Assembly: GCA_035327585.1 (NCBI GenBank) | Contig: DAOLDD010000012.1 | Location: forward strand, 10,882 to 74,881 | DNA from: Kiritimatiellia bacterium | Lineage (GTDB): Bacteria; Verrucomicrobiota; Kiritimatiellia; CAIVKH01 | DNA length: 64,000 nt | Reading direction: 5' to 3' | Shown: piece after piece, positions 1 to 64,000 of the stretch | How the letters are laid out: the number at the start of each line of letters is the position of its first letter | Position numbering within the stretch: position 1 is the first letter of the stretch | Translations under genes and position numbers: made by a program | Notes under the pieces: model-generated | What the model saw: only the letters and a program-made list of their open reading frames with translations | What the model was told of the DNA's origin: nothing | The model's database searches: none

Positions 1-434
1 AGGCGTTCCGTCCGCCCGGGATGCGCTGGGAGGACCGCGAGGTGCGCGGCGTGCGAATCATCAACGACGCCTACAACGCCAACCCGATGAGCATGCGCGC
101 GGCGCTCGATGCGTTCGCGGAAATTGACGTGGCGGGAAATCGATGGCTCGTGCTCGGCGCGATGCGGGAACTCGGCACGCACGCGGAGGAGGAACACCTG
201 GCGCTGGGCCGTTTGCTGGCGCGCGGTCCCTGGGCGGGCCTCGTCGCCGTCGGCCCGGAAGGGGCGTGGTTGCGCGAGGGCGCCCGCTCCGTGGGCTTCC
301 AGAAGATCCGGCTGGCGGCGGACGCGATGGAGGCGGCGCGGATATTGAAAGACTTGATTCAGCCCGGCGATGCCGTATTGCTCAAGGCCTCGCGCGGGGT
401 CGCGTTGGAGGATGTTCTGGATGAACTGGGGTGA
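1..434 (+). CDS. murF: UDP-N-acetylmuramoyl-tripeptide--D-alanyl-D-alanine ligase MurF, C-terminal fragment (5' end lies outside the window)
   Basis: Frame is open from position 3. The translation (RGVRIINDAYNANPMSMRAALDAFAEI...GAMRELG...LLKASRGVALE) matches the MurF C-terminal domain, and mraY follows immediately. Confidence 0.8.
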   Translation, partial: AFRPPGMRWEDREVRGVRIINDAYNANPMSMRAALDAFAEIDVAGNRWLVLGAMRELGTHAEEEHLALGRLLARGPWAGLVAVGPEGAWLREGARSVGFQKIRLAADAMEAARILKDLIQPGDAVLLKASRGVALEDVLDELG

Positions 435-552
435 GCAGGTATCGGGTGTCGGGTTTCAGGTGTCGGGGAGGACGCTCCTCGTTTACAACGTCTGTAAATC
501 CGGTCTTCGCGCTGTTCCAACCTCTGTAATTTACAGCCCCTGCAATTCCTCC

Positions 553-580
553 CTGACACCTGACACCTGACACCTGACAC
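553..580. repeat. Perfect 4x tandem heptamer CTGACAC, directly upstream of the mraY start
   Basis: Read in sequence: ctgacac x4 at 553-580. The inverse motif gtgtc occurs twice at 441-468, giving an imperfect long inverted repeat around a core with two TGTAAA/TTTACA palindromes. Confidence 0.8.
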
Positions 581-593
581 CCGAAACCCTCAT

Positions 594-1724
594 ATGCTCT
601 ACTTCCTTCACGAACAAACGGAACTCTGGGCGCCGCTGCGCATCTTCCGCTACATCACGTTTCGCGCGCTGATGGGCGCGGGGACGGCGTTTGTCCTCAC
701 GCTGCTGCTGGGCCCGGTGATCATCCGCTGGCTGCGCTGGCTGAAGTTCGGCCAGTACGTGCGCGACGACGCGGTGCTGGCGCACCAGCATCGCAAGAAA
801 TCGGGCACACCGACGATGGGCGGCGTGCTGATCATCGCGTCCGTGGTGGTGGCGACGGTGCTGTGGGCCGACCCGCGCAATGTGTACGTGTGGCTGGCGC
901 TGGGCACGATGCTCGCGATGGGGGCGATCGGCTTTTGGGACGACTACTTGAAGGTTTCGAAACGAAACGCCAAAGGCGCACCGGGTCGGATCAAACTGCT
1001 GCTGGAAATCGGCTGGGCGCTGCTGGTCGTTGCGGCGCTGTATGCGTGGGAGCCTTCGCGTGCACACGTGGCGAAGCTCATGCTGCCGTTCCTGAAGGAC
1101 CCGTTCATCGCGAACCTGGGCGTGCTGGGCGTGGTCATCTTCATCACGCTCGTGCTGGTGGGTTCGGCGAACGCGGTGAACCTGACGGACGGGCTGGATG
1201 GCCTGGCGATCGGGTGCACGAATTCGGCGGCGGCGGCCTATCTCGCGTTGGCGTACGTGGCGGGCAACAGCCTGGCGGCGAATTACCTGTTGGTGCCGTT
1301 CGTGCCGGGCAGCGGCGAGCTCGCGGTATTTTGCGGGTGCCTGCTCGGCGCGGGCCTCGGGTTCCTCTGGTACAATTGCCACCCGGCGCGTGTGTTTATG
1401 GGCGACACGGGCAGCCTCGCGCTGGGCGGCGCAATCGCGATGGTGGCGGTGGCGATCAAGCAGGAACTGCTGCTGGTGATCGTCGGCGGCGTCTTCGTGA
1501 TGGAGGCGCTGAGCGTGATGATCCAGATCGCTTCCTTCAAGCTGACGGGCAAACGCGTGTTCCGGTGCGCGCCGATCCACCACCACTTCGAACACCTCGA
1601 GAAAGAGCGGGCCGCGATTGAGGGCCGCGACGTGGAGGTGGTGGAGACGATGGTGACGATCCGTTTCTGGATCCTGGGCATCATCTTCGCGCTGATCGGC
1701 GTGGCGACGCTGAAGATCCGGTGA
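594..1724 (+). CDS. mraY: Phospho-N-acetylmuramoyl-pentapeptide transferase MraY
   Basis: 376-aa polytopic membrane protein with MraY hallmarks (NAVNLTDGLDGLA, HHHFE) and a dcw-cluster context. Confidence 0.9.
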   Translation: MLYFLHEQTELWAPLRIFRYITFRALMGAGTAFVLTLLLGPVIIRWLRWLKFGQYVRDDAVLAHQHRKKSGTPTMGGVLIIASVVVATVLWADPRNVYVWLALGTMLAMGAIGFWDDYLKVSKRNAKGAPGRIKLLLEIGWALLVVAALYAWEPSRAHVAKLMLPFLKDPFIANLGVLGVVIFITLVLVGSANAVNLTDGLDGLAIGCTNSAAAAYLALAYVAGNSLAANYLLVPFVPGSGELAVFCGCLLGAGLGFLWYNCHPARVFMGDTGSLALGGAIAMVAVAIKQELLLVIVGGVFVMEALSVMIQIASFKLTGKRVFRCAPIHHHFEHLEKERAAIEGRDVEVVETMVTIRFWILGIIFALIGVATLKIR

Positions 1725-3058
1725 TGCACACGGGCACCCATGCGTTGGTGTTGGGCCTTGGCGAGAGCGGCGCCCATGCGGCGAAGCTGCTGCTGCGCGA
1801 GGGGCTGCGCGTGACGATCTTTGAACAGCAGGTGCATCCCATGACCGCGGAGGCGTGGGTCGGGCTGGGCGGGCAGACGGTGGCTGCCGCTCCGGATGCG
1901 GCGATTCCCGCGGACGTGGATTTGTGCGTGGTGAGTCCCGGCATTCCGGTGGAACATCCCTGGCTGGCGTCCGCCCGCGCGCGGGGGTTGCACCCCGTGC
2001 CGGAGTTCGAGCTGGGCTGGAGCCGGTTCCGGGGCCGCGTGGCCGCGATCACGGGCACGAACGGCAAGAGCACGATGGTGAAGTGGATGGCGGAAAGCCT
2101 GCTCGCGTCCGGATTTCGCGCCGCGCCGGCGGGCAACTATGGGCCCAGTGTGAGCCGCGTGGTGTGCGAGCAGCCGGACCTGGACTGGCTGGTGATTGAG
2201 GCGAGTTCGTTCCAGTTGGAGACCGCGCGGCATTTTCGCGCCGACCTGTCCGTGCTGCTTAACATCGCGCCGAATCACCTGGACCGGCATCCGTCGATGG
2301 AAGCCTATGTGGACGCCAAGGCGCGCCTGTTCGCGCAGGTGCGGGGCCGGGATGTTTGCATGGCGCCGGCGGCGTGGCGGACGCGCATGCAGGCGGCGTC
2401 GGGCGGGCGTGGCGCCTGGTATAGCTTTGGTTGCGCGGCGACGGATGATTATCGCTGGGGAAACAGCTGTGTCCTGCATCGCGCGGATACCGTGCTGGAT
2501 GCGCGCGGAACCTTTCTCGACAACGCGATCCTGGGCCCGCATGCGGCGGCCGTGGCGGGCGCGCTGCACGCGGCGGGACTGCCGTTGGACGGAGCCGGGG
2601 CCGCGGCGCGCGCGTTCAAGTCGCTGCCTCATCGTATGGAGCCGGTCGCGGAGGCGGGCGGCATACGCTTCGTAAATGACTCGAAGGCGACCACGCTGAC
2701 GGCGATGCGCGCGGCACTCGAAATGGCCGGGGGACCGGTGCGGCTGATCGCGGGCGGATTGCTGAAAGAAACCGATTTGAATTGCGTCAAAGAAATGCTG
2801 GCCCTGCACGCCCGCGGGGTTTACCTTGTGGGGAAAGCTGCGGAAAAAATGGCTTCGCAGTGGGCGGATACCGTTCCTTGCGAGGTGTGCGGCGAGTTGG
2901 AGAAGGCGGTTGGTGCGGCGTGGCGGGCGGCGCGTCCGGGCGAGGTGATCCTGCTCTCGCCGGGTTGCGCGAGTTTCGACCAGTTTGCGAATTTTGAACG
3001 ACGTGGAGATGAATTTCGGCGCATCGCGAAAGCGCTGGCCGGGGAGCGAAAATCATGA
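1721..3058 (+). CDS. murD: UDP-N-acetylmuramoylalanine--D-glutamate ligase MurD
   Basis: GTG/ATG start overlaps the mraY stop. The N-terminal Rossmann domain (LVLGLGESG), the Mur ligase ATP motif GTNGKST and a C-terminal Mur ligase domain are present. Confidence 0.85.
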   Translation: MMHTGTHALVLGLGESGAHAAKLLLREGLRVTIFEQQVHPMTAEAWVGLGGQTVAAAPDAAIPADVDLCVVSPGIPVEHPWLASARARGLHPVPEFELGWSRFRGRVAAITGTNGKSTMVKWMAESLLASGFRAAPAGNYGPSVSRVVCEQPDLDWLVIEASSFQLETARHFRADLSVLLNIAPNHLDRHPSMEAYVDAKARLFAQVRGRDVCMAPAAWRTRMQAASGGRGAWYSFGCAATDDYRWGNSCVLHRADTVLDARGTFLDNAILGPHAAAVAGALHAAGLPLDGAGAAARAFKSLPHRMEPVAEAGGIRFVNDSKATTLTAMRAALEMAGGPVRLIAGGLLKETDLNCVKEMLALHARGVYLVGKAAEKMASQWADTVPCEVCGELEKAVGAAWRAARPGEVILLSPGCASFDQFANFERRGDEFRRIAKALAGERKS

Positions 3059-4068
3059 ACAACAAGCAACAGTGGAGTACGATCATGCAAGCGTCGGACG
3101 AACGTCGGAGCAACGTGCGGGGGCCCCTGCTGGCGGGCATCATTGCCGGGCTTCACGTGGTGGCAATTTCCGGTTTTCTGGTGATTCAGGGGTGCGGCAC
3201 GAAGCAGCCGATGGTTGAGCCGCCGCCGTCCCCGGTAATGCCGCCGCGCGGCGACGCAGGCGCGCCGCCCGCGGTGATGCCGCGTCCAAGTTTCCAGCCG
3301 CCGGTCGGTGTGGAACAGGCGCCGATGACAATCGAGGAAGCGTCCGTGCGCGTGCACACCGTTGCTGGCGGCGAATCGCTGGCCCGGATCGCAAACCGCT
3401 ACGGCGTGTCGGTGAGTGAGCTGGTGCAGCTCAATGGCATCAAGGACCCGAACAAGATTCGCGTTGGCCAGTCGCTGAAGCTGCCGAGCTATGCGTCGGA
3501 GTCCGCCGCCCCGGCCGCCGCCCCGAAACCGGTGAAGCCGAAGGTCGAGAAGGCATCCGCCCCGGCGGTCGCGGGTGACGGGACGTATGTGGTTCAGTCC
3601 GGCGACAGTTTGTCCAAGATCGCGTCGCGCCAGGGCACGACGGTGAAGGCGCTCAAGGAAGTGAACAACCTGCAGAGCGATGTGATTCGCATCGGACAGA
3701 AATTGAAACTGCCCGCGGGCGCAAAACCCGCCGCCGCCAAGCCCGCCGCCGCGAAACCCGCGCCCGCGCCTGAACCCGCTCCTGCCCCCGCGCCGGTCCC
3801 GGCGCCTTCCGTGCCCGACGCGACGATTCCGCCGCCGGTGACCGCGCCTGCGCCCACACCGGTTGCCGCGGCCGTCTCCGCGCCGGCGCCGTCGTTTGAT
3901 GCCGCCTCGATTCCGTTCGAATACACGGTGCGTCCCGGCGAGACGATTGATGACATCGCCCGGAACTTCGCCGTGCTCCGCCAGGACATCCTCTCGATGA
4001 ACGGCTTGTCCGAGGGTGCGACGGTGTCGGCCGGGCAGAAACTAAAGATCCCGATGTCCGCGCCCTGA
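3055..4068 (+). CDS. Secreted/lipoprotein-like protein with three LysM domains and a Pro/Ala-rich linker, with no peptidase domain
   Basis: Start overlaps the murD stop. Hydrophobic N-terminal segment followed by three LysM repeats (YVVQSGDSLSKIASRQGTTVKALKEVN..., etc.) and an (AAKPA)n / PAPAP linker. Confidence 0.7.
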   Translation: MNNKQQWSTIMQASDERRSNVRGPLLAGIIAGLHVVAISGFLVIQGCGTKQPMVEPPPSPVMPPRGDAGAPPAVMPRPSFQPPVGVEQAPMTIEEASVRVHTVAGGESLARIANRYGVSVSELVQLNGIKDPNKIRVGQSLKLPSYASESAAPAAAPKPVKPKVEKASAPAVAGDGTYVVQSGDSLSKIASRQGTTVKALKEVNNLQSDVIRIGQKLKLPAGAKPAAAKPAAAKPAPAPEPAPAPAPVPAPSVPDATIPPPVTAPAPTPVAAAVSAPAPSFDAASIPFEYTVRPGETIDDIARNFAVLRQDILSMNGLSEGATVSAGQKLKIPMSAP

Positions 4069-4086
4069 GCGGCGTTCGGACTTCCG

Positions 4087-4131
4087 TGAGGGGTCTTGTG
4101 CACGCAGGTGCAGGAGGCCCCTCATTTGTTT
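4087..4131 (+). terminator. Rho-independent-type terminator hairpin after the LysM gene
   Basis: Perfect 7-bp stem tgagggg/cccctca with an internal tgcac/gtgca sub-stem, followed by tttgttt. Direct repeats GTTAACGAG(T/C)GGCGG follow at 4128-4164 before the ftsW start. Confidence 0.45.
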
Positions 4132-4173
4132 AACGAGTGGCGGGAAATGGTTAACGAGCGGCGGAGTTGAGCG

Positions 4174-5307
4174 ATGTGGCGGACGACAACCATTTTGGTG
4201 ACGGCGGTATTGCTGCTGGTCGCGCTGGGCATCGTGATGCTGGCGAGCACGAGCGGCGTGCACGGCAACGCGCTATTCGGCGATCCCAACTATTTTGTGA
4301 AGCGTCAGGCCGCGGCGTTGGTCCTCGGGTTGCTGGCGGCCATCCTGGGCGCGCGCATTGATTATCAGGTCTGGAAAAAATTCGCCGTGCCCTTGGCGGG
4401 GATTACGTTTCTCCTGCTGGCCGCCGTGCTCGTCCCCGGCATCGGCATTGAGGTCAAGGGCAGCCGTCGCTGGATTTCACTTGGCGTGACGACGATGCAG
4501 CCATCGGAAATCGGAAAGGTGGCGCTGATTTTTCTGCTCGCATGGTGGATGAGCCGGGTGAAGCGCAAGGCGGGCGAGTTGGTGCCCGGACTGATCATTC
4601 CGGGCGCGTTGATGGGCGCGCTGATTTTGCCGGTGCTCGTGGGCCCGGACTTTGGCACCAGTATGCTCATGGGCGCGGTTGGATTCGCGATGCTTTGGGC
4701 GGGCGGCTCGCGGTTCAGCCATTTGGCGATCGCGGGCACGGGCGCGGCGAGTTTCATGACGGTCCTGATCATGCAAAACGAGGTGCGCATGCGGCGCATC
4801 ATCGCGTTCCTCGACCCCGAACGGTACGCGGACCGGGAAGCGTTCCAGTTGCTGAACGCCATTTACGCCTTCGTCATGGGCGGCAGCGGCGGGGTGGGGC
4901 TGGGCGCGAGTTTGCAGAAGCGGTACTACCTGCCGGAATCGCACACTGATTTTATTTTCGCGATCATCGGCGAGGAACTGGGTTTGGCGGCGTCGATGGG
5001 CGTGCTGCTCCTGTTTGCGGTTATCTTCGTGTGCGGGCTGCGCATCTCCGCGCGGGCGCCGGATTCCTTCGGACGTCTCGCCGCGCTCGGGCTCACCTGC
5101 ATGATTACGATCCAGGCGGCGATCAACCTCGGCGTGGTGACGGGTTGCCTGCCCACCAAGGGGCTGCCGCTTCCGTTCATCAGCTACGGCGGCACCAGCC
5201 TCGCCATCACGCTCGGCATGGTCGGCGTGCTGGTGGGCATCGCGCGGCAGGCGGGTGAGGACGGCGCTTCGCTCTCCGTCGTCCGCGACCGCGCACGGCG
5301 AGTTTAG
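4174..5307 (+). CDS. ftsW: SEDS-family peptidoglycan glycosyltransferase, FtsW-like (assigned from its position after murD)
   Basis: 377-aa multi-TM FtsW/RodA/SpoVE-family protein (GLPLPFISYGGTSL). The dcw context argues FtsW rather than RodA. Confidence 0.75.
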   Translation: MWRTTTILVTAVLLLVALGIVMLASTSGVHGNALFGDPNYFVKRQAAALVLGLLAAILGARIDYQVWKKFAVPLAGITFLLLAAVLVPGIGIEVKGSRRWISLGVTTMQPSEIGKVALIFLLAWWMSRVKRKAGELVPGLIIPGALMGALILPVLVGPDFGTSMLMGAVGFAMLWAGGSRFSHLAIAGTGAASFMTVLIMQNEVRMRRIIAFLDPERYADREAFQLLNAIYAFVMGGSGGVGLGASLQKRYYLPESHTDFIFAIIGEELGLAASMGVLLLFAVIFVCGLRISARAPDSFGRLAALGLTCMITIQAAINLGVVTGCLPTKGLPLPFISYGGTSLAITLGMVGVLVGIARQAGEDGASLSVVRDRARRV

Positions 5308-5546
5308 CGCGAGCGCCGCGCGCGTTCGATCAGTTTTCCAATGATCGGATCATCGGCGACGCCGCCCAGCATGCCGGGTTGGCGTTCGGCCGGCGAAATT
5401 CAGAACGGATTGCTATCTCCAATTTGTAATTGGAAATCGGCAATGGGCCATTCATGCGAATCCGGGGATTGGGAGCGGATTGGGCCTGTGCGGTGGATTC
5501 AGTCTTGACGGGTGGAAGCGGGGTAAAGCACTATCCATGAAATTAA

Positions 5547-6602
<1,056 letters not shown>

Positions 6603-6695
6603 CGCTTCGCGCGCCGGCCGCCGCCTTTTTCCATTTCATCGCCCAGGAGTCCGAAAGGTTCCGGTCATGCACCCGACCTTTTCAGAGACGGGCCC

Positions 6696-7562
6696 GTGGG
6701 GGATGCCGTGAGAGAGCGCCGCTTCACCATCTGGGTGTTGCTGGTGGTGCTGCTGCTCGCCCTCGTCAACCTGCCCGCCGCCCAGAGCCTGGGCGTCAGG
6801 AACGCCGTGCGTTCCGCGCTGGCCCCGCTCCAGGAGTCCGTCACAGGCGGCCTGCGTCGCCTGCGCGAAGGCTGGGCGACCGTGCGGGGACTTGGCGGCA
6901 TGGCGCTTGAAAACCAGCGCATGGCGACCGAGGTCGCACGTCTGCTGGGCGAAGTGCGGGATCTCAAATCGCTCGAACGCGAAAATGAACAATTGCGCGG
7001 CGTGCTCGGATTCGCCAGTCGCGCCCAGCGCGACCTGATCCCCGCGGAGGTCATCGCGCGCAGTCGCGACGGGTGGTGGCAGACGCTGCGATTAAACAAG
7101 GGATCGGACGACGGCGTGGCGCCGGACCAGGCGGTGATTTCAGTGGACGGCCTTGTCGGGCGCGTCGCCTCCGTTTCCGCGCGCACGGCGGATGTCCTGC
7201 TGATTTCCGATCCGACCTGCCGCATCGCCTCGCAAATCCTGCGCACCGGTTCCTTTGGCCTCGTCGCGGGACGCGGCCCGCAGTGGGACGGCTCGGTCGT
7301 GTGCCGGATGGAATTCATCAACAAGAACATCCCGATCCAGCCCGGCGACGAGGTGATCACCTCGGGACTCGGCGGCATTTTCCCGCGCGGCCTGCTGATC
7401 GGCTACGTGGATCGCGTGGTAACGGATCGCTCCGGGTTGTACCAGTACGCGGATGTCATCTCGAAGGCGGATGTCGGCACGCTGCAATACGTTTTCGCCG
7501 TGCGCGACGTTTCGCGCGGCGCGCCGTATGTACGCTCCGCCGGGGAGGCGCCGCGCCCGTGA
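6696..7562 (+). CDS. mreC: Rod shape-determining protein MreC
   Basis: N-terminal TM segment, coiled-coil region and MreC beta-domain motifs (GLVGRV, ITSGLGGIFPRGLLIG), immediately after mreB. Confidence 0.85.
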   Translation: MGDAVRERRFTIWVLLVVLLLALVNLPAAQSLGVRNAVRSALAPLQESVTGGLRRLREGWATVRGLGGMALENQRMATEVARLLGEVRDLKSLERENEQLRGVLGFASRAQRDLIPAEVIARSRDGWWQTLRLNKGSDDGVAPDQAVISVDGLVGRVASVSARTADVLLISDPTCRIASQILRTGSFGLVAGRGPQWDGSVVCRMEFINKNIPIQPGDEVITSGLGGIFPRGLLIGYVDRVVTDRSGLYQYADVISKADVGTLQYVFAVRDVSRGAPYVRSAGEAPRP

Positions 7563-8062
7563 ACCAGATCGCCCTCATTTTTTCGCTCCTGATGGCTGCG
7601 CTGCTGCAGGCGGCCGTGCCGACGACCGCGTGGACGGGCTGGGCTCCGGCGCCGGTGATGGCCGGGCTGGTCGTGTATTACGCGCTCGTGCATCCGCGCG
7701 GCCTCGTGCTGGAGGTCGCCCTGCTCGCCGGCCTCGTGGAGGACAGCCTGAGCCAGATGCCGCTGGGCACCACGAGCTTCGCTTACGCCGTGGCCGGCCT
7801 CGTCATGGAGCGTTATCGCGAAGATGTCGTGGTGCGCCAGTGGACGACGCACGTCGTGTTCGGGGCGCTGGTGAACGCGTCGGCGACGGTGTTCGCGATG
7901 TTCATGTTGCTGAAGGACGGCCTGATCCAGCCGCCGGGCCTGCATGTCCTGTTGCGCCTAGCCGGCGCGTTTGTGCTCGGCGGACTCATCGCGCCGTTTG
8001 TGTTCAAGGCGATGGAAAATCTTGATGCCACGCTCGGGCATGTCGACGTGGAGGCCGGCTGA
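7559..8062 (+). CDS. mreD: Rod shape-determining protein MreD
   Basis: GTG at 7559 overlaps the mreC stop (7560-7562). Small multi-TM protein embedded in the longer 7073..8062 ORF, in the typical mreBCD position. Confidence 0.7.
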   Translation: MNQIALIFSLLMAALLQAAVPTTAWTGWAPAPVMAGLVVYYALVHPRGLVLEVALLAGLVEDSLSQMPLGTTSFAYAVAGLVMERYREDVVVRQWTTHVVFGALVNASATVFAMFMLLKDGLIQPPGLHVLLRLAGAFVLGGLIAPFVFKAMENLDATLGHVDVEAG

Positions 8063-9882
8063 TGGCGCGCGGCAGTCCATGGGATGACGAGTTCCTGCGC
8101 CTCCGCGTGGTGCTTGTGGGCATGCTGGCGCTGTTCGTATTTCTCGGCGGCTGGCTCTGGCACATCCAGGTCCACCGCGGCCCGAGTTTTGAGCAGGATC
8201 AGATGAAGCAGAGCATGCGGCGCGTGCGTCTTCCCGGCGTGCGGGGCCGCCTGCTGGATCGCGAGGGCCGTATCGTTGCGGACAACCGGCCCAGCTACAC
8301 CATTTCCATTTACATGGAGGAACTGCGGCAGCCTGGACCCTGGGATCGCACCATTGAGCGCGTCGAAACACTCCTGCGCGAGCTCGAGGTGATCCTGGGC
8401 GAGCCTTCCATCCTGACCCGCCAGGACATCCGCAACCACATCCGCAGGCGCCTGCCGCTGCCGCTCGTCGCGTGGCGCGACATCAGCGAGCCCGTGATGG
8501 CGCGATTCGCGGAGCAGGGCGGTCGCATCCCGGGCGTGGACATCCAGGCGGAAAGCACGCGGGTGTATCCCTTCCATGAAATGGCGGGCCATGCCATCGG
8601 TTACGTCGGTCGCGCGGAAATCGCGCAGGACGAGGAGGAGCCGTTTCATTTTTACCTGCCGGAGGTGGCCGGTCGCAGCGGGCTCGAGAAGAGCCTCGAT
8701 GCCTACCTGCGCGGCGAAGCGGGCGGGCGCCTCCTGCGCGTCGACGTGACCGGATACCGCCGTTACGATTTTAAACAGCGCGAACCGCGGCCCGGCCAGG
8801 ACGTCATGCTGACGCTGGATATGCATGCGCAGGCGCTCGCGGAAAAGGCGCTCGGCGCCGACCCCGGCTCCGTCGTCGTCCTCGATCCGCGCAACGGCGA
8901 CGTGCTCGCGCTGGTGAGCCGACCCGGTTTCGATCCCAACGATTTCGTGCCGGCCATTTCCTCCGCGCGCTGGTCCGCGTTGAACGAAAACCCGCTGACC
9001 CCGATGCTGAATCGATCCATTTCCGGCGGGTATGCCCCGGGAAGCACGTTCAAAGTCATCACAATGCTCGCCGGCCTCGAAAGCGGGAAAGCGTCGCCCG
9101 CCGACACGCATCATTGTCCGGGCTATTTCCAGCTCGGCCGCGCGACCTTCCGCTGCTGGTTCCATCCGGGCCACGGCAGCCTGGCGATGCGGCGCGCGAT
9201 CGAGCAGTCGTGCAACGTCTATTGCTTCCACCTCGGTCTCGCGATGGGCATGCCACGCCTGCATGAAATGTCGGTGCGGATGGGGCTCGGCGCGCGCACG
9301 GGCATCGAACTGGAAAATGAACTCGCCGGCCTCGTGCCGGACGATGCGTGGAAACGCCGGACCCAGAACGACGTCTGGCGCGACGGCGACACCTGCAATG
9401 TATCCATCGGCCAGGGCGCGCTCGTCGTGACGCCGCTCCAGATGGCCCAGGTGACCGCGCTGATCGCGAATGGCGGACGCTTCTACCGGCCGCGGCTCGT
9501 GCGCGGGGTGCGGGAATTCGGCGATGGCGCGTTCGCCATGCAGCCGCCCGAACTGATCCGCGAAATGCAGTGGCCGGCCGCGAATCTGGACGTCGTCCGA
9601 CAGGGCATGCGCGATGTGGTGCACGGCGAACGCGGCACCGCGCGCCGCGTGGCCATCCCCGGCATCACCATCGCGGGCAAGACCGGCACCGCGGAGTTCG
9701 GCCGCAAGGACGAGCGCAAGCGGCACGCCTGGATGATTGCGTTCGCGCCCTTTGAGGCGCCCCGCTATGCGGTTGCGCTGCTGGTGGACGAGGGCATCTC
9801 CGGCGGCGAGACCGCGGCGCCGCGTATGCGTGAACTGTTGCTTGGCCTGCTCAAGCCGGAATCGGCGGGAGGGCGCGGCTGA
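8062..9882 (+). CDS. mrdA: Penicillin-binding protein 2 (elongasome transpeptidase)
   Basis: ATG overlaps the mreD stop. N-terminal TM segment, PBP dimerisation domain, transpeptidase motifs STFK (SxxK), SCN (SxN) and KTGTA (KTG). Confidence 0.88.
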   Translation: MARGSPWDDEFLRLRVVLVGMLALFVFLGGWLWHIQVHRGPSFEQDQMKQSMRRVRLPGVRGRLLDREGRIVADNRPSYTISIYMEELRQPGPWDRTIERVETLLRELEVILGEPSILTRQDIRNHIRRRLPLPLVAWRDISEPVMARFAEQGGRIPGVDIQAESTRVYPFHEMAGHAIGYVGRAEIAQDEEEPFHFYLPEVAGRSGLEKSLDAYLRGEAGGRLLRVDVTGYRRYDFKQREPRPGQDVMLTLDMHAQALAEKALGADPGSVVVLDPRNGDVLALVSRPGFDPNDFVPAISSARWSALNENPLTPMLNRSISGGYAPGSTFKVITMLAGLESGKASPADTHHCPGYFQLGRATFRCWFHPGHGSLAMRRAIEQSCNVYCFHLGLAMGMPRLHEMSVRMGLGARTGIELENELAGLVPDDAWKRRTQNDVWRDGDTCNVSIGQGALVVTPLQMAQVTALIANGGRFYRPRLVRGVREFGDGAFAMQPPELIREMQWPAANLDVVRQGMRDVVHGERGTARRVAIPGITIAGKTGTAEFGRKDERKRHAWMIAFAPFEAPRYAVALLVDEGISGGETAAPRMRELLLGLLKPESAGGRG

Positions 9883-10997
9883 TGCAACCGACGCAACGCA
9901 TGCTCTATTTTTGGAAGCGCATGGATTGGCTGGCGCTGCTCTCCGTTTTTGCGCTCATCGTGGTGGGCATTGTTTTCATCTACAGCGCCTCCTTCCGGCA
10001 GGAGGACATACAGATGACGGCGCTCACCCAGCGCCAGATCCTCTGGGCGCTGGTGGGCTTGTGCGTGCTTTTCGGGGCGGTTGCGGTCGACTACCGGCGG
10101 GTCGGCCGTGTCGCCCCCATCGTCTATATCGCCTGCCTTGTCCTGCTGGTGCTCGTCCTCCTGATGGGCCGGAAAATTTATGGCGCGACGCGGTGGCTCA
10201 GTCTGTTTGGCGTGCTGGTCCAGCCGTCCGAATTCGCGAAACTGGGTACGATACTGCTCATGGCGCGTTTCCTGAGTGAGCCGGCGCGGGATTTGGCGCA
10301 TCCGCGCACGCTGTTGGTTGTGCTGGCGCTAGCCGCGCTCCCGTTCGTCCTCATCCTCCAGCAGCCGGACCTCGGAACGGCCTCCACGCTGATCCCGGTG
10401 GCGCTGGTGATGCTGTTCGTCGCTGGCGTGCCGATGCGCTATTTGTTCGTTCTGGCCGGGCTCGGCATCCTTGCGCTGGCGCCCGGCTGGTTCATTCTCG
10501 ATGGTTATCAACGGGAGCGTTTGCTCGTCTTTTTCGATCCGGGGCGTGATCCGCTGGGCGCGGGCTGGAACAGCATCCAGTCCGGCATCGCGGTCGGCTC
10601 CGGCGGGTTGACGGGCAAGGGCTACATGATGGGGACCCAGAATGTGCTGGGTTTTCTGCCGCGTACGGTGGCGCCCACGGATTTCATTTTTTCCGTGATC
10701 GCCGAGGAGAGCGGCTTCATCGGCAGCGTCGTGCTGCTGGTGTTGTTCGCGTTCCTGATGATCGGCGGCTTTCGCGCCGGTCTCGCCTCCCGCGATAAAT
10801 TCGGCCGGCTGCTCGCGACCGGCGTGACGACCCTGCTGTTCTGCCATGTGTTCGTGAACATGGCGATGACGGTGGGGCTCATGCCGATCACCGGGCTGCC
10901 GCTGCCGCTGGTGAGTTATGGCGGTTCGTTTATGTTGTGCACCATGGCGGCTCTGGGCCTGGTGCAAAGCGTGTATGCGCGCCGGTTCCGGCGCTGA
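9882..10997 (+). CDS. rodA: SEDS-family peptidoglycan glycosyltransferase RodA
   Basis: Start overlaps the mrdA stop. Multi-TM FtsW/RodA family with LPLPLVSYGGS near the C-terminus, in the classic mrdA-rodA pairing. Confidence 0.85.
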   Translation: MQPTQRMLYFWKRMDWLALLSVFALIVVGIVFIYSASFRQEDIQMTALTQRQILWALVGLCVLFGAVAVDYRRVGRVAPIVYIACLVLLVLVLLMGRKIYGATRWLSLFGVLVQPSEFAKLGTILLMARFLSEPARDLAHPRTLLVVLALAALPFVLILQQPDLGTASTLIPVALVMLFVAGVPMRYLFVLAGLGILALAPGWFILDGYQRERLLVFFDPGRDPLGAGWNSIQSGIAVGSGGLTGKGYMMGTQNVLGFLPRTVAPTDFIFSVIAEESGFIGSVVLLVLFAFLMIGGFRAGLASRDKFGRLLATGVTTLLFCHVFVNMAMTVGLMPITGLPLPLVSYGGSFMLCTMAALGLVQSVYARRFRR

Positions 10998-11011
10998 AAG
11001 GAGAGCGGGTT

Positions 11012-12616
11012 ATGTTGTGGGGATTCTTAAAGCTGTTCGCGCGGCGCAAGATTAAGCGCGAGATCGTGATCAACGCGGAAAGTTTGGAAACGCGTGTCGC
11101 GACGCTGCAGGAGGGCAAGCTCGAGGACTTTTTCATCGAGCGCACCAGCGACGACCGGATCGTCGGCAGCATCTTCAAGGGGCGCATCCAGAATCTGGAG
11201 GACGGCCTGCAGGCCGCCTTCATCGATATCGGGATGAAGAAAAACGCCTTCATCCACTACTGGGACATGATCCCGGAGGACGCGGCGCGCCTCGAGGCGG
11301 AAGAGGGGCTCGAAAGTCGCCGGCCGACGCGGCGCAAGAAATTCGCGCCGGGCGAGATGACGAAGCAGTTCCCTGTCGGCTCGGAAATTGTCGTGCAGGT
11401 CACCAAGGGCGCCATCGGCACCAAGGGACCGCGTGTGACCGCGAACCTGAGCATTCCCGGCCGCTACCTCGTGATGATGCCCGGCACCACGCTCAAGGGC
11501 GTTTCGCGCAAGATCGAGGACGTGAAGGAGCGCGAGCGGCTGAAGAAGGTGCTTGCGCGCCTGCCCGCGCCCGGCGGAAACGGTCTCATCGTCCGCACCG
11601 CGGGCGAGGGCGCCCGTGCCGTTTCGTTCGCCCGCGACGTGCGTGCGCTGGCGGAGATCTGGAAGGACATTGAGGACGGCATCAAAAACACGCCGGCCCC
11701 GTGCCGCTTGTACCAGGAACCGGATCTCGTCGAGCGCACCGTGCGCGACTCGCTGACGGAGGATGTCGACCGCATCGTCGTTGACTCCCGCGCGGAATAC
11801 GACCGCATTCGCAGCATCGTCGCGAAGTACGCGCGGCGCACGCGCACGCGGATCCAGTTCTACGAGGGCGACGCGCCGATTTTCGAGCATTTCGACGTGG
11901 AACGCCAATTGGAGAACGCGTTCAGCCGCAAGGTCTGGCTCAAGAGCGGCGGCTACCTCATCGTCGACGAAACCGAGGCGCTCGTCGCGATCGACGTCAA
12001 CACGGGCCGCCACAAAGGCTCGCAGAACCAGGAAGATTCGATTTTCGAGGTCAACCAGGAGGCCGCCGAGGAGGTGGGCCGCCAGTTGCGCCTCCGCAAT
12101 GTCGGTGGCTTGGTCGTCATCGACTTCATCGACATGAAGTCGCGCAAGCACCAGAACCAGGTGTACCGCACGCTCAAGGACGCGCTGAAAAACGACAAGG
12201 CCCGCACGAACGTGCTTCCGCTGTCGCAACTCGGGCTCATGGAAATGACCCGGCAGCGGCAGGAGGAAAGTGTGCGCGCGGCCACCTACATGAACTGCCC
12301 GTATTGTGAGGGCAAGGGCAAGGTGAAATCCGCCCTGTCGATGAGCGTTGAAATCCAGCGCCGCATCGCCGAGGTCATGCGCCGCAAGAAAGCGAGCGCG
12401 TCCAATCCACTCAACATCAAGATCACGATCAACCCGAGCATCCTGGAGCGGCTGCGCACCGAGGATGAGGAAATCCTGGTGCAGATGGAGGAGCGGTACC
12501 ACGGGCACATGACCTTCGTCGGAAACCCGAACATGCACGTCGAGGAATTCTCGATCGTGCATGCCCAGACCAATGAGGAGCTCTTCAGCAGCGTGCAAAC
12601 CCCGCGCGCGGGCTGA
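11012..12616 (+). CDS. rng: RNase E/G family ribonuclease (RNase G-like, no long C-terminal scaffold)
   Basis: An RBS-like aaaggagag precedes the ATG at 11012. S1 domain and RNase E/G catalytic core (DIGMKKNAFIHYWD, VIDFIDM) plus a zinc-link CPYCEGKG. The upstream 10937 start would overlap rodA. Confidence 0.85.
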   Translation: MLWGFLKLFARRKIKREIVINAESLETRVATLQEGKLEDFFIERTSDDRIVGSIFKGRIQNLEDGLQAAFIDIGMKKNAFIHYWDMIPEDAARLEAEEGLESRRPTRRKKFAPGEMTKQFPVGSEIVVQVTKGAIGTKGPRVTANLSIPGRYLVMMPGTTLKGVSRKIEDVKERERLKKVLARLPAPGGNGLIVRTAGEGARAVSFARDVRALAEIWKDIEDGIKNTPAPCRLYQEPDLVERTVRDSLTEDVDRIVVDSRAEYDRIRSIVAKYARRTRTRIQFYEGDAPIFEHFDVERQLENAFSRKVWLKSGGYLIVDETEALVAIDVNTGRHKGSQNQEDSIFEVNQEAAEEVGRQLRLRNVGGLVVIDFIDMKSRKHQNQVYRTLKDALKNDKARTNVLPLSQLGLMEMTRQRQEESVRAATYMNCPYCEGKGKVKSALSMSVEIQRRIAEVMRRKKASASNPLNIKITINPSILERLRTEDEEILVQMEERYHGHMTFVGNPNMHVEEFSIVHAQTNEELFSSVQTPRAG

Positions 12617-12682
12617 ACAGCAGCCGCGAAAAAAGCGCCCTCTCCCCTTGGGGGAGGGGCGGGGCGAGGGTATGCTTGGCGT

Positions 12683-13312
12683 ATGAGCGAGCGAATCGGC
12701 ATTTTTGGCGGGTCGTTCAACCCGGTGCACCTGGGCCACCTGATCGTGGCGCAGGACGCGCTGGAGCATATGGGACTCACCCGGCTGGTGTTCCTGCCGG
12801 CCGCGCAGCCCCCGCATAAACCGGCCGCCCCGCTGGCCGCGGCGTCGCATCGCCTGGAGATGTTGCGGCTCGCGACGGCGGACGATCCCCGCTTTGAGGT
12901 GTCGGACGACGAGGTGACCCGGGGTGGCGTGTCCTACACGGTGGATACGTTGCGTCGTTTCCGGGAACGATATCCGGCTGCGACGCTGTATTTCCTGATC
13001 GGCGGCGACAGTTTGCTGGAACTGCATACCTGGCGTGAGGTCGGGACGGTGCTCCAACTGGCGGAAATCGTCACGGTGGTCCGGCCCGGCGCGTCGATGG
13101 ACCGTCTGGACGCGACGGTCCTGCGCCTGCCGGACCCCTGGCCCGCGCGACTCACCGCGAATCTTGTGGCCGGTCACCGCATCGATATTTCATCCACCGA
13201 CATCCGCAACCGGGTGAACCGCAAACGCCCCATACGCTACCTTGTGCCGGACGCGGTGGCGCGTTATATTGCCGCGCACCAACTGTATTCGTCCCAGGAG
13301 ATCCCGCGATAG
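12683..13312 (+). CDS. nadD: Nicotinate-nucleotide adenylyltransferase NadD
   Basis: GIFGGSFNPVHLGHL (the H/TxGH nucleotidyltransferase motif). About 210 aa, typical of NadD. Confidence 0.85.
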   Translation: MSERIGIFGGSFNPVHLGHLIVAQDALEHMGLTRLVFLPAAQPPHKPAAPLAAASHRLEMLRLATADDPRFEVSDDEVTRGGVSYTVDTLRRFRERYPAATLYFLIGGDSLLELHTWREVGTVLQLAEIVTVVRPGASMDRLDATVLRLPDPWPARLTANLVAGHRIDISSTDIRNRVNRKRPIRYLVPDAVARYIAAHQLYSSQEIPR

Positions 13313-13320
13313 AAACCATC

Positions 13321-13644
13321 ATGCAAGCACGCCAGGCGCGCGAAGCGCTGCTGGCCAAAAAAGGCGAGCAGGTCACCCTGCTTGATGTTACGGGCCTCTC
13401 CCCGGTCACGGACTTCTACCTCATCGCAACCGGCAACAGCACGCCCCACCTCAAGGCGCTTGCCACCGAGGTGGAGAAGTCGCTCGCCGCGCATGGCGTG
13501 AAATGTTTCCGCCGCGCCGGCACGCCCGACAGCGGCTGGATCGTCGCCGACTACCTGGACTTTGTCGTCCACCTGTTCACCCAGGAACTGCGCGACCACT
13601 ACCAGTTGGAGCGCCTCTGGAGCGACGCAAAAGTCCTCGAGTAG
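13321..13644 (+). CDS. rsfS: Ribosomal silencing factor RsfS (Iojap family)
   Basis: 107-aa protein carrying the Iojap motif DFYLIATGNSTPHLKA...DYLDFVVHLF. nadD-rsfS is a conserved gene pair. Confidence 0.8.
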   Translation: MQARQAREALLAKKGEQVTLLDVTGLSPVTDFYLIATGNSTPHLKALATEVEKSLAAHGVKCFRRAGTPDSGWIVADYLDFVVHLFTQELRDHYQLERLWSDAKVLE

Positions 13645-13984
13645 CGAGGAGACCGGTTGTAGACGGGATGAACAGGATTTACGGGATGGGGGGGGAATTC
13701 TATCCCGTACCCGTAAACGTGCACGTACGCGTTCACGATCCGGAATACACAAACGTGAACGGGAACGTGAACGTGAACGGGACCGACGGGGAATGTTACC
13801 GATCCAGTCCATCCTGTAATCCCGTCCTTCTTCTTTCCGTGAACTCCGCGAATTCCGCGGTTTCATCAGCTCCGGAAGCGCCCGCACCACCATTTTCCGT
13901 AAGCGGGCTGGATTGTGTCGCGTTCTCCGGCTTCCCATCATCGCGATTCTGGTGCATAGTTCCGGCTCCACAGGAGGAGTGTCC

Positions 13985-15973
<1,989 letters not shown>

Positions 15974-15990
15974 GAGAAAGGCTGACGACG

Positions 15991-16374
15991 ATGGCAAAGC
16001 AACCGTTGGGCATACGACTCGCGGACCACGCGAAGCAATTCATGCCGGTGCCCGCCGGCGGCAAGGTCTTCCAGGCCGGCCAGCCGGGCAACTGCATGTA
16101 CGCGGTGCGGACCGGCACCCTGCAGGTGCGCATCGGCAAGGCAGTCGTGGAGACGCTGGGCCCCGGCGATGTGTTCGGGGAGATGGCGCTGCTGAATGAA
16201 AATGAAGTCCGCTCGGCCACGGTCGTCGCCGTCACGGACAGCGAACTCGCGGTGATTGACGCGAAGCGTTTCGAATTCATGGTCAAGCATGTGCCGTCAT
16301 TCGCCATTGAATTGATGCGTATCCTCGCGGCGCGCCTGCTGGAGATGAACAAGCGCGTGCGCTCGCCGGCCTGA
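15991..16374 (+). CDS. Standalone cyclic nucleotide-binding (cNMP/Crp-like effector) domain protein, with no HTH
   Basis: 127 aa with a cNMP-binding fold signature (GDVFGEMALL, RSATVVA). Ends 3 nt before lplA. Confidence 0.6.
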   Translation: MAKQPLGIRLADHAKQFMPVPAGGKVFQAGQPGNCMYAVRTGTLQVRIGKAVVETLGPGDVFGEMALLNENEVRSATVVAVTDSELAVIDAKRFEFMVKHVPSFAIELMRILAARLLEMNKRVRSPA

Positions 16375-16376
16375 CC

Positions 16377-17291
16377 GTGCAGGTGCGCTGGTCAACCGCT
16401 CGCGACATCCACCACAATCTCGCGCTGGAAGAGTGGTGGGTGGACCACTTCGACGCGCGGGGTCCGGTCCTGTTGTTCCATGTCTCCGACCCGGCGCTGG
16501 TTGTCGGCAAAAACCAGAATCCCTGGCGCGAGGCCGCCACGGGCTGGGCGCGGCGTGAGGGGGTTCCGGTGGGGCGCCGGATTTCCGGCGGCGGGACGGT
16601 CTTTCACGACGCTGGCAACCTGAACTTCACGCTGATCCAGTCGCGCAATGACTACGAACAGGGCGCGGTGTTCGCGCGCTGCCTCGCGGCGCTCCGTGCG
16701 CTGGGGCTCGAAGCGGGGCTGCTCGGCGGAAATAGTCTCGCCGTGCATGGGAAAAAGATTTCAGGCACGGCATTCTGTTTCCGCGGATCGGCGGCGCTGC
16801 ACCACGGTACGATGCTGGTTAACGCCGACCTCGATCGGTTGCGTCGTGCGATGATTCCGGCCCTGCCGGATATCCAGACCCGGGCGATTCCCTCCAAGCC
16901 GGCCTCGGTTGCGAATGCCGCGCTCCTCGCGGATGGGATCGATATGGAGCGTGTGGCACGCTCGCTGGCCGGGTATCTGGCGGGCCGTCATGATTGGGAT
17001 GCGCTGGAGACCCCGTCGGACGATGACTTCGCGGAATTGCTGGCCCGGCATCAGAGTTGGGCGTGGACCTTCGGCCACACGCCGGTATTCGAATGGGCGC
17101 TCGAATCCGCGAGCGCGACCCTGCGGTTGCATGTGGAAAAGGGAATGGTTGCGGGCGCGGTTTGCGCCTGGTGCAGGGATCGTGAGGAATCAATCGACGC
17201 CCTGATCGGATGCCCTTTCGAGGCTGACGCCCTGTCGCGGCGGCTCGCGGGCACGGAATGGCCGGCACTGCTCGCCGCCCGTGATTTTTGA
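16377..17291 (+). CDS. lplA: Lipoate-protein ligase A family protein
   Basis: BPL/LplA/LipB catalytic domain motifs (RRISGGGTVFHDAGNLNFTLI, KISGTAF). Confidence 0.7.
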   Translation: MQVRWSTARDIHHNLALEEWWVDHFDARGPVLLFHVSDPALVVGKNQNPWREAATGWARREGVPVGRRISGGGTVFHDAGNLNFTLIQSRNDYEQGAVFARCLAALRALGLEAGLLGGNSLAVHGKKISGTAFCFRGSAALHHGTMLVNADLDRLRRAMIPALPDIQTRAIPSKPASVANAALLADGIDMERVARSLAGYLAGRHDWDALETPSDDDFAELLARHQSWAWTFGHTPVFEWALESASATLRLHVEKGMVAGAVCAWCRDREESIDALIGCPFEADALSRRLAGTEWPALLAARDF

Positions 17292-17338
17292 TTTCCAGAA
17301 CCTTCGCCACGCCCTCGGGACGATGCTGCTCGGACACG

Positions 17339-18076
17339 CTAACGCGCGCCGGGCAGGATGGCGTATTCCAGCGTGACGACGACCTTGGCGGTCTTCTCGA
17401 TGGTGCTGGTGTCGTACATGCCCCAGCTTGAGGTCTCGGTGGAGAGCGGGGTGGTGATCTGGAAGACGCCCTGCTGGGCGGAGACGAGTTCGCCGACACG
17501 GCCGCCGCTATTCTGCGCCATCACCATGGCGCGCTGGAAGCCGTCCTCCGTCGCCCTGGCGAGCAACTCGCGCTTGAGGGTTTCCATCTGCGAGATGAGG
17601 AACTCCGGCGCGGAAACGGTGAGGTCGATGTCCTCGCTCATCAGGTTCGGCAAATCGAGCGCGGCCTCGTAGATGCGTTCAACCGATGACGATTCGACGG
17701 TGATCGTTTGGTAGAGATCGAAGTACTCAATTTCGTTCGAGTCTCTTCCCTGCGCGTCCTTGCGCGGTACTTTGCGTTGCGACGGCGTCAGCACGCGGAT
17801 TTCGGCTTCGGCGAAGCCCCGTGCGCGCAGGGTTTCCCGCACGCGATCGCGCCGCTGCTTGAGCACCTCCAGGGCCTCGCTCGCCGTGGCGCCCCGCGCG
17901 CCGACCGTGACGCTGAACGTACCCGCGTCCGCGCGCACACCCTGCTCCGCGTAGCCTTTGACGGAGATGGCGCGCTCCTGCTTGATGCGCACGAAGAGTT
18001 TTGAAATCTGCGTTGCCGAAACGACCAGGGCGGCGGACGCGATGAGGGTGAGCAGGATCAGCCGGAAGTGATTCAT
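17339..18076 (-). CDS. SIMPL-domain (DUF541) periplasmic protein
   Basis: A start at the internal Met (MNHFRLILLTLIASAALV) gives a signal peptide. SIMPL-family features (VKGYAEQGVRADAGTFSVTV, YAILPG). Confidence 0.6.
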   Translation of the reverse strand: MNHFRLILLTLIASAALVVSATQISKLFVRIKQERAISVKGYAEQGVRADAGTFSVTVGARGATASEALEVLKQRRDRVRETLRARGFAEAEIRVLTPSQRKVPRKDAQGRDSNEIEYFDLYQTITVESSSVERIYEAALDLPNLMSEDIDLTVSAPEFLISQMETLKRELLARATEDGFQRAMVMAQNSGGRVGELVSAQQGVFQITTPLSTETSSWGMYDTSTIEKTAKVVVTLEYAILPGAR

Positions 18077-18295
18077 GAGTGCGCTCGTGCGTGTGGGGTG
18101 AGAACCAACGCCTGCGTATGTAGCGTAAAGGGGAAGCGCTGGCAAGAAGGGGGCTGCGATCGCCAATTCGCTCGATCCTGTTGCATCGCCAGGCCTTCAG
18201 ACTCGTGCTCGCCATGCGCGAAAGAGCCGGTGTATACCTGCGACCGGTTTCGCCTTTTCCGTGTCTCTATGAAAACATCGGGGAATGACCAGCAC

Positions 18296-19285
18296 ATGAA
18301 GACCGCCCTTTTCGCCGTGCCGCCGGGTACCTATGACATCGTATATGCGGGCGAGCCGCGCCAGCTCATCGACGAGCGCGTGGAGGTGATCGGGGGGCCG
18401 ATGGAGCCCGCCGACCTGCCGGCGTTTTCCCGGCTGTCGGAAGCGGAGATTCTATTCCTGGGCTGGGGCTCTCCGCGTCTGGAAGGGGCGCTGCTCGATC
18501 GCCTGACGTCCCTGCGCGCGGTTTTTTATAGCGCGGGTTCCATCAAGCCCGTGGTTTCCGAGGCGTTCTGGGACCGTGACATTCCCATCTGCAGCGCGGT
18601 CGCGGCCAATGCGATTCCCGTGGCGGAGTTTGCGCACGCCGCCATCATGTTGTCGCTCAAGCGGGTCTGGCGCTATGAACGACTCGCGATGCGCAATCGA
18701 CGCTGGCCCGCCTACCTGGACGCGCCCGGGGCGTATCGCTCCACGGTGGGGCTGGTCGGACTGGGTTCGATCGGCCGGTTGGTGGTGGAAAAACTGCGCG
18801 CATCCGAATTGAGCGTGCTGGCCTACGATCCCTTCGTCGCCCCGCAGCAGGCCGAGGCGATGGGGGTGCGCCTGTCCGGGCTGGAGGATCTGTTTGACAC
18901 GGCCGACGTGGTCTCGCTGCATGCGCCTTTGTTGCCGGCCACGCATGGCATGATTACCGGCGCGCTTATCCAACGCATGAAACCCAACGCGACGTTGCTG
19001 AACACATCGCGCGGCAAGCTCATCCGGGAGATGGAGATGATTGAGGTGCTGCGCCGTCGGGATGATCTCACGGCCGTGCTGGATGTCGTCTCTCCTGAAC
19101 CGCCGTCGCCGGATTCCCCGTTGTTCGACCTGCCCAATGTCGTGATGACGCCGCATATCGCGGGCTCGATGGGCGCCGAGTGCAAGCGTATGGGCGCCTA
19201 TATGGCTGAGGAACTCGCGCGATTCCTGGATGGGCTTCCCCTGAAGTACCGGATCACGCGCGAGCAGAACCAGCGCATGGCGTAA
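18296..19285 (+). CDS. D-isomer-specific 2-hydroxyacid dehydrogenase family protein, NAD-binding
   Basis: GLVGLGSIGR Rossmann motif, a catalytic His region (MTPHIAGS). The alternative ATG at 18269 gives MKTSGNDQH as N-terminus. Confidence 0.7.
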   Translation: MKTALFAVPPGTYDIVYAGEPRQLIDERVEVIGGPMEPADLPAFSRLSEAEILFLGWGSPRLEGALLDRLTSLRAVFYSAGSIKPVVSEAFWDRDIPICSAVAANAIPVAEFAHAAIMLSLKRVWRYERLAMRNRRWPAYLDAPGAYRSTVGLVGLGSIGRLVVEKLRASELSVLAYDPFVAPQQAEAMGVRLSGLEDLFDTADVVSLHAPLLPATHGMITGALIQRMKPNATLLNTSRGKLIREMEMIEVLRRRDDLTAVLDVVSPEPPSPDSPLFDLPNVVMTPHIAGSMGAECKRMGAYMAEELARFLDGLPLKYRITREQNQRMA

Positions 19286-19306
19286 ACCGTACCCGCCGCG
19301 ACCGGT

Positions 19307-20095
19307 TCAGGCGTCGGTTCGCACCATGTGGCGCAACCGGTACGCGCCGGGCGTGGACCCCACATGGCGCCGGAATGCCCGGCAGAAGGTTTCGATCCGT
19401 GCGAATCCGCAGGCATTGCTTACGCGTTTGATCGGTTGCCGTGTGCCCGCGAGCAGGAGTCGCGCGCGACCCAGGCGACGGGCCAGCAAATACTGGTGCG
19501 GCGTCGTGTCGAGGTGGCGCCGGAACAGCAGGTGCAGGTGAGGTTCGCTGATGCCGGCCCGCGCGGCGAGGTCGGCGACGGAGCAATTCAACGGCGCGCC
19601 CGCATCAAGTTGCGCGAGAAGTTCGTCCAACGCGGCAGGGCGCCGGGGCGACGTGGCCCGTGCGGCACGCGTAGCCTCCCACAGGAGCCGCGTGTAGGCA
19701 TAGGCGCCCAGCAGGTCGCGATCGGTGGACGGATCGTGGAAGGCGTCAAAGAGTTCCCGGTCCAGTTCAAGCGCGGTTTCCCTGTTCGCCAGCACCGTCA
19801 GCAACGGCGCCGGTCTTCGTCTTCGTCGGGCAACCTTGAAGCGCAGGGTGAGACAGGCGTACGGCGAGGAGGCCCGCGTGCGCGAGATGGTGCGGTCGCC
19901 CGTCACCTCCCAAAACAGTGCGCCGCAGCCCAACTCGCGAACGCCGTCCGCCCCTTCGTGCAGGACCGTCCCGGCCGTGACCAGTTCGAGGTATTCCTCG
20001 CCGGGCGGAATCCGCATTGGCGTCACCGCGGCAACGGCAGGCGCCTGATAACGACCAATCGCCGTGAGGCGCGGAGGCTTGAAGGGGTGGGGCAC
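19307..20095 (-). CDS. AraC-family transcriptional regulator
   Basis: GTG start. N-terminal cupin-like sensor and a C-terminal AraC HTH (FCRAFRRHVGSTPGAYR). Divergent from the downstream catabolic operon. Confidence 0.75.
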   Translation of the reverse strand: MPHPFKPPRLTAIGRYQAPAVAAVTPMRIPPGEEYLELVTAGTVLHEGADGVRELGCGALFWEVTGDRTISRTRASSPYACLTLRFKVARRRRRPAPLLTVLANRETALELDRELFDAFHDPSTDRDLLGAYAYTRLLWEATRAARATSPRRPAALDELLAQLDAGAPLNCSVADLAARAGISEPHLHLLFRRHLDTTPHQYLLARRLGRARLLLAGTRQPIKRVSNACGFARIETFCRAFRRHVGSTPGAYRLRHMVRTDA

Positions 20096-20203
20096 GGACG
20101 CAATCTTTTGTCAGTAGATAATAGATTATGTCAATTGATTCAACAAATAGCAGCTCTATGCTGGCCTATCAAAGAGTATTTATCAATCGAACGGAGCCTG
20201 TTC

Positions 20204-20974
20204 ATGTCCACCAAGCCGATTTCCATTCAACTCTACAGTCTGCGCGAAGAGGCGAAGACCGATTTCCCGGGTGTCCTTCGCCGCGTCGCGGAAATCGGAT
20301 TTCGCGGCGTGGAGCCCGCCGGATTCCACGGCCTGACGCCGGCGGCGTTCCGCCGCATGGTGGAGGACCTGGGCATGGTCATCTCGTCCACGCATTCCCC
20401 GTGGGCGACGCCGGACAACCTGCAGGAGACGATCGACACGCTGGGCGTGCTCGGCGTCGACCTCGTGGCCGCTGGCGTCGGACAGGACGATTTTCGCACG
20501 GTGGACACGATCCGCGCGACTGCGGAGCGCTTTGCCGCCATGGACGAGCAGTTGTCGCACGCGGGCATCACGATGACCGTGCACAACCACTGGTGGGAAT
20601 TCGAGCGGATTGACGGACGCCTCAAGATGGACATCCTGCTGGAGCATGCGCCGCGCCTGCGGTTGGAACTCGACACCTACTGGGCCTGCAATTTCGGCGC
20701 AAACGATGCGGCCGAAATGGTGCGCCGCCATGGCGCGCGGTCGCCGCTCCTGCACATCAAGGACGGCACGTTACGGAAGGACGAACCGCTGGTCGCGGTG
20801 GGCGCGGGGCGGAACGACATCCGCGGCATCGTGGCCGCGCTCGATCCCGCCGTCACCCGCTGGCTCGTGGTGGAGCAGGACAACAGCGCGACGGACATGT
20901 TCGAGTGCATGCGGGCGAGCTACAATTTTATGGTTGGCAACGGATTGGCGTCCGGCCGCATTAACGTCGGCTGA
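20204..20974 (+). CDS. Sugar phosphate isomerase/epimerase (xylose-isomerase-like TIM barrel)
   Basis: Start placed by exact length arithmetic (256 aa to the stop at 20974). The upstream part of the 548-aa ORF is non-coding, AT-rich promoter DNA. AP-endonuclease-2 / TIM-barrel family features. Confidence 0.7.
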   Translation: MSTKPISIQLYSLREEAKTDFPGVLRRVAEIGFRGVEPAGFHGLTPAAFRRMVEDLGMVISSTHSPWATPDNLQETIDTLGVLGVDLVAAGVGQDDFRTVDTIRATAERFAAMDEQLSHAGITMTVHNHWWEFERIDGRLKMDILLEHAPRLRLELDTYWACNFGANDAAEMVRRHGARSPLLHIKDGTLRKDEPLVAVGAGRNDIRGIVAALDPAVTRWLVVEQDNSATDMFECMRASYNFMVGNGLASGRINVG

Positions 20975-20987
20975 GCAGGAGGAATTC

Positions 20988-22091
20988 ATGAGCGAGCGCA
21001 TCAAGGTGGGTATTGTCGGGTGCGGGAACATCAGCCAGGCGTATTTCAACGGCTGTCGCCTGTTTCCCATCCTCGAAGTGACGGCCTGCGCGGACCTCAA
21101 CGAGGCGGCGGCGCGCAAGAAGGCGGAGGAAAACCAGGTTCGTGCGCTCACGGTCGCGGAACTGATGCAGGACCCCGACATCCAAATCGTGATCAACCTC
21201 ACCGTGCCGCGCGTACACGCGGAGATCAGCCTGCAGGCGTTGCGCGCGGGCAAGCATGTACACAGCGAGAAACCGCTGGGGGTGTCGCTGGCCGAGGGGC
21301 GCGCGGTGGTGGAGGAGGCCGCGGCGCGGAAACTGCGCGCCGGCTGTGCGCCGGACACGTTCCTGGGCGCGGGATTCCAGACGTGCCGCAAGTTGGTGGA
21401 GGACGGCTGGATCGGTCGTCCGCTGGCGGGCACGGCGTTCATGATGGGACGCGGGCCCGAGGGCTGGCATCCGAACCCGGCGTTCTTCTACGAGGCCGGC
21501 GGCGGGCCGATGTTCGACATGGGGCCGTACTATCTCACCGCGCTGGTCCACCTGCTCGGCCCGGTGAAATCCGTTTCCGCCGTTACGACGCGCGGGTTCG
21601 AGGAGCGCATCGCGACGTGCAAGGAGCAGATGGGCCGACGTCTGCCGGTGCAGGTGCCGACGCACTACAGCGGCACGCTGGTATTCCGCGACGGTGCGGT
21701 GGTCACCGTGGTGGTGAGTTTTGACGTGCATCGTTCCGCGCACCGGAACATCGAGGTGTACGGCAGCGACGGCAGCCTGCAGGCGCCGGACCCCAACACG
21801 TTTGGCGGGCCGGTGAGCCTCTTCCGCCCGGGGTCCGACGATTGGATGACATCCACCCTCACGCACGGGTATCGCGAAAATTCGCGCGGCATCGGCGTGG
21901 CGGACATGGCGCACGCGGTGCGCTCCGGCCGCCCGCACCGGTGCGACGCGCGACTCGCGCTGCACGTGGTGGAAATCATGCACGCCTTCGAGGCGTCATC
22001 CCGCACAGGCCAGGTCCGCGTGCTGGAAACGACCTGCGAACGTCCCGCGCCGCTGCCCCTCGGCCTGCTGCCCGGCGTGCTGGACGACTGA
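20988..22091 (+). CDS. Gfo/Idh/MocA-family NAD(P)-dependent oxidoreductase
   Basis: KVGIVGCGNISQAYF N-terminal Rossmann motif. 367 aa. Start fixed by length arithmetic, 14 nt after the isomerase stop. Confidence 0.8.
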   Translation: MSERIKVGIVGCGNISQAYFNGCRLFPILEVTACADLNEAAARKKAEENQVRALTVAELMQDPDIQIVINLTVPRVHAEISLQALRAGKHVHSEKPLGVSLAEGRAVVEEAAARKLRAGCAPDTFLGAGFQTCRKLVEDGWIGRPLAGTAFMMGRGPEGWHPNPAFFYEAGGGPMFDMGPYYLTALVHLLGPVKSVSAVTTRGFEERIATCKEQMGRRLPVQVPTHYSGTLVFRDGAVVTVVVSFDVHRSAHRNIEVYGSDGSLQAPDPNTFGGPVSLFRPGSDDWMTSTLTHGYRENSRGIGVADMAHAVRSGRPHRCDARLALHVVEIMHAFEASSRTGQVRVLETTCERPAPLPLGLLPGVLDD

Positions 22092-22144
22092 CGGGATCCT
22101 GCTGTCGGCCCAAATCTGACGGCATGAAATGCCGTCGCTACAGC

Positions 22145-22185
22145 GGTTCATGGAAAACATTATGAACCACTCTATTTCTTTTCTT
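22145..22185 (+). terminator. Hairpin plus T-rich tract in the convergent gap (candidate bidirectional terminator)
   Basis: ggttcat/atgaacc 7-bp stem followed by ctctatttcttttctt. A second perfect hairpin gacggcat-gaa-atgccgtc lies at 22118-22136. Confidence 0.4.
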
Positions 22186-24472
22186 CCACCGCTTTGACCC
22201 TCTCCTGATCTGCGGCGGATACGTTGCCCTCGACCCAACCGTCGTCGAGGGGGTCGTCCTTGCGCGCGTTTAAATCGCGAAAGAGACGGCGCATGTCGAC
22301 AACGGCCCCGGTCATCAGCCAGACGGTTGAAATGACGCCGACGACGGAAGCGACGACCAGGTTGACGTAAAGGAAATAGCCGCTCCACCACGAAAGGGGG
22401 AGCGGGCGTATGGCATTCCAGATGAGCACGCCGACGAAGCAGATCAGAAACTGGTAGACGAAGGAATAGATGAAGACGGACCAGGAGATGATTTTGTCGC
22501 CCCGCGTGTGTTCGGGGCCGATGCCGATCAAGACGTTGTATAAATGACGCAGATTTGAGACGGCGACCGGACGGTGTTCCCCATCAATCGCGTAGAGGCC
22601 GCGGTGCAGCATCCGGTCCAAATTGTAGGGGGCCTTTCGCGTGAGCCAGGAAAAGAAGACATAGCCGGCGAATGCGGCCAGGATGGAGAGGAAATATATT
22701 TCACGCGAGTTGATGGGAAATTTTACGGGATCCATCGCCCAGACAATGTATGGGGCCAGCGGAGCGGATATGGATTTCAGGAAGGTGTCCAGCGGAAGGG
22801 TCCAGCCGCAGCGGTCGATCCAGGGGTAGACGAGGTCCGCCCATCGGCGCTGCAGGAAGATGCCGCCGACGGACAATCCGGAACCGAAGAGCAGCGCCGC
22901 CCAGGCGCCGGCGGTCGTTCCGAAACGGCTGTAGAGGCCGAACAGCATGATTGGACCCGCGCCGCCCAGCCAGATGGAGGTCGTGATGGTCAGGAACATG
23001 CTGATGTAGTCCATGTGCGCGAGGTAGAAGGAAACGAAAAAGAAAAAGAGCGCGACGCCCACGGAGGCGAAGCGTAGCCAGCGCAAGTGGGTCTTCCTGT
23101 CGAAGGGCGTGCGGCGCAACGGCATGATCACGTCCTGCACGAGGGTTGCCGAGGCATTGAAGATTCGCGAGTCGTCGGTGGACAGCATCAGCATGATGAT
23201 CAGCAGGGCGAACAGGCCCATCAGCACCGGCGGGAAGAGGTGCCCCATGGAGGCCGGCATCATCATTTGATAATAGAGCGTGCGGAATTTCTGGAAGACG
23301 GCGTTGCCTTCGCCCTCCGCGGGGATTTCCCGGTTCAGGGTATCCAGCGCGGTCGTCAGATAGATGGTGTCGGGGTTCTGCTCCCGCGAGAGTGGTTGAT
23401 CAATGCCTATCCGGTGGGGCTGTTCGGGAATGGCCCGCAGATTTTCGATGAGGTGCTCGCGAACAGAGGGATCGCTGACCACTTCACCTGCAACGCGTTC
23501 TGTGAGGGCCAGACGAACCTCCCGGGCCTTCGTGGCGAAGCGCGGGTGCGCCATCAGCGTGATGACGGAGATCGCAATGAGCAGGCACATGACGGAACTG
23601 AACCCGTTCCGCCATGCGCCGAGGATGCCGGCCATTTTCTGCTCGTGTGGGGTACGGGCGGAGCCGCTGGTATCGTTGCCGATCCAGCTCGCGCGATTGA
23701 TGATGCCGGAGAGGATGGCCACGAATAGCGCGAAGAGGTTGAAATCGCGCAGGTGGCTGATGTCCATCGGATTCAGGAAACTCTCGCCAGGCGCGCGATC
23801 CTGCATGATCGGGGCAATCTCGCCTCCCCAGGAGAACTGGGTCAGCACATACACGGTGAAGATCACGAAGATGGGATAGCTCATCAGGCCTTGAAAACAG
23901 TCGGTGATGATGAGCGAGATGCGACCCGCGGGCCAGATGACGGTCAACGACAGGACGAGGATACCCCCGATGAGCAGCCCGAAGGTCGAGAGCGGGATTC
24001 CGAGCACGGTGTATACGGGCGGCAGGCCGAGGAAGTAGATGAAGAAGCGCGCCGCCACGGCGGGACCGATGGCATTGGCGAGCATTTCGGAGATGGTGCG
24101 CAGCAGGGCGGCGAAGATGCGGAAGGAGCGGCTGTAGCGCAGTTCAAGAAATTGTCCGATGGAGAGACATCGGGTTTCCCGGAAGCGATAGATGCAGAAG
24201 CCGCTGAGGGAGAGCAGCAGGGAGATGGGGATCATGAGGCCACCCCAGAACCCGAGGGCAAATCCCGTCTGATAGCGCTCCTCCACCAACGCAACGAGCG
24301 TGATGACGCCGAGCGCGGACTCGAGGTCCCCCACCGAGATTACATAGCGGCCGGCCACGCGGCCGGCGGCCAGAAAATCGGCCACACCGCGGACATAGCG
24401 TCCGGCGTAGAGGCCCAGCGCAATGATGATGAGGATCGGAACGATGGCGATGCACCACGACAACCATGTCAT
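22172..24472 (-). CDS. Sodium:solute symporter family (SSS) transporter with a ~130-aa internal soluble insertion and extra C-terminal TM helices
   Basis: 766 aa with many TM segments and the SSS core. An atypical long hydrophilic insert (REVRLALTERVAGEVVSDPSVREHL...) sits mid-protein. Confidence 0.65.
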   Translation of the reverse strand: MTWLSWCIAIVPILIIIALGLYAGRYVRGVADFLAAGRVAGRYVISVGDLESALGVITLVALVEERYQTGFALGFWGGLMIPISLLLSLSGFCIYRFRETRCLSIGQFLELRYSRSFRIFAALLRTISEMLANAIGPAVAARFFIYFLGLPPVYTVLGIPLSTFGLLIGGILVLSLTVIWPAGRISLIITDCFQGLMSYPIFVIFTVYVLTQFSWGGEIAPIMQDRAPGESFLNPMDISHLRDFNLFALFVAILSGIINRASWIGNDTSGSARTPHEQKMAGILGAWRNGFSSVMCLLIAISVITLMAHPRFATKAREVRLALTERVAGEVVSDPSVREHLIENLRAIPEQPHRIGIDQPLSREQNPDTIYLTTALDTLNREIPAEGEGNAVFQKFRTLYYQMMMPASMGHLFPPVLMGLFALLIIMLMLSTDDSRIFNASATLVQDVIMPLRRTPFDRKTHLRWLRFASVGVALFFFFVSFYLAHMDYISMFLTITTSIWLGGAGPIMLFGLYSRFGTTAGAWAALLFGSGLSVGGIFLQRRWADLVYPWIDRCGWTLPLDTFLKSISAPLAPYIVWAMDPVKFPINSREIYFLSILAAFAGYVFFSWLTRKAPYNLDRMLHRGLYAIDGEHRPVAVSNLRHLYNVLIGIGPEHTRGDKIISWSVFIYSFVYQFLICFVGVLIWNAIRPLPLSWWSGYFLYVNLVVASVVGVISTVWLMTGAVVDMRRLFRDLNARKDDPLDDGWVEGNVSAADQERVKAVEEKK

Positions 24473-24555
24473 ACCGCGTCTCCCAACCGGGCTCTATGTC
24501 GCCCCCGGATTGATCTCCTGTTGTTGCTGCGGAACGCCGGGATCGCGGTCCACGG

Positions 24556-25521
24556 TTATGTGGCTTTGACGAAATCCAGCACTTCGCCGAGGTGTCCGTA
24601 GGCCAGTCCGACCACGGTATCCGCCGCGCCGTAGTAGATGGCGAGTCGTCCGGTTTCACGGTCCACCAAGGCCGCGCAGGGGAAGACCACGTTGGGCACG
24701 TCGCCGCAGCGTTCGTAATTCTCCTTGGGCGACATCAAATAGGGTCGGGCGCGGGCGCGCACCTTCCATGGTTCATCCAGGTCCAGCAGGGCCGCGCCAA
24801 AGGCGTAGACGAAGCCACTGCAGGAAGTCAGGACGCCATGATAGATCAGCAACCAGCCGTCCTCGGTTTCAATCGGCACGGGGCCCGCGCCAATCTTCGT
24901 GGCGTCCCATTGGCCGCCGATGGGGGACATCACATGACGATGCCGTCCCCAGAAACACAGGTCCGGACTTTCGCTGTAGAAGATGTCGCCGAACGGTGTG
25001 TGACTCGTGTCGCTGGGTCGGCTCAACATGGCGTAGCGGCCATTGATTTTGCGCGGAAAGAGAACGCCATTCCGGTTGTAGGGGAGGAAGGCGTTTTCGA
25101 GTTGATGAAATTCCTCGAAATCGTCGGTCCAACCCACGCCAATCGTGGGGCCGTGGTAGCCGTTGCACCAGGTGACATAATGCCGGCCTTCGATGGTGCA
25201 GACGCGGGGGTCGTAACCGTACTGGAAGGGGGCCGCGTCCGGATCGCTGTTCTTGAAGGTCAGCGGCTCTTTTTCAATGTTCCACTTCACGCCATCTTTG
25301 CTGAAGCCCCGGTGCAGGCGCATGTTGCGGACGCGATCATCGACGCGGAAAACGCCCGCATATCCGTCGCGAAATGGCACGAGGGCGGAATTGAAGATGC
25401 TATTTGCGCAAGGGACCTGCCGGGGTTGAATGATGGGATTGTGACGGCTGCGCCATAGAACATCATGCTCGCCGGCGGGGCGTTCCTCCCAAGGGAAAGT
25501 TCGGTGCTGTGTCGCGGTCAT
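24556..25521 (-). CDS. Glycoside hydrolase family 130 protein (beta-mannoside phosphorylase/hydrolase type)
   Basis: 321-aa 5-bladed beta-propeller GH130 signature regions ([39 protein letters not shown]). Confidence 0.75.
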
Positions 25522-25559
25522 GCGTGGGTCTCCTTGTGCATGGACCTTTTACGAATAAC

Positions 25560-25590
25560 GTATTAATACAGTCAACACTCTATTTGATAT
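25560..25590 (+). promoter_or_regulatory. Conserved operator/promoter motif, copy 1: perfect palindrome GTATTAATAC then 11 nt then TATTTGATAT
   Basis: Read in sequence. The same ~30-nt motif recurs upstream of the paralogs at 26597 and 35866. It lies in the divergent region between GH130 (-) and lectin-like gene A (+). A TATAAT box at 25618-25623. Confidence 0.55.
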
Positions 25591-25663
25591 AAATTCTTGC
25601 GTCTGCTTCATTGTGCGTATAATCTGCATCGTTGAGTGGAAGAAAAGGGAAAGGAAAGGCGTC

Positions 25664-26488
25664 ATGAATGCTCGTTTAGGCTGGGTGGTGTCGCTTGGAT
25701 TTTGCCTCAATTTGGGATTTCTGACAGGGGCGTCCGCGACGCTGATACAGGATGACTTCAGCGGGGCTTCACTCAATACGAACGTGTGGGGATCCGCGTT
25801 TACCGGTGGTGCGGCCGCTCCGTCACAGGCGGGTGGTGAATTGACCACCAGCGTGACGACCGGAGGTCAAAACCAGCGCTCACTGATCTACTCGCAGGAA
25901 ACAGATTTCAATTTTTCTCTGCAACCCATCACCATGAGCGCGGATATCGTCGCGCTGGGTGGGGAGGGGTCGGCCACGCAACCCGTGAATAACTATCTCC
26001 TGATCGGTTCGTTCGGCACGAACACGGAGGTTTTGAGCCGATACTACCCGGGTTCGGAACTTCGGCTGGGCGTTTGGCTCTCCGCGGGAGAAACCAATGG
26101 GGTTAACTATCTGGAGGTCGGCACGGTGCGCATCGGCAGCATTACGACCGCCCGCTATGAGTATTCGGGTGAACTGACGTCCATGTCCATGACGCTTTAT
26201 GGAACTTCCTATTCCGTCACGGCCGAAGGCATCAATGGGTTCAGCGTGGGGTCGGGGAATGGGTTCACGGGTACACTGGCGAATGTGAATTCCGCGGAAT
26301 ACAACGATCAATATCGTTTCGCGATGGGATCGGCCAATTCGTACCAAGGCGGGGTCACGACGGGCGCATCGGCTATTTGGGATAGCGTGAGCGTGGTGCC
26401 GGAACCCGGCACGCTGGCGTTGCTGTTGATCGGCGTGGGCGGATTGGCGGTCTCGCGAAAAATATCGCGTCGGGCGCGGCGCGAGTAA
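25664..26488 (+). CDS. PEP-CTERM-anchored secreted protein carrying a novel ~221-aa lectin-like domain (paralog A)
   Basis: Signal peptide, then the domain (LIQDDFSG...GSFGT...YYPGSEL...GVNYLEVGTVRIG...RFAMGSANSYQG), ending in a PEP-CTERM sorting signal VPEPGTLALLLIGVGGLAVSRKISRRARRE. Confidence 0.75.
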   Translation: MNARLGWVVSLGFCLNLGFLTGASATLIQDDFSGASLNTNVWGSAFTGGAAAPSQAGGELTTSVTTGGQNQRSLIYSQETDFNFSLQPITMSADIVALGGEGSATQPVNNYLLIGSFGTNTEVLSRYYPGSELRLGVWLSAGETNGVNYLEVGTVRIGSITTARYEYSGELTSMSMTLYGTSYSVTAEGINGFSVGSGNGFTGTLANVNSAEYNDQYRFAMGSANSYQGGVTTGASAIWDSVSVVPEPGTLALLLIGVGGLAVSRKISRRARRE

Positions 26489-26596
26489 TCTCAGGCAAAA
26501 GTTCCGGCGACTTTGCGTGGGTCGCTTTGTCAGTAAACACGCCTGGGGTGGAGCAGGGGTTTGGTTTCATGCTGATAGGATGGCATTGGTTTGTAC

Positions 26597-26626
26597 GTAT
26601 TAATACAGTCACTATATATTTGATAT
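26597..26626 (+). promoter_or_regulatory. Conserved operator/promoter motif, copy 2 (GTATTAATAC then 10 nt then TATTTGATAT), preceded by TTTGTAC
   Basis: Near-identical to copy 1. Upstream of gene B. A sigma54-like -24/-12 element TGGCGT-N5-ATGCA sits at 26674-26689. Confidence 0.55.
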
Positions 26627-26710
26627 TTACCTCTATCCGATTTGTGATTGTTAATGTAGTATTAGCCGGAGTGTGGCGTTTGGCATGCAAATCCCGAGGG
26701 TAATGGGGGC

Positions 26711-29341
26711 TTGAGAGACATGATTTGCAGACAAGTTGGGTGGGCGGGCTGCCTGGTATTTATTCTGGCGATCCATGCCTTTCCCTGCCCCACGGTGGAC
26801 GAATTTGGCGGGGCATCGATTGATACCGCCATCTGGGGATCGGCCAATACCGGCGCGGCGAGCGCCCCGTCGCAGACGGGCGGCAAACTGATCACCACGG
26901 TTACGGGAACCGGCCAGAATCAGCGATCCCTGATCTACTCGCTGCGCACGAATCTGAACTTCTTTGCGAGATCCCTCACCCTGAGCGCGGATATCGCCGC
27001 CTTGGGCGGAACGGGATCGGACATACGCCCGGTGAACCGCTACCTGTTGATCGGATCGTTTGGCACCGGAGCGGAAACCTTCAGCCGGTACTATCCGGGC
27101 ACCGAGTTGACGTACGGTGTGTGGCTGTCCGCGGGGCAAACCAACGGCGTAAACTATCTCGAGGTAGGAACCGTGCGGATCGGCAACGTGACCGCCATAC
27201 GGCAGGTCTATTCCGGTGTGTTGACCAACATGTCCCTGCTGCTGGATAAAACCTCATTTTCAGTAACCGCCAGCGGTACGGGTGGATTCAGCGTGGGATC
27301 GGGAAACAGCTTCACCGGCACGCTGGCAAATGTGGTCGAAGCCGACTATGCCGGCCGATTCCGTTTCGCGATGGGCGCGGCGAACTCGTATCAAGGCGCG
27401 GTCACGGCGGGCGCCTCTGCGGAATGGAACAACGTATCGATAGTGCCGACGCCCGCGCCGGTCTTGTCCGGGGACGAATTTAATGGGGTGTCGCTTAACG
27501 CGGCCCTCTGGGGGGCAACGCAAACGGGCGTCGCGGCCCCGTCAGTGGCGAACGGTAAACTGACTACACCGGTTACGACAAACAGCCAGAATCAGCGCGC
27601 GTTGATCTATTCATTGCGAACGAATCTCAATTTCTTTGCCCAATCCATCAACTTGAGTGCGGACATCGCCGCCTTGGGCGGGACGGGGTCGCAGCAATTT
27701 CCGGTGAACCGGTATTTCCTGATTGGTTCCTTTGGCACGAATACGGAAGTCCTGAGTCAGTACTATCCGGGCTCCGAGCTTCGGTTCGGCGTCTGGTTGA
27801 CGGCCGGGCAAACCAACGGCGTGAACTATCTCGAGCTCGGAACCGTGCGGATCGGCACCGTGACCGCCATCCGACAGGTCTATACCGGCGTATTGACCAA
27901 CATGTCCCTGGTCCTGAACAAAACCGCGTTTTCCGTAACCGCCAGCGGCACGGGAGGATTCAGCGTGGGATCGGGCAACAGCTTCACCGGCACGCTGGCG
28001 AACGTTTTGGAGGTCGATTACGCCGGCCGATTCCGTTTCGCATTGGGAGCGGCGAATTCGTATCAGGGCGCGGTCACCGCGGGCGCCTCGGCGGAATGGC
28101 ACAACGTATCGTTGATCTATGCGGATGATTCCAATGTGCAGGTCACGATGGACGCCGTGAGCAGCCGGTCCGTCACCAATGGTCAACCCGTCGTCTTCTC
28201 CGTCAACAGCACGAGCGCCGACTGCACCATCCCGTTGCTGAGGATGGGCGGGTTGCCATCGGGGGCCACCTTTACGGTCGTCACAAATGTTGCCGAACGG
28301 AGGGTCACGGGCACGTTCAGTTGGACGCCATCCGTGTCGCCGGGCACCCACAGCATGCGCATCTATTCATGGAATGCCAGCGGCTCAACGAGCTCCTACG
28401 CGCTGAATCTGTATGTGGACAATGTGGGCCAACCCCAAAGCGGCGGTGTGTGGAACTCGCAAACCAACTGGCGGATATCGGTCAGTGCGTTGCGCGCGCC
28501 GAGCAGCGGCAATGCGACGCTCGTGTGGCATTCCGTGACGGGCGTGACGTATGATGTGTATGCATCCTCGCTGCCGTTGGGCGGCGGCGCTTTTTGGGGA
28601 ACCCCGATAACCTCCGGCGTTGAGGCCGCGGGAGTCCTGGCCACCGCCGTGGTGGCGTCGGGCGGTTCCATGCGATTCTATCAAGTGGTGCCGCAGGGGA
28701 TGACCCGCACCGATCGGGGCGTGTGGGGCGTCGTGCGGCCATCCGTGCCAAGCACATTCCACCTGATGTCACCGCCGCTGGTGAGCACCCTCAGTTTCGC
28801 CGACGGCGGAAGTTTCGGCCAGGCCCTCTCGCTCGCGGTTCCTGTCGGCGCGAAGGTCCATATCGCGACGGATGCCACCCCAAGCTGGCTCACCCTGGTG
28901 AAGCAGTCCGGGGGAACATGGCGAACCGTCCCGGCCAATACCGAGTACACCACGCCACTGAATGCCGGCCAGGCCTTTTATCTTGAGGGTGCGTCCGGGT
29001 CCTCCCCGGCGTTCACCGGCGCGGTTCGCAGTGATGGCACGCAATCATATTCATTGGGTACCGGCATAAACCCGGTGGGCATTGCCGAAGGGCGGCCCAT
29101 TTCGCTGGCAGCGACCTTCAGCACCAGCACCATGAGCTCTCCGCCGGTGGGCAATGACAACGAGGACCTGGCCGACATTCTGGTGGTCCAGCACGCCGAC
29201 GGGACGTGGCGTCGCATTGTCCGGCTCGAGAACGGAACCTGGTGGGACATGCGATCGCGCGGAGCAACCACGGTGAATCTCCAGCCGGGCGAAGCCCTGT
29301 TCTACGTGCGCCGGGGAGGCAGCTCCAGCGTGAGCTTCTGA
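26711..29341 (+). CDS. Large secreted protein: two tandem copies of the novel lectin-like domain, then an Ig/PKD-like region and a C-terminal beta-rich domain (paralog B, no PEP-CTERM)
   Basis: TTG start at 26711 (ATG at 26720). N-terminal hydrophobic signal. Domain copies at aa 26-246 and 251-470. A putative-Ig-like segment (GQPVVFSVNSTSAD...TFSWTP...PGTHS). Confidence 0.7.
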   Translation: MRDMICRQVGWAGCLVFILAIHAFPCPTVDEFGGASIDTAIWGSANTGAASAPSQTGGKLITTVTGTGQNQRSLIYSLRTNLNFFARSLTLSADIAALGGTGSDIRPVNRYLLIGSFGTGAETFSRYYPGTELTYGVWLSAGQTNGVNYLEVGTVRIGNVTAIRQVYSGVLTNMSLLLDKTSFSVTASGTGGFSVGSGNSFTGTLANVVEADYAGRFRFAMGAANSYQGAVTAGASAEWNNVSIVPTPAPVLSGDEFNGVSLNAALWGATQTGVAAPSVANGKLTTPVTTNSQNQRALIYSLRTNLNFFAQSINLSADIAALGGTGSQQFPVNRYFLIGSFGTNTEVLSQYYPGSELRFGVWLTAGQTNGVNYLELGTVRIGTVTAIRQVYTGVLTNMSLVLNKTAFSVTASGTGGFSVGSGNSFTGTLANVLEVDYAGRFRFALGAANSYQGAVTAGASAEWHNVSLIYADDSNVQVTMDAVSSRSVTNGQPVVFSVNSTSADCTIPLLRMGGLPSGATFTVVTNVAERRVTGTFSWTPSVSPGTHSMRIYSWNASGSTSSYALNLYVDNVGQPQSGGVWNSQTNWRISVSALRAPSSGNATLVWHSVTGVTYDVYASSLPLGGGAFWGTPITSGVEAAGVLATAVVASGGSMRFYQVVPQGMTRTDRGVWGVVRPSVPSTFHLMSPPLVSTLSFADGGSFGQALSLAVPVGAKVHIATDATPSWLTLVKQSGGTWRTVPANTEYTTPLNAGQAFYLEGASGSSPAFTGAVRSDGTQSYSLGTGINPVGIAEGRPISLAATFSTSTMSSPPVGNDNEDLADILVVQHADGTWRRIVRLENGTWWDMRSRGATTVNLQPGEALFYVRRGGSSSVSF
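26786..28120 (+). repeat. Intragenic tandem duplication: two ~660-bp direct repeats (26786-27448 and 27461-28120) encoding the lectin-like domain
   Basis: Protein copies are about 70-75% identical and the DNA is visibly similar over long stretches (e.g. ggcgtaaactatctcgaggtaggaaccgtgcggatcggcaacgtgaccgcc vs ggcgtgaactatctcgagctcggaaccgtgcggatcggcaccgtgaccgcc). Confidence 0.8.
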
Positions 29342-29343
29342 TC

Positions 29344-30033
29344 GTGAGATTGCATGCTTCCATAATCCGCATGGCCGGAACGCTGGTGGTGTGGGCGCTG
29401 ACCGCCGCCGGGGCTTCCGCCGCCGTGCTGGCGATTCACGAGTTCAATACGAACGATCAAAACTGGGAGGCCGCCGGCGACATGGCCGCCGTTGCGCACT
29501 CCGCATTCAGTGGCGGCTCGTTGCGTGGCGACTTCAATTCACAGGGCATGATTTTCACTCCGGAGACCGGCTCGTTTCACCAGGATACGGACCCCAATTT
29601 CCTGGGTGTCTATCCGGGGCCATTCCTGATCACCGGATTTTCGTTTGATTTATACGCGGACAGCGTGATTCCTCTAGATGTGAACCTCCGGTTGCTGTCC
29701 GGTGTGAACGCTTATTTCATCACCCTCAATATCTCCGGGCGCAACTGGACCGGATGGGAAAACTTCACCGTGGCCCTGGACGATCCTCTGTGGCAGGGCA
29801 ATCCCGCCATTCTGAACACGGTGACCGCCGTGGAGGTTCAGGTTGCGCGTGGTTCCGCGGCTGCGCAATCCTTCTATCTCGATAACTTTCAGACGCTGAG
29901 TGACGAATTTATCCCGGGCGCACTCGTGCCCGAACCGAACACTCTGATGATGTTCTTGAACGCTGGACTTCTATTGGCTGTTCTGCGGCGCCGCGCCATG
30001 CGCAAACGTCCCGCGTCCGAGGAGGCGGTATGA
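29344..30033 (+). CDS. PEP-CTERM-anchored secreted protein (second paralog family, member 1)
   Basis: GTG at 29344 gives a positively charged N-region plus hydrophobic core (ATG at 29371 is the alternative). C-terminal PEP-CTERM VPEPNTLMMFLNAGLLLAVLRRRAMRKRP. Confidence 0.65.
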   Translation: MRLHASIIRMAGTLVVWALTAAGASAAVLAIHEFNTNDQNWEAAGDMAAVAHSAFSGGSLRGDFNSQGMIFTPETGSFHQDTDPNFLGVYPGPFLITGFSFDLYADSVIPLDVNLRLLSGVNAYFITLNISGRNWTGWENFTVALDDPLWQGNPAILNTVTAVEVQVARGSAAAQSFYLDNFQTLSDEFIPGALVPEPNTLMMFLNAGLLLAVLRRRAMRKRPASEEAV

Positions 30034-30812
30034 GATTCCTGTTTTGCATTATTCTGGCGATGGTCCTCGTCCTGACGGTACGGAGAGCGGATTGCGGTGA
30101 GGCGCATGTGGAGGATTTTAGTGACGGCGCCAACACCAGCGATGCCAGTCTCGCATACGGCATCGGTTCGTGGACGTTCACCGGCGGGACCGCGCGGGTC
30201 AGGATGACCAAAACGGCCCCGTATGCCTATCCGGATGTGGCGTCACTGAGTCCGAAGGCCTCCGCTTTCGCAGGTGACTGGATGGAGTCGGGTCACGAGT
30301 TGGTCGGCTTCAAATTTATGGCCGGTTCGCCCGCGCCCTCCCATCTCTATCTCGAACTGCTCGCGTCCGCAGGACGGCTTTACCGGAAAATATTCCCGGT
30401 GCCCGAGCCGGGGGAGTGGACCACCTTCATGGCCTCGATCACGGATGGTGACGGAGGGGGCTGGATTGCGGTGGAGGGAACCATCGGCGAGTTCCAGGAC
30501 GCGTTGCGCAACGTGGAGCGCGTTTCGGTCAATATCCAACGCGCCGGTGCGCTGGCGGTCGAGCACGCCGTTGACGATTTCTTCCTCGACCGGCTTCCCC
30601 GCCAGGTGGATGCCCGCATTACGAGCGCCGGCGCGCAATTCTCGCTGGATGCCCTGCAGTCGGGAGCTCTTTACACCTTGCAAGCCAGCGCATCGCTGAC
30701 CGGTCCATGGCAGGATGTGCAGACGATGGCCGCGACAAACCGGCTCCAGCATCTGGAGCTTCCGCTTTTGCCGGATGCCTCCGTAAAGTATTATCGCCTG
30801 TTGTCTCCGTGA
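30030..30812 (+). CDS. Secreted protein paralogous to the preceding gene (EDFSDG... / ...VERVSVNIQRAGALAVEHAVDDFFLD) but without PEP-CTERM
   Basis: Start overlaps the upstream stop. Signal peptide MRFLFCIILAMVLVL. Shares the N-terminal (H/E)(E/D)F..(N/D) motif and the C-terminal V.V.(V/I).R...A......D.F motif with 29344..30033. Confidence 0.55.
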   Translation: MRFLFCIILAMVLVLTVRRADCGEAHVEDFSDGANTSDASLAYGIGSWTFTGGTARVRMTKTAPYAYPDVASLSPKASAFAGDWMESGHELVGFKFMAGSPAPSHLYLELLASAGRLYRKIFPVPEPGEWTTFMASITDGDGGGWIAVEGTIGEFQDALRNVERVSVNIQRAGALAVEHAVDDFFLDRLPRQVDARITSAGAQFSLDALQSGALYTLQASASLTGPWQDVQTMAATNRLQHLELPLLPDASVKYYRLLSP

Positions 30813-30895
30813 ATGTTTCACCGGTCACCATCGACGGAAATCCGTCGGCCCACGTATTACCCATCGCCTTGGCGCCGCGACGGGTCCTGTGTCGC

Positions 30896-31582
30896 GTGCG
30901 CTGCAAGTCGCGTGGCGGGTTGTCGCATAACGGATTCACATTGATTGAGTTGCTGGTCGTCATTGCGATCATCGCGGTGTTGATGGCCATTATCGTGCCG
31001 TCCGTCCAAAGTGCGCTGGAGCGCGCGCGCGCCATTGCGTGCACCAGTCAATTGCGGCAAATCGGCCAGGCGTTCTTTAGCTATGCCGGCACGTACGACG
31101 CCCTGCCCGCGCCCGCGGGGCACGTTGCAGGCGGAGGCATGCCCGATCCTTCGTTCTGGTATTCATCGCTCGGTCCTTTTTTGGGGCTCGGATGGAGCCG
31201 GGGGAGTGGACCGCGACCCGGGGACCTGGCCTTTCAGAATACCAAACTGGCTTGCCCAACTTATGGCGGGAATCGCCTGGGCTATGCCTACAATGAGTTC
31301 CTGCCCCCCTCGCACCGGTCTGAATGGATACCGAAAGTCACACCCGCCAAGTGGTTCCTGGATTCTTCCTCCCGATCAACCGAACGTCTCCTGGTCGCGG
31401 ATGCGACAAGCTGGTACACGGGAGGCCCGGACATGATCACGTATGGCGACTCCTCCCTCCTCGACTGGAACCGCCACAACCGGTCGGCCAACCTGCTTTT
31501 TCTTGATGGCCATGTGCAAAAGCATGACAAGGCCTTCATCGCGACGAACCGGCTGACGCTCTTCTTTTTCGATGTATTGTGA
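30896..31582 (+). CDS. DUF1559-type protein with a prepilin-type N-terminal cleavage/methylation domain
   Basis: GTG start. GFTLIELLVVIAIIAVLMAIIVPS pilin-like N-terminus, LRQIGQAFFSYA motif and a C-terminal LLFLDGHV motif, characteristic of DUF1559 proteins. Confidence 0.7.
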   Translation: MRCKSRGGLSHNGFTLIELLVVIAIIAVLMAIIVPSVQSALERARAIACTSQLRQIGQAFFSYAGTYDALPAPAGHVAGGGMPDPSFWYSSLGPFLGLGWSRGSGPRPGDLAFQNTKLACPTYGGNRLGYAYNEFLPPSHRSEWIPKVTPAKWFLDSSSRSTERLLVADATSWYTGGPDMITYGDSSLLDWNRHNRSANLLFLDGHVQKHDKAFIATNRLTLFFFDVL

Positions 31583-33407
31583 CGGTCCGCGTCATGCCCC
31601 GGTCATGAACTGCCAATCCCACCATCTCGCCATCGGCTTGTCCCCTTGCACGCCCGCCTTCACGCGATTTGCCGTTGATTCGCTTGGGACGGGCCGGCTC
31701 GATTGCAATCCGGTTCTGGTGCGGTCTTCAGTCGCGAGCGTTCCCGGCTTGGAACTCGGGTCGGACCTCACCTACACAATCCATGGCCATCCGGTATGGA
31801 GCGTCCAGTGCAATGACCGCACAATCGTGCTTCGTTCCATGCACGTGCCTGGAAGGGAAATTCCCGCCTTCCGTCTTGTGATCAATCAGAAAGCCAATCA
31901 TGCCACGCTGCTCGGACTCATGGAGCCGGGAGATCGACGGATGTCTTTCCCTTGTGTGCTTCATATGCCGGGTATGGGCTCGCTGCGCATCACCTGCAAC
32001 CAGTCGGAGGTGAAGCTTGGCTACGACGCCCGGCGCTGGGTCGTGACCACGCCTTATGTCGAGCTCGCCTTTCCGCCCGCCAGCGCAGCCTGCCCGCGAA
32101 TGGAATACCGGATGGAGGTCGTGGCTCTTCATCCTCCGTTGCCCCGCCATGCGGATAAGCCGCTTTACGACGGTTTCCGGCGCGATTGGCTCAGCATGTT
32201 TCAGATCAATCCACGCATGCAGATTCTGGCGAACAACGCCTCCAGCGATCCGTGCGCATTCACCCTTTTCGAGTATTCCGAAGTCGCCCTGCACACGCCA
32301 CCGCTGGCTGACCGGCTTGGCTGCCTCGATCTGATCCGCATGTCGCTGGACCGTTACATCGCCGGCCAGTTGGGCTATGGCCAGGTCGGATATGCCGAAA
32401 ACGGGGAATCCGGTCACCCCTGCGAGCCCTATGGCGCGGATCTGAATCCATGGGGTACTGCCTGGGCTTCACTCGATACGCTGCCCTCGTTGCTCATCGC
32501 CGCCTGCAACTATGTCAAGGGAAGCGGGGATGCAGGCTGGGCGCGTGCGAATTTCGAGGCCCTGGCCGCATGGGGCCACGAAATGTGGGCGGCCGACCGG
32601 AACGGCAACGGCCTGGTCGAATATCCCGGCTCCGGCAATTACGGCGACCGTCCCAATCGCGAACGCCGTCCCTCAAACTGGTGGGACACCATTAACTTCG
32701 GCCACGAAGACGCCTTCTCGAATGCGCTGGTCTATCGCGCCACGGTCCTGTTTGCCGGACTTGCGCGGCAGCTCGGCCAGGGACGGGATGCCGACCTGTT
32801 TTCCGGGAAAGCCGCCAACCTCCGCGCCGCTTATGTTCCGACTTTTCTTAACCCCGAGACTGGCGTGCTCGCCGGTTGGAAAAGCGCGGATGGGCAACTG
32901 CATGATTATTGGTTCGTCTTCATACAAGGACTGGCGATCGCCAGCGGGCTTGTTGATGACGCCCTCGCCAACGACATCATGGACCGCATCCTCGCGAAGA
33001 TGCGTGAGGTCGGATTCGATCGATTCGATATTGGACTGCCTGGCAATCTGATCCCGGTGAAAAAGGGGGACTACATCGATCACGAGGGTCCCCCTGAAGA
33101 ATTTGGCATCCCGCAACGCGACGACGGCAGCGACGGCTTCCAATTTTATGAAAACGGCGGGGCCAGCGGTTGCTGGGTTTACTACACCCTCAAGGCGCTA
33201 TTCGACCTCGGACGCGTGGACGATGCGCGTCGTATTCTATACCCGATGTTGGAAGGCTACGCCGCTGGAGGGTTTCAGGGTTTTGGTGAAAACGGAAGGT
33301 CCCGTGACTGGCGCGACTGGAGCGGCGGCTGCCACGGCTACGAAGGCCTGCTGGTGGACAACTACCTCGCCCTGCTCGCGGTGCTCGACGACGTGCGGGC
33401 TCCGTGA
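31572..33407 (+). CDS. Putative (alpha/alpha)6-barrel glycoside hydrolase (GDE_C/GH63-like), family uncertain
   Basis: 611 aa with no signal peptide. Toroid-type GH-like segments (WDTINFGHEDAFSNALVYRA, DYWFVFIQGLA). Assignment rests on weak similarity only. Confidence 0.4.
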   Translation: MYCDGPRHAPVMNCQSHHLAIGLSPCTPAFTRFAVDSLGTGRLDCNPVLVRSSVASVPGLELGSDLTYTIHGHPVWSVQCNDRTIVLRSMHVPGREIPAFRLVINQKANHATLLGLMEPGDRRMSFPCVLHMPGMGSLRITCNQSEVKLGYDARRWVVTTPYVELAFPPASAACPRMEYRMEVVALHPPLPRHADKPLYDGFRRDWLSMFQINPRMQILANNASSDPCAFTLFEYSEVALHTPPLADRLGCLDLIRMSLDRYIAGQLGYGQVGYAENGESGHPCEPYGADLNPWGTAWASLDTLPSLLIAACNYVKGSGDAGWARANFEALAAWGHEMWAADRNGNGLVEYPGSGNYGDRPNRERRPSNWWDTINFGHEDAFSNALVYRATVLFAGLARQLGQGRDADLFSGKAANLRAAYVPTFLNPETGVLAGWKSADGQLHDYWFVFIQGLAIASGLVDDALANDIMDRILAKMREVGFDRFDIGLPGNLIPVKKGDYIDHEGPPEEFGIPQRDDGSDGFQFYENGGASGCWVYYTLKALFDLGRVDDARRILYPMLEGYAAGGFQGFGENGRSRDWRDWSGGCHGYEGLLVDNYLALLAVLDDVRAP

Positions 33408-33454
33408 TCACAGGCTGAGTGGTGGGTTCGGGTGGCGTTTGGCGAAGAGCTTGC

Positions 33455-34762
33455 TTACCTGTGCATGCCGTCGGGCGGTACGATCGCCTGATGCCGGGTC
33501 AGGAGCTGTCGAAGGTCCTTCAGTGGAACGTCTCCGATCGGGATGTGCCGCTGTGCGGCAATCGCGGTCACCGCGCCGACCGCCTGACCCATGGCCATGC
33601 AGGATGCTTGCACACGGTAGGCTGAATTCGCCAGCGGGTCACCGCAGGCCGTGCGTCCCGCGACGATGAGATTTTTGGCGCCCTTGGGAATCATCGCGCG
33701 CAGGGGAATGGTGGGGAAGGTGCCGTGCGCCAATGGACGAATGTCCACCCCGTCGCCGTCCGCGCGGTGCAGGTCAATCGGATAGAAGCTGTAGCAGACG
33801 GCATCCTCCCAAAGGCGTCCGCTGGTGTAATCGCCCACGGTGATTTCCACCTCGCCCTCAATCACGCCGGTATCGCGCACCCCGCATTCCGGCGCGCACC
33901 GGTCGATCTCGGTGTGTTCGAGTCCCGGTTGTTGCCGGAGAAAACGAAGCAGGCGCAGTAAGGCCGCCCGTGCGCGCTGTTCCAGTGCCGTGCGCCCGGC
34001 GCTGGTGTGGCCTTCAGCGTCCGGCACATGCATCTTGTTCTCGCCGCGCGAACGCAGAAACCATTCCAGCGCGCGTGGATCGTGTGCGCCCGCGTCGGAC
34101 GCGTGAACCCGTCCGGTGGCGAGGGCTTCCGCCCATGCGCGATTGAGTGCATCATAATCCAAGCCTTCAGGATCATAACCATTCAGGCGGAACATCAGGG
34201 TGGCGGGTTGCGGCGAAGCGGTCGGACGCCTCACCGGATGGCCGGCCAGCGCGATGCCGTTCGCGTCGCCGGTGGCGTCAATAACCATCCGGGCCGTCGC
34301 GGTTCGGAGTCCCTCCTTGACGGCCAGTTGAACGCGCCAATCCCCGTTCGCTTCCTGGTCGAGCGCAACGGGCATCGCGTGATAGAGAACTTCGACTCCG
34401 GCCTGCACCAAAGCTTCGTCGATCAGAGCGGCATAAACCGCCGTATTCACCTTCACCTGCAGGAGCCAGTGCGGCTGGTCCCACTTCTGGAAGTCCGGCA
34501 GTTTGCCGCCAACTTCGCGGACCGCGCGTTCGACCAATTCCCATCCGATGCCCGCGATGATCTGGCGGCCCCAGGCATGGAACAGGCCGGGCAGGTTCAC
34601 GCCCGCGCTGGTGGTGGTGCCGCCGGGCTGTGCGGTCTTTTCCACCAGCAGGGTTTTCGCGCCCGCCCGGGCGGCTTGCAGGGCGGCGGTGGCGCCGGCT
34701 GGTCCGGCCCCCAGGACAAGCACATCGACGCGCTCGCTGGTGAGGCGTTCCGCCGGATTCAT
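33455..34762 (-). CDS. FAD-dependent oxidoreductase (PF12831-like)
   Basis: VDVLVLGAGPAGATAALQAARAGAKTLLVEK dinucleotide-binding motif. The family is commonly found next to GH genes. Confidence 0.7.
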   Translation of the reverse strand: MNPAERLTSERVDVLVLGAGPAGATAALQAARAGAKTLLVEKTAQPGGTTTSAGVNLPGLFHAWGRQIIAGIGWELVERAVREVGGKLPDFQKWDQPHWLLQVKVNTAVYAALIDEALVQAGVEVLYHAMPVALDQEANGDWRVQLAVKEGLRTATARMVIDATGDANGIALAGHPVRRPTASPQPATLMFRLNGYDPEGLDYDALNRAWAEALATGRVHASDAGAHDPRALEWFLRSRGENKMHVPDAEGHTSAGRTALEQRARAALLRLLRFLRQQPGLEHTEIDRCAPECGVRDTGVIEGEVEITVGDYTSGRLWEDAVCYSFYPIDLHRADGDGVDIRPLAHGTFPTIPLRAMIPKGAKNLIVAGRTACGDPLANSAYRVQASCMAMGQAVGAVTAIAAQRHIPIGDVPLKDLRQLLTRHQAIVPPDGMHR

Positions 34763-35850
34763 GCAAGATTTCCGTTCTGTATGACGGCCTCCAGGCGTTG
34801 GCGTGAGCCGTCCGGTTCAAACGTTGCCGGAATATAGTGCACCACCGGCGGCGTTTCATTTCTTCTCATCGCGCGCAGGGTCGCGGAAGCCTGGGTGAGG
34901 AAGTCGCGCACGTCATAGCCCAGCCGGTCGACGGGTACGGCGCAGGGCAGCACCTGTGGCCAGTTGCAATGAGCCACGACCTGGACATCGACGGGGATAT
35001 TGACGCCCGCGCTCAACACGCCGGAGAGCACGTATTCCATCAAGTTGTCGTCAGCAATGATCAATCCGTCGGGCCGGGTCTCCGGCGCGGCGGAGAAAAG
35101 CAGCTGCATGATGCGCGTGGCAATTTCGGGATGCTCGAGCGCCACCATCTGCAACCAGCGATCATGGGTCTCCATTCCGCTGCGCAGAATCTCCTCCTTG
35201 AATCGCTCCATCGGTTCAACCAGCGGTTGATGAGCCACCGCGATTCGACGGCAGCCGCGCGTTCGCAGCCGTTCAATCGAGAGGGAGATGAATGAATCGG
35301 TGTCCGTATCGATCAGGGGCAGGTCCGGAGTCGTGGCGTGCAGCAGGCGGACTTTCGGGATGTCAAATTCGCCGAAATCGGGCGTCTCAGCGCTGAGATA
35401 CGGGTCGGCGACCAATACCAACCCCGCGATTTTCATGCTGGTGATGTCGCGGGTTAGCTGCTGATAAGCCGGATTGTCGACGTGCCGGTCGACGTCGAAA
35501 TAGAAATCCCATTGTACGTCGGTGGCATTGCTGGCCGCCGCCGCCACTTCCTTGAGCGCCGTCCAGAAGCGATTGGTCCGGCCGGTCGTTACGGGGAAAA
35601 CCAGGGCAAATTTATGCAGATGAGGCGGGTGTGACGTAACCCGTGTGCCGCGTCGTCCATCCGTCACGACGAAACCGTCCTGGCTCAGTTTGCGCAATAC
35701 TTGTTGCACCGTGGAACGCGAGACGGAGAACTCCCGCATCAGTTCGTCGCAGGTCGGGAAGCGCTCCCCGGGTGGATAGGTGCCGTTGGTCAGCCGGTCC
35801 AGCACCTCCTTGGCCAGCATCGCCCTTCTCGTTGGTTTCTTGGGTTTCAT
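34759..35850 (-). CDS. AraR-type transcriptional regulator (GntR-family wHTH fused to a LacI/PBP1-type sugar-binding domain)
   Basis: N-terminal GntR HTH (FPTCDELMREFSVSRSTVQQVLRKL), a C-terminal periplasmic-binding-protein-like effector domain. Divergent from lectin-like paralog C. Confidence 0.7.
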   Translation of the reverse strand: MKPKKPTRRAMLAKEVLDRLTNGTYPPGERFPTCDELMREFSVSRSTVQQVLRKLSQDGFVVTDGRRGTRVTSHPPHLHKFALVFPVTTGRTNRFWTALKEVAAAASNATDVQWDFYFDVDRHVDNPAYQQLTRDITSMKIAGLVLVADPYLSAETPDFGEFDIPKVRLLHATTPDLPLIDTDTDSFISLSIERLRTRGCRRIAVAHQPLVEPMERFKEEILRSGMETHDRWLQMVALEHPEIATRIMQLLFSAAPETRPDGLIIADDNLMEYVLSGVLSAGVNIPVDVQVVAHCNWPQVLPCAVPVDRLGYDVRDFLTQASATLRAMRRNETPPVVHYIPATFEPDGSRQRLEAVIQNGNLA

Positions 35851-35865
35851 AGGGTCTGATATATT

Positions 35866-35897
35866 GTACTAATACAATGAGATCGAATTTTGATACA
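35866..35897 (+). promoter_or_regulatory. Conserved operator/promoter motif, copy 3 (ATTGTACTAATACAAT near-palindrome then TTTTGATACA)
   Basis: 16-bp near-perfect palindrome (2 mismatches) resembling copies 1 and 2 and GntR/AraR-type operators (GT-N6-AC). In the divergent region between the AraR-type regulator and paralog C. Confidence 0.5.
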
Positions 35898-35982
35898 TAA
35901 TGCTTGTCTGTTGATTTTATTCCGCATACGATGCGTCCAAGTGAGTGGAACCTGTTCAGGTAGTTGGGAAAGGGTTGGCTTT

Positions 35983-36735
35983 ATGAATGCGTTTTTCCTC
36001 AGGGATCTCCTGCGTGGAGGTTGTCTTAACCTTGTATTCCTGACCCTGACCTCTGCAAGCCTTATTCAGGATGACTTTAATGGGAGTATGCTTGATACGA
36101 ATCAGTGGGGAACCGCATATACGGGGGGCGCGGCCGCTCCAGTACAGACCGGGGGCGGGTTGATGGTGCATGTGGAGACCAATTCGCAGAATCAACGGGC
36201 CCTGGTCTTCTCGACGCGAACGGACCTCGATTTTACCGCCAGGCCGATCACCATGGCGGCGACGATTTCCGCACTGGGCGGTGCGGGTGCGGTGCAGTGG
36301 CCCGTGAATCGCTATCTCTTAATAGGTTCCTTTGGAACCCAACCAGAAATTCAGAGTCGCTACTATCCCGGCTCGGAACTTCCCATGGGCGTATGGCTGG
36401 CTGCCGGGCAAACCAACGGCATGAATTATCTGGAAGTGGGTACGGTGCGTCTTGGGCGGGTGGAAACCACCCGGGAAATTTATCAAGGCGTATTGACCGC
36501 CATGTCGCTGACGTTGCATGGGAACACGTATTCCGTATCCGCCAGCGGCATCGATGGGTTCAGCGTGGGGGCCGACAACCGCATCGTGGGTGTCCTGGCG
36601 AATATTCACACCGAGGAATACAACGGCCATTTTCGTTTCGCGATGGGAGCCGCGAACTCTTTCCAGGGCGCGGTCTCCGAAGGCGCGTCGGTGGTTTGGG
36701 ACAGCGTGACGGTGAACTCGGCGCTTGCACCGTAG
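35983..36735 (+). CDS. Secreted protein with the novel lectin-like domain (paralog C), no PEP-CTERM anchor
   Basis: ATG at 35983 (Met 32 of the track ORF). Signal-like N-terminus. The domain ends in ...DSVTVNSALAP with no sorting signal. Confidence 0.7.
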   Translation: MNAFFLRDLLRGGCLNLVFLTLTSASLIQDDFNGSMLDTNQWGTAYTGGAAAPVQTGGGLMVHVETNSQNQRALVFSTRTDLDFTARPITMAATISALGGAGAVQWPVNRYLLIGSFGTQPEIQSRYYPGSELPMGVWLAAGQTNGMNYLEVGTVRLGRVETTREIYQGVLTAMSLTLHGNTYSVSASGIDGFSVGADNRIVGVLANIHTEEYNGHFRFAMGAANSFQGAVSEGASVVWDSVTVNSALAP

Positions 36736-36790
36736 CGGCTCCTGCCCGCCATGCTTGCGCAAATTAATGCCACGAAGGGACGCGTGCACA

Positions 36791-39700
36791 ATGAGACAGA
36801 TCGGTATCGCGGGAAAGAATGGATGGCGGCTTGCCGCACTGGGCTTGCTGTGTGTGATGGCCATGACGCCCGATAATTCGTCGATCGCCGCCGCGCAAGT
36901 GGCCGTCCGCAACCCAGGATGGATGACCTCTCCCCGGGGCGAGGTCGAGGGGTGGATGCTTCACTGGTGCCGCCGCACCATCGATGACGAGGGCCGCACT
37001 GTAATCCATCTGCCGGATCCGTCTGGCGTGCCATTCGCCAAACTCTCCCAGCGTATCCCGATTGATGATCCGGCGATTCTCGCCCTGACCGTAACCGCCA
37101 CCGTGCGGGCCCGGCCACCCGATGCCGCGCAAGAGAGCCCCTTGGAATCCGCGCCCAGCCTGTGCATCTACTATCATGGCGCGAATACGGGATGGTCCTA
37201 CAAGGAGGTCCTCTGGCCGGCGGGACGTGCCGGCGCGAAGAAGGTGATTCCGCGCGATGTGAACTGGCAAACGGTTTCGTTCGATCTGCCGCGCCCACCC
37301 GGGGCCGTTCAGGTGGAGATTGCGCTTGAGGCCAAGACGGGGTCCTTCGGATTGGACGTAGCGGAAATGACGATCACGGCCCTGCGGTCTTCTGATGCCA
37401 GCAACCAGCCGGTGGCTGCGGAACCCCAAGGTCCGGTCGACCGCAGCAACTTGCTCGCCGGGTCCATCACCCGATTCGAGGGCGGCTCCGCCGGTTGGCA
37501 GGTATTCGTGCTGCCTCATTATCCGGCCGTTCAGCTCGAGCCTGAATATGATCGCGCGCAGCCGGGGGAGGGTCAGGCCAGCATCCGTATCCCTCCAGGT
37601 GCGGGCCTCAATTCCATGCCCGTGCTGTTGGCCAAAGGAAAGGGAATCCGGACGTTATCCTTCCTCGCCCGTGCGGAACAGGCTGCGGAGCTGGTGGTCC
37701 GACAGGGCTATAACCATGGCAGCCTTCAGGATGTCCGGGTGCCGGTCACACGTGAGTGGACGCGTGTCCATGCCACGTATCCTGCTTCGAACAATCAGGA
37801 CGCACCCTTTTACTTCATCGAAAACCGCATGGTCGAAGGCCGCGGCACCGATGTTTATATTGATGCCATCAGTTTGAGCGAAGGCGGAACCACGGAATAC
37901 ATTGAGCCGCCGGCCGAGTTGATGCTGGTCCGGCAACCCAATGGTGTGGTGCGGGCGGATCTTTTGCTGGCCGGGGGAGTTGAGAATCCTGGTGCCTGGA
38001 CCTGGACGTTGGAGGAAGTCGACATCGAGTCCCGGCTATTGGCCCATGGGCTCGTCGCCTGGAAAGCGGAAGGGCCGCAACGCTACTCGGCCACGATTGA
38101 TCATCCCACGGATCACGGCATGTACCGGATCGTGCTGTTGCGGGATGAAGACCGGTCCATCGAGCCCATGCAGGAGTTGCTTATCGCGCAAGCTTCGTTC
38201 GCAACGTTGCCGGAATTCCGGGATGGAGGAGCGCCGGTCACGCTGGGCGTTCACGCGCACCACAACTGGGCGCGACAGGGCTCCCCGCCGCGTACGGTGT
38301 ATCATCATCCGGATTGGGAAACCTTTCTGCGCAGCCTGCGCACGATGGGCATTGAGTGGATGCGCTTTCATGGCGGTCGCGATAATCCGACCATCCTGTC
38401 CTTTGCCGCGCCCGATGGGCCCCGGAAGGACTATCTGCTCGCGCATGATCTCTTGAAGCCCTACCAGGACACCGGATTTCGTCTGATGGCCGTTCTCGAT
38501 GTGGGTTTCGGCAAATTGTTCCGTCGCGAGCCCTGGTTTGCTGCACGGGAAACCCACGGGGAATGGGGCCGCCACGCCCTGCCGGAAGACATGAGCGTGT
38601 GGACGGATTTTGTGAGGGCCATGGCCACGGCGTACGCCGACGTGTTTGATGCCTGGGAAGTAGTGAACGAACCCAACGGAACCATGCAGGCGAGCGACTA
38701 TATGCCCTTGCTGAAGGAGGCGTATGCGGTGCTGAAAGAGGTCGTGCCCGACAAACCCGTGTTGGGCGTTTGCGCCACGGCGGATTATGAATCCAGTCTC
38801 GACGGATTCGTCGAACAGTGTTTTGCGCTCGGCGCGGCGGACGCCATGGATATCTTGTCCTTCCATCCCTATGTCGGCAACGACACCCCGGAAGCGTCCT
38901 TGGTCCTCATGCAAAACACGGCCCGGCTGCTGGAGCGAAGCGGCGCCCAAAAGGGATTGTGGAACACCGAGAAGGGCTGGTCCACCATGCCCACCTATAT
39001 CTCCCACCAGGCACGCGGTACGTCCAAGCGCGCCGACTCCGCCATGGGTTCGGTCGGCGTTTCCGCGGTCCTCGGGGCGGCCTACAATGTGCGCAATATT
39101 CTCCACAGCAGCCGCGTTGGCGTGAATCATTATTTCATCTACAGCGGGATGAACCCCCAATTCGGTTGGCAGGCGAAGGGCCACTTCGGACCCGCCTTCG
39201 AATACGACGGAACCATGGGCCCCCTTTATTTCATGGTGGGCACGATCCAGCGCGTGCTGCAGGAGGCCACCTTCCGGGAAGCCATTACCTTGCGCGACGG
39301 CGGCCTCTGGGCCTATCTGTATGACTTTCCCGACAAGCGCGTCCTCGCCGCGCTCTGGACCAACGAGCGGAAGGAACCGACGGATCTTCGGTCCGAATCC
39401 GTATCCCGCGTGCCCGCGCGGGGCTGGGATGGCATGGGGCGCCCGCTGGACCTCTCGGCGCAAGGCGTCGCGGCCGGGCCGATGCCGACGTACTTCGTAT
39501 GGGACGACGCAGAGACTGGTGACATCGCGAACATGATCACCAACATGACCTGGGAGGCGGTGCCCCGTTTTCAAGTGCGGGTCGGACCCGCTCGGGATGG
39601 CTCACCCTGCTTTGAAGTTCGCGCAGCGAATCCGCTTGAAACCTCGATTCCCGCCCTTTGGGTTCCGGACGTCGGGCCGCCGCTTTCTCAGGACGTTCCG

Positions 39701-40474
39701 CCCGGCAGCGACCTAAGCATCGTTTCCGGTCTTCAGGGTGGCGACAAACACGCCACGCTGGACGGCATGCTCAAGATCGGCGCGACCGGGTTGACCCGCA
39801 TCCAGCAACGCAACCGGTTTCACGCGCTGATGATCGCGCCGTCGATGGATGCGGAAGAAGCCCCCCTCGTTATATCCAGCGCGGAGAGCGTCACCTTCGG
39901 CATGTTGCCGGACGGTTTCCTGGCCACCCATCCGATCAAACTCTGGCTCCGCGCGACGACCAACGGCCTGCGCATCGCATTCGATGTGCCCAAGCCGGAT
40001 CAGACGTACATGCAGATGCAGGTCGGCGCATCGCAGATCAACATGGATAGCGTTGAATTGTTTATGCGCACCCGGCCCGATGACGTGCAATGGGCCGGAG
40101 GTGGCTACCAGCGCGGCGATATTAAAATCAGTCTGGCCCAGGATCATCGGGACCCCGCGAAAAAATCCGTTCAAGTTGATCAAGGCGCGGACGCGATCCG
40201 CACGGAACAGATCGAGTTCCGTTTCGCCGCGCGCACCGTGTCGCCGGGCTATACCGGCACCGTCTTTATTCCCTGGACCGCCCTGCCGCTGCTGGAGAGT
40301 ACGCCGCCTGCAACCTTGGGGTTTGATCTGAGTTTCAATATGGCCGATGTCGCCGGCGTCCGCCGTGCGCAGGTCACCTGGTCCGGTCCGGGCTTCAACT
40401 GGCTCGATCCCAGCGGCCTCGGCGTCCTGCGCTTGACGCCCGCGCCGCGCACCAACGGGATCAGCGGACCGTGA
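36791..40474 (+). CDS. Large secreted multidomain glycoside hydrolase: N-terminal CBM-like beta-sandwich modules, a clan GH-A (beta/alpha)8 catalytic domain and a C-terminal CBM9-like module
   Basis: Signal peptide after the ATG at 36791. The NEP motif (EVVNEPN), typical of GH-A acid/base catalysts, a second conserved Glu region (WNTEKGW). The C-terminal segment resembles family-9 carbohydrate-binding modules. Confidence 0.6.
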   Translation: MRQIGIAGKNGWRLAALGLLCVMAMTPDNSSIAAAQVAVRNPGWMTSPRGEVEGWMLHWCRRTIDDEGRTVIHLPDPSGVPFAKLSQRIPIDDPAILALTVTATVRARPPDAAQESPLESAPSLCIYYHGANTGWSYKEVLWPAGRAGAKKVIPRDVNWQTVSFDLPRPPGAVQVEIALEAKTGSFGLDVAEMTITALRSSDASNQPVAAEPQGPVDRSNLLAGSITRFEGGSAGWQVFVLPHYPAVQLEPEYDRAQPGEGQASIRIPPGAGLNSMPVLLAKGKGIRTLSFLARAEQAAELVVRQGYNHGSLQDVRVPVTREWTRVHATYPASNNQDAPFYFIENRMVEGRGTDVYIDAISLSEGGTTEYIEPPAELMLVRQPNGVVRADLLLAGGVENPGAWTWTLEEVDIESRLLAHGLVAWKAEGPQRYSATIDHPTDHGMYRIVLLRDEDRSIEPMQELLIAQASFATLPEFRDGGAPVTLGVHAHHNWARQGSPPRTVYHHPDWETFLRSLRTMGIEWMRFHGGRDNPTILSFAAPDGPRKDYLLAHDLLKPYQDTGFRLMAVLDVGFGKLFRREPWFAARETHGEWGRHALPEDMSVWTDFVRAMATAYADVFDAWEVVNEPNGTMQASDYMPLLKEAYAVLKEVVPDKPVLGVCATADYESSLDGFVEQCFALGAADAMDILSFHPYVGNDTPEASLVLMQNTARLLERSGAQKGLWNTEKGWSTMPTYISHQARGTSKRADSAMGSVGVSAVLGAAYNVRNILHSSRVGVNHYFIYSGMNPQFGWQAKGHFGPAFEYDGTMGPLYFMVGTIQRVLQEATFREAITLRDGGLWAYLYDFPDKRVLAALWTNERKEPTDLRSESVSRVPARGWDGMGRPLDLSAQGVAAGPMPTYFVWDDAETGDIANMITNMTWEAVPRFQVRVGPARDGSPCFEVRAANPLETSIPALWVPDVGPPLSQDVPPGSDLSIVSGLQGGDKHATLDGMLKIGATGLTRIQQRNRFHALMIAPSMDAEEAPLVISSAESVTFGMLPDGFLATHPIKLWLRATTNGLRIAFDVPKPDQTYMQMQVGASQINMDSVELFMRTRPDDVQWAGGGYQRGDIKISLAQDHRDPAKKSVQVDQGADAIRTEQIEFRFAARTVSPGYTGTVFIPWTALPLLESTPPATLGFDLSFNMADVAGVRRAQVTWSGPGFNWLDPSGLGVLRLTPAPRTNGISGP

Positions 40475-40524
40475 TGGCGGTCAGCCGCGCCCGATTGTCG
40501 CGACGTTCCGTCGATGACGACGTT

Positions 40525-41874
40525 CTACGCTTCTGAATGGTTGCGCCATTCTTCGGCGATCAGGGTCACCGGGTGTGCGACGCGGATTGGGAGATTCCGT
40601 TCCTTCAGCATGGCGCGAATTTGTCCCATGCAGCCTGGATTGGCCACGGCGAGCACGGCGGCCCCGGTATCGCTGATGTGTCCCGCTTTGCGCACGCCGA
40701 GTTTGCGAGCCTGTTCGGGCTGGGTGATATTGTAAACACCCGCGCTGCCGCAGCACCACGTGCTTTCGGGCAGGTCGACCCACTCATACGTCGCGAGGGA
40801 TTTCAACAGGCGACGTGGCGCGGCGGCGATGCGCTGGCCATGCACAAGGTGACACGCATCCTGGTAGGCCAGTTTTTGACGCGATTCCGGCGTCGGGCGA
40901 AGTTTCGGCCAGCGCTCCTGTTGTTCGACCAAGTACTCGTTGATATCCCTTATGCGGTGGTCCCAGGCCGCGGCACGATAGCGGTATACGGGATCGTCCG
41001 ACAGGAGCTGGCGGTAGTGGCGGATATGTGAACCGCATCCCGCGGCGTTGGTGATGATCGCATCAAACGCGCAGGGGTCCATCGCATCGAGATTGACCCG
41101 GGCCAGCGCGCGGGCGCCTTCGATGTCTCCATTGTGGGCGTGCAACGATCCGCAGCATTGTTGCTTGGGGGGAATGACCACCCGGCAGCCGATGCGTTCG
41201 AGCACTTCGACCGTCGCCCGATTAACATCGGCGAAGGCAATGTCCTGCACGCACCCGGCCAACAGGGCGACGCGTGGGCCGCCACCGTGGCTTTTCGTGA
41301 TGTAGCCCATCTGCGTGAAGGGCAGGGAAATGGCCGGGGACAACGGTTCCAGATCGGCGAGTTGTGTGGACATGAGCCGGATCAGGCCCAACCGTTTGGC
41401 CGCCGCTTGCAAGCCGGAGCGCTGCGCGATCCACAGCAGGCGGGCCACCGCGCGCAAACGGCGTCGCGAGGCGAACAGGTATGTCATCAAAAAACGACGG
41501 GCGAAGGATCGCCGGGGTGTTGCGAGCAGGCCGGATGCTTCGACGTCGGCGCGCGCGGCCTCGAGCATCGGCGCGTACCGGACATCCGCCGGACACGCCG
41601 TCTGGCAGGCAAGACATCCGAGGCAGTAGTACATTTCCTTCGCGAAGTGGGGCCCGATGCGACTTTCGCCGGCGGCCACCGCTTTCATCATGGCGATGCG
41701 TCCGCGCGGGCTCGAGTTCTCGTTTTTTGTTTCGTCATAGGTGGGGCAGGTCGGCAGGCACATGCCGCAATGGATGCACGTTTGGAGGATCGAGAAATCG
41801 AGCGCGGCAAGGCGGGAAACCTTGCCGGGAATATCGGGCGATGGCGGAGAGGATGCCGGAAGGGCGCCGCTCAT
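40525..41874 (-). CDS. glcF: Glycolate oxidase-type iron-sulfur subunit (GlcF-like: 2x[4Fe-4S] ferredoxin plus CCG domains)
   Basis: CIHCGMCLPTCPTYD and CLGCLACQTACPADV cluster motifs. Cysteine-rich CCG repeats. Confidence 0.75.
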   Translation of the reverse strand: MSGALPASSPPSPDIPGKVSRLAALDFSILQTCIHCGMCLPTCPTYDETKNENSSPRGRIAMMKAVAAGESRIGPHFAKEMYYCLGCLACQTACPADVRYAPMLEAARADVEASGLLATPRRSFARRFLMTYLFASRRRLRAVARLLWIAQRSGLQAAAKRLGLIRLMSTQLADLEPLSPAISLPFTQMGYITKSHGGGPRVALLAGCVQDIAFADVNRATVEVLERIGCRVVIPPKQQCCGSLHAHNGDIEGARALARVNLDAMDPCAFDAIITNAAGCGSHIRHYRQLLSDDPVYRYRAAAWDHRIRDINEYLVEQQERWPKLRPTPESRQKLAYQDACHLVHGQRIAAAPRRLLKSLATYEWVDLPESTWCCGSAGVYNITQPEQARKLGVRKAGHISDTGAAVLAVANPGCMGQIRAMLKERNLPIRVAHPVTLIAEEWRNHSEA

Positions 41875-43247
41875 CAGAAAATCTTCCCGGGATTCAGAAT
41901 GCCGTTGGGATCGAGGGCGGATTTGATCGCCTGGTGCAGACGAAGTCCGGTGGCATCGACCACCAGGGGTAGAAATTCCTTTTTCGCGAGTCCGATGCCA
42001 TGCTCGCCAGTGATGGTGCCGCCAAGCGCGACGGCTTTTTCGAAAATCTCCGTGAACGCGGCATGCACCCGTTTCATTTCCCCGGCATCGCGCTCGTCGG
42101 TCAGGAAGGTCGGGTGCAGGTTGCCGTCGCCCATATGCCCGAACGTGCCCACGCGCAGATGATGACGTTCCGCTGTTTCCTGGATGAACACGACCATCTC
42201 GGCCAGCCGGCTGCGCGGAACGGTGGCGTCCTCGAGGATTACGGTGGGCGAACGTCGGGCCAGTGCGCTGAAGGCACTGCGTCGGGCCGTGCGCAGTTGC
42301 TCGGCGTCGGCGTTGGTTTCGGCGGTGCGAACAAACAAGGCGCCGTGATCCCTGGCAATCCGCGTCATGACCTCGGCTTCCTCCGCGACAACGGCGGGGT
42401 GTCCGTCCGTCTCCATCAGCAGCAGCGCCCCGGCATCAAGGGGCAGGCCGATGTTGGCATATTCCTCGACGCACTGAATGGTCACACGGTCGAGGAACTC
42501 CAGGGTGCAGGGAATGACGGGGTGGGCAATGATAGCCGATACCGTGTCGGCCGCTTCGCGTATGGAAGCAAAGGAGGCGAGCAGGGTTTTGACCGCCGCG
42601 GGCTTCGGAAGGAGTTTCACCAGGATTTCCGTGATGATGCCGAGCGTTCCCTCCGAACCGATAAACAGATCCTTGAGCCGGTAACCGGCGGAGTCTTTCA
42701 CGCAGGCCGAACCCGTTCGCAGGACATCGCCATTGGCCAGCACCACTTCCAATCCGAGAATGTAGTCGCGTGTGACTCCGTATTTCAGGCCGCGCAATCC
42801 GCCTGAGTTGTGGTTGACGTTGCCGCCGAGGGTCGAGATCGCCATGGAACCCGGATCAGGCGGGTAAAACAATCCATGGGCGAGAGCGGCACTGTTGAGC
42901 ATCGCGGTGCGCACGCCCGGCTGAACGCGGGCCTGGAGATTGGCCGGGTCGACCTCGAGGATGCGGTCCATCTTCGCCAGGCAGAGAACCAGTCCATCCG
43001 GCACCGGCAGGGCGCTTCCACTCAGGCTGGTGCCGGAACCACGCGGCACCACCGGTATGCGTTGCTGATTGGCCAGCCGCAGAACGCCGGCCACCTGGTC
43101 GCGGTTCCGGGGAAACACCACCGCCGCCGGACGCTGGGTCATGGCCGCCGTCCCGTCGAAACCGTATGCGATCAACTGGTCCGGTTCGGCCAGCACGTGC
43201 TCCGCGCCGACGATTCCCGCGAGGGCTTCGATGGTCGATCTATTCAC
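41874..43247 (-). CDS. glcD: FAD-linked oxidase (GlcD / D-lactate dehydrogenase family)
   Basis: FAD-binding PCMH domain (VVPRGSGTSLSG) and a C-terminal FAD-oxidase domain. Start overlaps the glcF stop. Confidence 0.75.
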   Translation of the reverse strand: MNRSTIEALAGIVGAEHVLAEPDQLIAYGFDGTAAMTQRPAAVVFPRNRDQVAGVLRLANQQRIPVVPRGSGTSLSGSALPVPDGLVLCLAKMDRILEVDPANLQARVQPGVRTAMLNSAALAHGLFYPPDPGSMAISTLGGNVNHNSGGLRGLKYGVTRDYILGLEVVLANGDVLRTGSACVKDSAGYRLKDLFIGSEGTLGIITEILVKLLPKPAAVKTLLASFASIREAADTVSAIIAHPVIPCTLEFLDRVTIQCVEEYANIGLPLDAGALLLMETDGHPAVVAEEAEVMTRIARDHGALFVRTAETNADAEQLRTARRSAFSALARRSPTVILEDATVPRSRLAEMVVFIQETAERHHLRVGTFGHMGDGNLHPTFLTDERDAGEMKRVHAAFTEIFEKAVALGGTITGEHGIGLAKKEFLPLVVDATGLRLHQAIKSALDPNGILNPGKIF

Positions 43248-43283
43248 GATGAGGTTGCCCGGAATAAAGAATGGCGGCCCGGT

Positions 43284-44747
43284 TCAGGTGTGTGTTTCCG
43301 GCGTGGTCAATTCGCATTCGATGCCGAGGCATTCGGCGACGCGCATGACCGCGCGGGCATGATGGCCGATGCCGAGGGCGAAGTGGTGGGTTGGTCCGGC
43401 TTTCACCCAGCGCTTCAGGAAGGTCCGCACGTCCGGAAGAAACCGGCCGTGTGTGTTGGTGTTGCCGGTGGCGGGAATCGGACGGTCCAACGACTCGCCC
43501 TCGGCCACGATGAATTTGAATTTCCCGGCGGCGTTCACCCCGATGCTCAGCATGGTGATCGGCCCGGGCTTGATCCGGAATTCCACGCTCGCGCCCGATC
43601 CGGGCTTGCCGTGGTATTTTTTCAAACTGCGCAAGACCGGTCGCTCGGAGGCGATATTGATGTGGTGCGGTCCGTCATGCCCGACCAGCACGGTGTCCTG
43701 CGCGAAATCGATCGGATGGAATTCCGCGAAACTGCCGCCGATGTCGAGCCGGTCCAGTATCATCATGGCCACGCAGGTCTTGATGTCGAATTCGCCGCAC
43801 ATCGGGAAGCCCGCCCCGGTCAGCAGCGAATTGCCGACAATCAGGTTGGTCATTAGTTCGCGGACCGGCGCGCCGGGTTCGCCTTCGTAATAGTAGGCGA
43901 GGCCGTCGAGTTGTTTCTCCTCGATCATCGTGTCCAGCGCGATGGCGGCCCGCGCCGCGACATCGAGATCCTTGTCCGTAAGCTTGCCGGTGATGGGGTC
44001 CACCTCCGGGTCCGGGGTGTCGAAGAAATTCAGGATCTCCTCTTTTTTGCGGGCGACGCGCGCCGGGTCCGGTTCCCGGTAGTGACGCATCAGGTCGTCG
44101 GGTTCGACGAGCGCGATGTGCGCGCCGAATGCGGCGGTGACCGCCGTCGGGTCGGCGTGCATGTCGAGCATGGATTCCAGCACGTGGCCCATCAGACCGA
44201 GCCGGGCCTTGCGAAGATCGTGCAGCACGCAGGCGATGTGGCACCACTCCACGAGATCCTCCTCAGCCTCGGCGTCGCCCTCCTCGTGGCCGAGAATCAG
44301 GTGCGGCGGACGCCGTCCCATTCGGACGGCCACGCCGGTGAATTCGGGAACGGAGCAGAGGTCGTCGTTGACCAGTTGTTTGTAGGTCGTGCAGGTGGCG
44401 TAATCCAACGCCTTCAGCGGTTGCAGCGCCACGAGGACAATTGGGCAGCGAATGTCCCGCGCAAGAATCCCGAAGGTGGCGGACGTGGCGTAGGTCACCA
44501 TATCCACGAACAGCAGGTCCAGATCGTCGGCCTGCATCCGCGGCAGGACGGCGTAGGTCGACGCGGCATTGTCCACCAGGCCGTAGTTGAAGACCTGTAC
44601 CCCGGTGGCTTGCACGCGGGCGGTCAGAAGATTCATCTTCCGATGCATCTCGTCCAGCAGCCCTTCGAATTGCGGCCAGTAGACATGATGTCCGACGCCC
44701 ACGATGCCGATTCGGGCGGTCAGCGGTTTTCTTCGTTGCACATGCAT
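43284..44747 (-). CDS. L-arabinose isomerase family (AraA-like) sugar isomerase
   Basis: 487 aa. N-terminal region RIGIVGVGHHVYWPQFEGL resembles the AraA N-terminus. Typical size. An L-fucose-isomerase-type function cannot be excluded. Confidence 0.5.
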   Translation of the reverse strand: MHVQRRKPLTARIGIVGVGHHVYWPQFEGLLDEMHRKMNLLTARVQATGVQVFNYGLVDNAASTYAVLPRMQADDLDLLFVDMVTYATSATFGILARDIRCPIVLVALQPLKALDYATCTTYKQLVNDDLCSVPEFTGVAVRMGRRPPHLILGHEEGDAEAEEDLVEWCHIACVLHDLRKARLGLMGHVLESMLDMHADPTAVTAAFGAHIALVEPDDLMRHYREPDPARVARKKEEILNFFDTPDPEVDPITGKLTDKDLDVAARAAIALDTMIEEKQLDGLAYYYEGEPGAPVRELMTNLIVGNSLLTGAGFPMCGEFDIKTCVAMMILDRLDIGGSFAEFHPIDFAQDTVLVGHDGPHHINIASERPVLRSLKKYHGKPGSGASVEFRIKPGPITMLSIGVNAAGKFKFIVAEGESLDRPIPATGNTNTHGRFLPDVRTFLKRWVKAGPTHHFALGIGHHARAVMRVAECLGIECELTTPETHT

Positions 44748-44758
44748 GGTGATTTTCC

Positions 44759-47341
44759 TTACCAGGTGATTAATACGGTTCCGGTGACATGGTGGACTTC
44801 AAGCCGATCTCCCAGCGCGTCGCGCTTGTGCTCGGGTTTCAGAAAGTTGCCGACCATGTAAGGCGCGGACGGATGCAGGAGAATGCGCACGCGGTCGGCT
44901 GATCCCGTTTCCGGGTAGAAGCGCAACGTGGCGTTGCGGAGTCCGAGCACCCGCAGGCGGCGGGACACGCCGATTTCACCGGAATGGTTGGCGATGCACG
45001 AGAGCTCGCCCGTCTCCTGTCCGTCCACGAACAGCCGGCATTCCCGATGCCAGGCGCGCGGCATTGTGTAGGTTGCCCGTCCGTTTTCCAGCCGGGTTTC
45101 GCATCCGACCAGCAGCGGCGCGCCCTGCGGCAGGCGCAGATGCAGCGTCGCCGTGGTTTCGGGAACATAGCCGGAGAAAAAGAATCCGTTGGCGTGGCGG
45201 GCGATGACCGAGAGCGGCTCGCGGGTGATGCGATCGCGCACCTCGATCGGCGTGCGTCCGGAATTTCCTGCGACGCCCGGCTCGAAGAGCATCGGATTCT
45301 CCTGATCCGGCCCGCGCATGGCGAAGCGAATATCGAAACCGAACCGTGACAGCAGAAAGCGGGGCAGTACGTCAGAGGGAAAATACGTCGCGGGGTCCAA
45401 GGGCCGCGGATGGCGTCCATGCGTATGGCAATCGAAGGTGTTGCTCCCGCGCACCCAGACCATATGTCCGGAACCAATGCGGCGTTCCGTTGCGAGGGCC
45501 TTTTCTTCTCCAGAAGTCGGAATGGCCCGGGCTAGAAGGCGGACGGAGGGGTCGTCGGATCGCGCGACTTCACACAATGGCCCGGCCGAGGTCAGCGCGT
45601 CATGGCGCAGCAGGGACGGATATTCCGCATGGGTGAGGCGGTCGGATTCGAGATCGCTCGCGAAGCGGAAGTCGCCTTCCAACGGTTCTCCCGGTTGGAC
45701 CCCAATCCAATCGCGCGTTGCCTTGTCCAGATGTTCGGTCGGCCCGTAAAGCAGCAGGCGACCGCCCTTCCGCACGGCGTCTTCCAACGCCGTCCGGGCG
45801 GGGCCGAGCAGCGCTGCCGTTGGGGCAACCAGAATGGATTCTTGAAACGCATGGGCGTTTGTTGGCCAAGCTTGGGCGAATGCGGTGGTGCTGATGACGG
45901 TGTGGAGGGGCAAGCCCCGGTTCACCGCGCCACGCATGAACCAGTCGCCGAAGAAGACCTCGGCCAGTCGGGGCGCGGGACCGAAGGTCATGTCGTGATA
46001 CTCGTCGAAAGGATAAACCCAGACGAGCGGGCCGGGCTGATCGGGGGCGTCCCGGCGACCGGCCAGCAGGTGGGGAATCGCTTCGAGGGGCACCTGGTCC
46101 GGAAGGCAACCGTATGAATCGTCCGCGGTCAGGAATTCGAAGGAGGAGGGCGTTTGCGTGCGGCCGGTGCGATCGAGTCGGGCTACCGCGAGGGGAAGAT
46201 AAATGTCGTGCGGCTCGCGTCCGTAGCGGTCGAGCCACGGACTGTTGAGCCACCAGGGATCGTGTATGTAGAGGCGGAACGGGAATTTCTCCTCGGGCGG
46301 CAACTCGGCGATGTGCGACATCCAGCCGACCAGTTCGAGGCCGAAGTCGCCGTCAATCGCGGCCCAGGGGGAATTGGGCGGCGGGGTCAGGTTATACGAT
46401 CCGCGATAAATATCGCGCAGGGGAACCGCGTCGCTCGACAGATCCATGCCGGTCGACAGATTGGTGCCGCGGGTCTCGATCACAAAATCGGGGCACTCGC
46501 GGCGGAAATCTTTCCAGAACGCCAGGCTCTTCGCGCGGATTTCCGGGATGCGGTCGGCCTTGAATTCCCTGCCGTCGAACAGTGGTCCCAGGTAGCCCCA
46601 GGTTTCGATGCCGAACCCGAAGCCGTTCGAAAACCAGATGTAGTCGAAACCGAGGTCGGTCAGGAAGTGGTGCGACTGGCGGCCGAGAAAGGCGCCAAAC
46701 GATAGGCCTTCCGGAATGCCGGTTGGAAATCCCGCATACCGTCGGTTATCGGCACGCAACGTAGCGTAGCATCCGACAAAGGAGGCTCTGCCCATCGTTC
46801 CGCCCAAACAAATCTCCGGGTGTCGCTGATATTTGAATGGTGATTTGGCGAACTCGGGTCCGGGATCGAACGTGGCGCCAACCCGCACCGGCTTGCCGGT
46901 CACTTCGCCGCCGACCTCTTTCAAAATGCCCAACAACTGTTTGAGCCAGCCGTAGGTGAAGGTCGGCGGATGCGCCGTGTAGAGCACGTTGCGGCTGTGC
47001 AGATTTAGGCCTTCAGGATCGTTGGGGCTGGAGAGCACCGTTGGCTGGGTGTTCGAGGGCGTCGGGCCGGGGTCTTCGGTATCTTTTCCCCAATGCGCGA
47101 CGCCCGACGGATTGGCGTGGCCGATGTAGCGAGCCCATTCGAAGGGCGCCTCCAGGTCGCCGGCATAGTCCAGAATCTCGGAACCGTCCGCCGACCACAA
47201 CATCACCGAAATGCCGTCCGCTTCGCGGAGCAGGGGTTTCCACTGATCGAAAAGATGGCGGCAGACCGCCCGGACAGCCGGTTCCGATGCATCCTTGAAC
47301 GGCTTCAAGCTCATTTCGAGCGTTACATTGTTCAGGCGCAT
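44759..47341 (-). CDS. Large (860 aa) cytoplasmic protein of unknown function in a sugar-catabolic operon, possibly a novel glycoside hydrolase
   Basis: ATG at 47341 (Met 73 of the track ORF). No signal peptide or TM segment. No family recognised. 12 nt downstream of the AraA-like gene. Confidence 0.5.
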   Translation of the reverse strand: MRLNNVTLEMSLKPFKDASEPAVRAVCRHLFDQWKPLLREADGISVMLWSADGSEILDYAGDLEAPFEWARYIGHANPSGVAHWGKDTEDPGPTPSNTQPTVLSSPNDPEGLNLHSRNVLYTAHPPTFTYGWLKQLLGILKEVGGEVTGKPVRVGATFDPGPEFAKSPFKYQRHPEICLGGTMGRASFVGCYATLRADNRRYAGFPTGIPEGLSFGAFLGRQSHHFLTDLGFDYIWFSNGFGFGIETWGYLGPLFDGREFKADRIPEIRAKSLAFWKDFRRECPDFVIETRGTNLSTGMDLSSDAVPLRDIYRGSYNLTPPPNSPWAAIDGDFGLELVGWMSHIAELPPEEKFPFRLYIHDPWWLNSPWLDRYGREPHDIYLPLAVARLDRTGRTQTPSSFEFLTADDSYGCLPDQVPLEAIPHLLAGRRDAPDQPGPLVWVYPFDEYHDMTFGPAPRLAEVFFGDWFMRGAVNRGLPLHTVISTTAFAQAWPTNAHAFQESILVAPTAALLGPARTALEDAVRKGGRLLLYGPTEHLDKATRDWIGVQPGEPLEGDFRFASDLESDRLTHAEYPSLLRHDALTSAGPLCEVARSDDPSVRLLARAIPTSGEEKALATERRIGSGHMVWVRGSNTFDCHTHGRHPRPLDPATYFPSDVLPRFLLSRFGFDIRFAMRGPDQENPMLFEPGVAGNSGRTPIEVRDRITREPLSVIARHANGFFFSGYVPETTATLHLRLPQGAPLLVGCETRLENGRATYTMPRAWHRECRLFVDGQETGELSCIANHSGEIGVSRRLRVLGLRNATLRFYPETGSADRVRILLHPSAPYMVGNFLKPEHKRDALGDRLEVHHVTGTVLITW

Positions 47342-47378
47342 GGAATCGTTTCTTTGGGCGGGAGGCTCGGCGCCGCCA

Positions 47379-48137
47379 TCATCCCGACAGTTGTTTCCCG
47401 AATTCCGCCGCCGCCGCCAGCAACGCCCTGCGCGCCGCCATGCGTGCGGGGGCTCGAAAACGCGACAGCGGTGCGCTGCAACCGATGCCGAACAGGAAGT
47501 GTCCCGCGGTATCGAACACCGGGACCGCGACCGCGCCGATTCCACTTTGGCGCACATTGACGGCTTCCGCCCAACCGCGTTTGCGAACGAGCGCCAGCAG
47601 CGCGAGCAGTTCGTTTGGGGTTCGGGGCAACTCCGGTCCCAGGTCGTCCCGTTTCAGCGATCCGACATAGTGGCGGTGGACCGCTTCGTCCTGATGGGCG
47701 AGGGTCACCAGACCGGTCGCCATCCGGTGCGGAGCCTTTGCCGGGCCGATTTCCGGCACCACGGCCAGCGCCTGATCGGCCTGGATGCCGTCCAGAACCA
47801 CGACGTTCGTTCCGTCGTGCGCCATGACGGTCACGGTTTCGCCCAGTCGCGCATGCAGCCGCGCCAATCCCGGACGAATCGCTTCAACCAGCGCGCGCAG
47901 GGGATCCGACCCGCGGCCCAGCTCCATCGCCGTCCGGCCCAGGCGATAACCTCGGGACTCCTCGTCGAACGCAAGAAATCCCCTGGCCACCAGGGTGCGC
48001 AACAAGTCGTGCGCCGTCGGCGCTTTCAGGCCCGTCCTCCGGGCCAGTTCCCGCACGCCCACCGGTTTGCCGCCCGCCTTCCCTGCCTCCAGCAGCAGTC
48101 GAAGCGCCCGATCGACGGATTGAATCATGTTCGGCAT
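47379..48137 (-). CDS. IclR-family transcriptional regulator
   Basis: N-terminal IclR HTH (SVDRALRLLLEAGKAGGKPVGVRELARRTGLKAPTAHDLLRTL) and a C-terminal GAF-like effector domain. Confidence 0.8.
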   Translation of the reverse strand: MPNMIQSVDRALRLLLEAGKAGGKPVGVRELARRTGLKAPTAHDLLRTLVARGFLAFDEESRGYRLGRTAMELGRGSDPLRALVEAIRPGLARLHARLGETVTVMAHDGTNVVVLDGIQADQALAVVPEIGPAKAPHRMATGLVTLAHQDEAVHRHYVGSLKRDDLGPELPRTPNELLALLALVRKRGWAEAVNVRQSGIGAVAVPVFDTAGHFLFGIGCSAPLSRFRAPARMAARRALLAAAAEFGKQLSG

Positions 48138-48299
48138 TGTCGTACACTATTCGCTAATGCCGTACATACTCGGATGGGGAGGCGTCGGGGTCAAGGGGGA
48201 AAGTTATCGACGGGCACCGACTTCGGGCGGTGATGTCACGATGAGCATGCCCCGGTTTACCGTGAACGAGCTTGGCTTCACGGCGCAGTCCGCGGCATA

Positions 48300-50537
48300 G
48301 TGCGTGACCTTCGCGCTATGATGAGATCAACGTTGACGCATCAATGGATTGCTCACCCCGACCAGTGTCTGAGCGACTGGCGCCAACCCGTCCGGCCTGC
48401 GCCGCTCTTCAGGCGCGAAATTTTCCTCGCCGCTCCGCCTCGTCTCGCCCGCTTGCGCATATGCGGACTCGGGTTCCATGAACTCCGCATCAACGGGGAA
48501 AAGGTCGGAGACCATGTGCTTGATCCGATCGTCACCCAGTATGACCGGCGCGTACGTTATGTTGTTCACGATGTGACGGCACATTTGCGGGAAGGCATCA
48601 ACGCCCTGGGCGTCATGCTGGGCAACGGCTGGTACAATTGCTTCACGCCCGATGTCTGGCACTTCGATAAAGCGGCGTGGCGCGACTATCCCAAACTCTG
48701 GCTGGAGTTGCAGGTTGAGGATATTCACGGCGAATGCACCACGCTCTGTACCGACAAACACTGGCGGGTGGGGGATGGCCCCGTACGCGTTGACGGCTTG
48801 CGCAGCGGGGAAACCTACGACGCTCGCGAGGAGCGTCCCGGTTGGGATGCGCCGGGCTTTGACGATTCACGCTGGCTTGTCGCCCGCGTCGTTCCTGCGC
48901 CAGGCGGTGTCCTCGAGGAGCAGACATCGCCTCCGTGCAAGATCGTGGATACCCTTGTGCCGATTTCCGTCCGCGAAATCCGGCCCGGTGTCGCCGTGTA
49001 CGACATGGGCGTCAATATCGCGGGGTGGGCCCGGTTGCACGTGGCGGGCGAGCCGGGCCAGGAAATCGTGCTGCGGTATGGGGAGCGTCTGAAAGACACC
49101 GGCGAGCTGGATCAAGGCCACATCGCCAGCTTCATCCTCGGCGGGGAATGTCAGACCGACCGCTATATTTGCAGGGGCGGCGAATCTGAAACCTGGGAGC
49201 CACGCTTTACGTATCATGGATTCCAATACGTTCAGGTGGAAGGTCTGAAGGGCGCGCCTTCGCTCGAAACGATCCGCGCCCGGGTCGTCCACACGGCTTT
49301 TGAATCCGCCGGTTCATTTGCGTGTTCCGATGAAACCGTAAATCGCTTGCAGATCTGCACCCGCCGCGCCTATCTCGGCAACTTCGTTGGCATCCCCACC
49401 GATTGTCCCCACCGCGAGAAAAACGGGTGGACGGGTGACGCCCATCTGGCGGCGGAAACGGGTTTGCTCAATTTCACCGCAGCCTCATCCTATCGGCAGT
49501 GGCTGCAGACCCTGGCCGATACCCAGCGGCCCAGCGGCCAGTTGCCGGGCATCGCGCCGTCCGCCGGATGGGGCTACAATTGGGGCTCCGGGCCGGCTTG
49601 GGATGCCGCCCTCGTGCTGATTCCCGGTTACATCCATCTCTATACCGGAGACGACAGCGTCATTCGCGAGCAGTACGACAACATCCGGCGCTATCTCGAT
49701 TTCTGCGCGAGCATGGCCGATGGCCATATCCTCGAATTCGGGCTCGGCGACTGGTGCTGCGCCCGTCCCGACCACATGCCGACCAACGCCCTCACGTCGA
49801 CGGCCTACTACCATGTTTTCGCCCGTGAAACCGCCCGCTATGCCCGGCTTCTCGGACACACCGCGGATGCGGTGGCCTGCGATGAACTGGCCGGCCAAAT
49901 TCGTCTCGCGTTTCACAACCGGTTTCACCGGGGCGATGGTCGTTACGACAACGGCAGCGTGACCGCGCAAAGTTGCGCCCTCTATCAAGGACTGGTCGAA
50001 GAGGGGCTGCGGGCGTCCGCGGCGCGGCGTCTGGCAGAGGCGGTTGAGGCATCCGGCGTCACCGCCGACTTTGGCATTCTTGGCGCGAAGTACACGCTCC
50101 GTGCGCTTGCCGAAAACGGGTTCGAGGAACTGGCCTTTCGCTTGATCACGCAGCCTGCTTATCCCGGTTGGGCCTGTTGGCTCGCACAGGGCGCCACCAC
50201 CCTTTGGGAAAACTGGAATGGCGCGGACAGCCGCAACCACATCATGTTTGGGGATATCAGCGCCTGGTTCATTCACTATCTCGGGGGCATCCGTCCCGAT
50301 CCAGAACAGCCTGGCTTCAAGCGCGTGATCTTCCGCCCCTGTTTTGTCGGGGGACTGTCCAGCGTGGAGGCTACCCATCGTTCGCCGCATGGGCTGATCC
50401 GCAGCGGGTGGAAACGTGAGGGCAAAACGATTCGACTGGATCTGGAGCTGCCCGTCGGCGTGGAGGCGGAGTGGAACGATCCGCCGTCCGGCGTCGCGTC
50501 CGGAATGCCCTCCGGCCAACACGTGTTCACATTTTGA
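48300..50537 (+). CDS. Alpha-L-rhamnosidase (GH78)
   Basis: Bacterial rhamnosidase N-terminal beta-sandwich domains plus an (alpha/alpha)6 catalytic domain with the GH78 signature GIPTDCPHREKNGWTGDAHL. 745 aa. Confidence 0.8.
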   Translation: MRDLRAMMRSTLTHQWIAHPDQCLSDWRQPVRPAPLFRREIFLAAPPRLARLRICGLGFHELRINGEKVGDHVLDPIVTQYDRRVRYVVHDVTAHLREGINALGVMLGNGWYNCFTPDVWHFDKAAWRDYPKLWLELQVEDIHGECTTLCTDKHWRVGDGPVRVDGLRSGETYDAREERPGWDAPGFDDSRWLVARVVPAPGGVLEEQTSPPCKIVDTLVPISVREIRPGVAVYDMGVNIAGWARLHVAGEPGQEIVLRYGERLKDTGELDQGHIASFILGGECQTDRYICRGGESETWEPRFTYHGFQYVQVEGLKGAPSLETIRARVVHTAFESAGSFACSDETVNRLQICTRRAYLGNFVGIPTDCPHREKNGWTGDAHLAAETGLLNFTAASSYRQWLQTLADTQRPSGQLPGIAPSAGWGYNWGSGPAWDAALVLIPGYIHLYTGDDSVIREQYDNIRRYLDFCASMADGHILEFGLGDWCCARPDHMPTNALTSTAYYHVFARETARYARLLGHTADAVACDELAGQIRLAFHNRFHRGDGRYDNGSVTAQSCALYQGLVEEGLRASAARRLAEAVEASGVTADFGILGAKYTLRALAENGFEELAFRLITQPAYPGWACWLAQGATTLWENWNGADSRNHIMFGDISAWFIHYLGGIRPDPEQPGFKRVIFRPCFVGGLSSVEATHRSPHGLIRSGWKREGKTIRLDLELPVGVEAEWNDPPSGVASGMPSGQHVFTF

Positions 50538-50581
50538 CAAACGCGAATTGGAAACGTCGACGCTGTCCGTCGCCGGGCCGA

Positions 50582-51760
50582 CTACAGTTTCCGGTTCGCG
50601 CGGATCAGGGCAATGCGCTGGCGGACGCTTTTCGCGGAACGTAATCCGTCGGGCGGCGTGTTCTTCACGTAATCGAGCAGGCGTTCAATTGAACTCGTGG
50701 CGACGTGCAGCCGCGTGTCGGACGACGCGTAGTAGATCAACACGCGGCCATCCGGTTGCGCCACCCAGCCGTTGCTGAACACGACGTTCGAGACGTCGCC
50801 GATGCGTTCCGCGCCGTCCGGCGCGATGAAGTAGCCGGCGGGTTTTGCGATGACGCGGGTGGGGTCCGCCAGGTCCGTGAGGAACAGGTAGAGCACATAG
50901 CGCAGGCCCGCCGCCGTGTTGCGTACCCCGTGGGCGAGGTGCAGCCAGCCTTCCGCCGTTTTGATCGGCGCGGGGCCCTGGCCGTTTTTCAGCTCGCTGA
51001 TCGTGTGGTAGACGCGCCGGTCGATGATGGTTTCCGCGCCGGTGACGGCCTTTTCCATCGAGTCGCAGAGCGCCCAACCGATGCCGCCGCCGCTGCCGGT
51101 GTCGATGAAGCCGTCCTGCGGCCGGGTGTAGAGCGCGTATTTGCCGCCGACGAATTCCGGGTGCAGCACGACGTTGCGCTGTTGGGCCGACGGCGTCTTG
51201 ACATCGGCCAGTCGCTCCCATGTTTTCAGGTCGCGCGTACGCACCACACCGCACTGCGCGACGGCGCTCGACTGGTCCGACGGCGGCGCGGCGGGATCGC
51301 GGCGCTCGGTGCAGAACAGGCCGTAAATCCAGCCGTCCTCGTGGCGCACAAGGCGCATGTCGTAGACGTTGGTGTCCGGGTCGTTGGTCTCGGGGATGAC
51401 GCAGGGTTCGTCGAAGAAGCGGAAGTTGTCGATGCCGTTCGGCGACCAGGCCATCGCGAAGAAACTCTTGCGGTCCCAGCCCTCGACGCGGACGCAGATC
51501 GCCACGCCGCCGTTCCATTCGATCGCCCCCGCGTTGAACGCCGCGTTGACGCCGAGGCGCTCGAGCAGGAATGGATTGGAGGCCGGATTGAGGTCGTAAC
51601 GCCACTCGAGCGGGATGTGGGCCGCGGTGACCACCGGGTGGGCGTAGCGTTCATAGACGCCGTTGTCCCAGGCGGGATCCACCGCATTTGTTTTGGCGAG
51701 CAGGGTTTCGTGCGTGGCGCGCAGGCGCGCGAGTCGTTCGGCGAAGGGTGGTGTATTCAT
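50582..51760 (-). CDS. Glycoside hydrolase family 130 protein (second copy)
   Basis: Start at the internal ATG 51760 (cat at 51758-51760), since the 668-aa track ORF's N-terminus overlaps the divergent GH27 gene. 392 aa. GH130 regions (YERYAHPVV, GWIYGLFCTERRD, LIYYASSDTR). Confidence 0.75.
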   Translation of the reverse strand: MNTPPFAERLARLRATHETLLAKTNAVDPAWDNGVYERYAHPVVTAAHIPLEWRYDLNPASNPFLLERLGVNAAFNAGAIEWNGGVAICVRVEGWDRKSFFAMAWSPNGIDNFRFFDEPCVIPETNDPDTNVYDMRLVRHEDGWIYGLFCTERRDPAAPPSDQSSAVAQCGVVRTRDLKTWERLADVKTPSAQQRNVVLHPEFVGGKYALYTRPQDGFIDTGSGGGIGWALCDSMEKAVTGAETIIDRRVYHTISELKNGQGPAPIKTAEGWLHLAHGVRNTAAGLRYVLYLFLTDLADPTRVIAKPAGYFIAPDGAERIGDVSNVVFSNGWVAQPDGRVLIYYASSDTRLHVATSSIERLLDYVKNTPPDGLRSAKSVRQRIALIRANRKL

Positions 51761-51913
51761 GGCGTTTGTTGGAGGGGAGAATAATTGGGAATGGCGCGGA
51801 ATCAATTCAAACAACATCGTACATTGCGCTGCGTTGCTGGAGAAGAATGACCCGCACATGCGAGCTGCTTGTATCCCCGGGACGCGCGTGCTATTCATGA
51901 CGGCACATACGCC

Positions 51914-53401
51914 ATGAAGAAAAAAACAGCACCCGTCGCTCATCCGCCGCGTTTGAATGGCGCGCGCGTATTCGGTTGCCGCCCCGGCGCACCGATTCAA
52001 TTCCGCCTCGCCGCTTCCGGCACGGGGCCCCTCTACTTCGACGTGGAACGCCTGCCGCGGGGACTGCGGCTCGACGCGCGGACGGGGCAGCTCAGCGGCA
52101 GCCTGCGCGAACCCGGTCGCCACACGCTGGCGATTCGGATTTCCGGGCCCGGCGGCCATTGCGATTCCGCCGTCGTGGTTCACTGCGGAGCGCGCATCGC
52201 GCTGACGCCACCGATGGGGTGGAACTCGTGGAACTGCTGGGCCGCGTCGGTCTCGCAAGAGAAGGTGCTGACCTCCGCGACGGCGATGGCGAATTTGCTC
52301 CTGCCGCACGGGTGGAACAGCGTCAACATCGACGACGCCTGGCAGGGCGAGCGCAGCCGTCGCGCCCCTTATGCGCTGCAGCCGAATGAAAAATTTCCCG
52401 ACATGGCCGGCCTTGCCGACGCGATCCACGGCATGGGGCTGCGGATGGGCATCTATTCGACGCCCTGGGCCACGAGTTATGCCGGCTTCCGCGGTGGCTC
52501 GGATGATCACCCGCGCGGCCAAAGCCGCCTCCCGGCCTGTCCCGATTGCTGGTGGGAGCGCCGCGCCGCGTTTTATCACGGATTGCATTCGTTCGCCGCC
52601 GCCGATGCCCGCCAGTGGGCCGCGTGGGGCGTCGACTATCTTAAATACGATTGGTATCCGAACGATGTCGCCTCGACACGCGCGATGGACGAGGCGCTCC
52701 GCGCGTCCGGCCGTGACATCGTGCTCTCCCTATCGAATACGCTGTCTTTTGAGGGCGTGTTTCACACCCTGCCGCACGCGCAGGTCTGGCGCACCACCGG
52801 CGACATCGTGGACGAATGGTCGCGCGGATCGGCGTCGCACCAGGGCTTCCAGGGCATCGCCGACATCATCCGTCACCATGCGCCGTATCACGTGTATCAG
52901 AAACCGGGGCACTGGAATGACCCGGACATGCTGGTGCTGGGCCAGGTGGGCTGGGGGCCCAACCTGCACCCCACGCGCCTGACGCAGGTCGAACAACTCA
53001 CGCACTTCGCCACGTGGTGTCTTTGGTCGGCCCCGCTGCTCATTGGCTGCCCGCTCGACCGGCTGGATCCGTTTACGCTGGCGCTGCTGACCAATGATGA
53101 GTTAATCGACCTGAATCAGGACGCGTGCGGCGTGCAGGCGTATCCCATTCAGCAATCCAAGGACACCCTGATCCTGCGCAAGCCGCTGGCCGGTGGTTCG
53201 GTGGCCTTCGGACTGCTGAACTTCGGCGAGAGCCCGCGCGAGATGACGTTGGACCGGAAGCTCGCGGAACTCCTCACTGGCGACTACCAGTTGCGCGACC
53301 TCGTCGCGCGCCAGGACCTCGGCGCCCTCGGCCCGCGCATCGGCGTCGACGTCGAACCCCACGGCATTCGCGTCGTGCGTTGCACGCCCACTGCCGCATA
53401 G
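51914..53401 (+). CDS. Alpha-galactosidase (GH27) with an N-terminal extension
   Basis: GH27 signatures PMGWNSWN, IDDAWQ, DYLKYD. C-terminal beta-sandwich. Confidence 0.8.
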   Translation: MKKKTAPVAHPPRLNGARVFGCRPGAPIQFRLAASGTGPLYFDVERLPRGLRLDARTGQLSGSLREPGRHTLAIRISGPGGHCDSAVVVHCGARIALTPPMGWNSWNCWAASVSQEKVLTSATAMANLLLPHGWNSVNIDDAWQGERSRRAPYALQPNEKFPDMAGLADAIHGMGLRMGIYSTPWATSYAGFRGGSDDHPRGQSRLPACPDCWWERRAAFYHGLHSFAAADARQWAAWGVDYLKYDWYPNDVASTRAMDEALRASGRDIVLSLSNTLSFEGVFHTLPHAQVWRTTGDIVDEWSRGSASHQGFQGIADIIRHHAPYHVYQKPGHWNDPDMLVLGQVGWGPNLHPTRLTQVEQLTHFATWCLWSAPLLIGCPLDRLDPFTLALLTNDELIDLNQDACGVQAYPIQQSKDTLILRKPLAGGSVAFGLLNFGESPREMTLDRKLAELLTGDYQLRDLVARQDLGALGPRIGVDVEPHGIRVVRCTPTAA

Positions 53402-53413
53402 CGGTTCGGCGTG

Positions 53414-54247
53414 TCAGCGGCTCTTCACACGGTGGAGCGTACGGTAGGCGGAGGCGGGGAGGCCGTTTTCACGGCGGAAGCGGCGGGAGAAGTAGAGCGG
53501 ATCGGGAAAGCCCAGCTGCGGTGCGATGGCTTTGATGGGGATGGCGGTTTCCGCGAGCAGGCGGCATGCTTCGCGCATGCGGTTTTGCATGATGTAGCGG
53601 TGCGGCGGCAGGCCGTAACGTCGCGCCCAGCGCCGGCGAAACGTCATGGGCGAGAGGTGGTGATCGCGCGCCAGTTGGTCGATGTCGTGGTCGCGGTCCA
53701 ACTGGCGGACGAGCAGGTCGTGAATGCGCGAGACGGCGTCCTCCGGCGCGCCGCCCGGGAGTTCCGGTCCACCGAGCAGCGCCTCGAGGATCAGACGCTC
53801 GCAAACCGCATCGAAACGATCCGCCATGCCTGGCGCATCCGCCTCGCGCAGGTGCGCGAGCAGCCACGCCGTCTGCTCGCCAATCATCCGGCTGGAGCGG
53901 ATCGGCCAGACGGGGCGATCAGCGGGCCTGAATCCCCAGCGCGCCGCCGCGTCGGCCGCCGTGATTTCGTAGATCAGGAACAGCTCCTCCCAGGCGCCGC
54001 CGCGCGCGGGTCCATAGTCCATCGTTGCCCCCGGCCATTGCAGAATCAGCGCGGGCGCCTCCACCGCGAATTCACGGCCGCCGTACCGATAGGCGCCGCG
54101 GCCCGATAGGATGAACGAGAAGTTCACGGTGCTGAACGCGCGCCGCACGTGGCTTCGCTTGCGCGCGATGTAGCCCACGCTGCTGACCCGGTTCCCGCCG
54201 GGAAACCGGCGCGGCAGGGGCCGCAGGTGAATGAAAATTTCGTCCAT
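53414..54247 (-). CDS. AraC-family transcriptional regulator
   Basis: Start at the internal Met (MDEIF). Cupin-like N-domain and AraC HTH (YFSRRFRRENGLPASAYR). Divergent from the ThuA / SASA / GH1 genes. Confidence 0.75.
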   Translation of the reverse strand: MDEIFIHLRPLPRRFPGGNRVSSVGYIARKRSHVRRAFSTVNFSFILSGRGAYRYGGREFAVEAPALILQWPGATMDYGPARGGAWEELFLIYEITAADAAARWGFRPADRPVWPIRSSRMIGEQTAWLLAHLREADAPGMADRFDAVCERLILEALLGGPELPGGAPEDAVSRIHDLLVRQLDRDHDIDQLARDHHLSPMTFRRRWARRYGLPPHRYIMQNRMREACRLLAETAIPIKAIAPQLGFPDPLYFSRRFRRENGLPASAYRTLHRVKSR

Positions 54248-54290
54248 ATGGTTGAAATAAACGGCTATTTCGTTTGAAAAGCAAACCGTT

Positions 54291-55016
54291 ATGGTGATGG
54301 AAATGTCTAACAATCAGGAAAACACGATGAGCGCATCCGACAAACCGATCCGCAATGCCCTGGTCGTCTGGGGCGGCTGGGATGGCCACACGCCCGAACA
54401 GTCCGCCAACGTTTTCGTCCCGTTCCTGCGCGAGCAGGGGTTCGAGGTGCAGGTGGAGCAGGGGATCGCCGCCTACGCCGACGCGGAGCGCATGCAGCGC
54501 ATGGACCTCGTGGTGCAGTGCGTGACGATGAGCACGATCAAGCCGGAAGAGCGCAAGGGGCTGTGCGAGGCGGTGGCCGCAGGCACGGGCTTCGCGGGCT
54601 GGCACGGCGGCATCATCGATTCCTTCCGCCAGGAAACCGAGTACCAATTCATGACCGGCGCGCAGTGGGTCGCGCATCCCGGCAACTGCATCCCGTCCTA
54701 CTCCGTGCAGGTCGTCGACCCGGGGCACGAAATCACGCGCGGGATCAACGCCTTCGAACTGCGCGACACGGAGCAATATTACATCCACGCCGACCCGGGC
54801 CTGCACGTGCTCTGCACGACGCGGTTCAGCGGGGAGCACGGCGACGCGACGCGCTATCCGGCGGGCGTGATCATGCCTTACGCCTACACCCGGCGCTGGG
54901 GTGCGGGCCGCGTGTTCGTGGCCTGTTGGGGCCACACGTTCAAGGATTTCGACGTGCCGGAGGCGCGGACGATCGTGCAGCGCGGCCTGCTGTGGTCCGC
55001 GCGCGAAAATGCCTGA
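54291..55016 (+). CDS. ThuA-like (trehalose-utilisation; class-I glutamine amidotransferase-like fold) protein
   Basis: ThuA-family features (ALVVWGGWDGH, GWHGGIID, RVFVACWGHT). The alternative start is ATG 54327. Confidence 0.65.
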   Translation: MVMEMSNNQENTMSASDKPIRNALVVWGGWDGHTPEQSANVFVPFLREQGFEVQVEQGIAAYADAERMQRMDLVVQCVTMSTIKPEERKGLCEAVAAGTGFAGWHGGIIDSFRQETEYQFMTGAQWVAHPGNCIPSYSVQVVDPGHEITRGINAFELRDTEQYYIHADPGLHVLCTTRFSGEHGDATRYPAGVIMPYAYTRRWGAGRVFVACWGHTFKDFDVPEARTIVQRGLLWSARENA

Positions 55017-55284
55017 GTTCGTTTCCCGCGCACAATATTTGATCGCACATGAAACGTATCGGAATCGCGGTCTGAGGCACCTATCTCAGGCTTCTTTCCA
55101 AAGAATCGTGCCGGCGCCTTCGCGCAGACCGAGACGCTGGACTCGGTGTATTTCCTTCGCCTATTCTATATCCATGCGTGTGATAAATCGCATATCGTGC
55201 TTTTGAATACGTATGCGGACACAGTTCATGCGTGGTTGCGCCGTGTGCGCACGGATCATCTGAAAACCCGGAAGGAATGAACCC

Positions 55285-56655
55285 ATGGATGCGAAACAGG
55301 GCATTGTGATTGAGAGCGGGCTCTGGCCTGGAATCGTGTTGCAGCGCAGCGCGAAGGGCGTTTCCGATGCGCGGATCACCGGTGCGTGTCGCGGACGCGG
55401 CCCGTGGCGCGTGCGCATAACAAGGAAGGGGCGCGCCCTTCCGGGCATTACCGTCTCCGTTTCGCGCGTCGGTGGAAACCGCTTCCAACTTCGACTCAAG
55501 GGCGTGCCCTGCGGCGGGCCGTACCGGGTTGAACTCGCTGCGGGCGCGTCGGTGCTCGCCGTGGACGAGGTCTATGTGGGCGATGTCTGGCTGTTGGGTG
55601 GCCAGTCGAATATGGAGGGGCTTGGCTTTTTACGTGACGCGGGACGTCCGCACCCGATGGTGCGCGCGTTCACGATGGATGACCGGTGGGGCGTCGCGCG
55701 CGATCCGCTGCACATGTTGAGCATTGCGGTTGATCCGGTTCACGGCGGCAATCCCGGCGGTAAACCTCCGGCAAAACTGGTCAAGGGCGTCGGTCCCGGT
55801 CTCTACTTCGGCATCGACATGTGGAAGCGGACGGGCGTTCCGCAGGGGCTGATTGCGTGCGCTCATGGCGGTACGTCGATGGCGCAGTGGGATCCGGCCC
55901 GGCGCGACGAAGGTGGACGGAGTCTTTACGGCGCGATGGTGCGTCGCCTGCGCAAGAACGGCGGGCGCGTCGCCGGGCTGCTCTGGTACCAAGGCGAGTC
56001 GGATGCGAATGCCGAAACGGGACCGCTTTACCATGATCGCATGGTGAATCTGATCCGTGCGATTCGCCGCGACACGGGCGATGCGCGGCTGCCGGTCGCC
56101 ATGGTTCAGATATCCCGCGTGGCGGGCTGGCTGCCGGATACCGAGGTCGCCTGGAATGCGCTCCAGGAGGCGCAGCGTTTGCTGCCGCTTTCCGTCAAGC
56201 GCCTGCACGTGGTGCCCGCGATCGACCTGACGCTGGACGACGGTATTCACATCAGCGGGCGCTGCCAGAAACGCCTGGGACGGCGGCTCGCGGAAGCGAT
56301 GGATGTGCTCCGGCGCGGAGCGAAGGCCGGATTGCCGCCGATCACACTGCGGCGGGTGTCGGCGCGCGTCCATCCCGAGACGGGGCAGAATGTGTTGTCG
56401 TTCGAGTTTGACCATGTGCGCGGAAGTCTGCGGGCGGGTGGCCGCCCACTCGGGTTCGCCGCGCTGATGCCGGACGGTCGCGACATGGTATATGACGTGC
56501 AATTGCACCGGAACCGTGTGGATGTGGTGATTGATGTCGCGTCCAGCGAGAATACATCGCTCGCGATCCATTACGGGTTGGGTCACAACCCGGCGTGCAC
56601 CATTACGGATGCCGGCGATCGATCGCTGCCGGCGTTCGGACCCTTGCGCGTATAA
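55285..56655 (+). CDS. Sialate-O-acetylesterase-like (SASA/DUF303) SGNH-type carbohydrate esterase
   Basis: GDVWLLGGQSNMEG and LLWYQGESD motifs, characteristic of SASA-domain acetylesterases. Confidence 0.7.
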   Translation: MDAKQGIVIESGLWPGIVLQRSAKGVSDARITGACRGRGPWRVRITRKGRALPGITVSVSRVGGNRFQLRLKGVPCGGPYRVELAAGASVLAVDEVYVGDVWLLGGQSNMEGLGFLRDAGRPHPMVRAFTMDDRWGVARDPLHMLSIAVDPVHGGNPGGKPPAKLVKGVGPGLYFGIDMWKRTGVPQGLIACAHGGTSMAQWDPARRDEGGRSLYGAMVRRLRKNGGRVAGLLWYQGESDANAETGPLYHDRMVNLIRAIRRDTGDARLPVAMVQISRVAGWLPDTEVAWNALQEAQRLLPLSVKRLHVVPAIDLTLDDGIHISGRCQKRLGRRLAEAMDVLRRGAKAGLPPITLRRVSARVHPETGQNVLSFEFDHVRGSLRAGGRPLGFAALMPDGRDMVYDVQLHRNRVDVVIDVASSENTSLAIHYGLGHNPACTITDAGDRSLPAFGPLRV

Positions 56656-56807
56656 GCCCCGCGGGGTCGAGCCCGTGGCGCGGTGGAAACACTGCCTTCG
56701 AATTTTTGAGTGACGTAACTGCACTCGGATATCGTATACTATTTCGCCAAACGGGCGGGCTCCCGCGCAGTCCCTCCGCACGTCAACACCGACAGGAGAT
56801 TGAACAA

Positions 56808-58169
56808 GTGAAAACCGGATTCCCGAAGAACTTTGCCTGGGGCGCCGCGACGGCGGCCTATCAGATCGAGGGCGCGGCCCGCGAGGATGGCCGCGGACCA
56901 TCCGTGTGGGACATGTTCTGCCGCAAGCCGGGCGCGACCTGGTACGGCCATTCCGGCGATGTCGCGTGCGATCACTATCACCGCTGGAAGGAGGACATCG
57001 GTTTGATGAAGGCGATCGGCCTCAAGGCGTACCGGATGTCGGTCTCGTGGCCGCGCGTGCTCCCGCAGGGTGTGGGGCGGGTGAATGCGAAGGGCCTCGG
57101 ATTCTACGACAAACTGGTGGACGGGCTGCTCGCGGCGGGCATCACGCCGTACATCACCCTGTTCCACTGGGATTTTCCGTATGAACTCTACTGCCGCGGC
57201 GGCTGGCTGAACCGGGACAGCGCCGATTGGTTCGCCGACTACACGCAGGTTGTCGTGGACAAGCTCGGCGACCGGGTGAAGCACTGGATCACGCTCAACG
57301 AGCCGCAATGCTTCATCGGTATTGGTCATTATTCCGGCATCCACGCACCCGGCGACAAACTGTCGTGGGGCGAGGTGCTGCGTGCGGGGCACCATGCGAT
57401 GCTCGCGCATGGACGTTCGGTGCAGGTGCTGCGCGCGAAGGGCGGGAAGGCGTTCACCATCGGCTACGCGCCGGTGGGCTGGTCGAAATATCCGGCGAGC
57501 GAGCGGGCCGCGGATCAACGGGCCGCCCGCAAGGCGATGTTTTCCGTGAAGGCGGATGATTACTGGAACAACACCTGGTGGATGGATCCGATCCTGAAGG
57601 GCGCCTATCCCGAAGACGGGATGAAGGTTTATGAAAAGCATCTCAACTTCATCCAGCCGGGCGACCTGAAGATCATGCGTACGCCGATCGATTTTCTGGG
57701 CCTGAATATTTATGCCGGCGAGAAAATCCGCGCGAACCGCGAGGGCCTGCCGGAGGTGGTCCAGCAGCCGGTGGGTCAGGGATTGACGGCCTTTTACTGG
57801 TTCGTCACGCCCGATGCGCTGGGGTGGACCGTGAAGGAATTCCACGCGCGGTACGGCAAGCCGATCATCATCACGGAAAACGGCATGGCGAATTGCGACT
57901 GGGTGGCGCTCGACGGGCGCGTGCACGACCCGCAGCGCATCGACTTCACGATGCGCTACCTGCGCGCGTTGCGTGGGGCGATCGCCGCGGGTGCGGATGT
58001 GCGCGGCTACTTCCACTGGTCGCTGATGGACAACTTCGAGTGGGGCGAGGGCTACAAGCAGCGATTCGGTTTGATCCATGTGGATTATCCGACCGGCAAG
58101 CGTACGCCCAAGGATTCCGCCGCGTGGTACGGCGACGTGATCCGCAGCAACGGCGCGACGCTCGGTTGA
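56808..58169 (+). CDS. GH1 beta-glucosidase/beta-galactosidase family enzyme
   Basis: GTG at 56808 preceded by caggagat. FAWGAATAAYQIEG N-terminal signature, the acid/base TLNEP and the nucleophile ITENG. Confidence 0.85.
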   Translation: MKTGFPKNFAWGAATAAYQIEGAAREDGRGPSVWDMFCRKPGATWYGHSGDVACDHYHRWKEDIGLMKAIGLKAYRMSVSWPRVLPQGVGRVNAKGLGFYDKLVDGLLAAGITPYITLFHWDFPYELYCRGGWLNRDSADWFADYTQVVVDKLGDRVKHWITLNEPQCFIGIGHYSGIHAPGDKLSWGEVLRAGHHAMLAHGRSVQVLRAKGGKAFTIGYAPVGWSKYPASERAADQRAARKAMFSVKADDYWNNTWWMDPILKGAYPEDGMKVYEKHLNFIQPGDLKIMRTPIDFLGLNIYAGEKIRANREGLPEVVQQPVGQGLTAFYWFVTPDALGWTVKEFHARYGKPIIITENGMANCDWVALDGRVHDPQRIDFTMRYLRALRGAIAAGADVRGYFHWSLMDNFEWGEGYKQRFGLIHVDYPTGKRTPKDSAAWYGDVIRSNGATLG

Positions 58170-58176
58170 CCCGCGG

Positions 58177-58464
58177 ATGAACGACCCTTCAGTGACAACG
58201 GCGCCGTGCGCAGGCGCGGAGACGGTCCGGCTCCATATGTGTGGCGAGGTGGCGTCCATCGTGCGCCGCGCCCGCGAGTTGAAGGCCTTCGCGAAGGCCC
58301 GGCCGGCGCCGGGCGCGGCGCAGCGCGTTGCATTCGAGCTGGGTCGCCGCGAACTGGGCGTCTGGAATCCCGGGATGCGTTTCGGCGCCGAGCCGGGCCG
58401 CGCGCGGATCGAGGTCGCCGTGGGCGACGGGACCCTTGTGCAGGCCGCGTTGGTCATTGTGTGA
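58177..58464 (+). CDS. Small hypothetical protein (95 aa)
   Basis: ORF only. No recognisable domain. Could be non-coding. Confidence 0.25.
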   Translation: MNDPSVTTAPCAGAETVRLHMCGEVASIVRRARELKAFAKARPAPGAAQRVAFELGRRELGVWNPGMRFGAEPGRARIEVAVGDGTLVQAALVIV

Positions 58465-58694
58465 CTGCCGAAAACGGCACAAATATAGCCAGCGTGGGTA
58501 TATTTGAACCCCCGGTCGCGAGGCCGGCCGGAGCGGCCGGCAAGCTCGCGGATTTCTCACCTGAAAATCACTGGATACATTACCATAAACTAGGTAAGGT
58601 AAGCATGGATTGAGCACCAGATTCGGGCGGGGTTCGGAATGGGTTTGGGGCGTTTAAAGGTTGTTTCGTCCGTCAGGGTGGGAGGGTTTTGCGC

Positions 58695-61600
58695 ATGAAG
58701 TTTCGAATTGGGGTCGCGCTTCTCGCGTGGGGGCTGGCCGCGGCTTCGGCGCGGGCGATCACGAATGACTGGGTCAATACCGCGGGTGGGGACTTTTCCA
58801 CCGCCGGCAATTGGTCTCCGGCCTCCGTGCCGGGCGTGGGGGATCACGTTCGGTTCACCAACGCGGGGACCTACACCATCACGTTTGGTCAGTCGGTGAC
58901 GAACGACCGGGCGTGGTTTAATGCCACGGGCGGCGTGATCACGCTCAGCCTGGGGTCCCGCTATTGGAGCCTGACGAATTCCTTCAACGTCAGTTACGGG
59001 CAGACGAACCGGCCCGAGGTGGTGCTGGACGGCGGCGCGCTGACCACGCGGTCGTTCGCGGTGAGTATTTCGAACGGGTCCTGGGGTGCGGTCACGTTGC
59101 AGGGGGTGACGGGCGAGGTGTCGGACGCGAGCGGGTTTAACGTCGGCTGGCGCGGCGGCACGGGTTCGGTGGTCCTGGCCGACAGTCGGACATCGCTGCG
59201 GACGTTTGGTGGCGGCACGCACACGATTGGCGAAGGCGCCGGTTCCGAGGGATCGGTCTCGTTGATCGGTGGATTTCTCGGCATGACGGGCACGGTTCAG
59301 TTCGGCAAGAGCGGCGGCTTCGGACTGTTGAACATTGCGGGCGGCACGAACCTGTACAGTGGCGCCTTGTATCTCGGCCGCGATGCCGGCAGCCGCGGCA
59401 TCCTGACAATGACCGGGCCGGGCGCCTATTTGTCCGCCGGGTTGAACATGGGTGATACCGCTGGCGCCCTCAGCGAAGCCTACATCAGCAATGGTATGGT
59501 TTTCGCGCGCGGCGAGACCAAACTGGCGGTGTACGGTGAATCACTGCTCATGCTGGCTGGCGGTTCATACACCAACGACTCGGGCAATACCTATTTGCCT
59601 CACTACACCGGCACGGGCATCGTGGTGCTCGCCTCGCCCCAGTCGACGTTCTACCTCGGCGGCAGCATGACGATCGGCCATCTGGACACCGGCCGCGGCG
59701 ACATCCACGTGAGCAACGGCACATTCACCGTCGTCAGTTTGACGCTCGGTCGCACTGGCGCTTCGGTTGGGTCCATGTATCTCTACAACGGCACCGCGGT
59801 GGTGCGAAACACGAGCGCCAATCCGTTTGTGCTGGCGGACTCGGCGTCGACCACCGGCCTGGTGGTGCTGGCGGACGAGCGCGCGCTGCTGTCGACGCCC
59901 GCGAATAACATGGTGGTGGGCTGGTCGGGCGACGCGCAACTGATCGTGTCCAACGGCACGGTGGATGTGAAGGGCATGACCATCGCATCGCAGCCCGGCT
60001 CTCGCGGGCGTGTGGTCGTGGAGGACGGCACGCTGTTGGTGCCCACGAACACGTTGGTGGTCGGCGGCTCCAGCACGGGCATTTTGATCATGGCGGGGGC
60101 AAACACCTACCTGGAATGCGCCGACACGGGCGCGAACTCGGCGCGGCTGCTGGTGGGGTCGGCCACGAACGGACAGGGATTCGTCTATTTCAGCAACGGC
60201 ACGGCGCGGCTGCGGCAATTACTCGTGGCCGAGGCGGGTTACGGCTATGCGGAAGTCGGCGCGGCTTCGATCACGGTCTACAACAACATGTACATCCCGA
60301 ATGCACTCGCGGCCGGCAAGGGCACTGGCGTGCTGGTGATGGCGCACGCGGATTCATTCCTGTCGGTGACGCAGGCCACGACGATTGTCGGTTCCGGGCA
60401 GGCGGGCAACTTCGGCGCGTCAGGCACGCTGACCGTGTCGAACGGGACGTTGTGGCTGGCGAACACGGAAATTGGCTCCGTCAGCGACGGGTCGATGTAT
60501 ATCGGTGCGGCCACGGTAACGGTGTTCGGTGCGGGCGGCAACGCGTTGAAAATCGGCCAGAATTCCGGTACAGGCCGGGTGACGTTGTCGCACAGCGGTT
60601 CGTTGTTGGAGATGCCCGCAGGCGAATTGTGGGCGGGCGGCCAGAATTCCTTTGGGGAGGGCAGCTTGATTGTCTCCAACGGCCAGGTGCTCGCCGCTTC
60701 ACTGCATGTAGGCCGGGGTTCGGGCAAACGGGGCCTCGTCGAAATTCACAATGGCAGCATGGTATTGCTCACCAACGCATTCATCGGCAACAATGCGAAT
60801 ACGACCTCGCTCGTTGTGCTGGCGCACGCGAACAGCCTGCTTTCCGTCTCCAACGGGGGCGTGAATGTCGGCGTATACACCAATTCGCTGGCGCAGCTGA
60901 TGCTCTCCAATGGGACCGTCGTGGCAAGGTCGCTGGACGTGGCGTCCAGTTCCCTGGGTGGAACGCAAATGGTCGCGGAGCTCCTGATCTTCAACGCCAC
61001 CAATCGCCTGCTCGAGACTGGCTCGAGCGCGAACGCGATGAACATCGGCGGGCGGCTCGGCGCCACGGGGACCGTTGTGCTGGCGCATTCGGGCGCACGG
61101 ATCGAGGCGACTTCGGGTGGACGCCTGTACATTGGCAACAGCGGCGACGGCCGTCTCATTATTTCCAATGGCGTGGTGGAGGTGGCCGGGCAGCTGACCG
61201 CTGGTGACTCGCAGCCAGGCCAGGCCGAGATCACGGTTCGATCCGGTCGTTTGAGCGTTGGCGACCGACTCACGCTGGGGCGCTTCTCCACCGGTACGCT
61301 TGTGCTCGCGCATGCCGATGCCTTGGTCGAGGTGGGCTCCGGTGGATTGTGGATGGGCGATGCCAACGGGTCGGCTCCTGGCGGGCGCTCCATCGTATAC
61401 CTTTCGAATGGCACGATGCGTTCAACCGCATCCGCCGTTGATCACCTGATCGGCGGCGCGGCGTCCGGGACTGGTGTCGCCACCCGCGCCACCATCGCGG
61501 TGAGCGGCGGCTTGTTGGATTTTGCCAACGGCAGTCTATTCATCGGGAACCGCACGCGAATGGAGGGGGAATTGTTGATCAGCGGCGGCACGGTGGTGGT

Positions 61601-64000
61601 CAGTCGAATTCGCGTACCCGCGGGCGACGCCAACCAGGCGGCGACGGGAACGGTGCAGCTGTCGGGCGGCGTGCTGCGGCTCGGCGCCCTGGAGAGCGCG
61701 GGAAAAAACGCCGGCGTGGGAGCGCGCTCCAATCTTTGGTTCTCGGGCGGCACGCTGTCCAGCACCCAGGACTTCGTCACGACGCTGAATATTGAACTCA
61801 CCGACAGTCCCGGGCCTGGCCGCGTGACGTTCGAACTCGATCATGTGGTGCACTTCAACGGCGTGCTGGGCGGCCCCGGCGCGTTCGACAAGACCGGCAG
61901 CGGCATGATGGTCCTCAGCAACGCGAACAACTTTGCCGGCGGCGCGCGCGTGATGGGGGGGATACTCTCCGTGCTGCACTCCACCGCATCAGGTTCCGGC
62001 GCGGGATCGGTGGCCGTACTTTCCGGCGGAACGCTGGCGGGAACGGGTTCCGTGGCCCGTTATTCGCTCGGCGGCGGCACGGCGTCACCCGGGTTTACCA
62101 CGAATCACGTCGGCCGAATGACCGTGGGCGATGTGTTCTGGACCAACGGCGTCTATCAATGGGACGTCCAGAACTTCGCCTCAACCAATTGGGATACCCA
62201 GATCGGCACGGGCGTGCTCACGATCGCCACCGGGATCGTGACGGTGCAGGTCGTTTCGTTGTCGGCGAATGGTGTCCCGGGGCCGGCCGCGTTGTACGAT
62301 TCCAGCCAGACGTATACCGCGCTCATCGCGACGGCTGCCTCGATCTCCGGTTTCGACCCGGCCAAGTTCTCCATCGATATCAGCCGGTTTGTGAACGACG
62401 AAGGCGCGACGTGGGCCATCACCAATGTGTCCACGAACATCTTCCTCGTGGTCACACCGTCCCCCGGCGGATCGCGAACCATGTATTGGGACAACAACAC
62501 GGCGAGCGCCAATGCGCAGGGTGGGCACGGCGTCTGGGGTGAAACTTCGAACACGTGGATGGCGGGCGGCGTCGGCACGCTCAATGAGGTCTGGGACAAT
62601 ACCCGTCGCGACCGCATGTTCTTCCCCAGCGCGGGCGCCGGTCCGTGGACCGTGCGGGTGGATATCGCCGTGGCCACCAACGGCGGCATGATCCTTAACA
62701 ATGCGACCACGCACCACTATGTCCTGGACGGCACCGGCGTGCTGAGCATGGCGGGAATCAGCCAATACGTGGGTGTTGAACCCAGCGGCGGCAGCCTGCA
62801 AATTCGAACCCCGTGGCGCGTCAACGATGCACCGCTGACGAAGGTGGGCTCCGGCTGGTTGCGTCTTGCCGGTCCATCGTTGGAGAACACGAATGGCATT
62901 CTGGTCACGCAGGGCCGGCTGGAGGTGGGAAATGCCGACACCAGCGGCGAACTGGGCGGTGGCGTAATCACGCTCGGCGAAGGAGGGCCCGAGTTGTACT
63001 TCAACCGCTCCAGCTACACGATCACCAACCCGATTGTGGGCGGCCGCACATACATCACAAATAGCGGCGGGTATGCGTGGGCGGCCTCCGCGACGCAGGA
63101 TTTCGTGGTGATACGGCGCAGCACCGTGGTGACCCAGGAGGTGGGCTCGCTGATGTTCACCAATTACGTTCGCGTCGAAGCTGGAAGCTCGGCTGATGCG
63201 CCGACGCTTGAGTTGCGCGGCGGGCTGCTCACGACACGCCAGATCGATATCGGTTGGTCCGGCAACGCGACGGCCCGGCTGATTGTCGCACATGCCGGCG
63301 AGTTGTCTGCGCAGTCGCTGTTCGTGGGGGCCAATTCGGACAACGACAAGGGCGCCGAGATGTTCCTCTCCAACGGCACCGTGTATGTCTCGTCCCAGTT
63401 CACCATCGGCAAGACTTCCGCCACCCGTACCAACAGTTTCACGATGGACGGCGGCACGTTTACCATCACGGCTGGCTCGTACCTGCTGATCTCCAACGGG
63501 GTCTGGCGGCAGACGGGCGGGTTGATGGACATCCTTTCCGTGCCCGGTGCATCCGCCGCGAATACGCTTGGCGGACCCATCTCATTCGAAGGCGGTGTCT
63601 ACAACCAGCGAGGTGCGGCGTTGTATGTCGGCGCGAGCCGGGCCACGCGGTGGGGTGACACGATTCGCATGCTGATCACCAACGACGCACGCGTGATCAT
63701 CGCGGAGTCCTACACCAATGCGCCGCGAACGACGTTTCTTGCGGTGGGTTTCAACGCGAACAATACGGGCGAACTGGTGGTGGCGGGCGGCGAGCTCTTG
63801 ATGACGAATAATCTCGGGATCTATGCCGGCAACGGCGGGGTGAACGCAAGTAACCACGGCGACATCGTCATCGCCCATGGCGCCAGCTCCCGCGGCACGA
63901 TGATTGTGCAGGGCGGCACGGTGCGGACCTACCAGGTTTGGTTTGGCGGCAATAATTTCCAGGCGGTCAGCGGCGGAAACTTCGGCAGCACGGCGCCGAC
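58695..64000 (+). CDS. Giant secreted surface protein made of autotransporter-associated beta-strand (PATR-type) repeats, N-terminal >1768 aa (3' end lies outside the window)
   Basis: RBS ggaggg and ATG at 58695. Signal peptide MKFRIGVALLAWGLAAASARA. Frame 0 was read through to position 64000 without a stop. Dozens of ~40-aa repeats each centred on (V/L/I)SNGT(V/L) (e.g. VSNGTFTV, LSNGTVVA, ISNGVVEV). Confidence 0.75.
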   Translation, partial: MKFRIGVALLAWGLAAASARAITNDWVNTAGGDFSTAGNWSPASVPGVGDHVRFTNAGTYTITFGQSVTNDRAWFNATGGVITLSLGSRYWSLTNSFNVSYGQTNRPEVVLDGGALTTRSFAVSISNGSWGAVTLQGVTGEVSDASGFNVGWRGGTGSVVLADSRTSLRTFGGGTHTIGEGAGSEGSVSLIGGFLGMTGTVQFGKSGGFGLLNIAGGTNLYSGALYLGRDAGSRGILTMTGPGAYLSAGLNMGDTAGALSEAYISNGMVFARGETKLAVYGESLLMLAGGSYTNDSGNTYLPHYTGTGIVVLASPQSTFYLGGSMTIGHLDTGRGDIHVSNGTFTVVSLTLGRTGASVGSMYLYNGTAVVRNTSANPFVLADSASTTGLVVLADERALLSTPANNMVVGWSGDAQLIVSNGTVDVKGMTIASQPGSRGRVVVEDGTLLVPTNTLVVGGSSTGILIMAGANTYLECADTGANSARLLVGSATNGQGFVYFSNGTARLRQLLVAEAGYGYAEVGAASITVYNNMYIPNALAAGKGTGVLVMAHADSFLSVTQATTIVGSGQAGNFGASGTLTVSNGTLWLANTEIGSVSDGSMYIGAATVTVFGAGGNALKIGQNSGTGRVTLSHSGSLLEMPAGELWAGGQNSFGEGSLIVSNGQVLAASLHVGRGSGKRGLVEIHNGSMVLLTNAFIGNNANTTSLVVLAHANSLLSVSNGGVNVGVYTNSLAQLMLSNGTVVARSLDVASSSLGGTQMVAELLIFNATNRLLETGSSANAMNIGGRLGATGTVVLAHSGARIEATSGGRLYIGNSGDGRLIISNGVVEVAGQLTAGDSQPGQAEITVRSGRLSVGDRLTLGRFSTGTLVLAHADALVEVGSGGLWMGDANGSAPGGRSIVYLSNGTMRSTASAVDHLIGGAASGTGVATRATIAVSGGLLDFANGSLFIGNRTRMEGELLISGGTVVVSRIRVPAGDANQAATGTVQLSGGVLRLGALESAGKNAGVGARSNLWFSGGTLSSTQDFVTTLNIELTDSPGPGRVTFELDHVVHFNGVLGGPGAFDKTGSGMMVLSNANNFAGGARVMGGILSVLHSTASGSGAGSVAVLSGGTLAGTGSVARYSLGGGTASPGFTTNHVGRMTVGDVFWTNGVYQWDVQNFASTNWDTQIGTGVLTIATGIVTVQVVSLSANGVPGPAALYDSSQTYTALIATAASISGFDPAKFSIDISRFVNDEGATWAITNVSTNIFLVVTPSPGGSRTMYWDNNTASANAQGGHGVWGETSNTWMAGGVGTLNEVWDNTRRDRMFFPSAGAGPWTVRVDIAVATNGGMILNNATTHHYVLDGTGVLSMAGISQYVGVEPSGGSLQIRTPWRVNDAPLTKVGSGWLRLAGPSLENTNGILVTQGRLEVGNADTSGELGGGVITLGEGGPELYFNRSSYTITNPIVGGRTYITNSGGYAWAASATQDFVVIRRSTVVTQEVGSLMFTNYVRVEAGSSADAPTLELRGGLLTTRQIDIGWSGNATARLIVAHAGELSAQSLFVGANSDNDKGAEMFLSNGTVYVSSQFTIGKTSATRTNSFTMDGGTFTITAGSYLLISNGVWRQTGGLMDILSVPGASAANTLGGPISFEGGVYNQRGAALYVGASRATRWGDTIRMLITNDARVIIAESYTNAPRTTFLAVGFNANNTGELVVAGGELLMTNNLGIYAGNGGVNASNHGDIVIAHGASSRGTMIVQGGTVRTYQVWFGGNNFQAVSGGNFGSTAP

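Follow-up and report, generated by a model that had tools for sequence, protein, structure and literature searches.

Introduction

The regulator AraR of Bacillus subtilis is a chimera of a GntR winged helix-turn-helix (HTH) domain and a LacI/GalR-type sugar-binding domain, with a 16-bp consensus site (ATTTGTACGTACAAAT) whose core (T/A)NG motifs stand 6 nt apart in ORA1 and 8 nt apart in ORR3 (PMC1950556, PMC3592433). More generally, operators of the GntR family are dyad-symmetric and follow the signature (N)x-GT-N(0-15)-AC-(N)x (PMC1950556). The putative operator described here, from a 64-kb stretch of DNA of a Kiritimatiellia bacterium (the whole stretch is hereafter called the window), resembles the AraR system in the chimeric architecture of the adjacent regulator, in a palindromic site of the GT...AC type, in a copy near the regulator's own promoter (ORR3 in B. 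subtilis), apparently in the core spacing (TTG-N8-CAA, the spacing of ORR3), and in the presence at several promoters of two sites in helical phase (PMC1950556, PMC3592433). The ara boxes of B. subtilis are ORA1/2, ORE1/2 and ORR3. The present operator differs, however, in the sequence itself, and the protein similarity to AraR is weak (E 7e-5, HTH only). No arabinose genes lie nearby, the neighbours being instead GH78, GH130, FAD oxidoreductases and lectin-like PEP-CTERM proteins. Furthermore, the AraR sites lie at or after +1, whereas the present sites lie 5' of the putative target core promoters, and AraR has a second full operator ~40 bp away where we find a lone half-site at 20-21 bp.

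FadR of Escherichia coli acts as a repressor where its site overlaps the promoter, and as an activator of fabA where it binds immediately 5' of the -35 hexamer, a position-dependent dual action of the kind that is proposed below for the present regulator. Among solved structures in the PDB, FadR is the best match of the regulator HTH (E about 1e-6), better than the AraR N-terminal domain, but it carries an all-helical FCD effector domain in place of the periplasmic-binding-protein fold found here, and its operator differs in sequence and spacing (TGGTNNNACCA type). In E. coli NanR on (GGTATA)3, a GntR-type protein occupies GTAT-containing hexamers and binds more than two half-sites cooperatively, although these are three tandem direct repeats, as opposed to an inverted pair plus a distal half-site, and the effector domain is another one (PMC8012715).

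The palindrome in the window

The palindrome GTAYTAATAC is present in three copies in the window (Table 1), whose GC content is ~63%. Matches to the 10-mer with at most one mismatch numbered three, where chance alone predicts 0.11, and in 100 shuffles of the 64-kb window the count never reached three. A position weight matrix (PWM), built solely from sites of other organisms and then run over the window, returned the same copies as its top three matches (21.8-25.7 bits; the next window match scored 15.7), and its maxima in 20 shuffled windows were 8.8-17.2 bits. Direct reading confirmed the three positions that an earlier sequence-only reading had given, as well as its description of copy 3 as a 16-bp near-palindrome; the core of this copy is GTACTAATAC (35866-35875), 15 bp from the regulator start codon. 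The same reading had placed the motif 80-120 bp before the start codons of the paralogs, which holds for P1 (104 bp) and P3 (117 bp), but copy 2 stands slightly farther from its ATG (123 bp). It had also noted TTTGTACGTA before copy 2; this stretch is indeed present (26590-26599, directly 5' of and running into the copy), but it is kept neither at the orthologous P2 site nor at the other copies.

Table 1. Coordinates of the motif, the inferred promoters and the adjoining genes in the window, and of orthologous motif sites in related loci (L numbers).
Feature	Position	Strand	Remarks
GH130 gene	24556..25521	-	divergent from copy 1; start codon 38 bp from palindrome
Palindrome copy 1	25560..25569		GTATTAATAC; between GH130 (-) and P1 (+)
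Box 2 of copy 1	25586..25591	+	GATATA; third half-site-like element
P1 core promoter, inferred	25597..25625	+	TTGCGT, 17 nt, TAATCT; position and spacing kept across 13 sites
P1	25664..26488	+	lectin-like domain and PEP-CTERM anchor
Palindrome copy 2	26597..26606		GTATTAATAC; between P1 stop and P2 start
Box 2 of copy 2	26622..26627	+	GATATT
P2 core promoter, inferred	26634..26662	+	TATCCG, 17 nt, TAGTAT; weak -35
P2	26720..29341	+	873 aa; at least 2 tandem lectin-like domains
FAD-dependent oxidoreductase	33455..34762	-	same arrangement in L014
Regulator	34759..35850	-	363 aa; GntR winged HTH and LacI-type periplasmic-binding-protein sensor; divergent from copy 3
Palindrome copy 3	35863..35878		ATTGTACTAATACAAT; 16-bp near-palindrome, one mismatch
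Box 2 of copy 3	35892..35897	+	GATACA
P3 core promoter, inferred	35904..35932	+	TTGTCT, 17 nt, TACGAT
P3	35983..36735	+	250 aa; ConA-like fold
CBM9-containing protein	36725..40474	+	1249 aa; directly 3' of P3
Copy 1 ortholog	L002 9892		identical sequence
Copy 2 ortholog	L002 18104 / L012 17162
Copy 3 orthologs	L012 9979; L008 1044; L011 796; L014 7073; L017

The fit to the GntR-family signature that had been claimed for the motif is borne out: GTATTAATAC reads as GT-N6-AC with a perfect dyad, and all 10 columns hold at least 1.6 bits across 13 sites. The suggested resemblance to AraR boxes proved loose, as the consensus ATTTGTACGTACAAAT itself does not occur and its single match in the window (26589-26604, copy 2) has three mismatches; because that match uses TTTGTACGTA, which is absent from the P2 ortholog (S2_P2) and from all other sites, we treat it as coincidental. 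Counted by eye, (T/A)NG motifs 8 nt apart are found on the left in 12 of 12 sites and on the right in 7 of 12, a count in which AT-rich flanks favour chance matches.

A second box (GATAYN; box 2) follows every palindrome copy, TTTGATAT or TTTGATAC starting 12-13 nt on. Its consensus, TGATACA, nearly repeats the right half-site (TAATACA), from which it is displaced by 20-21 bp, or two helical turns, in the 3' direction, on the same helix face. Farther downstream, TTGNNN-17-TANNNT is conserved in both sequence and spacing and was for this reason taken as the core promoter of the paralogs: the -35 TTG is found in 11-13 and the -10 TA...T in 12-13 of the 13 sites, with a 17-nt spacer. Exceptions occur: window copy 1 has 5 nt between box 2 and its -35 hexamer, the spacer of L014b is 18 nt long, and at the DUF1559 site (S2_DUF1559) CATTTT replaces TANNNT. 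A promoter scanner set to 9 of 12 consensus positions called none of the three window sites. Relative to the inferred promoter, box 2 would lie at about -47 to -42 and the centre of the palindrome at about -68. In the aligned sites, box 2 (RATAYA) keeps a constant distance of 6 nt to the TTGNNN-17-TANNNT that follows it. TTTGATAT, which the sequence-only reading had counted as part of the palindromic operator, is instead an element of its own, a third half-site at about -45.

Other readings of these boxes did not hold. If box 2 were an extended -10 (TGnTAYAWW) and the palindrome covered a -35, the critical last T would be lacking at 10 of 13 sites, whereas the downstream TANNNT keeps it at 12 of 13; this reading was rejected. 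The sequence fits neither a sigma54 (-24/-12) nor a CRP/FNR (TGTGA-N6-TCACA) reading.

A G-rich element (GAGTGGAA, GGAGTGTGG or GTGTGGGAA) was seen close to the predicted start of transcription, 5-10 nt 3' of the putative -10, in 7 of the 11 promoters compared; in the window it lies at 25634-25641, 26668-26676 and 35943-35950, and it is also present at Sp2 sites in L002 and L012.

Conservation across Kiritimatiellia

In contigs that encode homologs of the regulator or of the paralogs, we found 13 non-redundant sites with the same module in at least six related Kiritimatiellia taxa. The shared architecture comprises the palindrome (T/A)nGTATTAATACnn, 15-16 nt, RATAYA, 6 nt, TTGNNN, 17 nt and TANNNT (the first gap is 13-14 nt if counted to nnRATAYA). 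Over the 13 sites, the columns of the palindrome carry 1.6-2.0 bits, ATA of box 2 2.0 bits, the -35 TTG 1.4-2.0 bits, and T, A and the final T of the -10 1.6-2.0 bits, against ~0-1 bit per column in the gaps and spacers. That the boxes are near-invariant and the spacers scrambled indicates that the element is under selection. Orthologs of the paralogs are 64-85% identical in protein, and since neutral DNA would be randomised between genes whose proteins are just 60-85% identical, the pattern is that of a phylogenetic footprint and not of a duplication relic. In ~220 kb (the window plus related loci), all matches with 0-1 mismatches are intergenic and have a single orientation relative to the downstream gene.

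In a sister species, all five sites and the regulator are found in one ~27 kb cluster (29.9-kb contig, L003 and L012); the sites additional to those of the window precede a 276-aa paralog, from whose motif-bearing promoter the exosortase EpsH gene diverges, and a DUF1559 gene (L002 3721). A profile scan of genome contigs with the paralog alignment recovered one distant locus only (L001, 46% identity, a Verrucomicrobiota MAG), which is without the motif. Sixteen metagenome matches to GTATTAATAC-N15/16-RATAYA-N5-CTTG were dismissed as chance; their contigs have 30-44% GC and are without regulator or paralog homologs.

Variants of the arrangement were noted in two taxa. L014 carries the whole promoter module twice in tandem between the regulator and the CBM9 gene (6950-7190), the regulator-proximal copy with a degenerate palindrome (GTATTAAGAT). 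In L011, a second near-palindrome (GGTATTAATAAC, 885-894) lies in the leader of the P3-like gene, ~20 nt 5' of the ATG; this taxon could thereby have an additional operator on the downstream side.

Lectin-like paralogs and neighbouring genes

P1, P2 and P3 are paralogs with 60% protein identity; P2 shares 81% identity with its sister-species ortholog. Modelled with AlphaFold, P3 is a beta-sandwich (pLDDT 88, pTM 0.85) whose best Foldseek/PDB matches are legume lectins, ERGIC-53/VIP36 and beta-1,3-glucanases, that is, a ConA-like lectin/glucanase fold, so that the label "lectin-like", given earlier from the sequence, is borne out at fold level by the predicted structure. The family is small (18 clusters among 5.8 billion proteins). 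P3 and the CBM9 protein probably form one operon; the gene order with the CBM9 protein recurs in L012, and in L014 it recurs without a P3-type paralog between the regulator and the CBM9 gene. On the GH130 side of copy 1, the palindrome is directly adjoined by a TTGACT hexamer, and the sister species shows the same. The second lectin-like domain of P2 lies at ~27443-28117. A 275-aa ORF 3' of P2 (29206-30033, +), whose C-terminus weakly resembles PEP-CTERM (NCBIfam E 1e-4, which does not reach the cut-off), may be a further exosortase substrate within the P2 operon.

Several other genes were observed. An IclR-family regulator (HTH_IclR and IclR_C; 47379-48137, -) is hidden under an over-extended ORF call (44759-47557), that of an 860-aa gene with its real start at ~47341. 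The 860-aa protein has no Pfam domain and is 92% identical between the window (44762-47341, -) and the sister species (L002 974-3556), the neighbours being 52-86% identical; the sister species has a motif site from which its gene diverges, whereas in the window the IclR gene is inserted at that place. The region upstream of the IclR gene (48138-48299), shared with a GH78 rhamnosidase gene (start 48300), contains the direct repeat CGTACA...CGTACA. An AraC-family regulator (53414-54313, -) adjoins a ThuA-like gene (54291-55016, +), with which it appears to form a separate sugar-utilisation unit, and a stand-alone cNMP-binding protein of 127 aa is encoded at 15991-16374. The sister-species cluster contains a glycyl-radical enzyme with its activase (L002 4616-7578) and the exosortase EpsH (11999-12877), none of which is found in the 64-kb window.

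The regulator and its association with the motif

The regulator matches PF00392 (9.5e-15, residues 11-71) and PF13377, Peripla_BP_3 (3.5e-10, residues 193-341), and its C-terminal domain matches LacI cores in the PDB; the public gene call begins at Met11. What had been called an AraR-type regulator divergent from copy 3 thus has the GntR HTH/LacI-type architecture and the divergent position, but not orthology to AraR, and no NCBIfam equivalog reaches its cut-off with this protein. The start of the FAD oxidoreductase gene overlaps the regulator stop, and the two are therefore probably co-transcribed. Regulator orthologs (P0019-P0022) show 100, 81, 74 and 66% identity; the next homolog has 43%, and all others have at most 39%. 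The recognition helix SRSTVQQV is nearly conserved in the four motif-carrying orthologs (SRSTVQHV in P0021); the 43% homolog has SRATLQQV, and its locus (L016) is without the palindrome. A search of L016 for a co-varying operator gave no clear candidate: GGTATGTAATACC occurs there singly, and the upstream region is degenerate. A scan of metagenome contigs with the regulator protein gave no relatives.

In every taxon with enough sequence, six in all (window, L012/L013, L008-L010, L011, L014/L015 and L017), the regulator gene and a promoter with the motif point away from each other. The palindrome stands 6-24 bp before the start codon of the regulator in five of the six; L014 has its full palindrome at 100 bp and the degenerate copy at 14 bp. 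Five aligned intergenic regions between regulator and P3 contain no further conserved block. No transcription factor besides the regulator was found in the ~27 kb cluster of the sister species, and homologs of the window's IclR and AraC genes are absent from every other motif locus, all of which contain the GntR-HTH/LacI-type gene. As the only transcription factor that travels with the motif, the regulator is a well-supported candidate for the site. From these comparisons we conclude that the element is a conserved cis-regulatory site and that the adjacent regulator is most likely its binder, being by far the best candidate; this is the level of evidence usual for an operator-regulator assignment by comparative genomics.

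Proposed mode of action and alternative explanations

We consider it fairly probable that the palindrome is the operator of the divergent GntR-HTH/LacI-type regulator, that box 2 is contacted together with it, and that the regions so bound are bidirectional control regions. A regulator dimer would sit on the dyad (T/A)nGTATTAATACnn, and a further subunit or dimer on box 2 (TGATAYA), 6 bp from the -35 hexamer. The palindrome lies 6-45 bp from the start codons of the divergent genes (regulator, GH130, exosortase and 860-aa genes; L014 excepted). Because 6-24 bp is too short for a promoter plus leader, the palindrome must fall within the promoter or transcribed leader of the regulator gene, which is the position of a repressor or of autoregulation; the divergent genes (the regulator operon, GH130 and, in the sister species, the exosortase) would be repressed or autoregulated. 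Copy 2 of the window and its ortholog, which have no divergent gene, keep the full element, suggesting that it also acts on the promoters of the paralogs. For these promoters the preferred reading, slightly more likely than not, is that the regulator blocks the UP/-35 region until a sugar ligand releases it. About -68, however, is not a classical repressor position and would be unusual for an AraR-like repressor. Activation from about -68/-45 is a more tentative reading, and it is a serious alternative, since box 2 keeps a constant 6 bp to the -35 and the core hexamers are weak. Both readings could be accommodated by a dual role like that of FadR; that the regulator, from one three-half-site element, represses the divergent catabolic, regulator and exosortase genes and at the same time activates the PEP-CTERM lectin-like proteins from about -68/-45, depending on the position of its site, is possible but not likely.

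The geometry of the promoters bears also on the question of which protein binds. Sites at about -68/-45, a box fixed 6 bp from the -35 and repeats 20-21 bp apart are typical of AraC/XylS-type activators, which would read the direct repeat TAATACA-N14-TGATACA abutting the -35; several of the core promoters are weak, and an AraC-family gene is present in the window. Binding by such an activator, or by a global regulator, unlinked to the locus and with the GntR-HTH/LacI-type gene as a mere member of the regulon, is nevertheless rather unlikely: conservation is equally strong in both halves of the palindrome, although a direct-repeat reader has no need of the left one, the AraC and IclR genes of the window do not accompany the motif elsewhere as the GntR-HTH/LacI-type gene always does, and a site is found in the upstream region of this very gene in six taxa.

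It is improbable that the AT-rich block merely sets promoter strength, as an UP element or through intrinsic curvature, with no dedicated regulator. Such an element has no need of a 10-12 bp dyad that stays perfect from species to species when the equally AT-rich gap between the boxes drifts freely, nor would it be expected in a motif limited to one gene cluster and to three sites in 64 kb, even though an A/T-rich block at about -40 to -75 does stand 5' of a conserved sigma70-like core. Box 2 with its spacer (RATAYAaaannC) also resembles the A-rich proximal UP subsite.

Copies 1 and 2 are tandem neighbours with 17 identical nt (ACGTATTAATACAGTCA), as might be left by duplication or gene conversion among paralog promoters. 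A passive, functionless relic of this kind is very improbable and appears largely refuted already by the comparative data, given that the motif is conserved across species at orthologous and non-orthologous promoters amid scrambled spacers, and that it also stands before the non-paralogous DUF1559 gene (L002 3721) and, in L014, directly before the CBM9 gene. An RNA-level element (a leader or riboswitch) in place of a DNA site is hardly credible, since it has nothing more in its favour than a position 5' of coding sequences, and the element is 5' of the conserved -35/-10, a stable hairpin would require a longer and less AT-rich dyad, and 24000-38000 gave no Rfam match at E<=1.

The candidate regulon and its significance

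With the GntR-HTH/LacI-type regulator as the preferred binder, the motif may define a regulon. The sequence-only reading had proposed one that controls the lectin-like family; the motif does precede all three paralogs, but the set of candidate targets is wider and takes in the GH130 operon and the operon of the regulator and FAD oxidoreductase, as well as, in the sister species, the exosortase and a DUF1559 prepilin-like gene. In the window, the candidate regulon would thus consist of P1, the P2 operon, P3 with the 1249-aa CBM9 protein, GH130, and the regulator with the FAD oxidoreductase. The P2 operon probably runs through a DUF1559 prepilin-like gene and a six-hairpin GH to ~33407, and an SSF-like transporter gene 3' of GH130 perhaps also belongs to the regulon. 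The cluster contains no arabinose (ara) genes; its neighbouring GH78 rhamnosidases, fucose/arabinose-type isomerase and FAD/Fe-S oxidoreductases suggest a locus for a deoxyhexose-containing polysaccharide.

To our knowledge, no cis-regulatory motif or regulon is known for this phylum of uncultured polysaccharide degraders, and a literature search returned no paper naming both Kiritimatiellota and PEP-CTERM proteins. The concept is standard GntR-type operator biology, in a little-studied phylum. What the site provides is a handle, consisting of a putative 12-bp operator, a candidate regulator and a defined set of targets, which include a previously unannotated family of ConA-like lectins with PEP-CTERM anchors and GH130, GH78 and CBM9 genes. 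It could serve to mark out regulons for polysaccharide utilisation in metagenome-assembled genomes, and for heterologous expression or induction of these genes. If the dual role should prove true, it would couple, in Kiritimatiellia, the sensing of products of a rhamnose- or fucose-type polysaccharide to the exosortase-dependent display of a new lectin family.

Follow-up and report, generated by a model that had tools for sequence, protein, structure and literature searches.

The 64,000-nucleotide stretch of DNA analysed here (the window) holds five co-directional genes on its minus strand, which encode an IclR-family regulator, an 860-residue protein (the target), an isomerase of the AraA/FucI superfamily, and GlcD-like and GlcF-like proteins (Table 1). 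The target gene runs from an ATG at 47341 to a TAA at 44761-44759 and lies upstream of the isomerase gene, not downstream of it as the sequence-only reading had placed it. The tight linkage of the two genes, which that reading had stressed, is evident from a spacer of 11 nt (ggaaaatcacc), and an AAGGA before the isomerase gene overlaps the target stop codon. The IclR gene had been described as divergent; it shares the strand of the target gene, starts a spacer of 37 nt upstream of it, and encodes both the N-terminal HTH_IclR domain and the C-terminal effector domain recognised by Pfam. The truly divergent neighbour of the IclR–target operon is the gene for a GH78 alpha-L-rhamnosidase. In the control region between the two, a 12-nt inverted repeat, ATGTTCGGCATT-N17-AATGCCGTACAT, overlaps the IclR start codon and is a candidate operator with weak statistical support: it is unique within the window, and 10 of 100 shuffles also yielded at least two matches. 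Scanning 40.3-48.5 kb for promoters and terminators gave results at chance level.

Table 1. Features of the target locus, with positions counted in the window
Feature	Position	Strand	Remarks
GlcF-like Fe-S (CCG) subunit	40525..41874	-	start overlaps the GlcD-like stop
GlcD-like FAD-linked oxidase	41874..43247	-	Pfam and NCBIfam matches; downstream, same direction
AraA/FucI-superfamily isomerase, 487 aa	43284..44747	-	distinct subfamily; translationally coupled partner of the target
Target gene	44759..47341	-	860 aa; unnamed glycosidase-like family; predicted cytoplasmic
C-terminal beta-sandwich region of the target, residues ~561-860	44762..45661	-	conservation lower than in the barrel
Middle domain of the target, residues ~481-560	45662..45901	-	alpha/beta, ThuA / class-I-glutamine-amidotransferase-like, as in GH42 and GH164
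(beta/alpha)8 barrel of the target, residues ~1-475	45917..47341	-	most conserved part of the target
IclR-family regulator	47379..48137	-	PF09339 HTH_IclR 4e-11; PF01614 IclR_C 1.7e-21
Inverted repeat (candidate operator)	48127..48167		divergent IclR/GH78 control region
GH78 alpha-L-rhamnosidase	48300..50537	+	four Bac_rhamnosid Pfam domains, E 7e-88

The 860-residue frame, already proposed from the sequence, is a real gene and not a chance open reading frame of high-GC DNA, because its GC content per codon position is 0.65/0.49/0.75 and more than 2,600 clusters of full-length homologues exist. The closest homologue is 91% identical and likewise 860 residues long. A 932-residue reading from a start at 47557 was rejected, as it extends into the last part of the IclR gene, its extra N-terminus is not signal-like, and the homologues begin at MRLNN. 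In agreement with the earlier description, neither a signal peptide nor a transmembrane segment was found in the target (maximum Kyte-Doolittle 19-residue mean, 1.05).

The homologues form a compact family present in at least 551 species of the PVC phyla, Bacteroidota, Acidobacteriota, Armatimonadota and others, and the source names of all members are “hypothetical protein”. The sequence-only reading had recognised no family, and our searches likewise assigned none: Pfam-A (2025) gave no match at E <= 0.01, NCBIfam (June 2026) gave no family, and a phmmer search of PDB sequences with the single target sequence was empty. With the family profile, an hmmsearch of all PDB sequences at E <= 10 returned only two spurious matches with E > 1. 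When 1.84 billion representatives were searched exhaustively with the profile, all 763 matches came from the target family and nothing bridged to another one. None of the searches matched a non-carbohydrate family, which the sequence-only reading had named as the result that would refute it. The beta4 motif GFDYIWFSNG is similar to the “GVDYLKYDN” of GH27, a likeness that we take as chance because hhalign gave a probability of 0.15% with the GH27 encoded in the window. Since many families have recently been added to CAZy, the target could already belong to one that has neither a Pfam or NCBIfam model nor a solved structure. We consider this improbable in view of the empty model and PDB searches and the uniform source names; a full-text literature search, moreover, turned up nothing relevant on the target family, on the subfamily of its isomerase partner or on non-orthologous uronate isomerases.

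The AF2 model of the target (pLDDT 86, pTM 0.90) has a GH-type (beta/alpha)8 barrel in a three-domain architecture like that of GH42 and GH164. The same succession of barrel, GATase/ThuA-like trimerisation domain and beta-sandwich is found in GH42 enzymes of clan GH-A (5e9a, 4oif, 3tts, 1kwk, 5xb7), and in structure the model comes closest to GH42 beta-galactosidases and to the GH42 alpha-L-arabinopyranosidase 5xb7. Further structural kin are the GH164 beta-mannosidase Bs164 (6t5o), the GH167/GH42-like exo-carrageenase (6ptm, 9whd), GH151 (6tvk), the trimeric GH5 Op5Man5 (7bob) and the GH35 GlmA (5gsm); the top multi-domain matches are all exo-glycosidases. However, the target exceeds GH42 enzymes in length by about 130-180 residues, shares 9-12% identity with them and reaches TM values of only 0.4-0.5. 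No sequence similarity to GH42 (PF02449, Glyco_hydro_42) appeared at E <= 0.01 in Pfam or at E <= 10 in the PDB profile search. Alignment of the target family by hhalign with four GH42 catalytic domains, which had been retrieved by searching the PDB with a rough GH42 consensus and then aligned, gave a probability of 0.28%. In the PDB hmmsearch, solved representatives of GH164, GH167, GH151, GH35 and GH5 were also without similarity to the family profile. The target family thus has the GH42/GH164 architecture without a sequence relationship to GH42 or GH164.

The enzymes of GH164, GH167 and GH151, as well as Op5Man5 and GlmA, all belong to the canonical retaining enzymes of clan GH-A and have a Glu/Glu pair. 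According to the secondary structure of the model and to conservation, strand beta4 of the target ends in S238-N239-G240, with the Gly conserved at 93-98%, and beta7 ends in T405-A406-D407. The acid/base Glu of the GH42 “SNE” motif is accordingly a Gly (“SNG”) in the target family, the “LME” nucleophile motif was not found, and the “N-E” and beta7 Glu of clan GH-A are absent at the expected sequence positions, although residues of other loops may be their spatial equivalents. E246, a possible displaced acid/base, was rejected for lack of conservation among 77 divergent representatives. The residues invariant in the barrel are E163, H174, E176, Q222, S238-N239, Y358, D361, W363 and Y443, of which the acidic ones (E163, E176, D361) differ from the invariant acidic residues of GH42. 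We propose E163 and E176 in the beta3 loop and D361 in the beta6 loop, with S238-N239, as candidate catalytic residues. Close homologues also share an invariant E767-C768-R769, R795, R807 and terminal W860 in the C-terminal region. The structure model, which the sequence-only reading had named as a check on a glycoside hydrolase, agrees with one in its three-domain architecture; since the canonical Glu pair is not evident, we infer, rather than observe, a hydrolase chemistry.

The neighbourhood of the target family is conserved. Its partners are the isomerase, an anion-type (ACS) MFS transporter, SusC/SusD, GH106 rhamnosidases and esterases. The isomerase gene stands beside the target gene in 38 of the 80 species loci, on the same strand in all 38, and the order IclR, target, isomerase recurs in Ruficoccus and in five further loci. 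The GlcD-like and GlcF-like genes, by contrast, adjoin the module in none of the 80 loci and are absent from it in the two closest relatives too, so they were rejected as part of the module and are a lineage-specific addition. In 23 loci, which are polysaccharide utilisation loci (PULs) of Bacteroidota, the target-family gene directly follows SusC and SusD, and it is often the sole GH-like gene of its PUL, beside separate esterases and sulfatases. The Spirosoma homologue has a signal peptide, and about 27 of 171 homologues have signal-peptide-like N-termini; the window copy, in a PVC-type genome without SusC/SusD, has no export signal. The central idea of the sequence-only reading, a cytoplasmic glycoside hydrolase of uncharacterised type that acts on oligosaccharides after their import, fits this absence, the GH-type barrel and the homologues placed after SusC/SusD.

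The missing classical Glu pair would be accounted for if the GH-like barrel carried a non-hydrolytic or non-glycosidic enzyme, such as a phosphorylase, a transglycosylase, a metal-dependent lyase, or a de-esterifying, de-N-acetylating or sugar-modifying enzyme. We give this little credence, because the best multi-domain matches are exo-glycosidases without exception and because a place after SusC/SusD, often with no other GH-like gene in the PUL, calls for cleavage of a glycosidic bond. Nor is the target accompanied by a conserved phosphate-related or cofactor-related partner, and the phosphorylase suggested earlier as an option found no specific support.

The isomerase matches Arabinose_Iso_C (3.9e-10) and Fucose_iso_C (2e-9) in Pfam. 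It has the same length as AraA (4r1o, 2ajt) and aligns with it over the full length, but at modest E values (1e-9 to 1e-7). In alignment with 4r1o and 7chl, the metal and catalytic Glu/Glu/His/His positions of AraA are kept (CGE319F, SFAE343F, GH357D, TH455H). Its score against the NCBIfam AraA equivalog is 53 bits, with a cut-off of 622, and it matches the sulfoquinovose isomerase SftI about equally well; because of the low score, the protein is classed from its sequence as a member of the superfamily and not as an AraA equivalog. The subfamily is highly conserved (about 70% identity across PVC) and linked to the target family. The low AraA score, the equal match to SftI and the existence of a separate target-linked subfamily indicate that the substrate is probably not L-arabinose. 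The “arabinose/glycolate-type” label of the sequence-only reading finds no support as a conserved trait, in view of the low AraA score and of the GlcD/GlcF pair, which is not kept with the module elsewhere.

These findings bear on a closely related explanation, namely that the target is a GH42-like exo-glycosidase for a neutral sugar (a beta-D-galactosidase or alpha-L-arabinopyranosidase) whose product, L-arabinose or D-galactose, passes to the AraA-like isomerase. The nearest structures and the retained AraA residues agree with it. The isomerase scores, the near-zero hhalign probability, the altered “SNE” and absent “LME” motifs, and a conserved transporter that is of the anion type and not an arabinose or galactose permease make it unlikely.

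Rhamnosidases of GH106 or GH78 recurrently adjoin family members, with GH106 in 15 loci and GH78 in the window. The target could accordingly be a new type of alpha-L-rhamnosidase or 6-deoxyhexosidase, with the isomerase acting as a non-orthologous L-rhamnose or L-fucose isomerase and GlcD/GlcF oxidising lactate derived from lactaldehyde. Besides these neighbours, the Fucose_iso_C match, the GlcD/GlcF-like dehydrogenase downstream in the window and the RhaT and RhaEW genes that follow the module in one locus (L077) would suit such an activity. We nevertheless think it very unlikely: the target is retained in loci that already have one or two GH106 genes, GlcD/GlcF are not kept with the module, and RhaT and the ACS MFS transporter occur together in L077, which argues for two different sugars.

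We favour, at a probability of roughly 0.4, the reading that the target is an exo-glycosidase that frees an acidic, hexuronate-type sugar near rhamnose, with the isomerase taking the product. The enzyme would take one particular monosaccharide off imported or periplasmic oligosaccharides, and this would most likely be D-galacturonate or D-glucuronate, adjoining alpha-L-rhamnose in rhamnogalacturonan-I, ulvan-like or gum-type polymers. The co-translated AraA-like isomerase, predicted to be of the Mn type, may then convert the freed sugar to a ketose, and the IclR protein would act as repressor of the target and isomerase pair. GH28 enzymes, which are inverting and have a beta-helix, differ entirely from the target in fold. 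In the rhamnogalacturonan-I PUL of B. thetaiotaomicron, GH28 rhamnogalacturonan galacturonohydrolases alternate with the GH106 enzyme BT4145 on the Rha-uronate backbone (PMC8002723). We propose the GH28 partner in this system as a functional analogue of the target, a likeness drawn from gene context alone; GH28 was not found in the target-type PULs, where GH106, GDSL/BD-FAE esterases and the anion-type MFS transporter are present.

On account of its GH42-type shape, the lack of a sequence link to a named family and its partnering with the isomerase, the target is a good candidate for a new glycoside hydrolase family. A more far-reaching and rather doubtful proposal is that this unclassified family has relocated catalysis on the GH42 scaffold, with E163/E176 of the beta3 loop and D361 of the beta6 loop replacing the Glu pair of beta4 and beta7. 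Together with the AraA-like isomerase and the anion-type MFS transporter, it might then define an unrecognised and phylogenetically widespread route by which an acidic sugar, a hexuronate or a rarer one, is released from rhamnose-capped, acetylated or sulfated glycans and catabolised in PVC, Bacteroidota, Acidobacteriota and Armatimonadota.

Conserved “hypothetical” genes in the sugar-utilisation loci of glycan-degrading PVC bacteria and of soil and aquatic Bacteroidota hamper the prediction of polysaccharide turnover. Because the family spans so many species, often supplies the sole glycosidase-like gene in a SusC/SusD locus and has an isomerase partner, assigning its activity would annotate thousands of genes together. 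Such an assignment would probably add a family to CAZy and could reveal another way for an acidic sugar to enter central metabolism. Should the lack of the GH-A glutamates be due to a truly relocated active site, the family would also be a useful example of catalysis re-invented on a widely shared scaffold.

An 860-aa gene had been proposed from the sequence alone. The ORF and its length stood, while its strand is minus (see the table). The mechanically longest alternative, a 932-aa ORF starting at 47557, was rejected: in a different frame it reaches into the 3' end of the IclR gene, and its extra 72 residues bear no likeness to a signal peptide. We place the start at 47341 because the nearest homologue, P0001 (91% identity), likewise has 860 aa. 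GC by codon position (0.65/0.49/0.75) is typical of coding sequence in a 63% GC genome. The peak 19-residue hydropathy mean of 1.05 and the hydrophilic N-terminus argue for a protein without a TM segment or signal peptide, in line with the sequence-only reading, which had also found no recognisable family; the target matched nothing in Pfam-A, NCBIfam, or the PDB sequence library, the last searched with the single sequence and a 28-sequence profile. That it already belongs to an existing CAZy family unseen by these libraries is quite improbable, and overlaps the other alternatives weighed below.

Features of the window and of related loci
Feature	Position	Strand	Remark
Target gene	47341-44759	-	860 codons; ATG at 47341, TAA at 44761-44759
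IclR	48137-47379	-	First in order
AraA/FucI-like isomerase	44747-43284	-	Directly after target
GlcD-like oxidase	43247-41874	-	After isomerase
GlcF-like Fe-S protein	41874-40525	-	After GlcD-like oxidase
GH78 alpha-L-rhamnosidase	48300-50537		
Candidate IclR operator	48127-48167		ATGTTCGGCATT-N17-AATGCCGTACAT
W860 of target	44762-44764	-	Very last residue
E767-C768-R769 of target	45038-45046	-	C-terminal beta-sandwich
1,249-aa protein	36725-40474	+	CBM9-like domain, residues 1106-1238
Three successive ORFs	26711-30812	+	876, 275, 260 aa
PEP-CTERM protein	25613-26488		
DUF1559/N-methyl prepilin-like protein	30707-31582		
Xylose-isomerase-like, GFO/IDH/MocA and ThuA set	19328-22091; 54291-55016		
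668-aa mechanical ORF	50582-52588	-	GH130 match only in C-terminal ~412 residues
Second GH130	24556-25521		
L007, tandem target copies	7485-12445		Lentisphaerae MAG MHBL01000029.1
L007, URO-D-like gene	12445-13446		
L088, two overlapping ORFs	1284-3858		Kiritimatiellia MAG GCA_034368105.1; 577 and 307 aa
L087, URO-D-like gene	7291-7875		Between target and isomerase genes
L058, 427-aa protein	12415-13698		

Read on the minus strand, IclR is followed by the target after 37 nt, and the target by the isomerase after 11 nt; an AAGGA overlaps the target stop codon. The target thus precedes the isomerase, rather than lying downstream of it as first described, and IclR is co-directional; the true divergent neighbour is the GH78 gene. 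An inverted repeat, the candidate IclR operator, lies across the IclR start codon within the 162-bp divergent region between IclR and GH78; its half-site occurs nowhere else in the window, at a count not clearly above chance (at least 2 in 10 of 100 shuffles).

The target family is large, comprising at least 2,607 cluster representatives in a word-indexed search. The best 120 of these are all full-length (~800-890 aa, 47-67% identity), carry no Pfam domain, and are called "hypothetical protein" throughout. Searched exhaustively with a HMMER profile, 1.84 billion representatives yielded 763 hits, of which 623 had E <= 1e-10; every one is a family member or a fragment of one, so the family is compact, with no gradation into others. 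Scanning one genome per species placed relatives in at least 551 species, in phyla including Armatimonadota, Lentisphaerota, Kiritimatiellota, Verrucomicrobiota, Planctomycetota, Hydrogenedentota, Acidobacteriota, Chloroflexota, Spirochaetota, and Bacteroidota, the last with many cultured carriers (Spirosoma, Larkinella, Runella, Pontibacter, Rhabdobacter, and others). An N-terminal extension is missing from most close homologues; a signal-peptide-like one occurs in 27 of 171 scored, clearly in the Spirosoma homologue. Since this is a sizeable minority, the family is predicted to be cytoplasmic in some lineages and periplasmic in others. At L007 the target family is present as two tandem copies, with a URO-D-like gene, a WbsX-like gene, a sulfatase, and the isomerase behind them, which points to paralogue expansion inside a single locus. 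At L088, the window's closest relative, two overlapping ORFs without Pfam matches lie between IclR and the isomerase, probably a homologue broken by a frameshift (assembly error or pseudogene).

The AlphaFold2 model, a confident one built from a 28-sequence alignment (mean pLDDT 86.4, pTM 0.90), consists of a (beta/alpha)8 barrel (residues ~1-475, with a disordered insertion at 81-103 peculiar to the query), an alpha/beta domain (~481-560), and beta-sandwich domains through to the C-terminus. The Foldseek comparison that had been suggested as a check ranked GH42 beta-galactosidases top among PDB entries (5e9a, E 1.4e-15), followed by GH164 beta-mannosidase, GH42 alpha-L-arabinopyranosidase, and GH167, at TM-scores of just 0.35-0.51 and 8-12% identity. 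The target shares the shape, and presumably the mode of working, of the GH42/GH164 exo-glycosidases, but by sequence it falls in neither GH42 nor any family with a solved structure; profile-profile comparison with GH42 catalytic domains, pulled from the PDB by a consensus probe and aligned, gave a probability of 0.28%. A GH42-like neutral galactosidase or arabinopyranosidase, the reading nearest to these matches, is an unlikely alternative.

Following the strand assignment of the model, the strand ends are ...F158-D159-P-G161-P-E163 (beta3), Y234-I-W-F-S238-N239-G240 (beta4), E289-T-R291-G-T-N294 (beta5), Y358-I-H360-D361-P-W363 (beta6), F403-L-T405-A-D407 (beta7), and V442-Y443-P444-F (beta8). 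In the GH42 sequences, the "SNE" Glu that follows beta4 serves as acid/base and the "LME" Glu that follows beta7 as nucleophile; at the matching positions of its sequence the target has Gly240 and Thr405/Ala406, and the motif defining GH-A does not appear evident in it. Among 77 divergent representatives (29-53% identity), G53, G161, E163, F164, H174, E176, G208, F218, Q222, S238, N239, W276, G292, N323, Y358, D361, W363, G411, Y443, P444, G533, G740, and P742 are at least 98% conserved, and D407 93-98%. E246, which the close set suggested as a displaced acid/base, is not conserved over this range, whereas E163/E176 (beta3-alpha3 loop) and D361 (after beta6) are, making these the best catalytic candidates; S238-N239, H174, Q222, and Y358 are likely substrate binders, all judged from secondary structure and conservation. 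The apparent lack of the Glu pair also raises the thought of non-hydrolytic chemistry on the same scaffold, to which we give little credence. W860 and E767-C768-R769 are invariant in the 28 closer homologues, which suggests that the C-terminus helps form the active site or an oligomer interface.

The partner isomerase aligns with crystallised AraA enzymes almost end to end (E 1e-9 to 1e-7) and keeps the four metal/catalytic positions, at or near E319, E343, H357, and H455, so activity as an aldose-ketose isomerase is very likely. The enzyme forms a separate, tightly conserved subfamily (~70% identity over PVC genomes), scores 53 bits against 622 for the AraA equivalog, and is about equally similar to sulfoquinovose isomerase. 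Its closest homologue, at 90% identity, is in a Kiritimatiellia MAG, which makes a Kiritimatiellia bacterium the probable source of the window. Plain L-arabinose is thus probably not what the isomerase acts on, which weakens the "arabinose" half of the operon type first assigned. The "glycolate" half lacks support as a conserved trait: GlcD/GlcF-like genes adjoin the module in no other locus examined, including the closest relatives L087 and L088, and are thus lineage-specific.

The survey covered 80 species-representative loci, plus several targeted look-ups. In 38 of the 80 the fetched flank contains the isomerase, always on the target's strand (38/38) and within 300 bp in 12; it is present in 24 of the 43 loci having at least 5 kb on either side. 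Clustering of all neighbouring ORFs defined the recurrent partners: a 419-aa MFS transporter (25 loci; matched best in NCBIfam, at E 1e-72 yet below cut-off, by the ACS "D-galactonate transporter" subfamily), SusC and SusD (23 each), GH106 alpha-L-rhamnosidase (15, often two copies), GDSL esterase (15), GntR/UTRA regulator (14), BD-FAE esterase (7), GH140 apiosidase (6), three sulfatase clusters (5-6 each), and, in fewer loci, GH5, GH3, and SASA and AXE1 esterases. Gene orders are stereotyped. The Bacteroidota order is GntR< MFS> ISO> SusC> SusD> TARGET> [GH106 x0-2] [sulfatase] [BD-FAE] GDSL>; Acidobacteriota have MFS> ISO> TARGET> or ISO> TARGET> GH106> MFS>; and the PVC order, IclR> TARGET> ISO>, is found in the window, Ruficoccus sp. 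ZRK36, and both closest relatives. Several Cytophagia PULs have no glycosidase-like gene other than the target.

In PVC and Planctomycetota loci (L007, L019, L020) a URO-D-like gene recurs directly 3' of the target or the isomerase, and at L087 between the two; URO-D-like (uroporphyrinogen-decarboxylase-like) proteins include methyltransferases, a possible hint that the sugar substrate is methylated. Another unannotated PUL component, a 427-aa protein with no Pfam match and a faint NosD/beta-helix signal, lies directly 3' of the target in Paludibacter/Bacteroidales (L046, L058, L063, L064, L069, L074), in loci also holding GH5, GH140, GH130, and AXE1 genes.

The fold, the place right after SusC/SusD, the Bacteroidota export signal, and neighbours such as rhamnosidases, esterases, and sulfatases argue that the target is a carbohydrate-active enzyme cleaving glycosidic bonds in oligosaccharides (probability about 0.75). 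At locus L077 (TARGET> GH106> MFS> ISO> RhaT> RhaEW), the equivalog cut-offs are exceeded both by RhaT and by the bifunctional rhamnulose-1-phosphate aldolase/dehydrogenase; rhamnose therefore has its own transporter and pathway there, and the ACS-type MFS and isomerase must serve a second sugar. A new rhamnosidase or 6-deoxyhexosidase, though in keeping with such rhamnosidase-rich company, is very unlikely. Because MFS and isomerase occur as a fixed pair, the monosaccharide that the target releases is presumably what the isomerase acts on; from what is established for TCDB family 2.A.1.14, it would be an organic anion. GH140 takes apiose off galacturonan. In B. thetaiotaomicron, GH106 cleaves Rha-alpha-1,4-GalA of the RG-I backbone alongside GH28 galacturonohydrolases (PMC8002723). 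Judged by family type, the GDSL/BD-FAE neighbours would serve as acetyl esterases on acetylated glycans of this kind. GH106, GH140, and the esterases would all target substituents on a backbone that contains uronate. As GH28 is absent from target-type loci, the target would be an exo-uronidase-type glycosidase (GalA or GlcA) taking turns with the rhamnosidases, and the AraA-like enzyme a hexuronate isomerase, with galacto-configured GalA its stereochemically natural substrate; we hold this combination tentatively, at somewhat under even odds.

Elsewhere in the window, the 1,249-aa protein is recognisable only in its CBM9-like C-terminal domain, leaving ~1,100 residues without assignment; a similar DUF6259+CBM9 giant lies close to the target homologue at L002/L003. 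The three successive ORFs, without Pfam matches and flanked by the PEP-CTERM and DUF1559/N-methyl prepilin-like proteins, are typical of PVC "dark" surface-protein content. The xylose-isomerase-like TIM-barrel protein, GFO/IDH/MocA oxidoreductase, and separate ThuA-family protein bring to mind oxidative (3-keto) routes of glycoside cleavage and appear unconnected with the target operon. The Arg/Ala-rich N-terminal extension of the 668-aa ORF is probably not translated.

Full-text literature searches returned no description of the target family, which is a candidate new GH family. The target is ordinary in kind, another CAZyme, and at the same time a strong lead, broadly distributed and open to experiment; it hints at an unusual active site and at an unrecognised entry route for a sugar acid.
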